Part shown: positions 1 to 64,000 of the stretch, one piece after another
How the letters are laid out: each line of letters opens with the position of its first letter
Numbering within the stretch: the stretch's first letter is position 1
Assembly: GCA_023264445.1 (NCBI GenBank)
Contig: JAHFMN010000003.1
Span: forward strand, 18,421-82,420
DNA from: Candidatus Kaiserbacteria bacterium
Lineage (GTDB): Bacteria; Patescibacteriota; Minisyncoccia; Phycocordibacterales; Phycocordibacteraceae
Length of the DNA: 64,000 nucleotides
Direction of reading: 5' to 3'
The notes under the pieces: model-generated
Databases searched by the model: none
Told to the model about the DNA's origin: nothing
Seen by the model: the letters and a program-made list of their open reading frames with translations, nothing else
Translations under genes and position numbers: made by a program

Positions 1-780
1 CACGAGATCGAACACAATATTCTTTTCGGAAGTCACCGCATTGAGAAAGCTCTGCAAGAGGCCGAACATATCATATATCGCATTGCCGTAGCTGATGCGC
101 TGCACAGCAAAACCATTCCGCTCGAGCATAGCGCGCAGACTTTCAGGCGAAAAATGAAAGAGATGCCGCGGCACATCAAGATGCAGCCAGTCTGCTGTAA
201 ACAGGCGCGCCTGCCAAGAGCGGTAGTTCGGCACTTCGATGACGAGCATGCCATCTTCCCGTAAGAGCTCAGCTATCCGCTTCAAGTACCGTTCGGGGTC
301 CTGCAGGTGTTCAAACGAGTGCCACGAGGTAATGACGTCAAAAGATGCTTCCGTAAAAGGACAGTTCGGAAGCTCATCTCTACAAATTCTCGCCGCGATG
401 TCCGGGGAGAGATGAGCGCCTTGCGCGCGCTCCGTCCCGTATACATCCCAGCCGAGCGCTGCAGCCGCCTTCAGGAACGAGCCATTTCCGCATCCGACGT
501 CCAGAAGCCGGCCCGGCGGGCGCGCCCAGGCGCGCATGACTTTCCGCATCCAGAGGTAGTTGATGAGGCCGCCCATAGCCCCCTTGCGCGAGCCGTAATA
601 CTGGTCAGCATAGTATGCACCGAGCGCCTCCGAAGTGATGTCCGGCTTCGTAACGCCGAGACCGCATAGAGGGCACTCATAGAGCTTAAACTGGTTGCCA
701 GTCCTGTATTCAGGAGCGTCGTAGCTATACGCGAGATCTGCGCGCAAGCATGCCGGACAACGATAGTGAGCATCCATCAT
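1..780 (-). CDS. Class I SAM-dependent methyltransferase with N-terminal Zn-ribbon (CxxC...CPLC); TylCIII-like sugar C-methyltransferase family. Partial: C-terminus lies beyond the window start.
   Basis: Manual translation of the minus strand from ATG at 780 gives MMDAHYRCPACL...CPLCG...GRLLDVGCGNGSF (SAM motif I) with no stop down to position 1. Absent from the ORF track because it runs off the edge. Paralog of the 9282..10253 gene. Confidence 0.7.
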   Translation of the reverse strand, partial: MMDAHYRCPACLRADLAYSYDAPEYRTGNQFKLYECPLCGLGVTKPDITSEALGAYYADQYYGSRKGAMGGLINYLWMRKVMRAWARPPGRLLDVGCGNGSFLKAAAALGWDVYGTERAQGAHLSPDIAARICRDELPNCPFTEASFDVITSWHSFEHLQDPERYLKRIAELLREDGMLVIEVPNYRSWQARLFTADWLHLDVPRHLFHFSPESLRAMLERNGFAVQRISYGNAIYDMFGLLQSFLNAVTSEKNIVFDLV

Positions 781-2216
781 CGTATGCGCTCAAAGAGCGA
801 ACTTCCCTCCATAAATTCCACCTTGCGGTAGGAAGAAGCGAGCACCGATGCATAGGCCGTTACCACGTATCGATTGCCCTCGTCCATGACGAGGAATTTT
901 GGCAGTTCGTTTAACGGGAGTGACAATGCATTCACACCGTGAACTGGGACGCCCGTCATCGAAAGATAGTGGTATCTGCTTTGAGGCGGCACGAGCGACG
1001 CGACTGCCGGGTCGTTTATGATTCCGACTGTATCGGAGCCGAGATGTGCATTCAGGTACGTAGCCGTTTGGAGAGCGGTATCAGAACGGAATACATGCGA
1101 GCTGAAGAATAGTACATACGCCTGCAACCCCACGAGTCCGGCAATACAGAGAGTCGCGTAGATACTTCTACTGAAAAAGTGGACGGAAATGTTTCGTATG
1201 AACACAGGCAGGAGCATAAGAACGCTCAATTCAAGCGGCATCAGGTACCGCAGCCAGCCGGGCGAGCGCAGGAAATAGGCAAAAGATATGATTCCCAGAA
1301 GAGAGAAGAACAGCACTATTCTTTTCTGGAACGGATCCTCTCCTTTGGCGAAGTACCACCCGACTGCGGATACACAAAGAAGGAAGAAGAAATACAGAAG
1401 GGTCGACTCTAAAGGCGCGTGCAGCACATTTGCTACGACGTTGTCGAGCATGGATGCAGAACCGAAGGGATTCTTATAAAAGCCGAGGAGCGAAGCGAAT
1501 ACTCCGGAAGTGATGGGGCGTGGCAACGTAAGTGCAAGCCAGAGAAAGATCGGCAGCGCGTACCCCATACCGAAGCGAATAAGATTGCCGAAGCGTTTTT
1601 CTTTTTGAAAGAAAAAGATATCAGCCGCTGCAGGAATACACAGCCAGAGATAGAGCGAGGGCTTAGACGCGGCAGCAAGTCCGAGCAGAAGGCCGGACGG
1701 AATGAGCCGGCCTTTGAGAAGGCACCACGCGCCAAGCAAGAGAAAGGTGAACCCCGGTATCTCTCCCGTGACCGTACGCCCGTTCGCAAAGAAAGAAGCG
1801 AATGACAGCACGAGCAAACATCCTAGAACAGCCGATCGCGTATCGAAGAATTTCCGGAGAAAGAGGAAAAGAGTGCCGACACCGGCCACACACCATGCAA
1901 GCATGTAGAACCGCGCCACGAAGAAGCTAAATCCGAACACGGCAAATGCAAACGCGAGCGGAAGCGTCACCGGATACCCATTTGAACCGGCTATCACTAC
2001 TGCGTAGGGAGAATACACGCCCGGAGCGACCGAGATATCTAGAACCTGATGCTCCGCAAAGGTGTGGGCGACTTCAATAGCAAGACCCTCGTCATACCAG
2101 AGTTTCGGCCAGGTGGTGAGCACTGGATACGATATGGCGCAAAAGACGATGGTGGCACCAATAAGTGCCCCGATGTACCACCTATCGGGAAGCGCAAACA
2201 TGCGCTTATAGTACAC
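777..2216 (-). CDS. Polytopic GT-C fold membrane glycosyltransferase (ArnT/PMT, GT39/GT83-like)
   Basis: 479 aa, more than 10 predicted TM segments. N-proximal extracytoplasmic loop has a WYDEG (DE) motif typical of PMT/ArnT-type GT-C enzymes. Immediately downstream of a Dpm1-like GT2. Confidence 0.6.
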   Translation of the reverse strand: MYYKRMFALPDRWYIGALIGATIVFCAISYPVLTTWPKLWYDEGLAIEVAHTFAEHQVLDISVAPGVYSPYAVVIAGSNGYPVTLPLAFAFAVFGFSFFVARFYMLAWCVAGVGTLFLFLRKFFDTRSAVLGCLLVLSFASFFANGRTVTGEIPGFTFLLLGAWCLLKGRLIPSGLLLGLAAASKPSLYLWLCIPAAADIFFFQKEKRFGNLIRFGMGYALPIFLWLALTLPRPITSGVFASLLGFYKNPFGSASMLDNVVANVLHAPLESTLLYFFFLLCVSAVGWYFAKGEDPFQKRIVLFFSLLGIISFAYFLRSPGWLRYLMPLELSVLMLLPVFIRNISVHFFSRSIYATLCIAGLVGLQAYVLFFSSHVFRSDTALQTATYLNAHLGSDTVGIINDPAVASLVPPQSRYHYLSMTGVPVHGVNALSLPLNELPKFLVMDEGNRYVVTAYASVLASSYRKVEFMEGSSLFERIR

Positions 2217-2973
2217 GCCCGGACGAGGAGATCAGAAATCGCGCGTCGGTCCTCACATGTGCACGGTGGAGGAGATAGTTCGCAACCACCATGAGCGTCA
2301 TGAGGCCATACTCTGCGCTTTTGAAAAAGCTCGGCGAGAGCGAATCCTTTTCGTAGCGGGTTGGAATGGGGATCTCGGTCATTCGAAAGCCGCCCGAAGC
2401 GATCTGGGCTATCATTTCAGAATCAAAGACGTAGTTGCTTGAATTCAAATGGAACGGGATAGAGCGGAGCATGCTTCCTGCATATGCTCGGTACCCCGTG
2501 TGGTATTCACTCAATTTCAACCGAAACACTAATTCCTCGAACCGGCTAAGCGCGATATTCGCGACAAAACGCCACCACGACATGCCTCCCGCGCGAGCCG
2601 ACTTCTTGGAGTGCATGCGCGAGCCAAAGCAGACGTCCGCCGTACCGTTCACTATCGGCGCGATGATATCGGGTACGAGCGCTGGATCGTATTGGAAATC
2701 CCCATGCACCATGACGATGACGTCCGCGCCACGTGCGAGCGCTTCCGCATATCCCGTTTTCTGCGAGCCGCCGTAGCCCGTGTTTTTCGGATGCGTGATG
2801 AGTACGATGCCGCTCAAGCTCTCTGCGACGGCGAGCGTCGTATCCGTGCTAGCGTCATTGATGACGATGACTTCATCAACGATATCTCGCGGAACAGCCG
2901 CGACGGTCATCGCAAGCGTTTTTTCCGCATTGTAGGTCGGTATCACGACTACTATTTTCTTATTCTGTAGCAT
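2206..2973 (-). CDS. GT2 polyprenyl-phosphate sugar synthase (Dpm1/GtrB/ArnC-like)
   Basis: MLQNKKIVVVIPTYNAEKT...VIVINDASTDTT...VMVHGDFQYDP: GT-A fold with DxD-type motifs. Start chosen at 2973 (alternative 2988). Confidence 0.8.
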   Translation of the reverse strand: MLQNKKIVVVIPTYNAEKTLAMTVAAVPRDIVDEVIVINDASTDTTLAVAESLSGIVLITHPKNTGYGGSQKTGYAEALARGADVIVMVHGDFQYDPALVPDIIAPIVNGTADVCFGSRMHSKKSARAGGMSWWRFVANIALSRFEELVFRLKLSEYHTGYRAYAGSMLRSIPFHLNSSNYVFDSEMIAQIASGGFRMTEIPIPTRYEKDSLSPSFFKSAEYGLMTLMVVANYLLHRAHVRTDARFLISSSGRVL

Positions 2974-2994
2974 GTTGCAGGCGCCCAAACTATA

Positions 2995-4755
2995 TTATGC
3001 TCGCTGCATCTTGGCAAAATAGGAACCGTGGTTCTTGAGCAGTGATTCAGGCGTTCCGTGCTCGACAATGCGCCCATGGCTCACGACGAGGATAGTATCG
3101 GCCTCGGCGACCGTGGAGGGCCGGTGCGCGATGATGAGCACGGTCACCTTGCCGTGCAGCGCGCGGATGGATTCATGGATGAGCTTTTCGGACTCATGGT
3201 CAAGCGCGCTCGTCGCCTCATCCAGGATGAGAAGTGCCGGGCGGCCCGCAAGGGCACGGGCAAGCGCGATACGCTGACGCTGGCCGCCAGAGAGCATGAC
3301 ACCGCGATCGCCCGTTATCGTTTGGAACCCTTCGGGCAGCCCCATGATGAAGTCATAAATGTTGGCTTGCTTCGCGGCATGCTCAATTTCCTCGGTGGTC
3401 AAGGTGTGATTATAAAATCGGATGTTGTCCTCAATCGTACTGTTGAGGAGAAATACGTCCTGCGACACATAGCCGATATGTCTGCGCCATGTTTCAAGCG
3501 AGATGGACTCGCTTGGTACGCCATCGAGGAGTAGTTCTCCCGCGCTCGGTTTGAAGAGCCGTAAAAGGAGATCCGCGACGGAGGTCTTCCCTGCGCCTGA
3601 AGGCCCGATAAGTCCTACCGTCTCCCCTGCACGTATGGAGAAGTCAATGCCATCTAGCACCGGCTTGCCTTCCGCATAGGCGAATGAGACTCCCTTGAAG
3701 GCGAGTTCTTTTTGGAAACTGAAAGAGGAAGTTCCTTCAGACGACTCGCGATGCAGGTCGAACTGGCGCTTGAATGCCGCGATGTTCTCGACGTACGGCA
3801 CGAGCTCGCTCACTGACTGGAGCGCGACTTGGCCGGACTCAAGATAGGTGAATATTTTTTGTATGAGATAGAGTGATGCCGCAAACGAGATGATGTTAAA
3901 GGAGTCCGAATGATACGTGAGAAGGAAGAGCACCATGGCGAGCATGATGCTGACCGGCTGGAAGAAGCTCGTACCGAGCGAATGCACGAGTGCCTGCCGG
4001 ATGGAGAGCGAGCGTAGGTGGTGGATGTGAGAGCTACCGTCGGTAATAGCGGCACGCTCCGCGCCGGCGGCCTTGATGGACTTCATGCCAATGATGTGTT
4101 CAGTGAGAAATTGCGCAAACTGCTTCTCCACTCCCGCCACCTGCCGCCCGATGCGCTGTGCGCGCCGCAGAAACGGCCGAAGCAAGAAGAGGAGGATGAC
4201 GCCGCCGAGAAGCGTGTAGAGCGTGATGCTTGGCGAGATGTTGATGATGACGAGGAGATACATGAGGAAGCCGCTGAAAGACTGGACGATCTGCGCGATG
4301 GTGCCGAGAAGCCCGCTTGTCTGGTGCACGTCCCGCACGAGCGTATTCTGCAGCGTGCCTATTTTCTGTTTCAACGAGAACGACCAAGAAGAAAGCAGCG
4401 CCCGGCGCAAGACATCCGCGCTTTCCTTACCGAGGAAGTCGGCGCTAATCCATCCGCGGATAAAGCCGAACACGACCACCGAAATCGAACGGAGTATGAA
4501 AAGGATAAGTATGAATCCAAGCAGGTAACGGAACGAAAATGGTATGTGCAGGAAGGCAAATAATCCCTGTATGGTCTGTGAGATGAAATCGGTCGCCGGG
4601 GAGCTCGCTCCGGTGAAGAAGCTTATGAGCGGGATGACGGCATTGATGCCGATACCCTCCAAGAGAGAGCTTATAATGCCAAATATGATGAGCGCCACGA
4701 TATGCCAGCGGTAGGCACGAAACGCCTGCCAGAGCGTCGTGAGGGTGTTTTTCAT
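2995..4755 (-). CDS. ABC exporter, fused permease/ATPase (MsbA/type I exporter-like)
   Basis: Six-TM N-terminal domain then Walker A GPSGAGKTS, signature LSGGQRQRIALARAL and Walker B LLILDEATSALD. Start at MKNTLTTLWQ (4755). Confidence 0.85.
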   Translation of the reverse strand: MKNTLTTLWQAFRAYRWHIVALIIFGIISSLLEGIGINAVIPLISFFTGASSPATDFISQTIQGLFAFLHIPFSFRYLLGFILILFILRSISVVVFGFIRGWISADFLGKESADVLRRALLSSWSFSLKQKIGTLQNTLVRDVHQTSGLLGTIAQIVQSFSGFLMYLLVIINISPSITLYTLLGGVILLFLLRPFLRRAQRIGRQVAGVEKQFAQFLTEHIIGMKSIKAAGAERAAITDGSSHIHHLRSLSIRQALVHSLGTSFFQPVSIMLAMVLFLLTYHSDSFNIISFAASLYLIQKIFTYLESGQVALQSVSELVPYVENIAAFKRQFDLHRESSEGTSSFSFQKELAFKGVSFAYAEGKPVLDGIDFSIRAGETVGLIGPSGAGKTSVADLLLRLFKPSAGELLLDGVPSESISLETWRRHIGYVSQDVFLLNSTIEDNIRFYNHTLTTEEIEHAAKQANIYDFIMGLPEGFQTITGDRGVMLSGGQRQRIALARALAGRPALLILDEATSALDHESEKLIHESIRALHGKVTVLIIAHRPSTVAEADTILVVSHGRIVEHGTPESLLKNHGSYFAKMQRA

Positions 4756-4810
4756 AGATGAGTCGATATCCACTATAACCTGCGCCCGCTGACAAAAGAA
4801 ACCGCCCTCA

Positions 4811-5581
4811 CTAGACACGCCCACCAATATGGTGCACGTGCGGAGCAGTAAGTGAGAGGCGCTCGAGCTGGGTGGTTGAACGGGCATTCTTTGATTCTAG
4901 GATGCGTGCAGATCGTTCGTGGCGTTTGATATTCCACCCGTACGTATTGTGGACGAGGTCGCCCTCGCGCACATGCACGAGCTTCGCTGCTGCTTTTCCC
5001 GGCCAGAGTATCTGCTGTGCGGCGATGGTTCCCATCTCCTCCATTCCTGCATTGTCCGGGTCGTTCACCGCATCGGCGGTAAGCACGAAACCGGTATGGA
5101 TAAGGTGTCCGGTCGACCACATCGCGCACGTGTTCCAGGGAATCTGCAGACCGCTCGCCCCTTCCACAAGCACACGCTCCCCGGGCGGCGCTTTAACATC
5201 ATGCCCATCGAGACGTGCACCAACGACGAGCGTTTCGTCGTCAGAATGGGATTGCAGGAGCGACACGAGCGATGGCGTCACAGGATATTCGGTGCTTGTG
5301 AAAAGGAGGTGGGTTACTTGCTTTTCTGCACATTTGAGAAGAAGCGCATTCGGCGCTTGCACCACTCTGCCCCATGGGACGACGGAAAATGCAGTGACGG
5401 TCGGATATTTTTCTCGCATGAAATCATGGCTTCCTGAAAGGTCGGCCTCGGTATTAATAGCAACGAACACCTGTTCCGCAGGGACGACCGCAAGCGCTGC
5501 ATCGACCCAGGTCGCGAGGCGCTGGACATCACCCTTGGTGAGTCCATAGAAGCGCGTTGCAATGCCTAATTTCTGCTGCAT
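4811..5581 (-). CDS. Hypothetical protein; possible nucleotide-sugar-modifying enzyme, family not recognised
   Basis: 256 aa from MQQKLGIATRFYGL. Four-nt gap to the upstream ATP-grasp stop. No recognised motif. Confidence 0.35.
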   Translation of the reverse strand: MQQKLGIATRFYGLTKGDVQRLATWVDAALAVVPAEQVFVAINTEADLSGSHDFMREKYPTVTAFSVVPWGRVVQAPNALLLKCAEKQVTHLLFTSTEYPVTPSLVSLLQSHSDDETLVVGARLDGHDVKAPPGERVLVEGASGLQIPWNTCAMWSTGHLIHTGFVLTADAVNDPDNAGMEEMGTIAAQQILWPGKAAAKLVHVREGDLVHNTYGWNIKRHERSARILESKNARSTTQLERLSLTAPHVHHIGGRV

Positions 5582-5585
5582 ATTC

Positions 5586-6794
5586 CTATTGAACGACAAA
5601 TTCCACGACCTGTACTGCCCTCTCTGCGGCTTCCACTGCCTCCGCGCGCGAGGGTGCAAGCGCTATGACATAGCCCACGCGCGATGGATGATTCACTATT
5701 GCGGGAATTTCATCTCCTACCTGCACCCACGGATCGACTTTTTTGATGAACGGCATATTCCTGGCTTCGGTAAGTCCTCGAATTTCTTTGATGACGCCTG
5801 GGGACGGAAAGAAATACCGCTGCGAAGTTGCCATATGCTTCGTCGGGACAAAACGATTCTGATCAACGCTGTTGCCGACGGTCATATCAATGAGGATATC
5901 CACGATATCAACGCCGGTAGACCACGGTACTTTGTCATAGCAGAAGTTGCCGCCGGAGAGGCGCGCCGCTATTTCAATCACGTACGCCTTGCCGTCGTCG
6001 CCCATTACCATGTCTCCTTTTGCAGGCCCCCAATCAATGCCGAGCGCGCGGACCGCCTTTTCAAACTCTTCTTCAACCAATCTTTTCTGCGCAGGGGGAA
6101 GAACCGTCGGGATATCTCCGCCATCTTCAACGAGATGCGGAGTCGTCTTTTCTACGTTCTCGTAATTGCGGTCAGCAAAGCCGGTGCAATGGAATATATT
6201 GTCGTGCATGATGCCCTCGGTGCTCACTTGGAGCCCGGGAATGTATTGCTCGGCAATCAAGTCTCCGGAATACGAATACTTCCTCGCGTACTCAAATGCC
6301 CACGAGAGGTCCGTATCGGCAGTGATGCGCAGGACGCCGCGTGCGCCGGAATTATCCACCGGTTTCAGCACCACCGGGAAGCCGGCATGTTCGATAAAGG
6401 ACTGGAGATCCGCAAGTGTCCGCACCGATGTGAATTTCGGAATGTTCACCCCGCCGCGTTCAAGTTCTTCTTTCATCTTGAATTTCTGCACGCACGTCTG
6501 CGCGACTGAAAGCGGGATATGCTTGACGCCGAGGTATTCCGCCGCCGCAGAAACGCAATGCGGGATGTCGCTTGCAATGGTCATGACGCCATCAATCTTT
6601 TTCTTGTACCCCTTCAGGAACTCAAGGATAGCCGGTACGTCTCGGGTGCTGACCAGATAGAATTCATCGGCATGCGTGGCACCGGCAGCCTTCGGATTCA
6701 TATCAAACACGACCGTATGTATGCCTTTTTCCTTCGCACGATCAATGGCATTCACTTGTTCTATCCCCGCTCCGAGAATCAGAATGGTTTTCAT
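5586..6794 (-). CDS. ATP-grasp domain ligase
   Basis: 402 aa: MKTILILGAG...VVLKPVDNSGARGV...EQYIPG...YVIEIAARLSGG, the typical ATP-grasp pre-ATP-grasp/central/C-domain layout. Confidence 0.75.
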   Translation of the reverse strand: MKTILILGAGIEQVNAIDRAKEKGIHTVVFDMNPKAAGATHADEFYLVSTRDVPAILEFLKGYKKKIDGVMTIASDIPHCVSAAAEYLGVKHIPLSVAQTCVQKFKMKEELERGGVNIPKFTSVRTLADLQSFIEHAGFPVVLKPVDNSGARGVLRITADTDLSWAFEYARKYSYSGDLIAEQYIPGLQVSTEGIMHDNIFHCTGFADRNYENVEKTTPHLVEDGGDIPTVLPPAQKRLVEEEFEKAVRALGIDWGPAKGDMVMGDDGKAYVIEIAARLSGGNFCYDKVPWSTGVDIVDILIDMTVGNSVDQNRFVPTKHMATSQRYFFPSPGVIKEIRGLTEARNMPFIKKVDPWVQVGDEIPAIVNHPSRVGYVIALAPSRAEAVEAAERAVQVVEFVVQ

Positions 6795-6795
6795 A

Positions 6796-7536
6796 CTATG
6801 AGAACAGCATACCGCCGTTTACGTTCAGCGTCTGTCCGGTGATGGATGCAGCAGAGTCCGAAGCGAGGAATGCGACTGCTGCGGCGATCTCCTCTGGTGC
6901 AGTCAATCGGCCGATAGGAATCTGCGCGGCCTTCTGCTTCCCTTCTTTTGAACCAAGCTCTTTTTTAATCATGTCCGTCTCGACGAGACCGGGAGAGACC
7001 GCGTTGCTCGTAATGCCATCTCGCGAAAAAAGCTTCGCGAGCGAGTGCGTAAAGTTGATGAGTCCTGCCTTCGCCGCGGCGTAGTGCACCTGGCGCATGC
7101 CGCCCCACTGCCCGCCGATGGAGACGATATTGATGATGCGGCCCCAGCGCTTCTTCCGCATAGCAGGTACGGTCTCTTGAGCGACAATGAATGCGCCGCG
7201 CAGATTCGTCTCCAGCATGCGGTTCCAGTCAGCATCCGTGATGCGTTCAAAGGGCTTCTCGTCCGCGATGCCGGCGTTATTGACGACGATGTCCGGAGTC
7301 TTCCCCCATTGCTTTCGTACTGCAGCAAGCGCTTTCTTTATTGAAGCTCGACTGCGGATATCGACGCGCACGGCAAGCGCTTCCGGATACTTTTTCTCCA
7401 ATTCCTCCGCACCGTTCTTATGGAGGTTATACCCGCAGGCAACGGAATATCCCTCTGCAAGCAGCTTGCTCGCGACGGCATGTCCGATGCCGCGGCTTGC
7501 GCCGGTGACGAGTGCCAGCTTAGTGTTCGTTTTCAT
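6796..7536 (-). CDS. SDR family oxidoreductase (FabG-like ketoreductase)
   Basis: TGASRGIG cofactor motif, NNAG, catalytic YAAAKAG (YxxxK). Confidence 0.85.
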   Translation of the reverse strand: MKTNTKLALVTGASRGIGHAVASKLLAEGYSVACGYNLHKNGAEELEKKYPEALAVRVDIRSRASIKKALAAVRKQWGKTPDIVVNNAGIADEKPFERITDADWNRMLETNLRGAFIVAQETVPAMRKKRWGRIINIVSIGGQWGGMRQVHYAAAKAGLINFTHSLAKLFSRDGITSNAVSPGLVETDMIKKELGSKEGKQKAAQIPIGRLTAPEEIAAAVAFLASDSAASITGQTLNVNGGMLFS

Positions 7537-7539
7537 AGG

Positions 7540-9285
7540 TTAATCGAACGATGACTCGGAATTCATGTCGTTCAGTTCTTTGCCGCCCATGAGCATAGGC
7601 AGGATGTCTTCCTGCGGATCTATCTCGCAGTGGATGAGCACCGGGCCTTTTCGTTTGAGCGCCTTCGTTATCTTTTCCTTTGCCCCGCGAACTGAAGGGA
7701 CGCTCACGGCATCGATGCCGTATGCGCGCGCGATGTCCGCGAAGTTCGGGTTGCGCTTACCGCCGGTTGCAGGATGCGACTTCCAGTTCTGTCGCTGGAA
7801 TTGCGCCACGATATTAAGAGCATGATTATCGAGGACAAGGATCTTGATATCGAGATTCCGCTCTGCGATAAATGCGAGCTCTTGTATGTTCATCTGGAAG
7901 CTCCCATCGCCCACTACGCAGAGCACCTTCGTGCGCGGGGCGGCCATCTTCGCGCCTATGGCGGCAGGAAGATCGAATCCCATCGTCCCATGACCGGAGG
8001 AAGTGAGGAGCTGACGTTCGGGATGCGAAAACGAAAAATGTCGTGGCACCCACATCTGGTGCTGGCCGACGCCGGTGGCAACGATGACATCCCCGGCGAG
8101 AGCATCGCTTGCCCATTCGATGACATGCTGCGGCTTGAGGTATGCGCCGCGCTGCTGCTCTGGCACGAGGGCGTGCGTCTTTTTCCATTCTTCAATGCTT
8201 GTGAGCCATGCCGTAGTTTTTCCTTTCGTTCGAGCCTTCTTGGAGAGAAGCGCATTGAGTGCCGTGAGTGCCTCGCCCACATCGGCATGTATTTTCAAAT
8301 CAAGCGGTACGCGGCTGTGGTCGAGCTCTTTTTCGTCCACATCTATGCGCGCAACCTTGCCTTGCGGCGTCATCCGCGCGGGCACACTGCCGGTCTGGCG
8401 GACGTGGAGCGTCGTCCCAAGCGCGATGACAAGATCAGCGTTGTAGAGAGCAAGATTCGCATACCGGCTTCCCACGTAGCCGCAGAGGCCGAGCGACAAC
8501 GGTTTATCGGAAGGGTACGCGCCCATGCCAGGGAGACTCATGGTCACTGGTATCGAGAAACGGTCTGCAAGAGAGCGCAATTGGCGCTCCGCGCGCGCCG
8601 CAATGACTCCGCCTCCGGCTAGAATGACCGGACGCTCGGCCTTCACTATCCAGTCCGCAAGCGTTGCCAGCTGTTTCTTCGGCAATGGCAGGCTTTTTGA
8701 TTTCTTTTTCGCAGGAGCTCGCACGATGCGAGGCGAAATGACGGCACGCTGGACGTTCATGGGAAGATCGACGACGACCGGACCTCCTCGCCCCTCTCGA
8801 GCAAGTGCAAACGCTTGCTCCATGACAGAGGGGAGTTCAGTTGGCTCTGTCACGAGCCATGCGGCCTTCGTGATCGGAGTGAGCACGTCAACCGTATCCA
8901 CTTCTTGAAAACCGCGCTGTTTGACGGGAATTTTCCCGCGCAAGTCGCTTGTCCCTACTTGTCCGGTAAGCACCACCATCGGCACATTATCGAAATACGC
9001 ATCTGCTATCGGCGTCACGGCGTTCGTCACGCCCGGACCTGAAGTGACCATGTAGACCGCCGGCTTCCCAGTCACCTTCGCATAGGCAAGAGCGGCAAAA
9101 CCCGCACCTTGTTCATTCTTCGGACAGATGATTTCTATATCCGTCTCCTTCTCTACTACGTCCAAAATAGGCCCAATGGTCCCGCCCGGATAGATAAATA
9201 CTTTCTCCACGCCATTGCGCTTGAATGCTTCTACGATCGCGTGCGCGCCGAACTGGTCGCGCTTTTGTGTGTGTTTCTTTTTCAT
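7540..9285 (-). CDS. Thiamine-pyrophosphate enzyme of the acetolactate synthase large-subunit family (YerE-like candidate)
   Basis: 581 aa with Pyr domain, central domain and TPP-binding domain (GDGSFQMNIQELA...NN TPP motif). ATGA overlap with the downstream Zn-ribbon methyltransferase. Confidence 0.8.
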   Translation of the reverse strand: MKKKHTQKRDQFGAHAIVEAFKRNGVEKVFIYPGGTIGPILDVVEKETDIEIICPKNEQGAGFAALAYAKVTGKPAVYMVTSGPGVTNAVTPIADAYFDNVPMVVLTGQVGTSDLRGKIPVKQRGFQEVDTVDVLTPITKAAWLVTEPTELPSVMEQAFALAREGRGGPVVVDLPMNVQRAVISPRIVRAPAKKKSKSLPLPKKQLATLADWIVKAERPVILAGGGVIAARAERQLRSLADRFSIPVTMSLPGMGAYPSDKPLSLGLCGYVGSRYANLALYNADLVIALGTTLHVRQTGSVPARMTPQGKVARIDVDEKELDHSRVPLDLKIHADVGEALTALNALLSKKARTKGKTTAWLTSIEEWKKTHALVPEQQRGAYLKPQHVIEWASDALAGDVIVATGVGQHQMWVPRHFSFSHPERQLLTSSGHGTMGFDLPAAIGAKMAAPRTKVLCVVGDGSFQMNIQELAFIAERNLDIKILVLDNHALNIVAQFQRQNWKSHPATGGKRNPNFADIARAYGIDAVSVPSVRGAKEKITKALKRKGPVLIHCEIDPQEDILPMLMGGKELNDMNSESSFD

Positions 9286-10253
9286 ATCGCTTCTCGTTTC
9301 CGCGCGACCCAGAAAATCCCGTTACCGGGCAACGCGAATGTCAGTATAAGGAAATTGAGGGGTTTGTATATCACGTAGCGCTTCAAGAGGGTCAATATCC
9401 GGTATAACCCGAGAAGGGCCTTTTTCGTTACCGTGTTCCCTTGCCTATCGATGAGCCGGTTCAGGCGGCTGCGGACGCCGAAACAGAGCGTCGGGGCAGC
9501 ATAGAGGGGGATGGTGCCGATAGAGAGGATGTCGAAACCAGAGCTCTCAAGCAGCCGCGTGAGCGCCGGCACGGTGAAATAATTGAGGTGCTCCGGCGGG
9601 ATGAGGTGATACCACTTCCTTCCGCGAAGCCGCGCGTATACGCCGCCGAAATTCGGCACGCTCCCGACATAGAGGCCGCCCGGGACGAGTCTATGCGCGA
9701 CTTCGCCCACATGCTCTCGCGGCTCCCGCACATGCTCAAGTGTCATGATTTCAGTTATGACGTCGAAATCATGAACGGCAACGTCCTCAATAGTTCCGGT
9801 CGTGATATCTACTCCTAAATGCTTCGCTCCGATGCGCTTGGCATCCGCATCCATATCCACGCCGTGCGCATCGAATCCGCACAGTTTTGCGGCATAGCAC
9901 ATGAATCCGTGGCCGCAACCGACGTCAAGAAGCCGCTTCTGGCCCGATGAACGGTACGGTTCTATAAGGGAAAGCAGAGTGAGGTTATCTTCTATGACGC
10001 TCTTGTTCGTATCGATGAAATCCTTCGCATCTCCGTGCTCATAGATATTTGATTTTGTCCTGCTCTCGCGATTCGCAGAGTAAAACTCAGCGAGTGCCGC
10101 GGCAGAAGGTAGAGGAGATACGGTCGCGAAGCCGCATGAGGCGCAGGTGATGAGGTCGTATTGCTGATTGTCGATTCCCGTAATCCCTTCGTAGGTCAGC
10201 CTGAAGTCGCCCCCAGAACACACAGGACAGACCATGGGATAGGTCCGGCTCAT
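9282..10253 (-). CDS. SAM-dependent methyltransferase with N-terminal Zn-ribbon (TylCIII-like sugar C-methyltransferase family)
   Basis: MSRTYPMVCPVCSGG...CASCGF then LLDVGCGHGF SAM motif. The long 5' ORF extension overlaps the upstream gene, so the start was set at 10253, 8 nt after the upstream stop. Confidence 0.7.
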   Translation of the reverse strand: MSRTYPMVCPVCSGGDFRLTYEGITGIDNQQYDLITCASCGFATVSPLPSAAALAEFYSANRESRTKSNIYEHGDAKDFIDTNKSVIEDNLTLLSLIEPYRSSGQKRLLDVGCGHGFMCYAAKLCGFDAHGVDMDADAKRIGAKHLGVDITTGTIEDVAVHDFDVITEIMTLEHVREPREHVGEVAHRLVPGGLYVGSVPNFGGVYARLRGRKWYHLIPPEHLNYFTVPALTRLLESSGFDILSIGTIPLYAAPTLCFGVRSRLNRLIDRQGNTVTKKALLGLYRILTLLKRYVIYKPLNFLILTFALPGNGIFWVARKREAI

Positions 10254-10260
10254 CGCGAAG

Positions 10261-11514
10261 CTAGCGCTTGCAGGCGCGAAGCGCCAAGTCTGCCTGGCGC
10301 ACGGCATTCTTCCGCAGGTGCGGAAGCTTCTTTTCAATAGTCGCAATGACGTTCTCCCGGTCATCCACGATCGCATCGAAATTCTTGCTAAGCGATTCTT
10401 TCGTCCAAAACTCCGGTTCAATGAGATAGCCCCCGAGCCAAATCTCATCAAATGCGGGCCGGACGTGCCAGCTCCCGCCAAGCGGCAACACGGGAACCTT
10501 GTGCACGGCGGCAAAAATAGCGGAGTGGCGGCGATTCGATACATGCGCCCAGAGCTTCGGGAAAATCGAGAGGATAGCGTTCAGCTTCACGCGATCCTCC
10601 AAGCAGTGGAAGGCGTTCTTATGCTTCATCCGCTTGCGTATGTCGTGAGCGATCGGACGATCATCTTCCATCGCGTGGTCGATGTCGTAGGTGCAGTTCG
10701 GTATGGAGAGGATGACTGCGTCATGTGTTTCAATGATGTGGTCGCAGAATGCCGCAAGTTCATCCGCTGTTGTTCCCCAGAAGCGTTCGCTCCACTGCCA
10801 ATAATTGTGGCGGATATTGAATCCGATGACGCGCTTCCCTTTCGGCAGCTGTGCAAAAAACTTTTTGGCCGCTGGAGACATATCCTTCAGCGGGACTGGA
10901 TTCAGCGCCCATGCGGTATCGGAGACGACAACGCAATTGTCAGTCCTGATGCCAAGCTCATGGAGCCGCGTAAGCGAGAAATCTTCCCGAAGCGTGACGA
11001 GTGCCGCATTTTCAATGCAATATTTCGTCACCTCCTTTGCATACGATGAAATGAGCTTCGAACCCATATGGATGGAGTACAGCATGACCGGCGTGCCGAC
11101 GAACTTAGCATGCGTAATGAGGAGCGCGGCATAGGAAGCAAGGCCGCGATTGAAGGAAAGCGTTATCTCCTGGAACGGATCGCCGCCGATGATGAGGAGA
11201 TCCGATTCGCGGATAATGGCGTCGAGTGCGTGCAGATGGCCGGTCGGGTCGTTCTTATTGAGCCCGTTGAACCATCTCCCTTCAGAGGCGGCTTTCGTCT
11301 CGTGCTCGAGCCCGACGACGACTCGGTCGCATCCATATTCTTTTGCGAGCCGCTCGTTCTTATGGCGGGCGACCCAGGTGATGTGGCAGTTCGGCTCGCG
11401 AACGCGCAGTTCGCGGATGAGCACCGAAAGCAGCGTCTCATCTCCGGCATTCTCAATGCCGTACACGCTCGTGCCGACGATAGTTATCTTTTTCCGCTTC
11501 TTGGAGGTAGCCAT
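10261..11514 (-). CDS. Polysaccharide pyruvyl transferase (CsaB/WcaK family)
   Basis: 417 aa; N-terminal GTSVYGIENAGDE motif and overall PS_pyruv_trans-like architecture. Confidence 0.65.
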   Translation of the reverse strand: MATSKKRKKITIVGTSVYGIENAGDETLLSVLIRELRVREPNCHITWVARHKNERLAKEYGCDRVVVGLEHETKAASEGRWFNGLNKNDPTGHLHALDAIIRESDLLIIGGDPFQEITLSFNRGLASYAALLITHAKFVGTPVMLYSIHMGSKLISSYAKEVTKYCIENAALVTLREDFSLTRLHELGIRTDNCVVVSDTAWALNPVPLKDMSPAAKKFFAQLPKGKRVIGFNIRHNYWQWSERFWGTTADELAAFCDHIIETHDAVILSIPNCTYDIDHAMEDDRPIAHDIRKRMKHKNAFHCLEDRVKLNAILSIFPKLWAHVSNRRHSAIFAAVHKVPVLPLGGSWHVRPAFDEIWLGGYLIEPEFWTKESLSKNFDAIVDDRENVIATIEKKLPHLRKNAVRQADLALRACKR

Positions 11515-11535
11515 AAATAAGAGGGTGCCGGCTGC

Positions 11536-12786
11536 TTAATGCTTCATAAGCAGATCACGTACAGCGTCGGTAGCATACGCGCATTTTCCTTCCTGCACAA
11601 GCGCACTCCGATGAACGTGTTCCGCATCCCACCCGGCGAATGCATCCGCGAGATGGGTGAGCGATGTATCCGAAAAAAGGCGATCGAATGATTTCTCATC
11701 TACGAACTCTTTCGGCGCCATGCCCAAGCTCCGATACACCTTGCCGACATGATCCTTCTCGCCGAAGAGATAGAAAGGAACCTTGAGGAGAGCCGCATAA
11801 ATGCCGCTGTGCCGTCTGTTAGACACGACATATTTTGCGTGTCTGATGCAGTAGAGAAGCTCCTCGCTTGAGAGATAGAAATCGATCGGCACGATGCTTT
11901 CCTTTTTCTCACAATGCTCGTATATCTCGTGCTGGAAGTTGATGTCGCTCTCCCAATAGTCATCCAGTTCGTATGCGCAGTGAGGAACGAGAAGGACCTT
12001 GCATCCGTAGTGTGCGGCAAGCCGATCCGCGTATGCGGCAAATTGCGCGGCATATGTTTTGGAAGTGGCGTCATTCCAGAGCCAGTAATACCCGCGCACG
12101 GTGAGTGCGATGTACTCACCGGAGGAAAGGCGGGAAAATACCTCCGAAAGTTTCTTCGACTCTATGGGCTTCGCATGCCGCAGAAGGGCGAACCCGCTAT
12201 CCGCAGAAGAAACTACCTTCTCCGATGCTGTCCCGTACGTCTGTATGAGTTCGTCTTTCGTATCGTCCTCGCGCGTCGTTATGACGTCGGCATTGTCCAG
12301 GCAGAATTTCGTGAGCGCAATGCCGTATTCGGACGTCGGTCGGCGGCCGAGATGGATGCCGAAGAGGATGACTTTCTTCTGCAGGTATTTCGCGAGCGTA
12401 ATGAGATTCGCCGTATATGGCAATATCCCGCGAAAGGGCTCCGACGCCATATTGGTATTGGAATCGTCAAATGGGTCCCCGCCGATCATGAGCGCATCGG
12501 AACTTGCGATTTCCTCCCGAATAATCCGCAGATGCTCCGTAGAATCACCGGCATTAAATCCGTGGAATCGCTTGCCGGCGCTTTCCGCTTTTGACGGGAA
12601 GTCCAGATTCCGAACGCTGCGGACGCCAAATTGCGCCTCCACCTCTTTCCCTGGATGGCGGCAGATGAGTGTGACATCAAGATGAGGCATAGCTTCTCGC
12701 ATCCCGCCAAGAAATGATTGGAGCATGGAATCATCGCTTATATTCTTGAGGCCGTAAACGCTTGCGCCCGCTATGGATAATTTCAT
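11536..12786 (-). CDS. Polysaccharide pyruvyl transferase (CsaB/WcaK family), tandem paralog
   Basis: 416 aa; GASVYGLKNISDD and IGGDPFDD motifs collinear with the preceding gene. Confidence 0.65.
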   Translation of the reverse strand: MKLSIAGASVYGLKNISDDSMLQSFLGGMREAMPHLDVTLICRHPGKEVEAQFGVRSVRNLDFPSKAESAGKRFHGFNAGDSTEHLRIIREEIASSDALMIGGDPFDDSNTNMASEPFRGILPYTANLITLAKYLQKKVILFGIHLGRRPTSEYGIALTKFCLDNADVITTREDDTKDELIQTYGTASEKVVSSADSGFALLRHAKPIESKKLSEVFSRLSSGEYIALTVRGYYWLWNDATSKTYAAQFAAYADRLAAHYGCKVLLVPHCAYELDDYWESDINFQHEIYEHCEKKESIVPIDFYLSSEELLYCIRHAKYVVSNRRHSGIYAALLKVPFYLFGEKDHVGKVYRSLGMAPKEFVDEKSFDRLFSDTSLTHLADAFAGWDAEHVHRSALVQEGKCAYATDAVRDLLMKH

Positions 12787-12792
12787 GGAGAG

Positions 12793-13941
12793 TTAGTTTG
12801 GAAAATGGAATTGAAAAATCTCTTCGCCACGAATCTGGAGCGGCATCTTCTCTTTGAGGTCTTCGCCAGCGCGCTTCCCCACCACTTCCGCATACTGAAG
12901 GGCCGAGACGCCGATATCCGGGCGTAGCAGTGATAACGATTCTGCGGTCAGAATAGTTCCCTTCGCTACGGGCGCGCGCAGATACACTCCGCGCCGCGCC
13001 CACTGGCGCTCGTCCGCTTCCCGCATGATATATGAACCTTCGACACCAGGGTGCGTGACGGTCGTGCCATGAGGCGCGGGACGCTTGATGCCATCCCCTA
13101 GTGCCTTATCGAAATCCTCCACGAACTCCTTGCGGAGCTCCTTAAGAACAACTTCTTTATCCGAGCGAGCATCGATGGCGTGAATCCTTCGTACCATATC
13201 TGCGAACTCTTCGACCGACATGGAGAAAACGTCATCAATCGAGCCGCGCGCTTTCTTTGAAGTAACGTGCTTTTCGATGACGGACGCGCCCATCGCCACC
13301 GCCATAAGCGGCACCAGTACGCCGCGTGAGCCATTGTCGGAATATCCGGCGAGCACATCGAATTCTGCAGCAAACGTCTGCATCGCTCGTACATTCGCGT
13401 CTTCAAAACTCGTCGGATAGACCGATACGCATTGCAGAAGCACGATATCCTTCGCGCCATGTGCGCGGAGCGTTTCCATCGCCATACGCACTTCTTCCAT
13501 GGTAGCCATACCGGTCGACATGATGATCGGTTTGCCGAAACTCGCGGCACGCTCCAAAAGAGGCAGATTCGTAAGCTCCCCAGAGGCTATCTTGACCGCC
13601 GGCACGCCGACACTATCCAGAAACGATGCTCCATCGACATCAAATGGCGTGCAAAGCAGGTCGATGCCTCGCTCGTCGCAAAGTGCCTTCAGCTTCGGAT
13701 ACCACTCCCGCGGCGTCTCCGTAGTCTTGAAATAGTCATAGGTTCCCTTGAGGCCGGGCGTGAGCGGCACGAGCAGTTTGTCGGCTTCAAAGAGCTGGAA
13801 CTTAACCGCGTCAGCGCCTGCGTCCGCCGCCTGGGCGACATACGACTGCGCCATTTCCCAATCATTGCCATGCGTACTCGCGACCTCAAAGATGATATAG
13901 GTCGGTCGTCCGGGTCCGAGCTCTCTGGTGCCTAGGTGCAT
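12793..13941 (-). CDS. neuB: N-acylneuraminate-type nonulosonic acid synthase (NeuB/PseI/LegI family) with C-terminal SAF domain
   Basis: TYIIFEVASTHGNDWEMAQ...KFQLF...IMSTGMAT...VLLQCVSVYPT plus C-terminal SAF (GVYLRAPVAKGTILT). Start set at MHLGTRE (13941), 17 nt after the upstream stop. Confidence 0.85.
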   Translation of the reverse strand: MHLGTRELGPGRPTYIIFEVASTHGNDWEMAQSYVAQAADAGADAVKFQLFEADKLLVPLTPGLKGTYDYFKTTETPREWYPKLKALCDERGIDLLCTPFDVDGASFLDSVGVPAVKIASGELTNLPLLERAASFGKPIIMSTGMATMEEVRMAMETLRAHGAKDIVLLQCVSVYPTSFEDANVRAMQTFAAEFDVLAGYSDNGSRGVLVPLMAVAMGASVIEKHVTSKKARGSIDDVFSMSVEEFADMVRRIHAIDARSDKEVVLKELRKEFVEDFDKALGDGIKRPAPHGTTVTHPGVEGSYIMREADERQWARRGVYLRAPVAKGTILTAESLSLLRPDIGVSALQYAEVVGKRAGEDLKEKMPLQIRGEEIFQFHFPN

Positions 13942-13957
13942 ATGCGATACCACAATC

Positions 13958-14575
13958 TTATGCCGCGCGCTCCTGTTTGTCGTGCGCCGCCGCAGAATGA
14001 TAGGTGCCTGACTTGATGGCCTCGATGCCGCGCGCCTCGGCCGCAAGACGCTCTTGATACGCTCCAGTCTGTTTGACTGCATCAAATGTTTTCTGGAAAT
14101 CAGGATTATTCTCGACAAGCACCGACTCCGCAGAGATAAACTCCGGCTGTACGGCTGGCTTCACGACATGCTCGCAGAACGTGCGCAATCGCGGGATGTG
14201 ATACTCGTTTGCGACGATGAGCACGCGCGACCATCCTTCCTTCATTGCAAGCGCAAGCGATTCCTCAAGCTGGGTTCGGCTTGTTTCCGATTTTTCCTCA
14301 AGCACGATGCTCTCGCGTGCGACGCCAAGCCCGATGAGCTCGTCTGCCGCAATGCGTGCGTGCGTCGGGAGCTCGTTTCCGCGCCTTGATGTCGTAACAA
14401 TGACGGCATCCGGGAATCGCCTTGCGAGAATCGCTGCTGCCTTGATTCGTGCGTGGCCGCCAAGCGTTCCGAACGCATCTCGATCTTCGTAGGAGGTTGA
14501 ATGCCACGCTCCGGCGCGAAGTACGGAACCGGATGTGGGGATGATGATTGCGTCGGGAATCATGACTGTTTCCAT
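13958..14575 (-). CDS. DUF218 (YdcF/SanA/ElyC family) protein
   Basis: 205 aa; IIIPTSGS...VTTSRRG...EEKSETSRTQLEES...IVANEYHIPR matches the DUF218 pattern. Confidence 0.55.
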   Translation of the reverse strand: METVMIPDAIIIPTSGSVLRAGAWHSTSYEDRDAFGTLGGHARIKAAAILARRFPDAVIVTTSRRGNELPTHARIAADELIGLGVARESIVLEEKSETSRTQLEESLALAMKEGWSRVLIVANEYHIPRLRTFCEHVVKPAVQPEFISAESVLVENNPDFQKTFDAVKQTGAYQERLAAEARGIEAIKSGTYHSAAAHDKQERAA

Positions 14576-16224
14576 AACATTGGATTCACTATCTCACGGC
14601 CGATGCCCTGAAGGCGAGCTCTGATTGCTTCAATGAAACCGTCGGGGACGCTTGCACGCGCAGATGCAAGATTCCCTTCAAGCTGTGCGAGCGTCTTTAC
14701 GCCAAATACGACACGCGCGACCGAAGTAGCATGTAATGAGAAAAGGAGCGCCGCCTCCATCTGCGAGAGATTGAACTCTCGTGCAATGCGTATGAATTCT
14801 TCAAGATACGGCCGTGCGCCCGCGATGTTTGCCGGCAATTGTTCGGGACTCATGAGCAATACGCCCTGTAGAAAAGGGCTCCGCGCAAACACAGTCGTTC
14901 CCTGCTCTTTTGCCTTTGGCCAGAAATCAGTCGCGTCTAAGCGCTGGTCAAATGCGTTGTACGGCACTTCCACGCAATCGAGGCCCTGGCGCACTGCTTC
15001 AAGCGCTTCGTCCTCGTCATATACGGAGACGCCGATCCGCTCAGCAAGGCCATCTTGCTTGATAGCGCGCAGGGCATGAAGCGCATCCTCTCGAAAAACA
15101 TACCGGGAGTTGTTGAGCAGGTAGCAGGAGAGCCGATTAAGCTTGAGCCGGCGCAAGGTCTGCTCTACATCGGCCCGTATGATTGTGGCGGCATCTACTT
15201 CTCCAGCGTGCTCACCAAGCGTGCGGGGTCCGAGTTTGGAAAGTACGCTGATTTCCCCAGCGACATTGCATGTACTCACCCATTCTCCGAGAATATCCAC
15301 TGCATTCCCGTAATCACCCGCTGTATCGAAGGTAGTGATGCCTGCGGCATATGCAGCATCCAGAATGGCGAAAGATTCTTCTTTTGTCGGCTGACCGACG
15401 TCATCTAGTCCATACGTCTTTCCGAGCTGAACGGTCCCGAGCGTTAATCTCTTCATGAGACCTTTCCAGACTTCGTCTTTTTTCTTCGTCTTCGCGAGGC
15501 CTTCGTATCCGGTCCCTCCTTTATTTATTTCCAGAAGTCCCGGCTTACGCGCAAGAAGTGCAAGGATATCGTCTTTGCCGAAGACAGGGTTTGCCGGGTA
15601 TAGCTCCTCAAATATCTTCGTCGCAAATTCGAAATCTTGCTCCGTGTCCACCGACCAATGCATCGCTGAATCATCACGTTCGCCCACCGTCCATGGCAGT
15701 CCATGGAATCGCTCTGGACGGTTCTTGAAATACTGCGCGAGATGCTCGCGCTCGGAGGGCAGCCGCCCGTTCTGCGCCGCTTCCTCAAGCGCGGAGAACG
15801 CAAAGATATCGGTATCAAGCCCTTCGGGATAATTCGCTGGCGTACCTGCATACGCGAGCGGATCGTGTGCATCGATAAAATGCCGCGTCGCCTCGTCAAT
15901 CACGGATGGGTCGTGAAGAACGCAATCTCCCGTGAGGCAGACTACGACATCCGCATCTATCTCTTTCGCCGCACGGTACACGCGATCAAGCACATCGTCC
16001 TCGCTTCCGCGGAAAACGCCGACACCAGTACGGGTAGCAAGCTCGGCGACTGCATCGTCTCTTGATTTTTCTGATGTCGCCACGATGATATGGTCAATTT
16101 CTTTTGCACGCTTCACGCGCTCGAGCATGCGCGCAAGCATCGGCTCTCCAAGAATCGGCTTCAGCACCTTGCCCGGCAACCGCGTCGAGCCCGTCCGTGC
16201 CTGGATGATTGCAACGGCCTTCAT
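14560..16224 (-). CDS. CMP-nonulosonic acid synthetase-like cytidylyltransferase (PseF/LegF/SpsF family) fused to an aldo/keto reductase domain
   Basis: N-terminus MKAVAIIQARTGSTRLPGKVLKPI (CTP_transf_3). C-terminal ~300 aa has AKR features (GITTFDTAGDYGNA...). Confidence 0.75.
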   Translation of the reverse strand: MKAVAIIQARTGSTRLPGKVLKPILGEPMLARMLERVKRAKEIDHIIVATSEKSRDDAVAELATRTGVGVFRGSEDDVLDRVYRAAKEIDADVVVCLTGDCVLHDPSVIDEATRHFIDAHDPLAYAGTPANYPEGLDTDIFAFSALEEAAQNGRLPSEREHLAQYFKNRPERFHGLPWTVGERDDSAMHWSVDTEQDFEFATKIFEELYPANPVFGKDDILALLARKPGLLEINKGGTGYEGLAKTKKKDEVWKGLMKRLTLGTVQLGKTYGLDDVGQPTKEESFAILDAAYAAGITTFDTAGDYGNAVDILGEWVSTCNVAGEISVLSKLGPRTLGEHAGEVDAATIIRADVEQTLRRLKLNRLSCYLLNNSRYVFREDALHALRAIKQDGLAERIGVSVYDEDEALEAVRQGLDCVEVPYNAFDQRLDATDFWPKAKEQGTTVFARSPFLQGVLLMSPEQLPANIAGARPYLEEFIRIAREFNLSQMEAALLFSLHATSVARVVFGVKTLAQLEGNLASARASVPDGFIEAIRARLQGIGREIVNPMLWKQS

Positions 16225-16227
16225 ACA

Positions 16228-17544
16228 TCAATTCAAGCGCTGGAATCCTGTGTGGGCGACGGGACCCTTCAGCCGCTTCATGACATCACCACGCTTGACT
16301 GCTTCTGCGATGATCTTGAACACTGCATCGACTGCATGAAGATAATTTTTGATGTGTACGGTAGTGTGCGCGGCACTTGCGAAGTAGAGATTGCTTGCGA
16401 GAAATCCGCGCTCCAGCATTTCTTGCACGAAGAGCGTCTTGAGCGCTTGTGCGTTCGGATGATTGAAAGAGAAACTGGCGATCGGCATGACACCGCCCAT
16501 AGTAATCGAGAGTCCATGTTTGCGCGCAAGGCGCTCCCATCCAGCGCGGACAGTCTGTCCGTTTTTCGCGATGCGTTCCCATACTTTTATCTTTTTCATC
16601 TTCTTCAGGGTTGCAAGCGCGGCAACGGGTCCGATGCGTTCGGTCCAGTAGGTGCTCGAGATGAAAGAACCTTGCGCCGCCTCCATAACTTTCCGACGGC
16701 CGATGATAGCCGCCATCGGATAGCCATTGCTCATCGCTTTGCTGAAGACGGCGATATCCGGATTCACTTTATAGAGAAGATGCGAACCGCCGTAGGTGAG
16801 CTTCCAACCCACTGTTATTTCATCAAATACCAGTACGGCGCCGGTTTTGTCGGCGATACGACGTACCTTTTGAAGGAAATTGTCGCGTGGCTCCTCTCCG
16901 TGTATCGGCTCCATGATAATGGCCGCGAGATTCTTTCCATGCTTGCGCACGATGGCTTCAAGTTCCTCTATCTTGTTGTAGTGGAATGGGATGACCGTAC
17001 CGCGCAGACTTTTGGGCACGCCCTTCGGGGAAAGTCCTGCGAGCAGATGCTCCTTGAGGCCATCCTTGCGCGCGAGATTCGTCGCAAGATACCAGTCGTG
17101 CCAGCCGTGGTAGCCACAAAAGGCGATGACGTCTTTACCGGTAGAGGCGCGCGCGATGCGTTCGGCTATGGCCATCGCTTCCCCGCCAGTGCGCGCATAG
17201 CGCACCATATCCGCCCATGGATGGATTTTCGTGAGTAGCTCTGCGAGCTCTACTTCCTCCGGTGCATTCAATGTGGACATGGAACCCGCGTCCACGGCTT
17301 TCTTCACTGCCTTGTTCACGTCCGCATCAGCATAGCCGAGAATACAGCTTCCCACGCCCATAATGGACATATCGGTATATTTCTCCCCATCCAGATCCCA
17401 CACCTCGCATCCCTTCGCTTTTGAGTAATATGCCGGCCAATAATCCGGCAGGAACATCTCGGGCCGCTTTGAAAGAAGCTGCGTCCCGCCCGGGATGAGC
17501 TTTTTCGCTTTTTCGTAGAGTTTTTGTCCCGTATTCTTTTTCAT
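16228..17544 (-). CDS. Class III PLP aminotransferase (glutamate-1-semialdehyde aminomutase-like)
   Basis: GYHGWHDW, VFDEITVGWK, AVFSKAMSNGYP motifs. Start at MKKNTGQKLYEKAKKLIPGG. Confidence 0.8.
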   Translation of the reverse strand: MKKNTGQKLYEKAKKLIPGGTQLLSKRPEMFLPDYWPAYYSKAKGCEVWDLDGEKYTDMSIMGVGSCILGYADADVNKAVKKAVDAGSMSTLNAPEEVELAELLTKIHPWADMVRYARTGGEAMAIAERIARASTGKDVIAFCGYHGWHDWYLATNLARKDGLKEHLLAGLSPKGVPKSLRGTVIPFHYNKIEELEAIVRKHGKNLAAIIMEPIHGEEPRDNFLQKVRRIADKTGAVLVFDEITVGWKLTYGGSHLLYKVNPDIAVFSKAMSNGYPMAAIIGRRKVMEAAQGSFISSTYWTERIGPVAALATLKKMKKIKVWERIAKNGQTVRAGWERLARKHGLSITMGGVMPIASFSFNHPNAQALKTLFVQEMLERGFLASNLYFASAAHTTVHIKNYLHAVDAVFKIIAEAVKRGDVMKRLKGPVAHTGFQRLN

Positions 17545-17548
17545 ATCA

Positions 17549-18229
17549 TCATGCGCCGGGGCGGTAACCGCCACCGATTACTTTCTTGTAGAGCGTCGCG
17601 GCGGCGCGGAAGTCATCCCGGGTTTTCGCTGTTGCATGCTTCTTTGCATCTGCCGTATAGGTATATACCCGCTCAACGCGGATATAGTTGCCGCTTGCTT
17701 CGAAGAGTGCCCCGTAATCCGCTTTATACGTGAAGACGCCGGGGCGATAGCGATACGGATTCTTGCGGGGTTCTCGAGGCAAGAAATCGCAGATGATGAG
17801 GTAGCCGCCGTCTGTAATAGCACGGTCTATTTCAGCGACAGACTGAAGAAGCGTGTCACGCGAGACCCAATGAAAGGTGAACACCGCAAGAGCCAGGTCA
17901 AACGAAGCGTCCTTGACCGGAAGTTTCGCGGCTACGCCGCGCTTGAGTTCTATGCGAGGAAATTTTTTCTTGCCGGCAGCGACAGCAGACGCAGACGGCT
18001 CCACGCCGACATACTGCGCGCGCGGACGCGCGCGACGCATGGCTTCAAGCCGCCAGCCGTTTGCGGCCCCGACATCAAGCACGCGCTTCGGATGCAACCG
18101 GTGCTTCAGGATGAGCTTCTCAACGAGGTCGCTACGCATCTCTCGTGCTTCGGGCGTAAGCGCATCCGCATTGCGCGCGTACCATGCATCAGCTTCTTTT
18201 TTACTGAAAATGTCGTCTTGGTTTTTCAT
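17549..18229 (-). CDS. Class I SAM-dependent methyltransferase
   Basis: RVLDVGAANGW motif I, 226 aa. ATGA overlap with the upstream PseC-like gene. Confidence 0.75.
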   Translation of the reverse strand: MKNQDDIFSKKEADAWYARNADALTPEAREMRSDLVEKLILKHRLHPKRVLDVGAANGWRLEAMRRARPRAQYVGVEPSASAVAAGKKKFPRIELKRGVAAKLPVKDASFDLALAVFTFHWVSRDTLLQSVAEIDRAITDGGYLIICDFLPREPRKNPYRYRPGVFTYKADYGALFEASGNYIRVERVYTYTADAKKHATAKTRDDFRAAATLYKKVIGGGYRPGA

Positions 18230-19368
18230 GCGTTCTTGAGTGCCGTGCGAAGCGCTTCTGCCACGCGCTTCTGCTGTGCAGGCGTTATCTTTGCAAACAG
18301 AGGCAACGATATCTCGGCCACGACGAACGCTTGCGTCTTTGGGCAGAGTTTCTGCGAGTATCCGAGATCCTCATAGAGAGGATGCGTGTGGACGGGGATA
18401 TGATGCACCTGCACGCCGATCCCTTGCGACCGCAAGGAATCGAAGACTGCGCGGCGCTTTGAAGGGTCTTTGAGACGCAGCGTATAGAGGTGCCAGGCAG
18501 AGCGTTCAAAGGCACGTTCATCTAGCGGGAGTACGACGCCGGGAATATTCTTCAGGAGTGAGCCGTAGCGCTTCGCCGCCGCGCGGCGCTTGGCGATGAA
18601 AGAATCAAGGCGCTTCAGCTGGCTCTCGCCGAGCGCGGCGAGAATGTCCGGCATGCGGTAATTGAAGCCGAGCGCATGCATCTCCATATGCCATCCCCCA
18701 TCCTCATTGCGTCGTAGGTACAGCTTTTCTTTCGTAATGCCATGACTACGGAAGAGCCGGAGTGTACGGGCATATTCTGCATCATTGGTGGTCACTGCCC
18801 CGCCCTCGGCAGTCGTAATCGATTTGACCGGATGGAAACTGAAGATCGTCATGTCGGCAAGTGACCCTGTCTTTTTTCCACGATACGAAGCACCCAGACT
18901 TTGAGCGCCATCCTCGATGAGGACGAGCTTGTATTTCTTCGCGAGCGCGCGGAACTCTCGCATGTCTGCAGGCCGACCCGTGTAATCAACCGGCACGATG
19001 ACCTTCGTCTTCTTCGTTATGTTTTTGCGCACATCCGCGACGCTCATATTCCCTGTCGCTGGATCTATATCAGCAAATACGGGCTTCGCACCGAGATAGA
19101 GCGCCGCATTCGCCGTAGCGGCAAAGGTGAGCGCTGGCACGATGATTTCGTCGCCCTTTGTGATACCGGCAGAAAAATACGCCGCGTGAAGCGCCGCCGT
19201 TCCGGAATTGAACGTAACGGCGAACTTCGCGCCGACTTTTTTGGCGAGTGCTTTTTCAAAACGCTCGATAGCTGGCCCTTGCGTAAGCCAGCCAGACTTC
19301 AAGGTCTGCACGACTGCCTTCACGTCGGCTTCGTTTATGTCCTGCGTGGAGTACGGGATCATGCGCAT
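18226..19368 (-). CDS. pseC: PseC-like DegT/DnrJ/EryC1/StrS sugar aminotransferase
   Basis: MRMIPYSTQDINEADVKAVVQTLKSGWLTQGP...SFHPVKSITTAEGGAV (PLP lysine). The N-terminal IPYxxQ...LTQG signature is typical of PseC-type enzymes. Confidence 0.8.
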   Translation of the reverse strand: MRMIPYSTQDINEADVKAVVQTLKSGWLTQGPAIERFEKALAKKVGAKFAVTFNSGTAALHAAYFSAGITKGDEIIVPALTFAATANAALYLGAKPVFADIDPATGNMSVADVRKNITKKTKVIVPVDYTGRPADMREFRALAKKYKLVLIEDGAQSLGASYRGKKTGSLADMTIFSFHPVKSITTAEGGAVTTNDAEYARTLRLFRSHGITKEKLYLRRNEDGGWHMEMHALGFNYRMPDILAALGESQLKRLDSFIAKRRAAAKRYGSLLKNIPGVVLPLDERAFERSAWHLYTLRLKDPSKRRAVFDSLRSQGIGVQVHHIPVHTHPLYEDLGYSQKLCPKTQAFVVAEISLPLFAKITPAQQKRVAEALRTALKNA

Positions 19369-19372
19369 AAGA

Positions 19373-20350
19373 TTACTGTGTCGTGAGCGACAGCGCCATC
19401 TCCACGACCCGTTCGGTCGCACCCGTAGGCCATACCTCGCGCAGAGGACGATTCTCGAAGGGCCAGGTACCTTCCGCATATGCCGCGAGCACCCGTTTGA
19501 GTTCTTCCGGAGAATCAATGCGGGTCGTCACGCCTGCGCGGTTGCTCACTAGCTCGTCAGGTCCCTGAAGGGAAGGCCCGTAGCAGAGCACTTTTTTCCC
19601 TGCCGCTGTGGCCTGCATGAGAACGGGAGTCGCCGGACCGATGATGAGCCCGCTTTTCGAGAGCGCTTCTTCAAGCGTCGCTTCGCTTGCCATGTGCACA
19701 CGACTATCGAGATAACGATCGTATTTGTTTCTCTCATCGCGTGGATGGAGACGAATGAAAAGATTGTAGCCTTCGGGAAGCGCCGTACGTATTGCTTCAA
19801 GCATCTGATACTCGTCCGTTGTGGGAGTAGCAAAACCCGGTAGTAATGCATCCGAACGAATTGGCTGGGATATGAAAAGAATGCGTTTCTGGTCTTCGTC
19901 CGTGCGAGTGATGCCGTCGGCAAAGTGATCGAAATGCGGATTGCCGGTGATGACAAGCCGCTCAGCAGGAAATCCTTCAGCAATCATCTCTTCCTTCGCA
20001 ATATCGTCTATCACGCATACGATATCAGGCAGATACGCGAAATCCTTGGCACCGGGATTAGAGAATCTCTGCCAATAATTCGACCAGAAATCGAGTACGG
20101 CGATTACGGGTGCTGTGCCGTGCATCGCTTCGGTCACCTGCTTTTCAATGCTTGGTCCCCCGCTTGTGCCCACAACCACCACGTCGGGGTCATGCATATC
20201 ACCTTGCGGAATATCGCGTGCAGTACACATATCGCGTGCGGCCCCTTCCACTTGCGCAACGACTTCATCACCGCGTTCTATGAATGCCTTGGCAACCGGT
20301 ATGACTGAGTTCGCGCCGCCTGGATCCTGCGCTGATATGAGTACTTTCAT
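19373..20350 (-). CDS. GT-B fold protein; PseG-like UDP-sugar hydrolase or NeuC/MurG-like
   Basis: MKVLISAQDPGGANSVIPVAKAF... two Rossmann-like halves. Sits between two DegT genes in a Pse-like operon. ATGA overlap with the upstream gene. Confidence 0.5.
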   Translation of the reverse strand: MKVLISAQDPGGANSVIPVAKAFIERGDEVVAQVEGAARDMCTARDIPQGDMHDPDVVVVGTSGGPSIEKQVTEAMHGTAPVIAVLDFWSNYWQRFSNPGAKDFAYLPDIVCVIDDIAKEEMIAEGFPAERLVITGNPHFDHFADGITRTDEDQKRILFISQPIRSDALLPGFATPTTDEYQMLEAIRTALPEGYNLFIRLHPRDERNKYDRYLDSRVHMASEATLEEALSKSGLIIGPATPVLMQATAAGKKVLCYGPSLQGPDELVSNRAGVTTRIDSPEELKRVLAAYAEGTWPFENRPLREVWPTGATERVVEMALSLTTQ

Positions 20351-21549
20351 TTTTTCTTTGCCGCTGCGATGACCTCCCGCATAGCATCGGCAAACGCATC
20401 GATATGCGCCGCAGTGTAGGGATGCTGGCATACATCCGTGCCGATAAGCTCCTGCTCATGCATGCGCTCGGTCACGGGACAGATACCTTTTCGGTACTCT
20501 TGCGTCATCCCGTCGTAATCGAATGGGAAATGCGTCGCATTGAAAGCCTGTTTCTTCTGGAAAAGCGGCAAGAGATAGAGCGGCTTCACATACCCGGCTC
20601 CGATGGGAAAACCGAGCTTCTGCAATTTCGCGACGAGCTCGGCGCGCGAGATGCCGAGTTTTTTTGCATCCATCTTCATGATGTATGAGTAATAGACATG
20701 CGTATTGCCCTTCGGGATGTGCGGCGGCGTGAGCCCAGGGATGTTTGAGAGTTTTCTGGTAAGACGATTCGCAAGAGCAACACGCTTGCGGTTCAGAAAA
20801 TCAAGCTTTGACAGCTGCACCTCGGCGATAGCGGCAGTCACTTCCGTCATGCGGTAATTACTGCCGAAGATAGGTCCCGCGGCGTAGCCGGGCATGCCGG
20901 GCACGACCGATTCGCCATGATTACGTGCGAGCTGCGCGCGAAGCGCGAATGTCTTGTTATTGGTTACTAGCACCCCGCCCTCGCCTGATTGAATCTGCTT
21001 GTGCACATTGAAGCTGAAGACGCCGATGTCTCCCACTGTGCCTGTGTACTGCCCCTGCCACGTCGCTCCGGCTGACTGTGCATTGTCCTCTATGACCGAG
21101 AGCTTGTGCTTTTTGGCGAGCGCAAGGAGCGCGCCCATGTGTCCGGTCTGGCCGAAGAGGTTGACCATCATCACCGCCTTCGTGCGCTTCGTTATCTTTT
21201 TCTCCACAGACTTCGGATCAATACAGAATGTGTCGGGGTCGATATCGGCGAATATCGGCACGGCGCCGTTCATAAGGACTGCGGTTGCAGAAGCTGACAT
21301 CGTGTAGGGCGGCACGATGACTTCGTCTCCGGGACCAATGGATAGCGCGACGACTGCGCCATGCAGCGCGGTCGTCGCAGAATTGAAGGAAACGACATGC
21401 CTGACCTTAAATTTTTTCGCGAACGCCGATTCAAATCGCTTCACGACCGGACCGCCGAAAAAATCCGCGCTCGCATCGCCGACGAAGCCGGATAGCGGAC
21501 CCTTCTTAAGCACGGCGGTTACCGCTCGTATTTCGCGTGCGTCTATCAT
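20347..21549 (-). CDS. DegT/DnrJ/EryC1/StrS family PLP sugar aminotransferase
   Basis: VIVPPYTMSASA...VIEDNAQSAGA...FSFNVHKQIQSGEGG. Start chosen at MIDAREIRAV (21549); alternative M at 21594. Confidence 0.8.
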   Translation of the reverse strand: MIDAREIRAVTAVLKKGPLSGFVGDASADFFGGPVVKRFESAFAKKFKVRHVVSFNSATTALHGAVVALSIGPGDEVIVPPYTMSASATAVLMNGAVPIFADIDPDTFCIDPKSVEKKITKRTKAVMMVNLFGQTGHMGALLALAKKHKLSVIEDNAQSAGATWQGQYTGTVGDIGVFSFNVHKQIQSGEGGVLVTNNKTFALRAQLARNHGESVVPGMPGYAAGPIFGSNYRMTEVTAAIAEVQLSKLDFLNRKRVALANRLTRKLSNIPGLTPPHIPKGNTHVYYSYIMKMDAKKLGISRAELVAKLQKLGFPIGAGYVKPLYLLPLFQKKQAFNATHFPFDYDGMTQEYRKGICPVTERMHEQELIGTDVCQHPYTAAHIDAFADAMREVIAAAKKK

Positions 21550-21574
21550 GTAGACGGGCGGAAAGGTTATCTTG

Positions 21575-22564
21575 TTATTTCTTTTTTTGCGCATGTTTTT
21601 TTATTTCTTCCAAGAGTTCCACGACGGCGCGACCGTTCTCTACGCCGCTTTCTGGCCGTTCACGATTCGTGAGGTACTGGGCGGCGCGATCAAGGGCATG
21701 TGCGGGAGCTCCGCGCCGTACCGTCGCGCGTGCGCGGTCAAGCGCGCGCTCGCCTTTGTAGGAAGATGATCGGGCGGGCGTCTCAATGAGCGCATCGCTA
21801 TTATCGAGCAATGCCCGCTCGCCTTTGCTTCCTAGTATGCGGATATCAAATATGCCGTACGCCTTCTGGTCGATACTTTGCAGGACAACGCGAGTGCCTG
21901 TTTTTGTCTCCAGAACGGCGTCTACACATGAATCGCCCGATGGATGCATCGCCTTCGGATTGGTCCGTGCCCACACTGCGTGCATGTCTTCGCCGAGGAG
22001 ATACTGAAGCGCATCCAATGCATGTCCACCATTATTGTATAACCCGTTGCTGTAGTAACAGGTCACCTGCTGTATGGTGCCGAGCGCGCCCGAATGAATA
22101 TCGCGGCGCACGCGCGCCATAAGCGGTGAGAATCGCCGCTGATAGTTGACCACGAACACTCCTTTGTCTTTGGAAACCATGCGAGCTATGGCGCGCGCGT
22201 CACGTGCGGTTTCTGCAAGCGGTTTCTCGCAGACGATAGCGCGCACGCCAGCACGAAGGCATTCCTGGATAGGGACGAGACGGACAGACGGCGGCGTTGC
22301 AATCACGACGATATCAGGACGTTCTTTCTGCAGGCACTCGCGCACGGAACGGTATCGCCCTACTTTGGGAAAAATCTTTCCCGCGCGCAGGAGCGCTTTT
22401 GCGTTCGTATCAACGAGCGCAACTAATTCAGTCTTCGGGTTTGCCTGTGCGACGCCGGCATGGCTCGCCGGCTTTCTCCGAAGTGGTTCCGCTTCGTAGA
22501 GCACTCCCACCCTTCCGCATCCGATGATGGCGACGCGATACGGGGCTGGTGTGTTGCGGCGCAT
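21575..22564 (-). CDS. Gfo/Idh/MocA family NAD(P)-dependent oxidoreductase
   Basis: VAIIGCGRVG Rossmann motif, EKP motif (IVCEKPLA), 329 aa. Confidence 0.8.
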   Translation of the reverse strand: MRRNTPAPYRVAIIGCGRVGVLYEAEPLRRKPASHAGVAQANPKTELVALVDTNAKALLRAGKIFPKVGRYRSVRECLQKERPDIVVIATPPSVRLVPIQECLRAGVRAIVCEKPLAETARDARAIARMVSKDKGVFVVNYQRRFSPLMARVRRDIHSGALGTIQQVTCYYSNGLYNNGGHALDALQYLLGEDMHAVWARTNPKAMHPSGDSCVDAVLETKTGTRVVLQSIDQKAYGIFDIRILGSKGERALLDNSDALIETPARSSSYKGERALDRARATVRRGAPAHALDRAAQYLTNRERPESGVENGRAVVELLEEIKKHAQKKK

Positions 22565-22566
22565 GA

Positions 22567-23571
22567 CTACGGCGCAAAAAGGTTCTTAGCTTCTTTTTGC
22601 GAAAGGAGGAATTTCTTATTGTTGCTCATATAGAGGAATGATTTCGGGGCGGAGCGGTAGCGCAAGAGCCAGTCGGCATTGCCTCCCCTGTGCACGATGG
22701 CGAACATGCGCGGGAGCTCGCACGTGCGATGCACTTCGTACTGCGTGAGCAATACCTCGTGCAGTTTCTCGCCCGGGCGCATACCGATGACTTGCACTTT
22801 GCATTCCGGCGCAAGTAGTTTGACGACATCCATGATGGGCATGTGCTTCATTTTCGGGACGAAGATCTCGCCGCCCTGCATGAGCGCGAGCGCTTCGAGC
22901 ACGATGTCCATCACCGACTCGATGCGTATCCAAAATCGCGTCATCTCCTTATGCGTCACGGTGATGGTGCCAGTCTGTTTCTGTCGGTCTATGAGCTCCA
23001 CGAACGAGCCCCGGCTGCCAATAACGTTGCCGTAGCGTATGACGCTGAGCGCGGTGTTGCTGTTGTCGCCGACATATGAATTTGCCGCGATGAAGAGCTT
23101 CTCTGCGGCCATCTTGGTCGCACCATAGAGATTGATGGGCTCGACCGCCTTGTCGGAAGAAATAAGTAATACCTTAGACACCTTCTTATCAAGCGCCGCA
23201 TCTATGACGTTCTTGCTTCCGATGATGTTCGTCTGTATCGCCTCAAACGGATTGTATTCGATGGAGTCCACACGCTTCAGCGCCGCCGCATGCACGACGA
23301 TGTCCACTCCCTCAAAGGCACGCCGGAGACGCTCCGGATCGCGGATGTCGCCGATAAAGAAGCGCAGGCGCGGTTCATCGCGATGCAGGGCGGCGAGCTC
23401 GCTCTGCTTGAGCTCATCGCGGCTAAACACGATGATCTTGGCGATGCCGGGGACTGCCGAGAGGCGCTTGATGAAGGCACGACCAAAGGTACCGGTGCCC
23501 CCCGTGATAAGGATGGTCTTGCCCTTCAAAAAGTCAGTGGGGGCTTGCCAGGAAGCCTTTTTTATAGCCAT
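22567..23571 (-). CDS. pseB: UDP-GlcNAc 4,6-dehydratase (PseB/FlaA1/PglF-like, Polysacc_synt_2)
   Basis: ILITGGTGTFG...YGATKMAAE (YxxxK), 334 aa, typical short PseB/FlaA1 length. Confidence 0.85.
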   Translation of the reverse strand: MAIKKASWQAPTDFLKGKTILITGGTGTFGRAFIKRLSAVPGIAKIIVFSRDELKQSELAALHRDEPRLRFFIGDIRDPERLRRAFEGVDIVVHAAALKRVDSIEYNPFEAIQTNIIGSKNVIDAALDKKVSKVLLISSDKAVEPINLYGATKMAAEKLFIAANSYVGDNSNTALSVIRYGNVIGSRGSFVELIDRQKQTGTITVTHKEMTRFWIRIESVMDIVLEALALMQGGEIFVPKMKHMPIMDVVKLLAPECKVQVIGMRPGEKLHEVLLTQYEVHRTCELPRMFAIVHRGGNADWLLRYRSAPKSFLYMSNNKKFLLSQKEAKNLFAP

Positions 23572-23634
23572 AGTCGCGGCATTGTAGCTCGTATGCTTAT
23601 AAAACTCAATAATTCTGCCTTTGGTTGCCTGAAG

Positions 23635-24645
23635 TCAGAAATCCTTTACGCCAATCCATAGAGGCACAGGGTCGCCGCCGAGATGCCGCTTGAAGTCCGC
23701 AATGGCGGCCTCTTTCTCCGTACTGCCGGTTTGCCATCCCATATCGTACCGCTCGAACCCTCGGCGTTTGAGCTCCTGCATGATCCGCCACTGAATGAAC
23801 TGGCCGATGCCGCGCAGATTGCGATACTGCGGATCGGTCGCAGCCATGCCATAGGAAGCGCAGCGCTTATATATTGTGACGAGTGCTCCGGAAAGATAGC
23901 CGCCTGCATGCTCCTGACGGAGGAGCGCCAGGAGCGCGTGCCCAGAGCGCACGCGCCCGAGCAGCTCTCGCGTGCGCTCTGGCGACCCTATCGGCCGACC
24001 CGCTGCTAACGCATAGAGGTCGGTGAATGCTGTCCACGCCTCTTCGGTGATCGTATCGCTATCAAAGAAATCTGTCTTGTATCCCTGTTTCTCCGCAAAC
24101 GTAATATCCGACCTATTTCCTTTGGAGACGCGTGAACGGAGTGTGTCCTCGTCGTGGCGCAGGTCCATGATATACGTCACCGTGCTCGTATCGGCATATC
24201 CGAACTGGAGAAAGGGATTAGTGGCGAATGCGGCATCAGTAAGCGGGTCAATGAACATCCTGCTGCGCGCGATGCCGAGCGTGAGCGCGAGTCGATCAAT
24301 CTCTTTCATGCATGCGGCGTAGATTGCTGCCTGTTCACTCGGAGAGAGTGCGTCAGCAAGCGCAGGCGAAGGGTTCGGCAAACTGTGCGTATCGGACGGG
24401 CGTGTATTGACGCTGAAGGCGAATTCCCGTCCCTTCGTAGCGATGAGTGGCTCAATGATGAGAGGCGCGATGGCGACAAGTGTTGCTCCTTCTTTCATGC
24501 CGAAAGAACGGTCCTCGCTACTCTCATCTAGCGCGAGCGCCGCGCGCCGACCGTCGCTTCGGTGACGTATCCAGGCTCCGGGCGACGCGTCGCAGAATGC
24601 ATCCCATTGTGCATCCCCTATATCCTGATGTTGAACGACCTCCAT
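23635..24645 (-). CDS. FemAB-family/GNAT-fold acyl- or aminoacyl-transferase
   Basis: 337 aa from MEVVQHQDIGDAQWDAFCD; two GNAT-like halves typical of FemABX proteins. Start chosen 5 nt after the upstream stop. Confidence 0.5.
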   Translation of the reverse strand: MEVVQHQDIGDAQWDAFCDASPGAWIRHRSDGRRAALALDESSEDRSFGMKEGATLVAIAPLIIEPLIATKGREFAFSVNTRPSDTHSLPNPSPALADALSPSEQAAIYAACMKEIDRLALTLGIARSRMFIDPLTDAAFATNPFLQFGYADTSTVTYIMDLRHDEDTLRSRVSKGNRSDITFAEKQGYKTDFFDSDTITEEAWTAFTDLYALAAGRPIGSPERTRELLGRVRSGHALLALLRQEHAGGYLSGALVTIYKRCASYGMAATDPQYRNLRGIGQFIQWRIMQELKRRGFERYDMGWQTGSTEKEAAIADFKRHLGGDPVPLWIGVKDF

Positions 24646-24649
24646 AGCG

Positions 24650-25558
24650 CTATCCCTGCGTTTTGCGTACGATCTGGATGATTCGCTCGATATCGCGGAC
24701 CGAAAGGGCCTGGTGGCACGGAAGCGCGACACATTCGACGAAGCGAGGATTGAGCATATTGCGATTGACATCGAAGTGATACACACCGCTTTCAAATCCT
24801 GCACGTTCGAGAGCGCGTGCGACCAAAGCATTTTTTGCGCCGCAAAAGAGCGGCACCATCCAAGGCACGACCGTGCTATTTGTCATGAGCTTTTCTTCTT
24901 TTGTGCCCCATACCGCCTTCCGTAGCATTTCGAAATTTCGACGACGGACCTCGACTGCTCCTTTTTTGTACTCAAGGAGAGCGACGGCTTTCGCGGCAGC
25001 CGGACATTTCGTCAGTCGGTCATAGACCGCATAAGCGCGCGCCACCTCCGTGCCGCCCTTACGCAAGCCTTGCATTACCTCGCGTTCGCAGCGCTTGTCG
25101 TGATGACGATACTCGCGTGCGACGAACTGCCGCAGTTTCCTATCTTTTGCGGAGAGCGCGCCGCCGACCGGCGTTGAAAAGAATTTCGAGAGACTCCAGA
25201 GAGCCACTCTGCCGAACGTCCCGACCCGTTTGCCGTTATAGGTGCTATCGATAGTATGCGCACAGTCTTCGATGAGGTATAGCTTGTGTGTGCGGGCAAA
25301 CTTCTCTATCGCTTCCATGTGTTGCGGGAATCCCCACTGGTGGTACACCATAAGCGCTCGGACTTTCTTGTTCATCACCATTGTCGGGAAACAATAGGCA
25401 TGCATTGTCATGTACACCCAGGTGCCGAGCCATTCGGACACGAGCACCTGCGCGCTCTTGTCGTTGAGTACCCTTTCGTGCCGTAAGAAGCGCAGTATGA
25501 CCGCAATAGCCGATTTTCCCGAAAAAATATACTGCGTTCCTTTTGGGAAAGGGCTCAT
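24650..25558 (-). CDS. Short, divergent DegT-family PLP enzyme (lacks about 40 N-terminal residues)
   Basis: LIEDCAHTIDSTYNGKRVGTFGRVALWSLSKFFSTPVGG aligns with the DegT PLP-lysine region. No room for a longer N-terminus because of the upstream methyltransferase. Confidence 0.55.
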   Translation of the reverse strand: MSPFPKGTQYIFSGKSAIAVILRFLRHERVLNDKSAQVLVSEWLGTWVYMTMHAYCFPTMVMNKKVRALMVYHQWGFPQHMEAIEKFARTHKLYLIEDCAHTIDSTYNGKRVGTFGRVALWSLSKFFSTPVGGALSAKDRKLRQFVAREYRHHDKRCEREVMQGLRKGGTEVARAYAVYDRLTKCPAAAKAVALLEYKKGAVEVRRRNFEMLRKAVWGTKEEKLMTNSTVVPWMVPLFCGAKNALVARALERAGFESGVYHFDVNRNMLNPRFVECVALPCHQALSVRDIERIIQIVRKTQG

Positions 25559-26256
25559 GGCTTCTTCGCTGATATGCCGAGATATTCGACTTCCTGTGTC
25601 ATGTCTTTGTACGTGCGCAGTACCCGCTCGATATGGATATCAACGAAGCCAGCGGCCTTGAGCATCTTCTTCGCGAGCGGCGCAGTGAGAAAGCACGTGA
25701 TGCCGTTGTTTGGATATGGCACATCCTGATTCGGCGTGTTGTCGGTCGTATAGCGATCCAGCTTTTTCCCGCCGCCTTTCTTGAAATTGATGCTTGCCGC
25801 TCCCAAGTGCCAGCTGAAGAATCTTCCGCCCGGCTTGAGACAGCGGAAAATCTCCGCGAATGTCTGCTCATGACCTTTGAGCGTCGTGTGCTCTATAGAA
25901 AAGACGTCAACGATGGCGTCGAAGAAATTGGCCTTGTACGGGAGCACTCGCATATTGCCCACGCGCAGTGTCGCGCTCGTGCCATAGCTTTTGAGCATTT
26001 CTTTACAGAGTGGCAGCGCACTCTTGGCGATGTCCAGCCCATAGGCATCAAAACCCTCCCGAGCGATGACCCAGAGGTTCGCCCCGCTTCCGCACCCGAC
26101 TTCAAGTATGCGCGTCTTCTTGCGCTCGACTCTCGGGCGTGAGAAGTAATGCTCAGCTAGAAACTGAATCATCGGCTCGTTCGGATACCGGCGCTGGGAG
26201 GCGGATCCCCTCACCTTGAAATGCGCCTCAAACTCAAGATTATCGATGGTAGACAT
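25555..26256 (-). CDS. Class I SAM-dependent methyltransferase
   Basis: ILEVGCGSGANLW motif I; start at MSTIDNLEFE (26256). Confidence 0.75.
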   Translation of the reverse strand: MSTIDNLEFEAHFKVRGSASQRRYPNEPMIQFLAEHYFSRPRVERKKTRILEVGCGSGANLWVIAREGFDAYGLDIAKSALPLCKEMLKSYGTSATLRVGNMRVLPYKANFFDAIVDVFSIEHTTLKGHEQTFAEIFRCLKPGGRFFSWHLGAASINFKKGGGKKLDRYTTDNTPNQDVPYPNNGITCFLTAPLAKKMLKAAGFVDIHIERVLRTYKDMTQEVEYLGISAKKP

Positions 26257-26279
26257 TACGAGGTAGAATACAGCGGAAG

Positions 26280-26984
26280 ATGAAAAATCTCTATTGGGTC
26301 TTCTCCAAGCTCTCTCGGGTGAAGGATATCCCGCGGTACATAGTTGAACTGCCAAGCTACCTGCGAGGTTACGCATGCGCGACGACGCGGTGGGGAGATC
26401 GCATGAAGGTTCCCTTTCCGGAGTTCCGTTCGATAGTGGAGAAGGGATATATAACCGGGCATGGAGAAGAGGGAGTATACGAATATCTTGATTCGCACCT
26501 GACGGACAACGATATCTTCTTTGATGTGGGAGCGAACGCCGGATTCTATACGCTTCTTGCCAACCACAGGGGAGCGCGCGTCTATTCTTTTGAACCGTTC
26601 CCGAGCACGTTTGAGATGCTGCACGGAAACGTGCGCACCAATTGCAATGAAAAGCGCGTGACGATACTTCCCTATGCAGTCTCCGAGCATGAAGGTACCG
26701 TGCATATGCGCAAGATGCACACGGCAGGCGTCAACCTTGTTTCTCCGGACGGGAATGTACCGGTGCAGGCAATCAGCTTGGATGGATTCGATGTCGTGCC
26801 GACAGTCATGAAGGTGGACGTCGAGGGACACGAACTAAGCGTGTTCAAAGGAGCCCAGATTATGCTACGGAAACATATGCCAGCGATAATCGCGGAAGTA
26901 TCGCCCGAGTCCCGAGACTACCTCGTCTCGCTTGGCTATACGGCGACGCTCCTCGGCAAGACGAATTATCTCTTCAGCAGATAA
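26280..26984 (+). CDS. FkbM-family methyltransferase
   Basis: FFDVGANAGFYT...MKVDVEGHELSV, characteristic of Methyltransf_21/FkbM. Alternative start 26403. Confidence 0.7.
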   Translation: MKNLYWVFSKLSRVKDIPRYIVELPSYLRGYACATTRWGDRMKVPFPEFRSIVEKGYITGHGEEGVYEYLDSHLTDNDIFFDVGANAGFYTLLANHRGARVYSFEPFPSTFEMLHGNVRTNCNEKRVTILPYAVSEHEGTVHMRKMHTAGVNLVSPDGNVPVQAISLDGFDVVPTVMKVDVEGHELSVFKGAQIMLRKHMPAIIAEVSPESRDYLVSLGYTATLLGKTNYLFSR

Positions 26985-26987
26985 TTC

Positions 26988-28061
26988 CTACGGCAGACCG
27001 AAAAACTCCTTCAGTGAACGCTCGCGTTCAGCAAGGTAGCGGCGGAGGTATGTCGCATCCAGAAATTTTTCCATACTCCATACCGCGCGTGACATTCCAC
27101 CAGAAAATCCTTCCTTGAAATCACTGATGCTACGCTCCTTATCGCTCATAATGCGCGTAAACGAAGACGGGGATGGGTAGAGCGGCATGAGGAATTCGCG
27201 GACGTCGCGGCGCTCAAGCTCCTCAAGCGCGCGCAGACGCAGCATATGCCCCACACGCTTTGGAGCGAATGCTGGATCGATGGCGACCGAATTATCGAAT
27301 GCCGCATGCTTGTAAACGGATACGAGCAACATGCCTGCAAGATTACCGGTTTCCCTATCTCGCGCGCGCACGAAGAATGCTTCCCCGGCTCGCGCGAGAT
27401 CGGCCTGACGCGCGTAACTCTCCCGAGAGCGTACCTGTTTGCCCGAATCGAGCACGTGCAAGCGGTAATACATCTCCTCCGCATCAGCATCAACTGTATG
27501 CCCTTCGAGAATATCGAAATTGAATAGTGGGGAAAATTTCCTGTCATAGCGGCGATATCGCTCGCGCGTACGCGCCACAGCGCCTTGGACCTCTACCGCA
27601 TGCAGGAGTGTTTGCGTCGCGATGTAGTGATGCACCCGTGTTGCGCGTTCCACCCGTTCTTGCTCATCCGCACGCGCGATTGGTGCAAAAAAATTTATTC
27701 CGATACAGCCCGCGCCTGCGGCGCGGGCGCGGCGTTCAAGTTCAGCAAACGCAAAATCCTCCATCTCCTCCGTGACAGTGAGTGGCCATGGCAACATGCC
27801 GTAATACGCTGCTTCAACCCATAATCCACCATATCGTTCGCGACGCTGGATGATAAGCGGACAGAGTCCAATGGGGATCTCATTCTCGTATATGAAAAAC
27901 GAATGATCCTTTGCTTCGAACGATTGTCCCGCCGCGAGCACGTATACATGCCAGTGCCAAGTGTGCCAAAACCACGAGTACGGTGAACGTTCGACAAGCG
28001 AATCCCAGAGTGCCTGAGCATCCGGTACTTCGCTAACCTCGCGTGCGGTAAATTGAGCCAT
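26988..28061 (-). CDS. FemAB-like/GNAT-fold acyltransferase (second paralog)
   Basis: 357 aa; architecture and size similar to 23635..24645. Converges on the FkbM gene with a 3-nt gap. Confidence 0.4.
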   Translation of the reverse strand: MAQFTAREVSEVPDAQALWDSLVERSPYSWFWHTWHWHVYVLAAGQSFEAKDHSFFIYENEIPIGLCPLIIQRRERYGGLWVEAAYYGMLPWPLTVTEEMEDFAFAELERRARAAGAGCIGINFFAPIARADEQERVERATRVHHYIATQTLLHAVEVQGAVARTRERYRRYDRKFSPLFNFDILEGHTVDADAEEMYYRLHVLDSGKQVRSRESYARQADLARAGEAFFVRARDRETGNLAGMLLVSVYKHAAFDNSVAIDPAFAPKRVGHMLRLRALEELERRDVREFLMPLYPSPSSFTRIMSDKERSISDFKEGFSGGMSRAVWSMEKFLDATYLRRYLAERERSLKEFFGLP

Positions 28062-28076
28062 GCTAGACAGTATGCC

Positions 28077-29963
28077 TCATGCGGGAGAGGAAGAAAGCGA
28101 GGAGCGCAATAGTGCCGCCATGCGTTCGGATGATTTTCCATCAAACGCGTAATTCTCAAGAAACCGTTTTTGCTGTGCGGCAAGCTCCGTTCGATACGTG
28201 GCATCACTGAACACTCGTGCAACCTCGTCCGCGAGCGCTTGCGCGCTATAGAGAATCGGCGCGGCGGGAGCATACATTTCCGCATGATAGGTGTCGGATG
28301 GGCGCCACGGGAAAAGTAGGAGCGGGATGCGGGCAAGCAACGCTTCGTAAATGACTGTTGAGTTCCCGCATATGGCTATATCACTTACGCACAATAGAGC
28401 AAACAAGTCTTCCTGATCCACGCAAACGGCATCCGCGCCGAATAATTCACGCACGAAGCGGCGCGGCTCTGACGCGCGCTGTCCGTTCCGGAACTTGAAA
28501 ATGACCTGGAGTCCCGGGACCCGTTCCTGCGCCTTGCACACCGCACGAAAGAGATCCGCGACTGCATATGATTCGGTCTGCAGATCAGGTACCGCGACGA
28601 GGAGCACCGGTCGCGCGCGATCAAGCCCCGCGCCCTGCAGTATCTTTTCTCCCCGTGCGTGCGCTTCATCACGCTCCAGAATGTAGCGATCAAAACGTGG
28701 CGAACCAACAGGAATGATTCGCCCGCCCGCGACTCCCATGCGCTCATACCACCCACGCACATACGGGCCGTACGAAGCCAGATAGTCCGCCTCCAGGCGT
28801 GAGAACACTGAACGCGGGTCCACATGGGCGCCGGCATGCTGGATTTCGATGGAAGGAATGCTCAATTGGCGGGCCAATCGCGCCAGTACGAAAAAATGGG
28901 TTTGGTAACTGCTGATCGATACGCGCAAAAGTATCTTGTCCGGCCGTTCGTGGCGCAGCAATTTCTCGCATGCTTCAATCTCTGCGATGACGCGCTCGGC
29001 ATACGCACAGACGAGATACTCGAACACCGGCTCCACTGACGACCACCCCAGCAGCGAAAACTGCGGGTGAACCGCAAGTGCTGCACGAGCAACGAGCCAT
29101 TTTTTGCGAAACTGCTCAAGGGCAGTACGGGCTACGCGGCGTACACTCCGATCGGTTGCATCACGCGGATGCGCCAACCGTACGCGATGCTTCCATATTT
29201 CTCGCCACGGGATGTTTCGTAACTCCCCGCGCTCCATAAGCACAAGCTCTACATCCTTCATCCGTTCCATAAACGGCGCAATATGATGCCAATACTCGGA
29301 TGCATAGATTCGTATTCTTCGGCGCGGCACCAATCCGATTACTGCGTTGTAGAGCATGACGGCCGCGGTGTGCCAGCGCGGACCGGGATGCATATGCCGT
29401 TCGGGCGGCAACGGTGCCTCGCCACGCGTATCAAAAGGCAGACCGCGCTTCATGGCCATCTCGCGTGCCGCATCCACCACCACGCGCATCTCAAAGTGCG
29501 TCAACGGGCCGGTTGCGGCCGATATCCGTGCCGCAGGATAGGGGACGATGAGATGTGCGTGCGGATTGGCGTTCAGAATCTGCTCAAATATCGCCCGATA
29601 GTAGAGTAGTCGTCCCAGATATATCGCGCATCCGGATTCAAGTGCTTCCCCAAGTGGAATATGCTTGTGCTCGAAAAACTGCATTTCCGGAATGCGATAC
29701 CATTCCCGCGCGGCAATTTGAGCCTCTTCGAGAAGCGGTCCGTCATCTTGATTTTGCGAACGATATTCAGCATAGGAATGGGCCGAGATGCCGCGATCCG
29801 CAAGCATACGCTCGGCCCAGAGATTGAGAGCGAGCACTTCCCCGCCTGCCTTCGCGTGTGCAACGGCCGCCTCGATCTGTTCAAGGTCATACACGACGAA
29901 CATGCCAGGCGTTTGCATGCTTTTCATATCAGTTGTGGAGTAAACGAGCGGCCGTTTGCGCAA
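28077..29963 (-). CDS. Large hypothetical protein with GT-B-like C-terminal half (KpsC/CDP-glycerol transferase/Maf-like); candidate nonulosonic-acid or polyol-phosphate transferase
   Basis: 628 aa; C-terminal LLVAVPDLQ...ICGNSTVIYEALLARIPLLLF resembles the nucleotide-binding half of GT-B transferases. Possible start at MKSMQTPG (29927). Confidence 0.4.
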   Translation of the reverse strand: MRKRPLVYSTTDMKSMQTPGMFVVYDLEQIEAAVAHAKAGGEVLALNLWAERMLADRGISAHSYAEYRSQNQDDGPLLEEAQIAAREWYRIPEMQFFEHKHIPLGEALESGCAIYLGRLLYYRAIFEQILNANPHAHLIVPYPAARISAATGPLTHFEMRVVVDAAREMAMKRGLPFDTRGEAPLPPERHMHPGPRWHTAAVMLYNAVIGLVPRRRIRIYASEYWHHIAPFMERMKDVELVLMERGELRNIPWREIWKHRVRLAHPRDATDRSVRRVARTALEQFRKKWLVARAALAVHPQFSLLGWSSVEPVFEYLVCAYAERVIAEIEACEKLLRHERPDKILLRVSISSYQTHFFVLARLARQLSIPSIEIQHAGAHVDPRSVFSRLEADYLASYGPYVRGWYERMGVAGGRIIPVGSPRFDRYILERDEAHARGEKILQGAGLDRARPVLLVAVPDLQTESYAVADLFRAVCKAQERVPGLQVIFKFRNGQRASEPRRFVRELFGADAVCVDQEDLFALLCVSDIAICGNSTVIYEALLARIPLLLFPWRPSDTYHAEMYAPAAPILYSAQALADEVARVFSDATYRTELAAQQKRFLENYAFDGKSSERMAALLRSSLSSSPA

Positions 29964-30927
29964 CTTCGCGGAGATCTACTGCCTCCAAACATTTCGCGAA
30001 GCTGGAATAGTCATGGCGACCCTTACAGATATCCGGACGAGTGAAAAGCGCGCTCGGTACGCCCGCACCGTACATCTCCGGAGACCACCATTGCATGCCG
30101 ACACAGCTTGCAAGCACGACGAGCGGCTTTCGCAGGTGCGCGGCGATGTGCGCGGCACCGGTATCAAGCGACACCATAAGCGCCGAGTGATTGATGAGCT
30201 CCGCAAGTTCCTGAAGCGATGTAGACGCCAAAACGACATTCGATGGAAATTCCTTCCCGAGGCTTTCACGCTCTGCATCGGAGCCAGTAAGTACCACCGC
30301 TACATCGCGCGGCAACGCCTCCGAGAGCGAGTGAATGAGCGTGCGGCGATTCTCGGGTGAAAGCCCGCGTGCATCCGCGCCGGAGAAAAGATGCAGTACG
30401 ACGTATTTCCCGTCGGAGAGCCCAAGTCGCTCCAGGAGATGCGGCTGCGGAACGTATGCGAATGTCGGGCGCTCAATAGCGGCGGGAATATCGAGTGCGC
30501 GAAGCGCATCAGTCTCAAGGAGGCGTGGCGCGCGAGCGCGCCCGACAAGCGGAATGAGTTTCGTGTACAGAAAACGATTTAGTCTTGATGAGTCGGTGTA
30601 ACCGACAAGCGTACGTGCGATAAGCCGTGCGGCTATCTTTGGTGCAAGTGGAAACACACCACCGGTATACGGAGTTATGACCACATCTTGCTGACCGCGA
30701 CCGAAAAGCGAAGAGAGTGAACCTGGCCTTTTATTCGCTTCAACAATCTCAAGCCACGGGTAGGCGGCAAACAAATCTCGTATCATTGCGATCCGGCTTG
30801 AGACAGCAAGCGCGAAACGCGCATCGGGAAATGCAACCCGAATATTTTCAAGCAGGTACTTCCCCATCAGAGAATCTCCGATGGAAGATGCGCGGAAGGT
30901 GAGTATGCTAGAGATGGTTCTGCTCAT
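29929..30927 (-). CDS. GT9 family glycosyltransferase (LPS heptosyltransferase RfaF/RfaC-like)
   Basis: FRASSIGDSLM N-terminus and LDTGAAHIAA near the C-terminus are hallmark GT9 motifs. Confidence 0.8.
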   Translation of the reverse strand: MSRTISSILTFRASSIGDSLMGKYLLENIRVAFPDARFALAVSSRIAMIRDLFAAYPWLEIVEANKRPGSLSSLFGRGQQDVVITPYTGGVFPLAPKIAARLIARTLVGYTDSSRLNRFLYTKLIPLVGRARAPRLLETDALRALDIPAAIERPTFAYVPQPHLLERLGLSDGKYVVLHLFSGADARGLSPENRRTLIHSLSEALPRDVAVVLTGSDAERESLGKEFPSNVVLASTSLQELAELINHSALMVSLDTGAAHIAAHLRKPLVVLASCVGMQWWSPEMYGAGVPSALFTRPDICKGRHDYSSFAKCLEAVDLREVAQTAARLLHN

Positions 30928-32092
30928 CGAGTGTTTTTCTTTCTATGAACGCCCGTACCGATTTCGCACGCCCTTCCCAGCTCAAGTCTTTTGCCGCCTC
31001 GCGCGCGCGACCTACTCGCACTTCTGCTTCTTGCGGCGACGCAAAGACTTCATGCACGGCGTCTGCGATAGCTTTTGCATTGTCTGGTTCGGCAAAATAG
31101 CCCATGCCTTCAAGGAGCACGTCGCGGATGCCAGGCACGTCCGAGGCGACGATCGGACGCCCCGAAGCCATGTACTCCATGAGTTTTGATGGGGATGACT
31201 CAATGGCGCCTGCCGCTTCCTTAGCGGTGTTGGGGATACTCAAGATGTCGGCCGCGCGCAGCCACAAGGGAATATCCCCATGAGGCTTACGTCCCGCGAT
31301 GACGATATTCTTCGGAGATCCGGCATCCTGCCACTTCTGCTTGAAACTCGCGATGTCTTCATCGGTACCACCGACAAAATAGATGATTTCTCCCTCCTTG
31401 AGATACTGGTGCGTATCAAACAACACGTCCACGCCTTTGACCGGAAACAGGTGCCCGACATACAGAATGATCTTTCCTTCAAGCGGCAGTCCAAGCTTCG
31501 TACGCGCCGCCGCCTGCGGCATATCGATGCCGAACCGTTCAAAGTTGACGCCGCACGGCGCGTACAGGATCTTCTCTTCCGAGACGCCGTAGTCGCGCAT
31601 GATTTCCGTTCGGAGCGGCTTGGTGGCGGCGATGATGCCGCGCATGAGATTGAAGCCGCGGCGGTTGATGAAATCAAGGCCGCTGCGGTAGTACATGTGT
31701 ATTTCAGAGAATGTATTTGTGCTCAGCCAGTGAGCGGTAAAGGCATCACGCAGGTCAAAGAAATAAAATATCGTATTCTTCCGATCCTTCAGGAAGAGCA
31801 TCTTGAAGAAGACAGAGACGACAAAGCTCCCAAGCATGAGTAAGAATCCGAACTTCCCCGCCGTAAACGGCATGATGTCGATTACCGGCAGTTTTCGTAT
31901 CGTGAAGTTGCGTTCGATGAGATGGTAGTCAAAGGGGTCGGTGTGCACGAGCTCCGGGATGTTCTGCCGGCGCGGGGCCCAGAGCTCCACCTCCATTCCC
32001 TCGCGCGCAAACGATTCGAGCACGCGCATCATATAGGGCGCCATCGTCTTTTCTGACGGAAAGCGCCAATGGGAGACACAGACGAGCTTCAT
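30908..32092 (-). CDS. GT4 glycosyltransferase (GT-B, Glycos_transf_1)
   Basis: 394 aa; E-x7-E-like C-terminal region (EYMASGRPIVASDVPG). Confidence 0.8.
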   Translation of the reverse strand: MKLVCVSHWRFPSEKTMAPYMMRVLESFAREGMEVELWAPRRQNIPELVHTDPFDYHLIERNFTIRKLPVIDIMPFTAGKFGFLLMLGSFVVSVFFKMLFLKDRKNTIFYFFDLRDAFTAHWLSTNTFSEIHMYYRSGLDFINRRGFNLMRGIIAATKPLRTEIMRDYGVSEEKILYAPCGVNFERFGIDMPQAAARTKLGLPLEGKIILYVGHLFPVKGVDVLFDTHQYLKEGEIIYFVGGTDEDIASFKQKWQDAGSPKNIVIAGRKPHGDIPLWLRAADILSIPNTAKEAAGAIESSPSKLMEYMASGRPIVASDVPGIRDVLLEGMGYFAEPDNAKAIADAVHEVFASPQEAEVRVGRAREAAKDLSWEGRAKSVRAFIERKTLDEQNHL

Positions 32093-32125
32093 AGGTGGGA
32101 TAACCTCCGCAGACGCGTCAAGGTA

Positions 32126-32803
32126 TCAGAGCCCAAGCCGCATTTTGATGAGGTATTTCAGCATGCGCCAACCGTCGCGAAAAGGGTTCAGCTTGGATTC
32201 GCCGAGCCGCGGGTGATACGGGATATGGTACTCGGCGAAACGAATTCGGGGATTAGTGGCAGCGCGCACCTTTATTTCCTGTGTGAGCGACATGCCCTTG
32301 CTTTCCTCCGTCTGTTCGAGCTTCATGTGATCAAGCGCGCTCTTACGGAAGATCCACATACCCGATTGCGCATCGTAGAGTCGTAGGTTGAACAGCACGT
32401 TGGTCGCTATCGTGAGCCCCCAGTTCCCCACTTTTCGGATGAGCGGCATCGAACCCGCATCATCAAGCGGAAATCGTGCTGCAGAAACAAAATCCAGATT
32501 ATTTTCAACGAGAAACTCCGCTATCTCTACGACCTTGTAGGGCGGATACTGGTTGTCGCCATCCAAGGTCGCGATGATGTCGCCCTGCGCATTGCGGAAG
32601 CCGCAGGCAAGCGCGGGCCCGTAGCCCTGCTTTGCTTCCGGGACCACGCGCGCACCGGCCTCTCGCGCAATCTCTGCCGTCCGATCGGTCGAATTATTGT
32701 CAACAACGAGGATTTCCAGAACGCCTTTGGGTACTGCGCCAATGACTTCTGCGATGGATTTCTCCTCGTTGTGACACGGAATGACTACCGAGATCGATGC
32801 CAT
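32126..32803 (-). CDS. GT2 polyprenyl-phosphate sugar synthase (Dpm1/GtrB-like)
   Basis: ISVVIPCHNEEKSI...VVDNNSTDRT...TLDGDNQYPP; 225 aa catalytic-domain-only form. Confidence 0.8.
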   Translation of the reverse strand: MASISVVIPCHNEEKSIAEVIGAVPKGVLEILVVDNNSTDRTAEIAREAGARVVPEAKQGYGPALACGFRNAQGDIIATLDGDNQYPPYKVVEIAEFLVENNLDFVSAARFPLDDAGSMPLIRKVGNWGLTIATNVLFNLRLYDAQSGMWIFRKSALDHMKLEQTEESKGMSLTQEIKVRAATNPRIRFAEYHIPYHPRLGESKLNPFRDGWRMLKYLIKMRLGL

Positions 32804-34152
32804 AAAGTCTTACAATACAGGAATCCATATAAAGCGAAAGGGATAATGAATGCTTCGACCGGCAAACGATATCTCGCATTTACCGTGAGTCCGACGATGA
32901 TGGTCGTAAGTGCCATATAGAAGATGGTCGCGAGTAGTGTGGCGGCGTAAGGTGTGAGACCTTCCTTCCGCACGTAATGAACTGCGCCGATACAGAAGAG
33001 AATCGTCGCAATGACCCATACAATGCGCATAAGAAGTACCAGAACAAACGGCGATTGCAGATAATGCCCGATGAACCAAAGAAATTTGAGTGGGTCGCTG
33101 AGCAGCAGGAAGAGCGCTGATGTCCCAAGAGACATGTCCGGTCGAACTTCAAGAAGTCGCAACACGTTCAACATACCGTCATGAGTGAAGAATGCTATCT
33201 CTATAGTGCCAGCTGTCAGTAGAAGCGCTATCGGATGCTGTGCGAGAAGGGTAAGTGCACGGGTCGTATAACCCTGCGCCTGATCAAGATTCGTCGCATT
33301 CGGTCCTGAGATACCCTGGGCTTCTATTTTCTTGAATTCAGTATCGAAGCTTGTACCGTGTTCTATAGACAGCACCGATGGCAGGAGATTTGCATAGAGA
33401 TTGACTCCCGTCTGCGGTGTGAGCGCAAAAACGCCGAACGCAACTTTATTTCGATACATCCACGGTGCTATCACGATGAAGAAGATGAGGAGATAGGCGG
33501 CGACATGTGTGATGATATTTTTCGTCAGATGTTTCCGTGCTTCCCAAAGAATGATGGCGGCAATAATGATGGGGAGAAATTCAGTTGTTGGGCGCGTAAG
33601 AGTTGAAAATCCGATAAGAGCCGCGGAGATGATTAGAGAGAGGAGTTGCTTTCGTTCGAAATAATCGAAGAGGTAGTAGAGCGAGAGGAAGAGGAAGAAC
33701 ATCGAAAGCATTTCGCTATAGAAAAGTATTGAGAGAAGTACGGAAACCGGCTCAAGCGCAAGGAAGATGCCGGTTCCAAGAACGACTGTCTTCGAAGGAG
33801 AGAGACGGCGTGCAAGTCGCATGGCGATAAGAGGAAGCGAACACCCGATAAGTAGAGTGAGTATGAATGGCAGCCAATAATTTCCTCCTGCAAGCCCGGC
33901 AGTCCACGCGAGGAAGTAGGGTTGTAGCGGCGCACGGAACGAGCTCGGCGTAAACGGCGGGCCACCCGCTCCCGAGAATCCATGTCCGTGCAGGAGATTC
34001 TGGCTGATGACGAAATAACCATCCGCGGCAGAACTCGTTTCTGTGAGGTTCCAATCATGGGCCTGCATCGCGAGGCCGAAATAGAACAGTCGGGCGATAA
34101 GGGCGAGAGAGAAAATAGCGACCTCGATCTTGTGCGCGCGAATGAAGTGCAT
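32785..34152 (-). CDS. GT-C fold membrane glycosyltransferase (PMT_2/ArnT-like)
   Basis: 455 aa, about 11 TM segments. Directly downstream of the Dpm1-like GT2 and divergent from the GtrA gene. Confidence 0.6.
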   Translation of the reverse strand: MHFIRAHKIEVAIFSLALIARLFYFGLAMQAHDWNLTETSSAADGYFVISQNLLHGHGFSGAGGPPFTPSSFRAPLQPYFLAWTAGLAGGNYWLPFILTLLIGCSLPLIAMRLARRLSPSKTVVLGTGIFLALEPVSVLLSILFYSEMLSMFFLFLSLYYLFDYFERKQLLSLIISAALIGFSTLTRPTTEFLPIIIAAIILWEARKHLTKNIITHVAAYLLIFFIVIAPWMYRNKVAFGVFALTPQTGVNLYANLLPSVLSIEHGTSFDTEFKKIEAQGISGPNATNLDQAQGYTTRALTLLAQHPIALLLTAGTIEIAFFTHDGMLNVLRLLEVRPDMSLGTSALFLLLSDPLKFLWFIGHYLQSPFVLVLLMRIVWVIATILFCIGAVHYVRKEGLTPYAATLLATIFYMALTTIIVGLTVNARYRLPVEAFIIPFALYGFLYCKTLWHRSR

Positions 34153-34199
34153 GAATCACATTCTACTTCATGCTAGGATGAACGCAATCAAAGCGTCCT

Positions 34200-34682
34200 A
34201 TGGACCCCATCCTGCAGTTATGCAAGAAGTTCCTGGAAATGCGCATCGTCCGCACGCTCACGGTGGGAGTCATTGCGGTTACCGTGCAGACTATAGTGTT
34301 CGAACTCCTTGCGGTGTACCTGCGGATTCTTCCTCCCAGCTCCGCCGTGATCATCGGCGCGGAAGTCGCTATTTTGACGAACTTCTACCTGAACAACCGT
34401 TTTTCTTTCGGCGACCGAAAACATGATCTCCCGCTCTTTTCACGCCTCGTGCGCTTTCATCTCGTCGTAAGCGGCTCTGTATTCTTGCAGTGGCTCTTCG
34501 TCTTCCTTGTCGAACGACAGACGTCCGATTGGCTTTTCATCCACGCTGCCTATGCAGCCGGCATTATTCTTGGCTTCTTCTGGAACTACACTTTCTACCT
34601 TCTTTTTGTCTGGCGGCATGTCCCGCCGCAAGCGGAAGATCAATCCTTGAGCCGATACAATTCAAACCGGCCGTCGCTATAG
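34200..34682 (+). CDS. GtrA-family flippase-like protein
   Basis: 160 aa, 4 TM. Positioned beside a GtrB-like GT2 and a GT-C transferase, the classic three-component Gtr layout. Confidence 0.7.
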   Translation: MDPILQLCKKFLEMRIVRTLTVGVIAVTVQTIVFELLAVYLRILPPSSAVIIGAEVAILTNFYLNNRFSFGDRKHDLPLFSRLVRFHLVVSGSVFLQWLFVFLVERQTSDWLFIHAAYAAGIILGFFWNYTFYLLFVWRHVPPQAEDQSLSRYNSNRPSL

Positions 34683-36421
34683 ACACGCACGGCGCCCAGT
34701 TTTTCCGGATGATACTGCGGGTCGAGAACGATATCCTTCAAGATGTAAGAGACGTGGTACTTCTGTAGATACGCTTGTATGTTCGGCTTGATATCGGTTT
34801 GGAATTGCCGTTCCAAGTCATTAAAGAATTTTTCGCCCATGAGTTCGGCCGATGTGGGCGGTATACCGCAGTCCTTATTTTTATCCCAGAAATACACTAT
34901 CCGGCAGATCTTGATGCCGCGTTCGATTGTCTTTGCATGATGATAGACGTCCTGCCGCCCGAGATAGGTGCCTATATCATCTTTTAGATCTTGCACGGTC
35001 GGATTATTGAAATAACTCGCGACTAAATACCGCTCCCGTATCTCTGCATTTGAAACCAAATGGAAAATGGTCGGTCCGGCGTAGAGGACGAAATGCCGGG
35101 TGAAGATGGGGAGCTCTTCCGTTGAGAAATCGTTTGGACTGCCCCAGACCACGACCGGCTGCGACTCGTGTGCATTGAGCCATGCGTAGGGTGCCGCATA
35201 GAGCTGTTGTGTCTTCCAAAATGCCGGGGCGATGTCAAAGAGAAAGCCCTTTAGATGCGTATACATAAAATTGCTTGCTCCAAACATGAGCACTGCAAAA
35301 CCGGCAATACAGAGAAGCCGCATGCCTTTCGTGATTTCGGCACGATGCCGCCATACCGGCAAAGCTGCGCCAATGCCTGCCCACACGAGCCAGGTGCCTA
35401 TGAATGGCCGCATGTGCACGGATGTTTCCAAAAGCTGGCCGGTTATGAGATTGCTTCCCTGCATGATCCAAAGTCCAAGGCCTCCAAGAACGATAAAAAA
35501 CCCGATAGATCGGAAATATACATCCCGCCGCAATGCCTCAATGCGCCAGTAGAGAATGCCGAGTAGCGCAAGAGCGGCGCCAATCCATCCACCCGAGTAG
35601 ATGACCTCGGCTTCAGGCAGATGTGTCGCTACAAGGCCAAATCGCGCGATACTTTCCCAGAAAGCGGGATTGGTATGCGAAATCCAGAGCGTATAGAGAA
35701 GAGTCGGCAGACCAATGCCGCCGCCGATGGACGAGGCAATCAAGGTGGCGCGCAGAAGAGGCCACTGCCGCCGTAGCAGAGCATAGAGCGCAAGGAGACC
35801 GAGCGTAATGACGACCGTCTGCCAGAGATAGCTAAAGACCCAGAACGTGGCGCCTGCCGCCAAGCCGAGGAAGAACGTGTTGGCCTTATTCGGATTTTTG
35901 AGGAACCGCGCAAGAACGATGTAGAAAAGGAGGAAGAAAGGATAGACCGTCTGGCGACTACTCATGCGGAAGATGAGCCCGCACGTTTGTATGAAGGCAA
36001 ATAATGCACCCGCCGCGCTGAGCCACTTCGGCGCGCGAAGCTCGCGGAGAAGCCAATAGAACAGTACGACGAAGATGATGCCCCACAGGATGTAATCGAG
36101 CGTTGCTGACGTCATAAGCGGTATGTGGAACAAAAGCGGCAGAGAAGAAAGCCACGTTCCGCCGAAAATCACCAGCGGCATATCGCCCGCATGCTCAAGG
36201 AGATACGGATTGCCGAAACCCCAATGACCCTCGGCTACGGCATGTGCTTGCGCATAGTAGAGGAACTCGTCGCCGTATGCCTGCGGTATGCCCCGCCAAT
36301 CCTCCCCGATGAACATCCACGCCTCCAGAGCCGGCGCAAGCGCGACGAGGAGCGCGAATACGAGCGCGACGAGGAGCGCGCGATGCTTCTGTACAAAATC
36401 TTTCACGTTCTCGAAGCGCAT
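34640..36421 (-). CDS. Large polytopic membrane protein, putative GT-C-type transferase or polymerase with C-terminal extracytoplasmic domain
   Basis: 593 aa, more than 10 TM segments, then a ~200 aa soluble C-terminal domain. No precise family assignable. Confidence 0.45.
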   Translation of the reverse strand: MRFENVKDFVQKHRALLVALVFALLVALAPALEAWMFIGEDWRGIPQAYGDEFLYYAQAHAVAEGHWGFGNPYLLEHAGDMPLVIFGGTWLSSLPLLFHIPLMTSATLDYILWGIIFVVLFYWLLRELRAPKWLSAAGALFAFIQTCGLIFRMSSRQTVYPFFLLFYIVLARFLKNPNKANTFFLGLAAGATFWVFSYLWQTVVITLGLLALYALLRRQWPLLRATLIASSIGGGIGLPTLLYTLWISHTNPAFWESIARFGLVATHLPEAEVIYSGGWIGAALALLGILYWRIEALRRDVYFRSIGFFIVLGGLGLWIMQGSNLITGQLLETSVHMRPFIGTWLVWAGIGAALPVWRHRAEITKGMRLLCIAGFAVLMFGASNFMYTHLKGFLFDIAPAFWKTQQLYAAPYAWLNAHESQPVVVWGSPNDFSTEELPIFTRHFVLYAGPTIFHLVSNAEIRERYLVASYFNNPTVQDLKDDIGTYLGRQDVYHHAKTIERGIKICRIVYFWDKNKDCGIPPTSAELMGEKFFNDLERQFQTDIKPNIQAYLQKYHVSYILKDIVLDPQYHPEKLGAVRVYSDGRFELYRLKD

Positions 36422-36423
36422 GA

Positions 36424-37506
36424 TTAGGACGTAAAGAGAGGAGCCAGTGATTCCTTATTAGCGATGAGCCATGCGTGGACATCGCCCATGATGGTTTCAA
36501 TATTTCGCTTCGGTTTCCAGCCGGAAAGCTTCTCGAACTTCGAGAAGTCCGAAATATATAACTTCACGTCCCCAAAACTATTTTCCGGAACCGAACCAAT
36601 GGCAATCTGTTGCCCGCTTATCCGCTCGCACACGCGCGTCAGCTCCCGGAGCGAAGCGCTGTTTGCGACTCCTCCACCCAGATTGAACGTACTCCCTGCA
36701 AGCGTGTCGAAGTGGTCGAGCTGATACGACAGCGCATCGAAGAGGTCATCGGGATGGAGGAAATCCCGCACTTGCTTCCCTTCCCCGCCCCAACCGAAAT
36801 ACGCGAGCTTCTGGTTCGGGAACACATGCCGCGCCATCCAGAGGACGGCAAGGCCTTGGTCCACCTTCCCGAATTGCCAGGGTCCCCCGATGATGCCGCA
36901 CCGATTGATGATGGCGCGCGTGCCATAGAGAAGTCCGTACTCTTTGATGAGGATTTCCGAGGCAAGCTTTGTGCCTCCATAGAGCGTCCTTTCTCCATCT
37001 ATACCCATGGGGAACGACTCAGCAATGCCCCGCTCCGTAATGCCGGACATTGTCTGATCGGGTGCAACGGCAAATCGCGTGTCCGTCTCGATAGTTCTGA
37101 TTTCGTTCAGTTCGCGTACCGGATATATCCGGCTCGTTGACAGGAACAGCACTGATGCAGTTGTACGCCGCGCAAGCTCGAGTACATTGACGGTTCCCCA
37201 GAGATTCGTCTCAAGCACATACATGGGCGAGCCGCCTTTCCCTGCCATCACCGACGGCTCGGCGGCACAATCAATGATGAGGTCAACCGTATCAAACGGT
37301 GTGAATGTCTCTATGTTTCGTACGTCGCCTTTGATGCACTCGATCCCGGCCGCGGTAAGCCGCGGTACATTCAGTTCGGATCCCTTGCGGATGAAATTAT
37401 CAACGGCCGTAACCCGGCTATCCGGAAATTTTTCCTTGAGCCTAAGCGCGAGCGAGGATCCGACGAATCCGCATCCGCCCGTGATGAGTATGTGGTGGAA
37501 GGTCAT
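36424..37506 (-). CDS. NAD-dependent epimerase/dehydratase (CDP-paratose 2-epimerase-like)
   Basis: ILITGGCGFVGSSL, YGGTKLASE (YxxxK). Confidence 0.8.
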   Translation of the reverse strand: MTFHHILITGGCGFVGSSLALRLKEKFPDSRVTAVDNFIRKGSELNVPRLTAAGIECIKGDVRNIETFTPFDTVDLIIDCAAEPSVMAGKGGSPMYVLETNLWGTVNVLELARRTTASVLFLSTSRIYPVRELNEIRTIETDTRFAVAPDQTMSGITERGIAESFPMGIDGERTLYGGTKLASEILIKEYGLLYGTRAIINRCGIIGGPWQFGKVDQGLAVLWMARHVFPNQKLAYFGWGGEGKQVRDFLHPDDLFDALSYQLDHFDTLAGSTFNLGGGVANSASLRELTRVCERISGQQIAIGSVPENSFGDVKLYISDFSKFEKLSGWKPKRNIETIMGDVHAWLIANKESLAPLFTS

Positions 37507-37512
37507 AGAAGA

Positions 37513-38565
37513 CTATTCTCGCACATGCGCGCACAGATCTCGGAGGGTCGCGTCTATGTCGTAGGTAATGTCCCATTCCGGATAATGGGATTTGAATTTC
37601 CCGAGGTCGGTGATGTACCAGATATGGTCTCCGACGCGCGGCGTGTCGTCGTAGACGACATTCGCCTTCTTGCCGGTAAGCTTCTCTATCTTCTCAATCG
37701 CTTCTAGCATGGAGACGTTTGCCTGACGCCCGCCGCCTGCGTTGTAGACCTCGCCAGGATGAGGATTCTGATGGAAATGCCAGAACATGTTGACGAGGTC
37801 GCGTGCGTGAATATTGTCGCGTACCTGTTTCCCTTTGTAACCGAATATCGTATACGGAGCACCCGTTGCGATGCACTTCACTAGATAGGAGAGGAATCCA
37901 TGCAATTGCGCCCCGCTATGATTCGGGCCCGTGAGACATCCGCCGCGGAATACGCCGGTCTTGAGGCCAAAGTATTTCCCGTATTCCTGTACCATCACGT
38001 CGGCGGCGACTTTTGAAGCGCCGAAAACGCTGTGGAGCGTCTGGTCAATGCTCATAGACTCGTTGATACCTGCATGAAATGCATGCGCCGGATCAATCTC
38101 CCACCGCGTATCGGTCTCTATGAGCGGCAAGTAGTTCGGCTGATCACCGTACACTTTATTCGTTGAGGTAAAGATGAAGGTCGCCTGTGGTACGAATTGC
38201 CGCACGCTTTCAAGGAGCACGAGCGTCCCAATCGCATTCACGGAAAAATCAGTATGCGGCTCTTTCGCGGCCCAATCGTGACTTGGCTGGGCTGCTGTGT
38301 GGATGACGATGTCGGGAATATATTCCTTGATGAGTTCCTCCATCTGCGCGCGATTGCGGATGTCGGCGACATAATGCCGGTACTGCGCTCCTAAGTCCTT
38401 GGCGAGCTGTTCTTGGTTCCACGTCGTGCTTGCGCCTTCGCCAAAGAAATATTTGCGCATGTCATTGTCCACGCCGACTATCTGGTATCCTTTTCCAGCA
38501 AAAAACCGAGCTGATTCAGAGCCGATTAACCCCGCGGAGCCGGTAATGAGAGCGACTTTTGCCAT
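37513..38565 (-). CDS. NAD-dependent epimerase/dehydratase (tandem paralog)
   Basis: [22 protein letters not shown] (YxxxK equivalent), 350 aa. Confidence 0.8.
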
Positions 38566-38611
38566 ACAATATCGCGATTATGCTAACACAGAACTATGAT
38601 AGAGTCCTGTC

Positions 38612-39367
38612 ATGCAAACGACGCTTAGCGTGGTGATTCCGGCCCACAATGAAGAAGGTTCTGTTAGAGAAACGGTGAAGTCCATATCTGGCGCGCTCAC
38701 GCGGGAACACATTCCGTTTGAAATTGTCGTGGTGAATGACCACTCCACCGATGCGACAACAACCGTACTCGCCGAGCTCGTCCAAGAGATACCGCAACTA
38801 CGAGCCGTAGACAATAAACAGTTGCCGGGTTATGGAAGAACAGTCGTGAGCGGTATCAACGCCGCGCACGGCGACTATGTTGCCATTATGATGGCCGACC
38901 TCTCGGATGATCCAGAAGATCTCGTCCGTTTCTACCGAAAGGCACAGGAGACCGGAGCGGACTGCGTATTTGGTAGCCGATTCATAAAAGGCGGGGCGAC
39001 CTATGACTACCCTCAATTCAAATTATTGCTCAACCGTTTTGCCAATACGCTCGTGCGCGTACTGTTCGGCTTCCGCTATAACGACTGCACCAATGCATTC
39101 AAGCTTTTCAAGCGAGACACCCTTGAGGGATTGCGTCCTTTCCTTTCTCCGCACTTCAATCTTACGCTTGAATTGCCGCTTAAAGCTATCGTGCGCGGAT
39201 ATTCGTATGTCGTGCTTCCCAATTCATGGCACAACCGTAAAAGTGGTGTCTCAAAACTCAAGATAAAGGAGATGGGGAGCCGATATCTGTTCGTACTGCT
39301 GTATTGTCTCATTGAACGCCACTTCAGCCGTGGAGATTTTAAGAAAAGCGATCCAGTACTATCATGA
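38612..39367 (+). CDS. GT2 polyprenyl-phosphate sugar synthase (Dpm1-like), third copy
   Basis: LSVVIPAHNEEGSV...VVVNDHSTDAT...MMADLSDDP. Confidence 0.8.
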   Translation: MQTTLSVVIPAHNEEGSVRETVKSISGALTREHIPFEIVVVNDHSTDATTTVLAELVQEIPQLRAVDNKQLPGYGRTVVSGINAAHGDYVAIMMADLSDDPEDLVRFYRKAQETGADCVFGSRFIKGGATYDYPQFKLLLNRFANTLVRVLFGFRYNDCTNAFKLFKRDTLEGLRPFLSPHFNLTLELPLKAIVRGYSYVVLPNSWHNRKSGVSKLKIKEMGSRYLFVLLYCLIERHFSRGDFKKSDPVLS

Positions 39368-40197
39368 GGCTCTTCAGGTTTATTGGGTATTTTTTGCAAC
39401 TGCAGAGACTAATCGGTCTTCGAGCGGCAAGTGCTTTTGCACTCGTGCATGCACGGAATAAGCGCAATCCCCCTCATGACGGGGAGCTAGCGCATGTTCC
39501 CGTAGGACCGTATGTGTTTTATTTTCCATCACTTCCCTACTTTGAGGGACTCTTTACTGAAATATTTTTTAAGGGAACGTATCGGCTTGCCGCCACGCGC
39601 AATCCCATTCGCGTCATCGATTGCGGGGCAAATATCGGCGTATCGCTCCTCTACTTCAAGATACGTGCACCGCAGGCGCGCGTGCTGTGCTTCGAACCCA
39701 ACCCCGCCGCGCGAGCAGTGCTTGAGAAAAATATCGAAGCAAATGGATGGAAAAAGGATGTGCAGGTATTTCCGTACGCGCTCGGAAAGGAAAAAGGTAT
39801 GATGCGATTCTTTGTCGAGAAAAACGCACCGACCAGCAGCGGAGGGAGCGCTACAAACTATCTGAAGGAAGAAGGCCGCGAGCTTGATGTGTACGACGTG
39901 GAGATGACGACGCTCTCGCAGTACATCGACAGCGATATTGCTCTGCTTAAGATAGACATTGAGGGTGCAGAATTCGACGTTCTGGAGGAATTAGCCACAC
40001 AAGACAGCATGCGCCATATTGCCGCGATACAGCTCGAGTATCATTACATTCCCGGATTCTTCACGAGACCGCTCTCTGACCTGCTCGCTCTACTTGAGTC
40101 ACATGGGTTCCATACGTCCGTGCAATCAAATGCACCAACCAATCACATAGCTGATCCTGCGGCCATACAAACTTCCATGGTCTTTGCACAGCGCTAG
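39364..40197 (+). CDS. FkbM-family methyltransferase
   Basis: VIDCGANIGVS...LKIDIEGAEFDV; ATGA overlap with the preceding GT2. Confidence 0.7.
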   Translation: MRLFRFIGYFLQLQRLIGLRAASAFALVHARNKRNPPHDGELAHVPVGPYVFYFPSLPYFEGLFTEIFFKGTYRLAATRNPIRVIDCGANIGVSLLYFKIRAPQARVLCFEPNPAARAVLEKNIEANGWKKDVQVFPYALGKEKGMMRFFVEKNAPTSSGGSATNYLKEEGRELDVYDVEMTTLSQYIDSDIALLKIDIEGAEFDVLEELATQDSMRHIAAIQLEYHYIPGFFTRPLSDLLALLESHGFHTSVQSNAPTNHIADPAAIQTSMVFAQR

Positions 40198-40228
40198 CAA
40201 CAAAAAAACGCCCCTCATACGAGGGGCG
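40198..40228. terminator. Bidirectional intrinsic terminator between convergent genes
   Basis: A-tract caacaaaaaaa, 8-bp GC stem cgcccctc/gaggggcg with atac loop. On the minus strand the hairpin (containing the rSAM stop codon) is followed by a T-tract. Confidence 0.65.
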
Positions 40229-41711
40229 AAGAACTGCGAAGGATGTGGGACGGTGGAGACTGCCCCATCGAGTGCTCATAGAGCGCTGCGGGGCGGCTCT
40301 GATTGAACGGGATGCCGAGTCCTTTGCGGACGTCTGCTTCCAATTCGTTACGGCGTACTACGAGCGTTGCGGCGTCCAGATAATCAGTCCACACGTGTGA
40401 GGCGTATCCATCATCCGGATCGCCCTTGTAGTAGTCCGCTTCCCTGCTGTAGTCGACTTCCTCCTGGTAGAGGCGGTCTCCGTTTTTGCAGGAGTAGACC
40501 CACACCGGTTTCCCGTTTGCCTCCCCGAAAGGAAGCGCCTGGTCATAGTAGGGCGAACCAGGATACGGCGTGATGATTGATGCGTCGAAGTCGAACGGCT
40601 TGACCTCCATGAGCCACTTGCGTGTCTCCTGAATCGTCTCCTCGGACTCGCCCGGGTGACCGAGCGACATGAGCGCCTTCACCTTGAGTCCGTGACGACG
40701 CGCAATCTCCACACAGCGGGTGTTGTCGTCGCGCGTCGCGATCTTCTGGATGTTCTCCAGAATACGCGGCGAACCCGACTCGAACCCGATCAGGAGCTGC
40801 CGAAAGCCGGCTTCGAACATCGCCTGCGCCTGTTCATCGGTGAACCGCTCCGATTTGACGAACCCGCGTAACTTCCACTCCGTCTTCAGGTCGCGTTGCG
40901 CCTGTGCGATCTTCTGCATCAGGGTGACCATCTTCGGATTGACGTTGAGCTCGTCATCGTAGAACATGAAGCCCTTGTAACCGCGTAGCTGATACAAGAA
41001 CGACATTTCTTCGACGATGCTCTCATCGCTTCTCGTACGGATGTTGCGCAGCATGGGCGAAGCCCGTCCTGCACAGAACCCGCACTTGTACGGACACCCG
41101 AGCTGGGCGATGAGCGAAAGCGCGGGAACGCCGTCGATGGTGTAGCGGTAGCTTGCAAGGTCGATAAGATGCCGCGCCGGAAATGGCGTTGCATCGAGCC
41201 GCGCATCGGTGAGGAAATGCGGAGATTTGCGATCATCCGCATCGATGAGCTTCGGTGCATCGTCTTCTGCGGCGAGAAAGATAGTCTCTTCCCCGTCGCC
41301 GGCAACGATAACGTCGAAGTGCTCCTCAAGCTGGCGATAGGCTTCGTGGGCCCTACCAACCCTCTGATGCTGGTTCTCGTACTTGCGCGCGGCGACGACG
41401 AGCGTCGCATGCGTGCCACCGATGATGATCCGAGCATCGGACTTCACCGAACGAATTGCGGCAGCGATCTGCACTGCTGCAGGAAACTGCGGCGTCGTTG
41501 CGGTGATACCGAAGTGTCGTGCTACTGAACCGCGAACATGATCTTCGACCGCATCGGTGAAGTTCTTGATGCCGGAGAGGTCGAGTACTTCGACCGGCCA
41601 ATCCGCCTCCTCGAGCATTGCCGCTACTTTCAGCGGTCCAAGGAAGGGAAACACCCGCTCGTCCAAAAGGAATGGAGAGGGCGGGATGATAAGGCAGACA
41701 GTGTGTGCCAT
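40215..41711 (-). CDS. B12-binding domain radical SAM protein (class B rSAM, putative methylase)
   Basis: N-terminal B12-binding-like region, then CPYKCGFC (CxxxCxxC) radical SAM motif; 498 aa. Confidence 0.75.
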   Translation of the reverse strand: MAHTVCLIIPPSPFLLDERVFPFLGPLKVAAMLEEADWPVEVLDLSGIKNFTDAVEDHVRGSVARHFGITATTPQFPAAVQIAAAIRSVKSDARIIIGGTHATLVVAARKYENQHQRVGRAHEAYRQLEEHFDVIVAGDGEETIFLAAEDDAPKLIDADDRKSPHFLTDARLDATPFPARHLIDLASYRYTIDGVPALSLIAQLGCPYKCGFCAGRASPMLRNIRTRSDESIVEEMSFLYQLRGYKGFMFYDDELNVNPKMVTLMQKIAQAQRDLKTEWKLRGFVKSERFTDEQAQAMFEAGFRQLLIGFESGSPRILENIQKIATRDDNTRCVEIARRHGLKVKALMSLGHPGESEETIQETRKWLMEVKPFDFDASIITPYPGSPYYDQALPFGEANGKPVWVYSCKNGDRLYQEEVDYSREADYYKGDPDDGYASHVWTDYLDAATLVVRRNELEADVRKGLGIPFNQSRPAALYEHSMGQSPPSHILRSSSPLV

Positions 41712-41801
41712 CTCGATATCCTTTCGTAATAGGTTGTTGAAGGAGCTCCGTAGCGGAGCATACCATTTTCTCTTTTGTCAAGAAAGATTGACAATTGAGG
41801 T

Positions 41802-42917
41802 TTACGGCATCTTATTTTGCACGAGACGTTGTGCACGTAATTCTTCCACGATGAGGGGCATAAGCGCTTCAATGCGGAAATACTTGACGTAGGCATCGCG
41901 GGCATTTCTCTGCATCTGTTTGTAGCGCTCCGGCGAAATCTTCGCATGGAACTCGGCGATGATTTCCGGCAAGCGTTCGACATCGCGGAAGTCTACGGTA
42001 AGCGCAAAGGAAGAATAATCCACCTTATCGCTAAACGGAAAATTGCGTTCGGTATCCACAATGACGGGAATGCGCCCGAGCGATAGTATCTCGAAGAGCC
42101 GGGTTGAATCATTCGCATCTCCGCGCACATCGAGCGCATAATCGCTCTCAAGGATGGTGTTGACCATTTCCTCGCGAAGCTTCTGCATATCGCCCATCGC
42201 CGTTTTCGGGCTGGCAGAAAATGACATGCGCGCATGAAGATTGAGCGTTACAAGCGGCGAGCGCTGCAATATCCCTATCGCCTTCTGGCGCCACAGCACC
42301 CCTTTGATGCAGGCGCGGTACCGCTTGTCGAAGATGCTCTTGAAGCGCACTGGCAATTCTTTCATCACCGTGCGGACATACTGCATCGGAGAAAGCTTCG
42401 CCCAGCCGGCAAATCCTATGATGGGTTTCCCTTCTCTCTTTGCGCGAATCTCGAGCGTCCCGCCACGGTATCGCTCCAAGAAATCATCCGCAATGGGCGG
42501 TATTTGGGTTCTCCCGCGCTCGGGCAAGAAATGATATCCGCCATATCGCAGGATATGGGCGTTTTCTATATTGATTGGATAGTCCACATCTCCCACGCCA
42601 TCGACGAGGAGCGGCAATCCTGCTTCCTTCGCTGTCCGCACGCATTCGTCGAAGAGCGCCGTATCATGCCGGAGGAACCATATGTGCGGATACGGCGGCA
42701 GTACCATGTCGGCCGCATGTACATCATCAGTGATGGTGTAGTACTTCGTATCGAATGAGTGGGCATCGAACATCTGCTTGGGAAAAATCGCTTCGTCTTC
42801 GTAAGGATTGCCCCACCAGGGATTGAGGAGCGGGGTGTGAATACGCCCGCGATGCCACGCGGGATTGACGTACAGCCGGAGCGGCTGAAATTTAACGGAG
42901 TTTTGAGAGACGTTCAT
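41802..42917 (-). CDS. Putative glycosyltransferase, exostosin (GT47)-like C-terminal motif
   Basis: LDVRGDANDSTRLFEILSLGRIPVIVD...FPFSDKVDYSSF resembles the conserved exostosin-family C-terminal block. Confidence 0.45.
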   Translation of the reverse strand: MNVSQNSVKFQPLRLYVNPAWHRGRIHTPLLNPWWGNPYEDEAIFPKQMFDAHSFDTKYYTITDDVHAADMVLPPYPHIWFLRHDTALFDECVRTAKEAGLPLLVDGVGDVDYPINIENAHILRYGGYHFLPERGRTQIPPIADDFLERYRGGTLEIRAKREGKPIIGFAGWAKLSPMQYVRTVMKELPVRFKSIFDKRYRACIKGVLWRQKAIGILQRSPLVTLNLHARMSFSASPKTAMGDMQKLREEMVNTILESDYALDVRGDANDSTRLFEILSLGRIPVIVDTERNFPFSDKVDYSSFALTVDFRDVERLPEIIAEFHAKISPERYKQMQRNARDAYVKYFRIEALMPLIVEELRAQRLVQNKMP

Positions 42918-43914
42918 AGTCGGCTTTTGCCATCATCTCCGCTAGTCCGTCGAAGGTAACTTCTGGGCTCCATCCGAGCTCAGTACGCGCCTTGGTACTG
43001 TCGCCCATTAGATGATGCACTTCATTGGGACGATAATACTCTTTATTTATAGTGAGAATGACCTTGCCTTTGTCATCTCTTGCAACCTCATCGAGACCGG
43101 AACCGCTCCATGAAAGATTTATGCCAAGTGCGCGGGCGGCCGCCTCAACGAATTCACGCACGGTATGGCTAATCCCGGTCGAAATAACATAATCAGCTGG
43201 TGTCTTCCGTCCGAGCATCAGATGCATGGCCTTTATATAATCCCCGGCAAAGCCCCAATCGCGTTTGGCCTCTAGATTCCCGAGCGAGAAGCTGTCTTGC
43301 ATGCCAAGCTTTATTTTTGAAAGTGAGATGGTGATTTTACGCGTGACGAAATGCTCACCACGATGCGGTGATTCATGATTGAACAGGATGCCGGAACAAA
43401 TGAAAAGTCCGTGTTTCTCCCTGTATCCTTTGACGAAATGTTCATGTGCTAATAGTTTTGCTTCCCCGTAAGGACTCACCGGTTGAAAGGAAGAAAGTTC
43501 ATTTTGCGGGGGCTTTGTCTTACCGAACATCTCACTCGTTGATGCTTGGTAGATCCGTACGTCCGGACGTACTCTCACCGCCTCATGTACCAAACGACCG
43601 AGTCCGTGATAATTGATTTCCATTGTTTCATCCGGACATTTGAAAGAAATCCCTACGTCGGACTGCGCCGCAAGGTTGTATATCTCGTCGGGTTTGCTTT
43701 CCTCGAGCGCAAAACGCAATGTGCCGCTGTCGCGCAAATTCCCATAGTTGATATGCATCCCTGTATGTTTGGTAAGCTCGCCAAGCCGCAGCATTGGATC
43801 GAGGCTTGTCCTGCGCACGAGTCCCCACACCTCATAGCCAAGACCGAGGAGATAGTCCGCTAGATAGGAGCCGTCCTGGCCAGTGATACCCGTGATGAGA
43901 GCTCTTTTTTTCAT
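42892..43914 (-). CDS. gmd: GDP-mannose 4,6-dehydratase
   Basis: MKKRALITGITGQDGSYLADYLL...YGEAKL...GILFNHESPHRG, canonical Gmd. Start at 43914 (the ORF-track start at 43977 is an upstream extension). Confidence 0.9.
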   Translation of the reverse strand: MKKRALITGITGQDGSYLADYLLGLGYEVWGLVRRTSLDPMLRLGELTKHTGMHINYGNLRDSGTLRFALEESKPDEIYNLAAQSDVGISFKCPDETMEINYHGLGRLVHEAVRVRPDVRIYQASTSEMFGKTKPPQNELSSFQPVSPYGEAKLLAHEHFVKGYREKHGLFICSGILFNHESPHRGEHFVTRKITISLSKIKLGMQDSFSLGNLEAKRDWGFAGDYIKAMHLMLGRKTPADYVISTGISHTVREFVEAAARALGINLSWSGSGLDEVARDDKGKVILTINKEYYRPNEVHHLMGDSTKARTELGWSPEVTFDGLAEMMAKADYERLSKLR

Positions 43915-43922
43915 CGACTGTT

Positions 43923-45020
43923 TCAGAGTACTTTCTTTTCCAAAAAGAGCAAATATTCGTGCGCGGTTTTTTCCCAAGAGAATTTTTTCGCCTGTGCATG
44001 CCCTTTTTCGATCATCTCTGCGCGCAATCTGCGATCGGAAAAGATCTTTTCCATAGCGCGGCTGATATCTTCGACATTATATGGGTCGACGAGTAACCCG
44101 GCATCGCCTGCCGCTTCGGGCAAAGACGATAGAGAAGAAGTGATGACTGGCGTACCGAGGTGCATCGCCTCCACTACCGGCATGCCGAATCCTTCGTTTA
44201 GCGAAGGGAAAACGAATGCTACTGCATGCATATAGTACGAACAGAGCGATTCTGTCGGCACATAGCCGACAAAAAATACATCGTTTCGTAATCCGTTTCT
44301 TGTAAGTTCTTCGGTCATTGAACGGTAGTATCCATCGCCCGTCTTACCGGCTATCACGAGCTTGCAATCGGCGTTCGTCCGCTTCTTGAATTGTATGAAC
44401 GCAGACACTATACCGTGTACGTTCTTGCGCGGTTTGACCCTTCCCGTAAAAAAGAAGTATGGCTTCATGTGTTCATCGACCGGCGGTGCGGTTTCCCTAT
44501 AGGGAGTCAAATCTTGAAAGCCGACATATATGATGGTAATGCTTCCTGAAGGGACCCTATAATACTTCATAATGTCCTGCATGGTAGCCTGCGAGATAGT
44601 AATGATTGAAGTGGCGCGACGGAAACATATCGGCATAAGGAGGTGATCGCGGACGAATGCCACTAGCTTATCTCCGAGTGAACCGGGGGTTATTTTTTGG
44701 CTCACCAATTCTGGGCAAATAGGCACCGCTTTGATACGACTCGGCAGTATAAGCGGTAAAAGCGGCGTAATGAACAAAAGCACGTCGATATCTTCCTTCG
44801 TCCATAAGAACCAGAATAATTTCCCCACTAGGCCTCGCGGCACAATAACGTTGCGTATCGGCACGTTCACCAGACCGCTTTGGATGGGGCGCGAAGAGTA
44901 GATGGTAAATTCGTGCTGTTTCCCCGCCGCCGGTAAGTGCTTCAAAAGTTCCCAAACCATATACCCCATGCCGGAGGCACCGGACTCTTCATAGGGTTCC
45001 GCGACAAATCCGATCTTCAT
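43923..45020 (-). CDS. GT4 glycosyltransferase
   Basis: 365 aa; C-terminal EGFGMPVVEAMHLGTPVI. Confidence 0.8.
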   Translation of the reverse strand: MKIGFVAEPYEESGASGMGYMVWELLKHLPAAGKQHEFTIYSSRPIQSGLVNVPIRNVIVPRGLVGKLFWFLWTKEDIDVLLFITPLLPLILPSRIKAVPICPELVSQKITPGSLGDKLVAFVRDHLLMPICFRRATSIITISQATMQDIMKYYRVPSGSITIIYVGFQDLTPYRETAPPVDEHMKPYFFFTGRVKPRKNVHGIVSAFIQFKKRTNADCKLVIAGKTGDGYYRSMTEELTRNGLRNDVFFVGYVPTESLCSYYMHAVAFVFPSLNEGFGMPVVEAMHLGTPVITSSLSSLPEAAGDAGLLVDPYNVEDISRAMEKIFSDRRLRAEMIEKGHAQAKKFSWEKTAHEYLLFLEKKVL

Positions 45021-45922
45021 ATTCCTTGTATGGTGCCTAGTATCGCAGGAATGAGATTCTGGAGCGAGTGATGCTTCCGAACGTACTCGGGACCTTCTGC
45101 CTCAAGCGGTTTGAGCGCTAGGTCATTCGTCCTGATGTGCAATCCGCAGGCAAGCGCTTCGAGCACGACCTTGTCCAAGCTTCCCGTCTCACTCGTATGT
45201 ATCAGATACGCGGCTCTGCGGTATTCATCACGCAATTGCGTTTGGGTAAGGCCACCCAGAAATTGAACATCAGCATGCAGGTCATAGGCCATGGCTTCCA
45301 AGTACGCACGCTCGGGACCTTCGCCTGCAATGCGCAACGCTCTTCCTTCCTGTACTGCCCGCTCTATAGCGAGGTCGTGACGCTTGCTCGGCATGAGTCG
45401 CCCAACAGAAAGAATCCAATTGCCGCGCGCAACGCTCTCATCAGGAGAAAAGAAATTAGTATCTATGCCGTGTCCCATCACGCGCACTTTTGAACTTGCA
45501 AGACGGAAACTTTCTTTTGATGCAGTGAAAACGACGTTTGAAAGAAAAGTCGCGATGCGAAGCTGTAGGTTGACGCTCTTGTGCGTATACCATAAGGCGA
45601 TGCGCTTATGCAGGAGACGCCAGAGAGGACCGGCGACAACGATATATTCCGGATTCATATGCACGAATACGGCATCATATTCGTGTCGGAGTTTCCACGC
45701 CAAGTATTTGAATCGCATAGCGTAGGTGAGTGCGGAGGATCTTCCCTTCTCCTTTCCGAGCGAGTGCACCCGTACGTTTGCCGGCAGTGTATGAGTACCT
45801 TCATACAAACATATGACCTCCACGCGCTTCGTGTGTCTTGCGAACTCTTCTACCCAACGCACGAAGAATCCAAGATCAGAATCCCCGGCATCAACTACTT
45901 GTGTGCAGATGAGTAATTTCAT
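45017..45922 (-). CDS. GT4-like glycosyltransferase (short)
   Basis: 301 aa; DKVVLEALACG motif region. ATGA overlaps on both sides. Confidence 0.65.
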   Translation of the reverse strand: MKLLICTQVVDAGDSDLGFFVRWVEEFARHTKRVEVICLYEGTHTLPANVRVHSLGKEKGRSSALTYAMRFKYLAWKLRHEYDAVFVHMNPEYIVVAGPLWRLLHKRIALWYTHKSVNLQLRIATFLSNVVFTASKESFRLASSKVRVMGHGIDTNFFSPDESVARGNWILSVGRLMPSKRHDLAIERAVQEGRALRIAGEGPERAYLEAMAYDLHADVQFLGGLTQTQLRDEYRRAAYLIHTSETGSLDKVVLEALACGLHIRTNDLALKPLEAEGPEYVRKHHSLQNLIPAILGTIQGI

Positions 45923-47004
45923 ACGTGAGATTCAAGCCAGTCTACAAGATTCCCGACGACGGCGTGCGGGGAAAAGTCGCTCTCCGAGCGTGCACGAGCC
46001 CGCTCCCCGAGCCGACCGCGCAAGGTTGGATCACGCTTCAACGCGATAATTTTCTCCGCAAGGGCGGCGGCATCCCCAGGCGGTACCATGCACACGTCCT
46101 CTCCATCGTGGAGCATCTCAAGTGCCGCCGGTGAGCGTTCGGTAATCACCGGCTTCCCGCAACTCATGCATTCGTACACCTTATTTGGAATGACGCGGAG
46201 CGCCTTTTCGGATGTGCCGAATATGCCAAGACACACGTCGCCACGCGCAATGGAGTGCGGAAGCTCCTGCAGGGGGCTCCTATCGAGGAACTTCATGTTC
46301 GTAAGGCCAAGCTGTTCCGCCAAGCGGGTCATGGCGGCAAAAAGCTGTCCCATGCCGGTCATCTCGAAATGCACCTGTTCTCCGCAGTCCTGAATAATCT
46401 TTGCCGCATGGATGATGTGTTCTACGCCTTGGAGGGGACTGAACCCTCCGTGGAATTCAACGATGAAACCGTCGCCGGGTGCCTGCAAAGAAGGCAATGG
46501 TTTGAAAAGGTCAGAACGGCATCCGACGCGCGCAACGATTATTTTTCCCGGACTCACGAAAAACCGTTCGGCGAAAAATCTCTTGTGCTCAAGCGTATCC
46601 ACGACGATAGCATCGGCAAGAAAGCAGGATATGGCGTCCGCGCTCCAGAGAAACCATGCGCGCGGACTGAAGCGCGAGACGCGTTTTCGATCATTGACCT
46701 CGGTGTCGTACTGCGACACGAGCGTATCGAGAATTACCGGAATCCCCCGCCGGCGTGCGAGAAACCACGCAAGCGGCATGAGGTAGTACCCCATAAAAAT
46801 GACATACACCGCATCGACAGGGCTAGTGATTTCATTCCATTTCCGATAGAGGTCTCGATACTTTGCGAAAAATCCGTTAACGAGTGTCTGGCAACGCTGT
46901 ACCTCGATACCGCGCTCAACGAGTCCTGTCCGTATCGCCCATGCCCGCCCGCCCTCGTCCTGCTCATCGAATCCGAAGAAACAGACGGAAAGTTGTTTTT
47001 TCAT
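45919..47004 (-). CDS. GT4 glycosyltransferase
   Basis: 361 aa; NKVYECMSCGKPVI region. Confidence 0.75.
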   Translation of the reverse strand: MKKQLSVCFFGFDEQDEGGRAWAIRTGLVERGIEVQRCQTLVNGFFAKYRDLYRKWNEITSPVDAVYVIFMGYYLMPLAWFLARRRGIPVILDTLVSQYDTEVNDRKRVSRFSPRAWFLWSADAISCFLADAIVVDTLEHKRFFAERFFVSPGKIIVARVGCRSDLFKPLPSLQAPGDGFIVEFHGGFSPLQGVEHIIHAAKIIQDCGEQVHFEMTGMGQLFAAMTRLAEQLGLTNMKFLDRSPLQELPHSIARGDVCLGIFGTSEKALRVIPNKVYECMSCGKPVITERSPAALEMLHDGEDVCMVPPGDAAALAEKIIALKRDPTLRGRLGERARARSESDFSPHAVVGNLVDWLESHV

Positions 47005-48140
47005 ACCTTCTGCAACGCGCGTTGAAGGTCATCTCGGATGCGCTCCACGAGATTCCCCTGTGCTGCAAGATGCGCGCGTGCGGTCGCTTCAGCATGAATC
47101 GGCAGCTGGAGCCGCACCGAGGTGTCTTCGATAAATCCAACGATGGCAAGCGAGAGCGCCGTAGGGTCGGCGACTGGCACGGCAAGCACATCTTCGTATC
47201 CTTTGAACACTTCACCGACGATCCCGACATCAGTCGTGATAATCGGGACTTTGGCGAGCGCCGCTTCGATGAGCGTGCGGCCGTACCCTTCGTACGCACT
47301 CGCTTGGATAAATGCTTGTGCATGCGCCATCAAACCTCGCGCGTCCGAACGATTGCCAAGGAAAACAACGTTATTCGTGAGACCAAGTGAACGCGTCATA
47401 CGTTCGAGTTTTCCGCGCTCGCTTCCCTCCCCAGCAATGAAGAGTCCGACCATCGGATAGTGTGCTACCACGAGCTTGAGGGCGGCAAGAATATCTTCAA
47501 TGCGTTTTTCCGGCTCGAGACGCCCGACTGCAATGAGCGCGAAGGTAAATGCGGGGTGCACGGGCAATCGCACAGGAGCAGGTGATGCTGCGTCAACTGC
47601 GATCGGGATGACTGATGGCTCGGGAATGTGGGAGCCGTACCTCGCGATGAGCGATTCTTTAATGCGCTCGGAGACGACGCGGATGCCGCTTGCCGCCGGT
47701 AAAACGCGATCGGCGAAACGCTGGCGGAAGCGATTCAAAAGCGGCATGCGCACGGAGGGCGAACGCCAATTGCCGCGCCTCGTGAACCATGAGGAAAGGA
47801 AATCCGTGTGTACTTGCACATGAAGCTTTGCGCTCGTCCCTCGGATGGCTCGAAGCGCGGCAAGACCATGCTCAAAAGGATCCTGTGCGGAGACGATATC
47901 AATTCCCTGCTCCAGAATGAGCGCATGGGCGCGCTTCTCAAGCGCTCGCATCCGAAACGGCTTCCAGGAATACACGGGGTAGAGAAACAGGTTCCCGTCC
48001 TGCGCTTCGCGCGCGCCTGGACGCGCGGAAGATACGATATGCAGTGTGCCTATTTCCGCGGCATACACGCGCATGCGCGCGCGAGCCGCACTCGCTTCAT
48101 CGAATATGGTCGGGTCGTTCGAGATGAAAAGGACTTTCAT
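47001..48140 (-). CDS. GT4 glycosyltransferase
   Basis: 379 aa; EGYGRTLIEAALAKVPIITTD. Confidence 0.8.
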   Translation of the reverse strand: MKVLFISNDPTIFDEASAARARMRVYAAEIGTLHIVSSARPGAREAQDGNLFLYPVYSWKPFRMRALEKRAHALILEQGIDIVSAQDPFEHGLAALRAIRGTSAKLHVQVHTDFLSSWFTRRGNWRSPSVRMPLLNRFRQRFADRVLPAASGIRVVSERIKESLIARYGSHIPEPSVIPIAVDAASPAPVRLPVHPAFTFALIAVGRLEPEKRIEDILAALKLVVAHYPMVGLFIAGEGSERGKLERMTRSLGLTNNVVFLGNRSDARGLMAHAQAFIQASAYEGYGRTLIEAALAKVPIITTDVGIVGEVFKGYEDVLAVPVADPTALSLAIVGFIEDTSVRLQLPIHAEATARAHLAAQGNLVERIRDDLQRALQKV

Positions 48141-49150
48141 AGAGAATGTGTGAGAAGCGATGCAGTGAGCTCAACCATGCGCGAAGATGAGAACACTTCT
48201 CTGTTCTTTTGTGCAAGTTGAGCACGATTCTTAGCCGCGCCTGGATCATGTTCCGTATTTGTCAGCGCTTCTTCAAGTGCGTCATCATCCTTCGACGGGA
48301 TAAGAATTCCCGTCTTTCCATTCTCGATAAGAAAAGGGTTTCCGCCTACATTCGTAGCGATGACAGGAGTACCGAGCATCATCGCTTCAATGAGCACATG
48401 CGAGAGGCCTTCATAGGTGGAATTGAGCACGAACACATCGGCTGCTTGCATCCAAGCAAGCATTTCGATGCGCGGAAGTCCAGATGCGATGAATACTTGC
48501 CAGTGGGGATGTTTTTCCGCTACGCACTCGATCGCTTCAAACCCTTTCCACGGGACACGCCGGCCAGCAGAAACGATAAGGAATTTCCCTTCCTCTTTTT
48601 CGCGAACAGGAATCTCTTTCGGCAATTCGACGCTGTTGTAAATCGGGACAATCTTTTCCTCCGAGACTCCCCAATGCGAGACGATGCCCTTAAGGTACGG
48701 GCTCGGCACGATGATTTTTACCGCTCCCTTCGCAACACGGGTCTGGATTTTCTGAAGCAACTGCACGAACAGCGATCTCTGCTTAGTACGTACGAATTCA
48801 TCGAGTTCCTGGGTCACGCCAAAGCGCTGTCTGCCCTGCTCCCAAGCATAATCGCCAACTATTTTCACGATGAGCGGTTTCTTGAGCTTCTTAGCCGCGC
48901 AATGCGCTGGATACCCGACCGATACTGGATCGAGCGCAAGAACGGCATCCGCATTGCGGAGCGCTTTAAGCACGCGGCGGTAATAGACATAATGCCGCAG
49001 AAACTTTGGCAAGTGCCGGACCTCCGAGAACTTTACGATGGAAATATCCTTAATTCCGTGAGATGGCAGACCTTTCTCAAGCTCTTTGATATAGGTCGCT
49101 GGCCCGCCTATCTCGGGCGGGTACAGCGGCGTCGCAATAACAAGTCTCAT
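48137..49150 (-). CDS. GT4 glycosyltransferase
   Basis: 337 aa; EGLSHVLIEAMMLGTPVIATN. Confidence 0.8.
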   Translation of the reverse strand: MRLVIATPLYPPEIGGPATYIKELEKGLPSHGIKDISIVKFSEVRHLPKFLRHYVYYRRVLKALRNADAVLALDPVSVGYPAHCAAKKLKKPLIVKIVGDYAWEQGRQRFGVTQELDEFVRTKQRSLFVQLLQKIQTRVAKGAVKIIVPSPYLKGIVSHWGVSEEKIVPIYNSVELPKEIPVREKEEGKFLIVSAGRRVPWKGFEAIECVAEKHPHWQVFIASGLPRIEMLAWMQAADVFVLNSTYEGLSHVLIEAMMLGTPVIATNVGGNPFLIENGKTGILIPSKDDDALEEALTNTEHDPGAAKNRAQLAQKNREVFSSSRMVELTASLLTHSL

Positions 49151-50367
49151 ATACCCAGTGTAGCGAATAATGACTGCATTTGTTTTGTGATAATAGTCCA
49201 GTCATACTTTTCTTGAACCATTTTCTTCGCAGTGATGGTCACTTCCTTTGCCTTCTCCGGATGTGCAACTATGTCCTGCACCGCTTCCGCTATCTGCTTG
49301 GGCGAGTCCTTATCTACTGCCCAGCCAGTCGTTTCCGTATCAGGATTGCGCTTCGCGTCAAAGAGGAAATCTGCGATGCCACCCTCTTGTGTCCCGATGA
49401 CCGGCAATCCGGCCACCATCGCCTCTATGAAAGAGTTTCCCATACCTTCGGAGCGTGATGGCCGGATGAAGATATCGCACGCACTAAATACAAGCGGTAT
49501 ATCGGGATGCTGAAGCTGTCCCTTGAAATGAACGCGGGAAATGAGACCAAGTTCCTTTGCAAGATGTTTCAGCATGGATTCGCTGGGGCCAATGCCATAC
49601 ACGAGGAATTGTATGTTGTCCGGCATCAGCTGGAGTGCACGTATCACGTCATCAATACCGTTCTTGTGCACCAATCTCGATGTCGTGACGAGGAATATGT
49701 CGCCGGGATTCTTGGAAAGCTTTTCTCGCATCGAGCTGATTTCTTTTTCCGTATGGGCATGGGCAAAATGCCGTGCATCGACGCCGTTTGGAATCACTTC
49801 CGCATGCCCTGCAAATCCCATGCGGCGACCCCATGCGAGGAGGAAATGAGAGATACATTGAAGCCCATCTGCTTTCGTGAAGCCGCGTTTGAAAAGCGGC
49901 CATACCGGTAGTGCAAGTCGTTCTATATACCGCGGTGGATCGCCTTCCTGGAGCGTAAGCAGATACGTTACTTCTGGATGGAGCGTCTTAAACATGCCGG
50001 CCGGAATGCCGCACGAATGCGCCATCATCGCCCAGATACCATCGAAATGGTATTCGCGATGGAGCCGCGAAGCGATAAACGGCGTCACGAACTGGAACCA
50101 ATATTTATTCAGGAAAAGCGGGAATTTCTTTAGGTCTTGTATGGTCGGCGATGGTCTCGAGAATCCGATTCGGTGCACTATCACATTCCCTACCTTCTCC
50201 GTTCTTGGCAGCTTCGAGTCGAATCGGAGCGTTATCATGTGAAATTCAAACTCTTCCGGAGAGAGCCGGTCAGTAATTTCTTTTATCGCGACTTCCGCTC
50301 CGCCAACGAAATTCGGATAATACGCGAGTGAGAAGATGAGGATCTTCTTGACCTTTTTATCTAACAT
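49147..50367 (-). CDS. GT4 glycosyltransferase
   Basis: Start at MLDKKVKKILIFSLAYYPNFVGGAEV (50367); C-terminal EGMGNSFIEAMVAGLPVI. Confidence 0.8.
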   Translation of the reverse strand: MLDKKVKKILIFSLAYYPNFVGGAEVAIKEITDRLSPEEFEFHMITLRFDSKLPRTEKVGNVIVHRIGFSRPSPTIQDLKKFPLFLNKYWFQFVTPFIASRLHREYHFDGIWAMMAHSCGIPAGMFKTLHPEVTYLLTLQEGDPPRYIERLALPVWPLFKRGFTKADGLQCISHFLLAWGRRMGFAGHAEVIPNGVDARHFAHAHTEKEISSMREKLSKNPGDIFLVTTSRLVHKNGIDDVIRALQLMPDNIQFLVYGIGPSESMLKHLAKELGLISRVHFKGQLQHPDIPLVFSACDIFIRPSRSEGMGNSFIEAMVAGLPVIGTQEGGIADFLFDAKRNPDTETTGWAVDKDSPKQIAEAVQDIVAHPEKAKEVTITAKKMVQEKYDWTIITKQMQSLFATLGI

Positions 50368-50392
50368 TGTCCCTATGATAACCTCTTCCGTA

Positions 50393-50433
50393 CAAAAAAA
50401 GAAACGCACGGGACTTGGGGTCCAATGCGTTCC
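50393..50433 (-). terminator. Candidate intrinsic terminator after the epimerase-fusion gene
   Basis: On the minus strand: imperfect hairpin (aacgca...tgcgtt around ggac/gtcc) followed by TTTTTTT. Lies between the 50547 stop and the GT4 array start. Confidence 0.4.
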
Positions 50434-50546
50434 TATTACGGGAGAATTTCGTCTCACCATCTTTCCTTCCACCTGCCGATCTCGAAATCTTTCGCGAAAT
50501 AATCTCAGGCACGACGTATGGCTCCAACGATCAGAGCTGCACCTGC

Positions 50547-51992
50547 TTATTTCTTACTCATATTACGCAGGATGGCAGAATACGCGAAGCGGATCTGGTT
50601 GGCGAAGGAGTCACCCGCACCGAGTGATTTACGAGCGCGCATACGCTTCTCGAGTGAGAGAAGTTTCTCACCCTGCTCGGGAGTCGAGGTGTAGACCTGG
50701 TCAGTCTGCGAGAGAATAAGGCGTAGGAAGAGCCGCTCGTACCACGAGAGCGATTGGTCGGCGAGCGTCACCAGAAGCGGGATGAGCTTCCCTTTCCGCA
50801 CGATGAGCGCAGGGAGCGTGCCGTAGCTCGCCATAATAGACCATGAGAAGAGGTACCTATGTTTGTCGGCCAGATTGAGCGCTTTACTGGTTCCGAGAAA
50901 TGGCAGGAGGAACTTATCGAAGCGATTACCGAAGCCAACGCGATACACCGTGCCATTAGGGACGATACAGGGAATACCAAGTGCCTCTTTTGCATGAGCG
51001 GCGGTGATGATATCGAAGTGCACATCGGGCATCTTCTCCATGAGTTCGCAGAGTGCATCCTCGGCAGGACCCGAGATAGGGTGAAAGGTGGTGGTGAAGA
51101 CGAGAATACGCTTCTCGGGTGCGGGCTCAGGTTTAGCATCTTTCACGAACGCTGCGATATCGTCAGCAAGCGAGCGACGTGGTGCCCAGCCCAGCTGACG
51201 CGTCTTTTCGGTATCCACCATTGCCTGCATACGATTCCCTTGCCGTTCAGGAAGCATGACGACATCCCTTCCGAACAGTTTTGCGAGCCCAAGAATAGAG
51301 AAGGTGTCATTGCTTCCGATGCCATAGCCGTCACCGACTCCCTTCTCTCCAACCAAAACGAGACCGTCGACGATATCGTGCACGTGCGTAAAGATGCGCT
51401 CCTGTGTACCAGGAGCGACCACACCGAGCGAAAGCCCACGGCGGTACTGTTCTTTAAAAATAGCGACGACCGTCCCCATCGCACCAGTGCGTTCGTTCGG
51501 TCCATACACATTATAAAAATAGGTGATCGCGTAGTTAATGCCGAACCAATCGCCATAATTTCTCACGAGCTCGGTCATACTTGCCTTGCTCCATGCATAG
51601 GGGCTCTGATCGCGCCCGAGACCACCATCGCTGAACTTAGTGGAGGAGCCGGCGTACACGAGCTTCGCTCCGCGACGACGAGCGAATTCGAGCACCGCAA
51701 AGGTGCCATATTGATTTAAGTCCCACACCTGCTCTACGTCTTCAAAACTCTTCTCGACGCGTGAGTATTCGCCGAGGTGAAAGATGAGGTCGGGTGTCTC
51801 GGGAATGTGCTTTTCGATATCCTTGGTATGACCTTCGCGATAGTCTACGCCCGGGACATGATTCTCTCGGCTTCCAGCAAAGTAGTTGTCGAGCGAGATG
51901 ACTTTGTGACCCTCTTTTATCAGACGCGTGCAGAGATGCGTGCCGATGAAGCCCGCGCCACCGGTGACGAGGATTATTTTTTTATCCGCCAT
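50547..51992 (-). CDS. NAD-dependent epimerase/dehydratase (UDP-glucuronate decarboxylase-like) fused to a ~180 aa C-terminal domain resembling a GT4 N-terminal half
   Basis: ILVTGGAGFIGTHL...YAWSKAS (YxxxK) for ~300 aa, then ILVFTTTFHPISGPAEDAL... The unusual fusion gives 481 aa. Confidence 0.7.
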   Translation of the reverse strand: MADKKIILVTGGAGFIGTHLCTRLIKEGHKVISLDNYFAGSRENHVPGVDYREGHTKDIEKHIPETPDLIFHLGEYSRVEKSFEDVEQVWDLNQYGTFAVLEFARRRGAKLVYAGSSTKFSDGGLGRDQSPYAWSKASMTELVRNYGDWFGINYAITYFYNVYGPNERTGAMGTVVAIFKEQYRRGLSLGVVAPGTQERIFTHVHDIVDGLVLVGEKGVGDGYGIGSNDTFSILGLAKLFGRDVVMLPERQGNRMQAMVDTEKTRQLGWAPRRSLADDIAAFVKDAKPEPAPEKRILVFTTTFHPISGPAEDALCELMEKMPDVHFDIITAAHAKEALGIPCIVPNGTVYRVGFGNRFDKFLLPFLGTSKALNLADKHRYLFSWSIMASYGTLPALIVRKGKLIPLLVTLADQSLSWYERLFLRLILSQTDQVYTSTPEQGEKLLSLEKRMRARKSLGAGDSFANQIRFAYSAILRNMSKK

Positions 51993-52031
51993 AGTATGAG
52001 ACTAGTATAAAAAAGGTTGAAATGCGAACTA

Positions 52032-53417
52032 TCACAGAAGTATGAATGCAGTCCCCGCAAGGGCAACAACGCCGAGGAAACTAAGGGCCCAGGGGGACTT
52101 GAAGATTCCCGTGGCGCGTGAGGTCGACGATGCTGGCAATGCCGCCCCCGCAGCGGCGAGCTCTGTCGCCGCTGCGGGGGCGCGTACTGCTGTAATTTCA
52201 TGCGCCGTGCCGCTTACGCCCTTACTCAAAGCAGGTTCGACTGTCTGCTTCTCATTAAAACTCATTCCGGGGGCAGAAGGTTGCACAGAGGCAGCCACCG
52301 AAATGGCTCCTTCGGGAAAGCGAGCTGCCACTTCTCCGCTTGGGAACAGGAGGGAGGCACTGCTCGCTATCGGCAGCTCAATAACCTGCGATGGGAAAAG
52401 GATAGTCCGGCCAGCAAGAATCTGTGTATCTGCGGGAATCGTGAACTCCTGCCCTCCCTCCGACAATCGCCAGAACGAGAGGTCCAGCGTTCGCGTACCG
52501 CTGTTGGCAAGAGTGATACCGCGAGGCGTGACCGAAGTAATCTTGATGTTCGCATCCTGCACCGTGATTATATTCTCGGCGAGCGCATCACCGCCATCAG
52601 CGGTAGTCGCGTGCACCACAACGACATATTCGCCCGAGCTGTAATACCGATGGAAGACACTTGCGCCCGTTCTGCGCATTCCATCGCCGAACGCATAGGT
52701 AATGATGGCGTCATCTCGTTTATTGCTTTTGCTGTCATATACGGCGGCAGAGAAAGCAACGTCCGCGCCGGAAGACAGTGTACGATTGCCGCCACTCACG
52801 ATACGAAGCGTCGGTATGGGCAGGTATTCCGGCACACCCAGGCTTGAGTGTACGATTGACGCACTTTCGGTCGTACTCGCCGCAACGGAAGAAGTTGTTG
52901 GAGTGCTTCCTGTGTTTGAGTTCGATTGAATCGAGACTCCCGCATTTACCGCGTGCGGTGTTGCAGCAGCTGTCTCCCAGCCGGAAGCCGTACGCTGTGC
53001 AGTCTCCTTGTTCGCATTATCCCCTCCGATGTCTACCCAATTTGCACCGCCTATCACTTGGTCAATAGTGTTCCCGCTTGTGTCCGTAAGCGTCAGTGTC
53101 GCACCGCTATTGGTAAGCGCCCCGGTATATATCTGGTCGGCAGTGACGCTCGGCACTGAAGCGTCTGATGTGCGTTCAAGCAAGAAAAAGCCGGAGGCGG
53201 CGATAGTTCCTGCAAGCGTTATGGAAGGGGAACCGTTGCTAGCGACAAGGTGCCAGCCGGTTATATCCACTGGCGCACTGCCGGTATTCTCGAGCTCCAT
53301 CCATTCTGCGTTCGCGCTGGCTGCTGTTCCCATCCATGCGATTTCGTTTATGGCGACCGCTGCATGCGCGAACACGGGGAAAAGAACGGCGAGCGCAAGG
53401 AAAGAGACAAAACGCAT
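52032..53417 (-). CDS. Secreted, C-terminally membrane-anchored protein with lamin-tail domains (LTD)
   Basis: Signal peptide MRFVSFLALAVLFPVFAHA; LTD signature AINEIAWMG...AEWMELENTG...ITGWHL; second LTD-like block SFWRLSEGGQEF; Ser/Thr-rich linker; C-terminal TM helix. Confidence 0.7.
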   Translation of the reverse strand: MRFVSFLALAVLFPVFAHAAVAINEIAWMGTAASANAEWMELENTGSAPVDITGWHLVASNGSPSITLAGTIAASGFFLLERTSDASVPSVTADQIYTGALTNSGATLTLTDTSGNTIDQVIGGANWVDIGGDNANKETAQRTASGWETAAATPHAVNAGVSIQSNSNTGSTPTTSSVAASTTESASIVHSSLGVPEYLPIPTLRIVSGGNRTLSSGADVAFSAAVYDSKSNKRDDAIITYAFGDGMRRTGASVFHRYYSSGEYVVVVHATTADGGDALAENIITVQDANIKITSVTPRGITLANSGTRTLDLSFWRLSEGGQEFTIPADTQILAGRTILFPSQVIELPIASSASLLFPSGEVAARFPEGAISVAASVQPSAPGMSFNEKQTVEPALSKGVSGTAHEITAVRAPAAATELAAAGAALPASSTSRATGIFKSPWALSFLGVVALAGTAFILL

Positions 53418-53423
53418 ACGGGG

Positions 53424-55190
53424 TCAGGATTCTCCTTTGAGCACGTTGCGGAGCGCATCTTCGGGAACTTCAAACGGTTTCTTTTCTTCCGCTGCTGGCT
53501 TTGGCATTTCCTGCTTTCTGCTTTCCACTTTCTGCTCTTTAGGTGGTGCCTCCTGCTTGTTTTTCTGAAGCACCTCGGCAAGTGCTCCCTTGAGCGACTG
53601 CTGCTGCTGTTCTTGCTTCTTTTCCTTTTCTGCACCAGTCTTCGCGGCCATAGTGCGCAAGATTGACTTCAGGTCTTCAGCGCTCTTTGATGGCGGCGCT
53701 GGACGATTGATTGGAGGGCGGGGTACAAAATCACGACGCTCCTCCCGCTCAGGCGAACGCGGTACAGAAGGGCGGTAGGGCGGAACTTCGGGAGCTCTCT
53801 GCGGAACACTTGGCATCTGGGCTGCAAACGGCTTTGGCGCGGGAGGCAAGGGCGCCGGTTTCCGCTTCATCCGCGCATCGCGTGGCGCTTCGGACGCGGC
53901 GCTTGCGGCAAGCTCGTCGATAATCGATTTCTCGATGCTTGCGCGCGGTGCGGTAAACTGCTTGCGCGAAGAGGCAATGACCTGCTCCCTATAAGAAACA
54001 GGTGGCGCCTCTATGGGCGGGATCGTCACCGCGGAAAATGGAGCTGACCCGACGCCGTCTATCATGAGCGTCAGGTATATCTGCCGGCGGTCGAGACCGA
54101 CCACGTCCTCCTTTGTGAATCGGGGCATGAAAATAGTTTCAAGCACCTCGGCATCGAACGGTCCGACGCGAAAGACGACTGTGGTGCCGACGTTGCCGAA
54201 CACGGCATCGCGCACCTCTTCTTCCATCTGCTCGATGTATTGGTGCGCGATGACAAGGTTCAGTTTATATTTGCGAGCTTCGGAAAGTATTTCTGCGAAC
54301 GTTTCGTTCGCGAAGTTCTGGAACTCGTCAACATAAAAATAGAGATGCGGAAGTCGCGTAAGCTCGGGTGCGGCAAGGTTTGCCCTACTCATCGCCGCGA
54401 GAAAGATGCGCGTTGTAAGCATCGAGCCCAAGAGGCGCATATTGGTCTCGCCGACGAGTCCTTTGGAGAGATTGATGATGAGGATCTTCTTTTCGTCCAT
54501 CATCGTACGGATGTCAAAGGAAGATTTCGGCTGACCGATGATGTTCCGGATGAGCGGATTGCCGGTGAACTGCCCGATTTTGTTCTGGATGGCAGGGGTC
54601 GCTTCTTGGGTATACCGGTCGCCGTAATTTGCGAATTCCTTTGTCCAGAAATCCTTTACGACCGGGTCCTTCACGTTATCCACGACCTTTGTTCGGTACT
54701 CCTTATCGGTATACATGCGATTCACACCAAGTAGAGTTGCATCCGGATACTCGAGGAGGGCAAGGAGCGTATTCGTAAGGATGTATTCCATGCGGGCGCT
54801 CCACGCGTCTTCCCATATCTTCTTGAAGGTCGCCATGAGGCCGCTTACCACGAGGTGGCGTTTGTCATAGCCGACGTCCTCCATCACATTGAAGGCAATA
54901 GGGTGCTCGAGATCGAAGGGAGCGAAGTAGACGACATCTTTTATTCGGTTTTCGGGAATGTATTCGAGGAGTCGCTCAACGGTGCCGCCATGCGGGTCGA
55001 TAAAGGCGAGCCCTTCGCCATTCCTGATATCCTGAATCGCCATATTCTCGAGCAAGGTGGACTTGCCCATACCGGTCTTGCCGATGACATACATGTGGCG
55101 ATCGCGGTCTTTTGACTTGATGCCGAAAGGGACATACTTTCCCCGCGCGTCAGTCGCCGCGAAGTAAGTCACGCGCTCGGGATTCTCCAT
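53424..55190 (-). CDS. P-loop NTPase of the TraD/TraG/VirD4 coupling-protein (AAA_10/DUF87) type with disordered Pro/Lys/Glu-rich C-terminal tail
   Basis: Walker A VIGKTGMGKST, Walker B LYFYVDEFQNF; C-terminal ~170 aa low complexity (PAPLPPAPKP...EKEKKQEQQQQ). Confidence 0.6.
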   Translation of the reverse strand: MENPERVTYFAATDARGKYVPFGIKSKDRDRHMYVIGKTGMGKSTLLENMAIQDIRNGEGLAFIDPHGGTVERLLEYIPENRIKDVVYFAPFDLEHPIAFNVMEDVGYDKRHLVVSGLMATFKKIWEDAWSARMEYILTNTLLALLEYPDATLLGVNRMYTDKEYRTKVVDNVKDPVVKDFWTKEFANYGDRYTQEATPAIQNKIGQFTGNPLIRNIIGQPKSSFDIRTMMDEKKILIINLSKGLVGETNMRLLGSMLTTRIFLAAMSRANLAAPELTRLPHLYFYVDEFQNFANETFAEILSEARKYKLNLVIAHQYIEQMEEEVRDAVFGNVGTTVVFRVGPFDAEVLETIFMPRFTKEDVVGLDRRQIYLTLMIDGVGSAPFSAVTIPPIEAPPVSYREQVIASSRKQFTAPRASIEKSIIDELAASAASEAPRDARMKRKPAPLPPAPKPFAAQMPSVPQRAPEVPPYRPSVPRSPEREERRDFVPRPPINRPAPPSKSAEDLKSILRTMAAKTGAEKEKKQEQQQQSLKGALAEVLQKNKQEAPPKEQKVESRKQEMPKPAAEEKKPFEVPEDALRNVLKGES

Positions 55191-55238
55191 TAGTATTCAG
55201 TATAACAAATCCCGCTTGACGCAGGATTTACATACACA

Positions 55239-55460
55239 TCAGATGGGAGAAATTTCGGAGGGAGGAGTTGGTTCGGATGTGGGAGCTTCCTTGGGCGGCT
55301 GTGCGCTTTTGGCCTCCCGTGCACGAAGCATGAGACCGATGCCGAGAATGGAGGCACCGCATGCAACGGTAAGGAGCGAGCGGAGCGCCATCGGGAGGCC
55401 TGAAAACGGCGTAATGAGCGTCAGAATACCAAGGACGATGAGTGCGCTGGTGCGGGACAT
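55239..55460 (-). CDS. Small membrane protein (2 TM) with Pro-rich tail, hypothetical
   Basis: 73 aa ORF filling the gap between rsmI and the ATPase; hydrophobic helices LIVLGILTLITPF and ILGIGLML. Confidence 0.35.
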   Translation of the reverse strand: MSRTSALIVLGILTLITPFSGLPMALRSLLTVACGASILGIGLMLRAREAKSAQPPKEAPTSEPTPPSEISPI

Positions 55461-55472
55461 GGAAAAAGTATA

Positions 55473-56138
55473 TCAGGGTGTCACGATGACGACAAACTCA
55501 CCCCGTATCGTGTCTGGATGCGAAGCGAAATGGGCAGACACGTCTTGCGGCGTGCCCGAAACAACCTCTTCATGAATCTTCGTAAGCTCGCGGGCGACGG
55601 TAATGCGCGATACGCCTTCCAATTCTTTCAGCAGCTTCTCTATACGGTGCGGTGACTCATAGAGCACCACCGGTATTTCGCTCACAACAATCTTCTTTAA
55701 CGCTGTCTGACGACCCTTCTTGTGGGGCAGGAATCCAAGAAAGGTAAAAGCGGTAGCATCCAGTCCGGCGATAGAAAGCGCAGTCGCGAGCGCAGAAGGA
55801 CCCGGTATCGCTTCAATCTTTGCGTCAGGCAATTCCTTGCGTACATGTGCAACAAGACGCGCACCAGGGTCAGAGATGCCTGGGGTGCCCGCGTCGCTTA
55901 CGAACGCGACACGCTCGCCATTCTCAAGGCGAGCGATGACCTCATCAGCCTTCTTGATTTCCTTCGCCGCATCAAGCCGCTGGAGCGGCTTTGCAATGGA
56001 GTAGCGCGCAAGAAGCTTCGAGATGACGCGTGTGTCTTCGGCATATATCACATCGCATTCTTTCAGCGTCCGCAAAGCACGGAGCGTAATATCCTCCAAA
56101 TTTCCTATCGGCGTCGCGACGATCGAGAGCGTTCCCAT
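55473..56138 (-). CDS. rsmI: 16S rRNA (cytidine1402-2'-O)-methyltransferase
   Basis: MGTLSIVATPIGNLEDITLRA...DAGTPGISDPG, canonical RsmI/tetrapyrrole-methylase fold. Confidence 0.9.
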   Translation of the reverse strand: MGTLSIVATPIGNLEDITLRALRTLKECDVIYAEDTRVISKLLARYSIAKPLQRLDAAKEIKKADEVIARLENGERVAFVSDAGTPGISDPGARLVAHVRKELPDAKIEAIPGPSALATALSIAGLDATAFTFLGFLPHKKGRQTALKKIVVSEIPVVLYESPHRIEKLLKELEGVSRITVARELTKIHEEVVSGTPQDVSAHFASHPDTIRGEFVVIVTP

Positions 56139-56139
56139 A

Positions 56140-57408
56140 TTATGTTGTCACTAACTCATCAGCGACTTTATAGATGTCGCCGGCACCCATCGTTATCACT
56201 GTGTCGCCCTCCCTCGCTTCGCTTAGAGCTTTTAGAATTGCATCAAATGAGAGAGCTTGTGTACTCGTACCGGTCGCGCGAATGCGCTCGGCAAGTATCT
56301 CGCTCGAGATAGAACCATCGTCTGCCTCGCGGGCGGCATAGATGGGGGCAATGTAGACTTGATCAGCATCGCTGAAAGCAGCTGCGAATTCATCAAGCAG
56401 ATCTCGTGTGCGGCTGTAGAGGTGGGGATGGAAGGCAACGATGATGTTTCCTTTTGCTTGTGCGCGAAGCGCCTTGAGCGTTTCTCGCACGGCCGTCGGG
56501 TGGTGTGCATAGTCGTCGTACACGTCTGCCCCATTTTTATTTTTTCCTTTGTATTCAAATCGGCGCCACGTGCCGTGGAAATCAGCGAGAGACTCGGCGA
56601 TGGTCGCATCTGAAATCATTGGGAGCACGGCACGGGCGGCGGAGGCAGCCGCTCGTGCATTATTCTGATTAAACTCTCCCGGCAAACGGAGGTCGTATGC
56701 GGTCTCCTTGGTGTAATCGACCACGCGCGCTTTTGCGCCCGCCAAAAGGGAAGTGATGTTTCTATTATTTTGGTCCGTTACGATTGCTCCGTCTGCGGGC
56801 ACCCGCTCAATCGCTTTCTTAAATGTTTCCTGAAGGGAAGTGAGAGAGGGGAAATAGTCGGTATGGTCCCATTCGAGATTCGTGATAACTAAAACCTTCG
56901 GCGATAATTCGAGCAAATGGTCCTTGTATTCGCACGCTTCTACCACAAGCATGTTTGCATCTCCATGAAGATAGTTCGATTGGAAGTCCTTCACGATCGA
57001 GCCGATAATTGCGGTCTCGTTTGCCCCAGCATCGTGGAGAATCTTGGCGAGCATTCCTGTCGTCGTGGTCTTGCCGTGAGTCCCAGCGACTGCAATCGTA
57101 TACCTATCTGCCGATACCTTTCCGAGCATTGCAAAATACGACATTTGTGGTGTCCCCAGTTCGGCTGCGCGAACGCGTTCAGAGTTATCCACAGGTACCG
57201 CATCGCTGTAGACGACCATCTCTGCGTCGGCTGGAACATTTTCTGCCTTCTGCCCGATAGACACCTGTATTCCCTTCTTTTCAAGCAGATCGGTAGTAGG
57301 GCTTGCTTCCCTATCCGATCCGGTTACGGATGACCCGTGATCAATAAAATATTGCGCGAGCGCGCTCATCCCTATCCCCCCGATGCCGATGAAGTAGATT
57401 TTCTTCAT
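56140..57408 (-). CDS. murC: UDP-N-acetylmuramate--L-alanine ligase
   Basis: IYFIGIGGIGMSALA...AVAGTHGKTTTT...; 422 aa. Confidence 0.9.
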   Translation of the reverse strand: MKKIYFIGIGGIGMSALAQYFIDHGSSVTGSDREASPTTDLLEKKGIQVSIGQKAENVPADAEMVVYSDAVPVDNSERVRAAELGTPQMSYFAMLGKVSADRYTIAVAGTHGKTTTTGMLAKILHDAGANETAIIGSIVKDFQSNYLHGDANMLVVEACEYKDHLLELSPKVLVITNLEWDHTDYFPSLTSLQETFKKAIERVPADGAIVTDQNNRNITSLLAGAKARVVDYTKETAYDLRLPGEFNQNNARAAASAARAVLPMISDATIAESLADFHGTWRRFEYKGKNKNGADVYDDYAHHPTAVRETLKALRAQAKGNIIVAFHPHLYSRTRDLLDEFAAAFSDADQVYIAPIYAAREADDGSISSEILAERIRATGTSTQALSFDAILKALSEAREGDTVITMGAGDIYKVADELVTT

Positions 57409-57986
57409 GGATAATTGGGCAGCGTATCGGGTCGATAGTCGAAATGGAAATACTCACGTTTCGTACCGATACGGAAACCGTTAAGCATCATTAATTTACC
57501 GAGATAGTCTTGTAATTCCTGGCATTGCTGTGACCCTTCGTCTTTTTTATTTTTATAAAAGTCGATGAAGAGCGCTGGTACACCATCTTCGCTACGCCGC
57601 ATATGAATTTCTTTATTTTCTTTGGTATCCCAGATCGCTACGTCTACCGAAAGACCAAGAGCGTGGGGCATTGTATTCATATTTAGGATGGAGTCTGTTA
57701 CTTCTTTACCGTATTTCTCCACGCGCCGCTGGTATACGATTTTGTAGATTTCCTCCGATCGATACCCTTCTTTTATGTATAAACGCCATCCTTTTTCTTG
57801 GAGTTTTTGGTCTATCGCCGCCAGTTTATCAATAATTTGCTTGCTCACCCGAACTCGATCATCTTTAAGGCCAGCTTGCATAATATCCTCCTTAGTAAGG
57901 CCGTGTGTAGCGTATTTATGCCAATAAAAATTGCTACCGAGGAGGCCATAGTCGTCTATATATACGAGGTCGGTAGGCGTGGTCAT
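57405..57986 (-). CDS. M15-family zinc metallopeptidase (VanX/D-Ala-D-Ala dipeptidase or LD-carboxypeptidase-like)
   Basis: HALGLSVD (HxxGxAxD) motif and 193 aa size. GC content clearly lower (about 43-45%) than the flanking ~60%. Confidence 0.6.
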   Translation of the reverse strand: MTTPTDLVYIDDYGLLGSNFYWHKYATHGLTKEDIMQAGLKDDRVRVSKQIIDKLAAIDQKLQEKGWRLYIKEGYRSEEIYKIVYQRRVEKYGKEVTDSILNMNTMPHALGLSVDVAIWDTKENKEIHMRRSEDGVPALFIDFYKNKKDEGSQQCQELQDYLGKLMMLNGFRIGTKREYFHFDYRPDTLPNYP

Positions 57987-59293
57987 AGCTTCCCTACTAT
58001 CGCATTGAACTGGTCGCCGCGATCATACTCGTTCTTGAACATACCAAAGGAGGCGAAGGCGGGAGAAAAGAGAATGGTGTCGCCCAACTCGGCAGAGGAG
58101 AAAGCTTCAGCTATGGCTTTATCAAGAGTATCAAAGACAGAGGCGCCGGGAATAAATTCAAGTACGCGACTCGTACCAGTCCCCGCGAGCAGGATAGTGC
58201 GCTTCACCCCCCCAAGCTTTGCGAGAAGCGCATTCATATCAAGGCCCTTATCTGCGCCGCCCATGATAAGTACCGTTCGCGCTGGGTCGAGTGCCGCGAG
58301 CGCGGCAAGGGTCGCTTCGGGCGTGGTCGCAGTGGTGTCGTTGTAAATTTTGACCCCATTCACTTCCCTCACGAGTTCGAGCCGGCCGGGGACGCCCTTA
58401 AATGATTCAAGCGTCTTACGGCTTATCGAGTCGTCAATATCGAGTGTGCGAGCGACAGCGAGCGCGAGGGCAGCATTGTAGCGGTTATGGAGGCCCGGGA
58501 CACGAAGCGTCCACGTGTCAGGAAGCTTCGTCTCGTCTACCACGAGCGTTTTTGACTCTATCTGCTCTCCGTATCTATCAATGACTGTCGGCGCGCATTG
58601 TTTACCCAAGATGAGTGTGTCTTCTGGCTTCTGGTATAAAAAGATATTCGCCTTGTCAGCAAGATATACGTCAATATCGTTTTTATAATAGTTCAAATGG
58701 TCGGGATACAGTGTTGTGAAGACTGCAATATGCGGACTCATCCTCGCCTCACCGAAGCCCTGGCACTGCCACGAATCCAGCTCGAGAACTGCGACGTGTT
58801 GGGAAGTCGTTTCTGGCAAAAGAGAAAGTGTAGAGACGCCGCGCACATTTCCGCCAAGCAATACCTTCTTCCCTGCCCCTTTCAAGATGGCATGAATCAT
58901 GTGCGCTACGGTTGACTTGCCGCGGGTACCCGTCACGCCGATTATCGGAATCCCAGAAATTTCTGCGAAGAGGTCCGCGCTCATGCGTACCGGTATCTCA
59001 TGCTTCTTTGCCTCCGCGATATAGGGAGAATCAAGCGGCACGCCGGCCGCTTTCAGAATGAGATCGCGATTATTAAAATCTTCCAGCCGGTGCTCGCCAA
59101 GAACGAACGTGATGTTTGTAAACTGTTCAAGCTGGGCAACCGATTCAGCGAGCTCCTCGCGCGACTTCAAGTCAGTCACAATAAGCTCCGCTCCGCACTC
59201 CGCGAGATAAGCGGCATCGCCTACGCCTCGACCCAAAAGGCCGAGTCCCATGATAGTTATCTTTTTGCCCCGAAAATGAGATGAGGCGTCCAT
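57983..59293 (-). CDS. murD: UDP-N-acetylmuramoylalanine--D-glutamate ligase
   Basis: MDASSHFRGKKITIMGLGLLGRGVG...GVTGTRGKST...; start set at 59293 because the longer ORF-track start would overlap tRNA-Ile. Confidence 0.88.
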   Translation of the reverse strand: MDASSHFRGKKITIMGLGLLGRGVGDAAYLAECGAELIVTDLKSREELAESVAQLEQFTNITFVLGEHRLEDFNNRDLILKAAGVPLDSPYIAEAKKHEIPVRMSADLFAEISGIPIIGVTGTRGKSTVAHMIHAILKGAGKKVLLGGNVRGVSTLSLLPETTSQHVAVLELDSWQCQGFGEARMSPHIAVFTTLYPDHLNYYKNDIDVYLADKANIFLYQKPEDTLILGKQCAPTVIDRYGEQIESKTLVVDETKLPDTWTLRVPGLHNRYNAALALAVARTLDIDDSISRKTLESFKGVPGRLELVREVNGVKIYNDTTATTPEATLAALAALDPARTVLIMGGADKGLDMNALLAKLGGVKRTILLAGTGTSRVLEFIPGASVFDTLDKAIAEAFSSAELGDTILFSPAFASFGMFKNEYDRGDQFNAIVGKL

Positions 59294-59298
59294 GTGGG

Positions 59299-59371
59299 TG
59301 CACGCTCTAGGAGTCGAACCTAGGACCGCCCGAGTATCAGTCGGGTGCTCTACCAACTGAGCTAAGCGTGC
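59299..59371 (-). tRNA. tRNA-Ile (anticodon GAT)
   Basis: Manual fold: acceptor GCACGCT/AGCGTGC, D-arm GCTC-AGTTGGTA-GAGC, anticodon arm CCCGA-CTGATAC-TCGGG (GAT), T-arm CTAGG-TTCGACT-CCTAG, discriminator A. CCA not encoded. Confidence 0.9.
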
Positions 59372-59408
59372 ATCTGTGGATATTATCAAAAAACCTCTTT
59401 AGTTTCCA

Positions 59409-59447
59409 CTCAAACAAAAACACCCTTCTCGGGCGTTTTTGTTTGAG
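59409..59447. repeat. 39-nt near-perfect palindrome with flanking A- and T-runs in the 16S-tRNA spacer
   Basis: ctcaaacaaaaac-a-ccc-ttctc-ggg-c-gtttttgtttgag; terminator-like in both orientations. Confidence 0.7.
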
Positions 59448-59452
59448 TTTAA

Positions 59453-59488
59453 GAAAAGATGTGATGCGCTCTTTTGTTCCGCCTATTC
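59453..59488 (-). promoter_or_regulatory. 3' half of the 16S rRNA processing stem (pairs with 61105..61139)
   Basis: gaaaagatgtg...cttttgttccgcctattc is the exact reverse complement of 61105-61122 plus 61129-61139, bracketing the 16S gene. Confidence 0.7.
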
Positions 59489-59639
59489 TGTCTCGCTTGA
59501 GAGCTCATATGTGGCTCTCAAACGACCACCGGATTACGTTCCCCGGCACTCGAGCATCGGTTAGAGACGAATGCTATCTCTCGTGATTCTTTCGAATCAC
59601 ATCGACATGATTTTCCTTTCGGGAAAATCGGTTCCAATT

Positions 59640-61102
<1,463 letters not shown>

Positions 61103-61104
61103 AA

Positions 61105-61139
61105 GAATAGGCGGAACAAAAGAATTCACACATCTTTTC
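61105..61139 (-). promoter_or_regulatory. 5' half of the 16S rRNA processing stem (leader)
   Basis: Complementary to 59453..59488. An adjacent perfect hairpin gcccggcac-tcgc-gtgccgggc lies at 61141..61162. Confidence 0.7.
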
Positions 61140-61273
61140 TGCCCGGCACTCGCGTGCCGGGCGTTCACGTATGTAATTGTCAAAAAACATTCCGGGAAAC
61201 AAAAAGAACTCCTACGAGTCCGTCTTTGCTTCGACGTCCTGCCTACCTACTCTCTTCAGGTGGCAGTAAACCT

Positions 61274-61302
61274 ATACTATATGAGCCCCCGAGGGGCGTC
61301 AA
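61274..61302 (-). promoter_or_regulatory. Candidate sigma70-type rRNA promoter
   Basis: Minus-strand TTGACG, 17-nt spacer, TAGTAT, about 165 nt upstream of the 16S 5' end and just after an upstream terminator hairpin. Confidence 0.3.
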
Positions 61303-61321
61303 TAGCCTTGCCAGAAACAAG

Positions 61322-61356
61322 AAGCCCACGAGAAGAATGGGCCTTCTCGTGGGCTT
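61322..61356 (-). terminator. Intrinsic terminator of the small membrane-protein gene
   Basis: Perfect 14-bp stem aagcccacgagaag/cttctcgtgggctt with 7-nt loop, followed on the minus strand by CTTGTTTCTGG. Confidence 0.55.
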
Positions 61357-61374
61357 AGGTAGATTCTCTGGGAA

Positions 61375-61662
61375 TCAATAGTCCCAATCTTCAGGTCTAC
61401 CGATAAGCGCTAGGATGATCATCGCGGCAATCACCAAGGAGCAAAGGACGCCGACGCCGAAGTCACCGCCTATCGCCCCTATGCCCTTACTGGCCATTTC
61501 AGGCCCTCCTCCAATGAAGAACGGCGCAATGAAAAACATTACCGCTCCTACAATGAAGAGAATCAAAATAGGACCGAGAACAAGACGCAGTTCTTCGTAG
61601 ATATCCCCCCAGGATTGCCGCCTATAACGGGGAAACATCGACCATAACTTCTTAATAATCAT
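61375..61662 (-). CDS. Small hypothetical membrane protein (2 TM)
   Basis: 95 aa; two hydrophobic helices. Own terminator downstream and an AT-rich promoter region upstream. Confidence 0.5.
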   Translation of the reverse strand: MIIKKLWSMFPRYRRQSWGDIYEELRLVLGPILILFIVGAVMFFIAPFFIGGGPEMASKGIGAIGGDFGVGVLCSLVIAAMIILALIGRPEDWDY

Positions 61663-61871
61663 CGGACTCTCCCATAAATGAAATCAACGATCCCTAGAAA
61701 CTGAAAACAGTGTATCATTGAAAGTACAACATGTCAATAATCATGAAAACCCCGATGGATGGGGGAGGAATGGGGACATCCACCATTTAGCGCGCTAACA
61801 GCTCATGCAAAAGCCGAACGGCTCAAACCAGCCATCCCCATTTGGGTCCTATAGGGTCATTATTGGGATAC

Positions 61872-61900
61872 TTGGATATTTTTTCATTAGCGACTATCAA
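61872..61900 (+). promoter_or_regulatory. Candidate sigma70-like promoter for the plus-strand operon
   Basis: TTGGAT - 17 nt - TATCAA inside the AT-rich 415-nt intergenic region, about 35 nt upstream of the small-ORF ATG. Confidence 0.3.
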
Positions 61901-61932
61901 AAATAGAAGATTACCTATTGTTGGGATGGTAG

Positions 61933-61955
61933 CATATGAGGCATATGAGGCATAT
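61933..61955 (+). repeat. Tandem 9-nt repeat (catatgagg x2.5) containing duplicated in-frame ATG codons
   Basis: Read directly: catatgagg catatgagg catat. Confidence 0.8.
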
Positions 61956-62082
61956 TCTTACAGAGGAATTTGCACGTGCGGCGTGTGATCCGGACATGAT
62001 TGAACTCGCCGAGTGGAGCATCGACGATTACAAACAGCTTTTAGATGACGTGCCAGAGGAGACCGTAACGCTACAAATATGA
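61936..62082 (+). CDS. Unannotated 48-aa small ORF, translationally coupled (ATGA) to the downstream nucleotidyltransferase
   Basis: MRHMRHILTEEFARAACDPDMIELAEWSIDDYKQLLDDVPEETVTLQI; acidic, protein-like composition. Its stop TGA overlaps the ATG at 62079. Below the ORF-track length cutoff. Confidence 0.35.
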   Translation: MRHMRHILTEEFARAACDPDMIELAEWSIDDYKQLLDDVPEETVTLQI

Positions 62083-62540
62083 AAAATCCCGTCATCGTAG
62101 CGGTGTCTGGTGGTTTTGACCCCATCCATATCGGACATATCAGGATGTTCCAGGCGGCGAAGGCGCTCGGGGATGAGCTCGTGGTGATTCTAAATAATGA
62201 TGACTGGCTGTCCCACAAAAAAGGGGCGCCCTTTATGCACGAGCAGGAACGCAAGGAAATTATCGAGTCCATCAAAGGGGTTGACCGCGTCGTGATCACT
62301 GACCACTCGCCCAAAGATCCTGACCGGAGCGTGTGCCGCGCCCTGCGAGACATTCATCCCGATATTTTTGCGAATGGCGGCGACCGCCACCCCGAGGGGG
62401 ACCCTGTGCCCGAAGTAGAGCTCTGTAAAGAGCTTGGAATTGAGATGGTATACAACGTCGGCCACGGCGGCAAGGTCCAATCCTCCTCGTGGCTTATCAA
62501 GAAAATCACAAAAGATACTCCCGACACAAAAAGCAACTAG
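62079..62540 (+). CDS. Cytidylyl/adenylyltransferase-like nucleotidyltransferase (RfaE domain II/TagD family)
   Basis: VIVAVSGGFDPIHIGHIRMFQAAKALGDELVVILNND: HxGH nucleotidyltransferase motif; 153 aa. Confidence 0.65.
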   Translation: MKNPVIVAVSGGFDPIHIGHIRMFQAAKALGDELVVILNNDDWLSHKKGAPFMHEQERKEIIESIKGVDRVVITDHSPKDPDRSVCRALRDIHPDIFANGGDRHPEGDPVPEVELCKELGIEMVYNVGHGGKVQSSSWLIKKITKDTPDTKSN

Positions 62541-62598
62541 TACAAGTTGCACTTCCCTTTCAACAGACTATGATAGAGGGAGCCGTCACCCTTGCCTT

Positions 62599-63291
62599 AT
62601 GAACGCGAACGAGCGGGAGCGAATTGTTGTGTCCGTTGGAGGTTCACTTATCGTTCCTGATGGAATTGATACCGACTTTCTCTCTCGCTTCAGAGCGCTT
62701 ATTCTTGAAAAAATAGAGGCTGGGTTCTCCTTCTCCATTATTTCCGGCGGTGGAAAAACCGCACGTCGATACCAAGATGCCGCGCGTGCGGTTACCACGC
62801 TTTCACGTACCGACCTCGACTGGATTGGCATTCATGCGACGCGTCTCAACGCACAGCTCCTGCGCAACATCTTCGTCGAGCAGGCGTACCCGCATGTCGT
62901 AAAGAATCCGACCATCGATATTGAGGCCGATGAACCCATTATCATCGCTTCCGGCTGGCAGCCCGGCTGGTCTACCGACTATGTAGCGGTACTCATGGCA
63001 AAGAATCTCGGCGCACGACGCCTCGTGAACCTTTCTAACATTGACTATGTGTATGACAGCGACCCGCACAAAAATCCTGATGCAAAAAAGATTGAGGAAA
63101 TAGGTTGGGCTGACTTTAGAAAGTTAATTCCTGAAGAGTGGGATCCGGGACTCTCCTCCCCATTTGATCCCATCGCCGCAAAAGAGGCCGAGACCCTCGG
63201 TCTTGAAGTCGCCATCATGAACGGCGCAAAGCTCGAAGAATTTTCAAACTACCTCGACGGCAAGCCGTTCGTTGGAACAGTTATTTCTTAG
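62599..63291 (+). CDS. Amino-acid-kinase family protein, archaeal-type UMP kinase (PyrH)-like
   Basis: RIVVSVGGSLIV...ISGGGKTARRY...ASGWQPGWSTD. Start at MNANERER (62599); the ORF-track start at 62434 overlaps the upstream gene. Confidence 0.55.
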   Translation: MNANERERIVVSVGGSLIVPDGIDTDFLSRFRALILEKIEAGFSFSIISGGGKTARRYQDAARAVTTLSRTDLDWIGIHATRLNAQLLRNIFVEQAYPHVVKNPTIDIEADEPIIIASGWQPGWSTDYVAVLMAKNLGARRLVNLSNIDYVYDSDPHKNPDAKKIEEIGWADFRKLIPEEWDPGLSSPFDPIAAKEAETLGLEVAIMNGAKLEEFSNYLDGKPFVGTVIS

Positions 63292-64000
63292 CGAACCAGT
63301 TCGCGATAGGGATGAGGAGCGGAGCGGAGCGGCAGATGGAGGAGAAGGTGCCGGCGACAACGCCGACGAGCATCACGAGTGCAAAATTTTTGGTCGCCTC
63401 GGCACCGAAGTAGATGAGCGCCAGAAGAGCGAGCACGACTGTGAGTGCTGTGTTGATGGAACGAGTCATGGTCTCATTGATAGACTTCCCTATCGTGTCT
63501 TCGAACGATTCCTTGAGGCCAGTCTTCTCATTATTATTCAAATGCTCGCGAATGCGATCGAAGATGACGATGATGTCGTTCACACAGTAGCCCAAGAGAG
63601 CGAGCAGAGCGACGACGAAGAGCGAATCTACCTCAGCCCCCGAGAAATGAGCGTACGCGGCAAAGAATCCGGTCGGTACGATGATATCAATCGCGAGCAT
63701 TGCGATAACCGTGAGTCCGTAACCCCAGCTCGGTACTGGTCGAGATACCTTGCGGAAGGCAAAGGCGATATAGAGCACGATGACAAGCATTACGGCTCCG
63801 ATAGCCCAGAGTGCCTTGTCAGTGAACTGACTCCCAAGTGCAGGACCGACCGACGTATACGCAATTTCAGTTATGGGTACACTCGAAGAAAGAGCGGCAA
63901 AGATGGCCTCATGCTCCTCCGGTGTCATGGTGCGTGCGCGGATGGAGACATCGTTCGTCCCAACCGTGCGGACCGAGACCATGCCCTCGTGAACGAGGGC
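63281..64000 (-). CDS. secF: Protein translocase subunit SecF (or SecDF) C-terminal part; partial, N-terminus beyond window end
   Basis: Periplasmic domain then TM helices with the SecF-type ...LGYCVNDIIVIFDRIRE... motif. The reading frame is open through position 64000. Confidence 0.7.
   Translation of the reverse strand, partial: ALVHEGMVSVRTVGTNDVSIRARTMTPEEHEAIFAALSSSVPITEIAYTSVGPALGSQFTDKALWAIGAVMLVIVLYIAFAFRKVSRPVPSWGYGLTVIAMLAIDIIVPTGFFAAYAHFSGAEVDSLFVVALLALLGYCVNDIIVIFDRIREHLNNNEKTGLKESFEDTIGKSINETMTRSINTALTVVLALLALIYFGAEATKNFALVMLVGVVAGTFSSICRSAPLLIPIANWFAKK

Follow-up and report, generated by a model that had tools for sequence, protein, structure and literature searches.

How does a bacterium choose its start codons when the 3' end of its 16S rRNA offers no partner for a Shine-Dalgarno (SD) sequence? 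This question was raised by the rRNA locus in a 64-kb stretch of one genome (the window, meaning the whole stretch of DNA that was analyzed), whose source is an uncultured CPR bacterium of the Parcubacteria/Paceibacteria type. The original prediction held that the canonical CCUCC anti-SD was missing from the 16S 3' tail, that the genes checked had no SD motif, and that initiation was SD-independent. In the present study, we analyzed the tail, the gene starts and the surrounding rRNA transcript, both in the window and in its relatives.

Loss of the CCUCC core from the 16S rRNA 3' tail

The analysis of the 3' end used the following features:

59638..61105, minus strand: full-length CPR-type 16S rRNA gene, 1468 nt (Rfam RF00177, 1352 bits, model positions 1-1533)
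59651..59674, minus strand: intact helix 45, CACGGGUAGC / GGAA loop / GCUGUUCGUG (sequence and cmscan structure line)
59638..59650, minus strand: 16S 3' tail GAACAUAUCCAAA, replacing GAUCACCUCCUUA (cmscan alignment; same tail start in at least 120 metagenome contigs)
59295..59372, minus strand: tRNA-Ile(GAU), 3' of the 16S gene (ARAGORN; Rfam tRNA, 72.9 bits)

The cmscan alignment was unbroken up to the end of the model. Model positions 1520-1533 (GAUcACCUCCUUu) were aligned to GAACAUAUCCAAA (59650..59638), and the position of CCUCC was occupied by UAUCC at 59645..59641; the canonical anti-SD was thus missing, as had been claimed. Read on the RNA strand, the sequence after helix 45 was GAACAUAUCCAAAUUGGAACC, in agreement with the original prediction. 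The tail site it had pointed to was real, but its range of 59630-59660 is a plus-strand numbering for the 3' end of a minus-strand gene. CCTCC was found neither in the last 60 nt of the 16S gene nor in the 266-nt trailer up to tRNA-Ile, and a CCUCC displaced to a site past the tail was likewise absent from the part of the trailer that lies inside the pre-16S processing stem.

The 3' ends of relatives were then compared at two depths. GTDB species genomes were scanned with the helix-45-anchored pattern AAGTCGTAACAAGGNNNNNGTAGCGGAAGCTG, which returned at least 120 loci, mostly from Actinomycetota or Chloroflexota. The pattern was less lineage-specific than intended, and the off-lineage loci served as anti-SD-positive comparison groups. 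Among the GTDB matches listed, CCUCC was absent from all 27 loci with the helix-45 type of the window. Their tails resembled GGAAUAAUUCAAUUUGAAA or GGAUUAAUUAAAUUU, and two (L010 and L092) carried the window's own GGAACAUAUCCAA; the names attached to them were Paceibacteria/Paceibacterota, Taylor-, Ryan-, Jorgensen- and Nomurabacteria, Minisyncoccia and "Parcubacteria group". In the same matches, GGAUCACCUCCUUU was retained in the CPR loci of Magasanik-, Uhr-, Falkow- and Moranbacteria, and in all Actinomycetota, Chloroflexota and other non-CPR loci. A metagenome scan with the start of the window's tail, GCUGNUCGUGGAACAUAUCC, returned at least 120 contigs whose 16S identity to the window was 84-100%. 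Across the contigs listed, the tail GAACAUAUCC was strictly conserved over this whole range of identity, and the tails of sister lineages were quite different (e.g., AAUUCAAUUUGAAA). The gene order was also shared, in that tRNA-Ile lay 3' of the 16S gene at every lineage locus with an ARAGORN tRNA within 1.2 kb of the tail (69 loci and the window). A sub-lineage of considerable size thus has this tail as a stable trait. Since the altered tail is common to the whole lineage, it is neither a sequencing error nor the mark of a pseudogene. These results demonstrated that the CCUCC anti-SD core has been lost from the 16S 3' tail in the window's whole clade.

One could still argue that a canonical anti-SD was overlooked in another rRNA operon, past an insertion or behind a different mature 3' end, or that the 16S gene seen here is a pseudogene or was misassembled, given that one 64-kb window of the genome was sampled, that insertions are frequent in CPR 16S genes and that the mature 3' end is a predicted one; this is scarcely credible in view of the contiguous alignment to the model end, the lack of CCTCC from helix 45 to tRNA-Ile in a region bracketed by the leader-trailer stem, the score of 1352 bits over the full length of the gene, the independent assembly of the same tail in at least 120 contigs and in GTDB MAGs, and the absence of SD motifs that is expected when there is no anti-SD.

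The loss in itself is not new: it is a known trait of the Parcubacteria/Paceibacteria clade, to which the window adds one more member. Tsurumaki et al. (2022; RNA 28:1041, PMC9297842) reported earlier that the anti-SD motif CCTCCT was detected in just 48% of Parcubacteria, that the lineages in which it was missing overlap with the group that has no uL1, and that SD helices are probably not formed in them. In that report's account of the motif, the anti-SD-less subgroup is the same clade with the same trait as the window; the genes for ribosomal proteins lie outside the window. The portions of the report that deal with the motif cover its presence or absence only, without SD statistics for genes, a replacement mechanism, the structure of tail and trailer, or sub-lineage tail types such as GAACAUAUCC. 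What is new here is a candidate mechanism that combines leaderless mRNAs with translational coupling, and a structural explanation of why the tail has kept some conservation.

Shine-Dalgarno motifs at gene starts

The gene set of the window consisted of ORFs scored by codon usage with starts fixed by rule, and 56 curated starts were compared with internal in-frame ATGs. GGAGG was found at 1.8% of these starts and at 1.8% of the internal ATGs, and the duplex energy to the canonical anti-SD was not better at the starts than at the controls (Mann-Whitney p=0.90). No GGAGG-like element lay 5-10 nt upstream of gmd, neuB, pseB, rsmI, murC or the ATPase gene, the genes for which this had been noted before.

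For comparisons between genomes, a pipeline was used in which starts were set crudely, by a longest-ORF rule with ATG preference. With this pipeline, 50 kb of E. coli K-12 taken as the positive control had an SD core at 45% of starts against 5% of internal ATGs. The control was clearly positive, so the method is able to see SDs, and it saw none in the window, where SD cores occurred at 12.7% of called starts and 9.2% of internal ATGs. Likewise, no enrichment was observed in the window's lineage, in which SD cores preceded 12.7% of 361 non-redundant starts from the 120 contigs listed and 12.0% of the controls. Thus both observations that could have overturned the prediction, a CCUCC elsewhere and enriched GGAGG-like motifs, came out negative; the pairing energies and the 3' ends of relatives, which had been suggested as checks, pointed the same way. 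The missing anti-SD and the missing SD enrichment support SD-independent initiation. These results demonstrated that the mRNAs of the window's organism carry no SD.

Perfect GGAGG at a spacing of 5-8 nt did occur in about 2% of lineage genes (10/361 vs 5/1317, p=2e-4). The ORFs concerned are small and hypothetical, had no Pfam match, and may be relics of recent transfer or spurious.

The anti-SD-positive comparison groups proved a poor positive control for SD, with SD cores at 16.5% vs 10.5% and 7.7% vs 10.1% of starts and controls, respectively. SD enrichment was not seen in the anti-SD-positive CPR loci, and it was also weak in the high-GC anti-SD-positive group with the crude pipeline. Because CPR loci that keep the anti-SD also show no SD enrichment, loss of the anti-SD alone is, with due caution, not what abolishes SD use. 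[quoted passage not shown]

The gene directly downstream of the rRNA locus illustrates how little space an SD could have:

57983..59293, minus strand: murD (TIGR01087, 326 bits vs a cutoff of 212, alignment from residue 11; same 436-aa call on an ENA contig)

Its ATG lies 5 nt past the discriminator base of tRNA-Ile (59299), which leaves no room for an SD, and the sole possible leader is the tRNA itself. The gene adjoining the tRNA had earlier been taken for murC; it is murD, and murC is found at 56140..57408. An arrangement with murD after tRNA-Ile throughout the lineage was considered and rejected, as the downstream gene varies among loci.

An anti-SD that was altered and not lost would require a co-evolved, non-canonical SD (e.g., GGAUAU or UUGGAU) pairing with the tail AUAUCCAAA..., and the strict conservation of GAACAUAUCC in the lineage does speak for some constraint; this reading can nevertheless be given almost no weight, as GGAT, GGATA, GATAT, TGGAT and TTGGA were not enriched upstream of starts in the window or at the 361 lineage starts, predicted duplexes with the 13 or 21 nt of tail present in this organism were no more stable at starts than at internal ATGs (p=0.97), the tails of sister lineages differ widely, as with AAUUCAAUUUGAAA, a mini-hairpin described below explains the conservation, and Amin et al. 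found no such SD in 128 anti-SD-less taxa (PMC6107228). The candidate was therefore rejected, with motifs and duplex energies both at the level of the controls. In other phyla too, loss of the anti-SD accompanies loss of the SD, and no compensating SD evolves (Lim et al. 2012, PMC3457768; Amin et al. 2018, PMC6107228).

Promoter spacing and gene packing at start codons

In the window, inspection by eye showed a TAnnnT box a short way before the ATG of several genes that come first in their operons. Upstream of intergenic starts in the lineage, a sharp signal of another kind was observed. The hexamer TANNNT began exactly at -12 in 61 of 250 genes, compared with 15 of 1317 internal-ATG controls (24% vs 1%; OR 28, p~1e-37), with shoulders of 10% at -13 and 6% at -14, and about 40% of the genes had a box at -12..-14; all of these comparison loci in relatives adjoin an rRNA gene. 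After alignment on the box, positions that had not been used for selection were also biased (T-5 63%, T-3 44%, G-2 73%), which gives TRTGn-TAtAcT, the extended -10 or "-16 region" motif. A weak TTG was present at 17-nt spacing from the box. Expressed as a promoter, TRTGnTAnnnT was found at a distance of exactly 6 nt from the ATG in 24% of the lineage's promoter-proximal genes, compared with 1% of controls. The start codon was ATG at 99 of 100 box-associated starts.

With a -10 hexamer ending 6 nt before the ATG, transcription would begin at the A of the start codon, and this spacing is the standard genomic signature of leaderless mRNAs. A sharp peak at -12 was also present in the remaining Paceibacteria loci that lack the anti-SD (18% vs 1%). 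Leaderless genes are known in Actinomycetota, so a peak was expected there; the Actinomycetota-rich comparison group did show it (9%) and acted as a positive control. The anti-SD-positive CPR loci were flat, with no peak at -12.

In the 64 kb of the window, where the sample was small but agreed with the lineage, a box starting at -18..-11 was detected at 6 of 20 intergenic starts and at 13 of 338 controls (p=2e-4). The candidate sites were as follows:

55458..55495, minus strand: leaderless-type promoter TTGTCG-17-(TG)TATACT, 6 nt ahead of ATG 55460 of a 73-aa ORF (promoter scan)
55188..55204, minus strand: TATACT starting at -14 before ATG 55190 of a VirD4/TraD-like ATPase gene (box scan)
51990..52009, minus strand: TATACT starting at -17 and TAGTCT starting at -12 before ATG 51992 (box scan)
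34150..34165, minus strand: TAGAAT starting at -13 before ATG 34152 (box scan)
38595..38614, plus strand: TATGAT starting at -17 and TAGAGT starting at -12 before ATG 38612 (box scan)
26264..26282, plus strand: TAGAAT starting at -16 before ATG 26280 (box scan)
23569..23586, minus strand: TACAAT starting at -15 before ATG 23571 of a pseB-like gene (box scan)

The spread of these boxes from -12 to -17 implies leaders of about 0-6 nt, that is, mRNAs that would be near-leaderless and not strictly without a leader. A generic scan of the window for two-hexamer sigma-70 promoters, of which only single sites were used, was not above shuffles (12 vs 12.4). We infer the leaderless state from the promoter-to-ATG spacing; in the literature searched, no relevant paper linked leaderless initiation with CPR or Parcubacteria.

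A second feature of the start codons was their closeness to the preceding gene. Between 777 and 59293, almost every gene lies on the same strand with little space to the next, and 32 of the 47 same-strand junctions in the window (68%) fall within -11..+8 nt of the upstream stop. Thirteen of the 47 are ATGA overlaps, which bears out the earlier remark that many genes are linked in this way. One example of such tight packing is the following run:

43923..50472, minus strand: six-gene run with five consecutive ATGA stop/start overlaps (downstream starts 45020, 45922, 47004, 48140 and 49150)

In the lineage, the -4 overlap was by far the commonest close spacing (36/111). The start regions of closely spaced genes folded more weakly than controls (-4.9 and -5.2 vs -7.5 kcal/mol, p<=4e-6), and intergenic starts were not clearly less structured than controls (p=0.05). 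Short spacing and weak structure fit, we infer, re-initiation by terminating ribosomes, for which no SD would be needed at such short distances.

Beyond the loss of CCUCC throughout the clade and the absence of an SD from its mRNAs, we consider it probable that starts are chosen through leaderless mRNAs and coupling, and that the tail is kept as the arm of a pre-rRNA hairpin. In promoter-proximal genes, the extended -10 element (TRTGnTAnnnT) would let transcription begin at the A of the ATG or a few nt from it, and on the resulting leaderless or near-leaderless mRNA the ribosome would load at the 5'-terminal AUG without an SD. In the long, tightly packed operons, translation of a downstream gene would be taken up by the ribosome that has just finished the gene ahead of it; this coupling is suggested by the ATGA overlaps, the gaps of a few nt and the weakly structured start regions.

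A different dominant mode is conceivable, in which mRNAs are not leaderless, the 30S subunit binds unstructured or A/U-rich leaders with S1 in a Bacteroidetes-like or standby-site manner, and the -10 boxes are a minority feature. This would accommodate the roughly 60% of intergenic-start genes in the lineage that have no box at -12..-14, the significantly weaker structure at closely spaced genes, the AT-rich k-mers enriched upstream of starts in CPR loci, and the lack of SD enrichment in CPR loci that keep the anti-SD. However, no A-rich positional signal was found at -3 or elsewhere upstream in the window, and the AT-rich k-mers resolved to the sharp -10 hexamer peak with TRTGn, not to a diffuse A/U tract. 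Intergenic starts were not clearly less structured than controls (p=0.05). Many of the box-less starts are also probably miscalled: in the 'intergenic other' class, 35% of starts were GTG or TTG, which suggests that these are miscalls. We therefore regard initiation through unstructured leaders as an unlikely explanation for most genes.

The lineage was also compared with known systems. Bacteroidetes-type initiation likewise involves SD motifs that are largely absent genome-wide. As a rule, Bacteroidetes retain an anti-SD that is sequestered in the ribosome, and they rely on start contexts that are A-rich and Kozak-like; in the window, by contrast, the anti-SD is absent and A is not enriched at -3 or neighboring positions. 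Leaderless-rich groups such as Mycobacterium, Streptomyces, Deinococcus and haloarchaea share with the lineage a -10 box about 6-7 nt before the start, a strong preference for AUG and no need for an SD. They keep the anti-SD and still use SDs on leadered mRNAs, whereas in the window's lineage the anti-SD is wholly gone. The genomes without an anti-SD described by Lim et al. (2012, PMC3457768) and Amin et al. (2018, PMC6107228) belong to some Flavobacteriia, insect endosymbionts (Carsonella, Sulcia and Blattabacterium) and hemotropic mycoplasmas, and CPR are not among the phyla these two papers name for the loss. As in the window's clade, the CCUCC core in these lineages has degenerated to A/U-containing variants, SDs are absent, no SD has co-evolved and the losses are clustered in clades. 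Most of those lineages have AT-rich genomes, for which leaders that are A-rich or unstructured have been proposed; the window, in contrast, has 54% GC and a -10 box at leaderless spacing.

The value of these observations lies in what replaces the SD, namely a testable picture for a large uncultured clade in which extended -10 promoters at leaderless spacing would be combined with re-initiation within operons. Gene finders with RBS models will mis-set starts in such genomes, and the spacing from -10 box to ATG could serve as a guide in their place. SD-less initiation must also be allowed for when Paceibacteria genes are expressed in other hosts and in any genetic tools developed for the clade.

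The tail hairpin and the pre-16S trailer

If the tail no longer pairs with mRNA, its strict conservation calls for another reason. The following elements were identified in the tail and around the gene:

59633..59643, minus strand: mini-hairpin UCCA-AAU-UGGA (5' arm in the register of the old anti-SD, 3' arm in the spacer)
59609..59629, minus strand: conserved trailer hairpin GAUUUUCC-CGAAA-GGAAAAUC (covarying stem with a constant CGAAAG loop, judged by eye in lineage contigs)
59601..59608, minus strand: conserved trailer box AUGUCGAU (GUCGAU in nearly all lineage trailers)
59452..59488, minus strand: 3' strand of the pre-16S processing stem, complementary to leader 61105..61140
61105..61140, minus strand: 5' strand of the same stem, directly next to the 16S 5' end and complementary to trailer 59452..59488

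A register-fixed stem of at least 3 bp, UCC(A)/(U)GGA, was present in all 59 unique tails of the lineage and in 13% of shuffles. The same register was occupied in canonical tails, in which CUCC(U) pairs with GGAG or GGGAG 4-5 nt downstream in the spacer (97% vs 9% shuffled). Among other Paceibacteria, 56% formed UUCA/UGAA, UUAA/UUAA or similar stems of at least 4 bp, against 15% of shuffles. This pairing in one register (97%, 100% and 56%, respectively) indicates that the arm at the old anti-SD position changed together with its partner in the spacer.

In the proposed mechanism, the 3' tail would have been freed from the constraint of pairing with mRNA and would still be the 5' arm of a hairpin in the canonical CUCC/GGAG register, set within a structured pre-16S trailer that is closed by a long leader-trailer stem. 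A further constraint on the tail has been removed as well, since most Paceibacteria lack Era, which recognizes GAUCACCUCC (PMC10582724, PMC12641178). If the low SD use in the anti-SD-positive CPR neighbors holds, SD use would have faded first and the anti-SD decayed later; the tail would then have been constrained only as the arm of a pre-rRNA hairpin.

In the processing stem, the trailer sequence GAAUAGGCGGAACAAAAGA is the exact reverse complement of UCUUUUGUUCCGCCUAUUC in the leader, the stem includes a perfect 19-nt match, and this long stem brackets the 16S gene together with about 165 nt of trailer that is free of any anti-SD. In our reading, the trailer elements would represent pre-rRNA processing architecture. 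Judged from the sequence, the mature 16S rRNA probably ends within the variable loop that follows UCC, at about 59640..59637, and the remaining role of the tail hairpin is probably in processing of the rRNA 3' end.

A bolder reading concerns the fate of the trailer and a parallel with mitochondria. Mammalian mitochondrial mRNAs are leaderless or nearly so. The small-subunit rRNA of these mitochondria has no anti-SD (PMC10582724), as in the window, and Tsurumaki et al. (PMC9297842) note a likeness between CPR and mitoribosomes in the pattern in which ribosomal proteins have been lost. Unlike mitochondria, the window belongs to a free bacterial genome with operons and sigma-70-type promoters, without mitochondria-specific initiation factors or mitoribosomal proteins, and the resemblance is one of analogy, not homology. 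In this reading, all or part of the structured trailer (the UCC/GGA mini-hairpin, the covarying hairpin with the CGAAAG loop and the GUCGAU box) might be kept on the mature 16S rRNA as a 3' extension, placed at the mRNA-exit/platform site of the SD helix and providing a new handling of 5'-terminal AUGs; more broadly, initiation in Paceibacteria, as a bacterial clade of the free-living type, might have converged on the mitochondrial solution, with no anti-SD, leaderless mRNAs and a reduced ribosome. We offer this as speculation and hold it to be quite improbable. For the pre-rRNA processing architecture preferred here, the conserved box and hairpin were not the only structures observed, as a second, variable hairpin was also present in the trailers of the lineage.

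SD motifs in the lineage and in anti-SD-retaining loci

It was observed that a perfect GGAGG was present 5-8 nt from the start in 10 of 361 starts of the lineage, i.e., the metagenome contigs sharing the 16S tail without CCUCC, compared with 5 of 1317 internal in-frame ATG controls (among the matches listed). In this anti-SD-less lineage, the GGAGG-bearing starts were those of a few small hypothetical ORFs (L178, L183, L191, L197, L215, L221, and L224), none of which had a Pfam match; these ORFs may be horizontal-transfer relics or spurious.

SD usage was also compared with a CPR-like group retaining the anti-SD, which consisted of 30 loci among the matches listed, defined by a CA-initial helix-45 stem. 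Its CPR-named members were Magasanik-, Uhr-, Falkow-, or Moranbacteria or "Patescibacteria group", and the remaining members, whose labels were non-CPR or uninformative, were treated as mislabelled. The 156 crude gene starts of these 30 loci revealed neither SD enrichment (7.7% vs. 10.1%) nor a peak of the -12 box, the TANNNT signature of leaderless mRNAs in the lineage. On this pattern, SD use may have ceased before the anti-SD was lost.

Structures flanking the 16S gene

The following features were found around the 16S gene:

61356-61322, minus strand: terminator-like hairpin upstream of 16S
61302-61274, minus strand: candidate rRNA promoter, TTGACG-17-TAGTAT
within 59583-59629, minus strand: trailer hairpin with a covarying stem and an invariant CGAAAG loop
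within 59583-59629, minus strand: trailer box AUGUCGAU
within 59583-59629, minus strand: second trailer hairpin with a GNRA-type loop
59409-59447, minus strand: long hairpin, CUCAAACAAAAACGCCC-GAGAA-GGGUGUUUUUGUUUGAG, about 17 bp

Upstream of 16S, the terminator-like hairpin was followed by the candidate promoter. The 16S trailer (59583-59629) was structured and conserved through the lineage (loci L122-L241, among the matches listed), and both of its hairpins and the AUGUCGAU box were enclosed by the leader-trailer processing stem (61140-61105 paired with 59488-59452). The long hairpin was located between this stem and tRNA-Ile.

The tRNA-Ile/murD junction and neighboring genes

The genes downstream of 16S were identified as follows:

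57983-59293, minus strand: murD, adjoining the tRNA
56140-57408: murC
53424-55190, minus strand: VirD4/TraD-like type IV coupling protein gene, with NCBIfam and Pfam matches

The gene naming of the original prediction is corrected here: the gene beside the tRNA is murD, not murC, and a 193-aa ORF without a family match lies between murD and murC. The gene previously described as an ATPase encoded the VirD4/TraD-like protein, with all matches below the curated cutoffs; its neighbors were rsmI and the cell-wall genes murD and murC.

The murD ATG (59293) is located 5 nt past the tRNA-Ile discriminator base (59299), and no promoter-like box was seen between them. 3' processing of the tRNA in the 16S-tRNA transcript may be the source of murD mRNA. 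The junction was found in the window only, compared with 69 lineage loci with an ARAGORN tRNA-Ile call after 16S (among the matches listed), between which the gene after tRNA-Ile differed. In many relatives (L126, L159, L180, L182, L190, L197, L200, L208, and L225), the motif TTATACCCA(Y)G was repeatedly found a few to tens of nt 3' of tRNA-Ile, and the window junction sequence GCACCCACAUG was similar to it.

rRNA gene linkage and the 515F site

An Rfam gathering scan of window positions 1-64000 detected no 23S or 5S rRNA. Downstream of 16S come tRNA-Ile and, after it, protein-coding genes, and the rRNA genes are therefore apparently unlinked. Where the universal 515F primer binds (~60640-60660, minus strand), the 16S gene reads GUGCCAGCAGGAGCGGUAAUAC rather than ...CAGCCGCGGUAA. 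This lineage would probably escape detection with standard amplicon primers.
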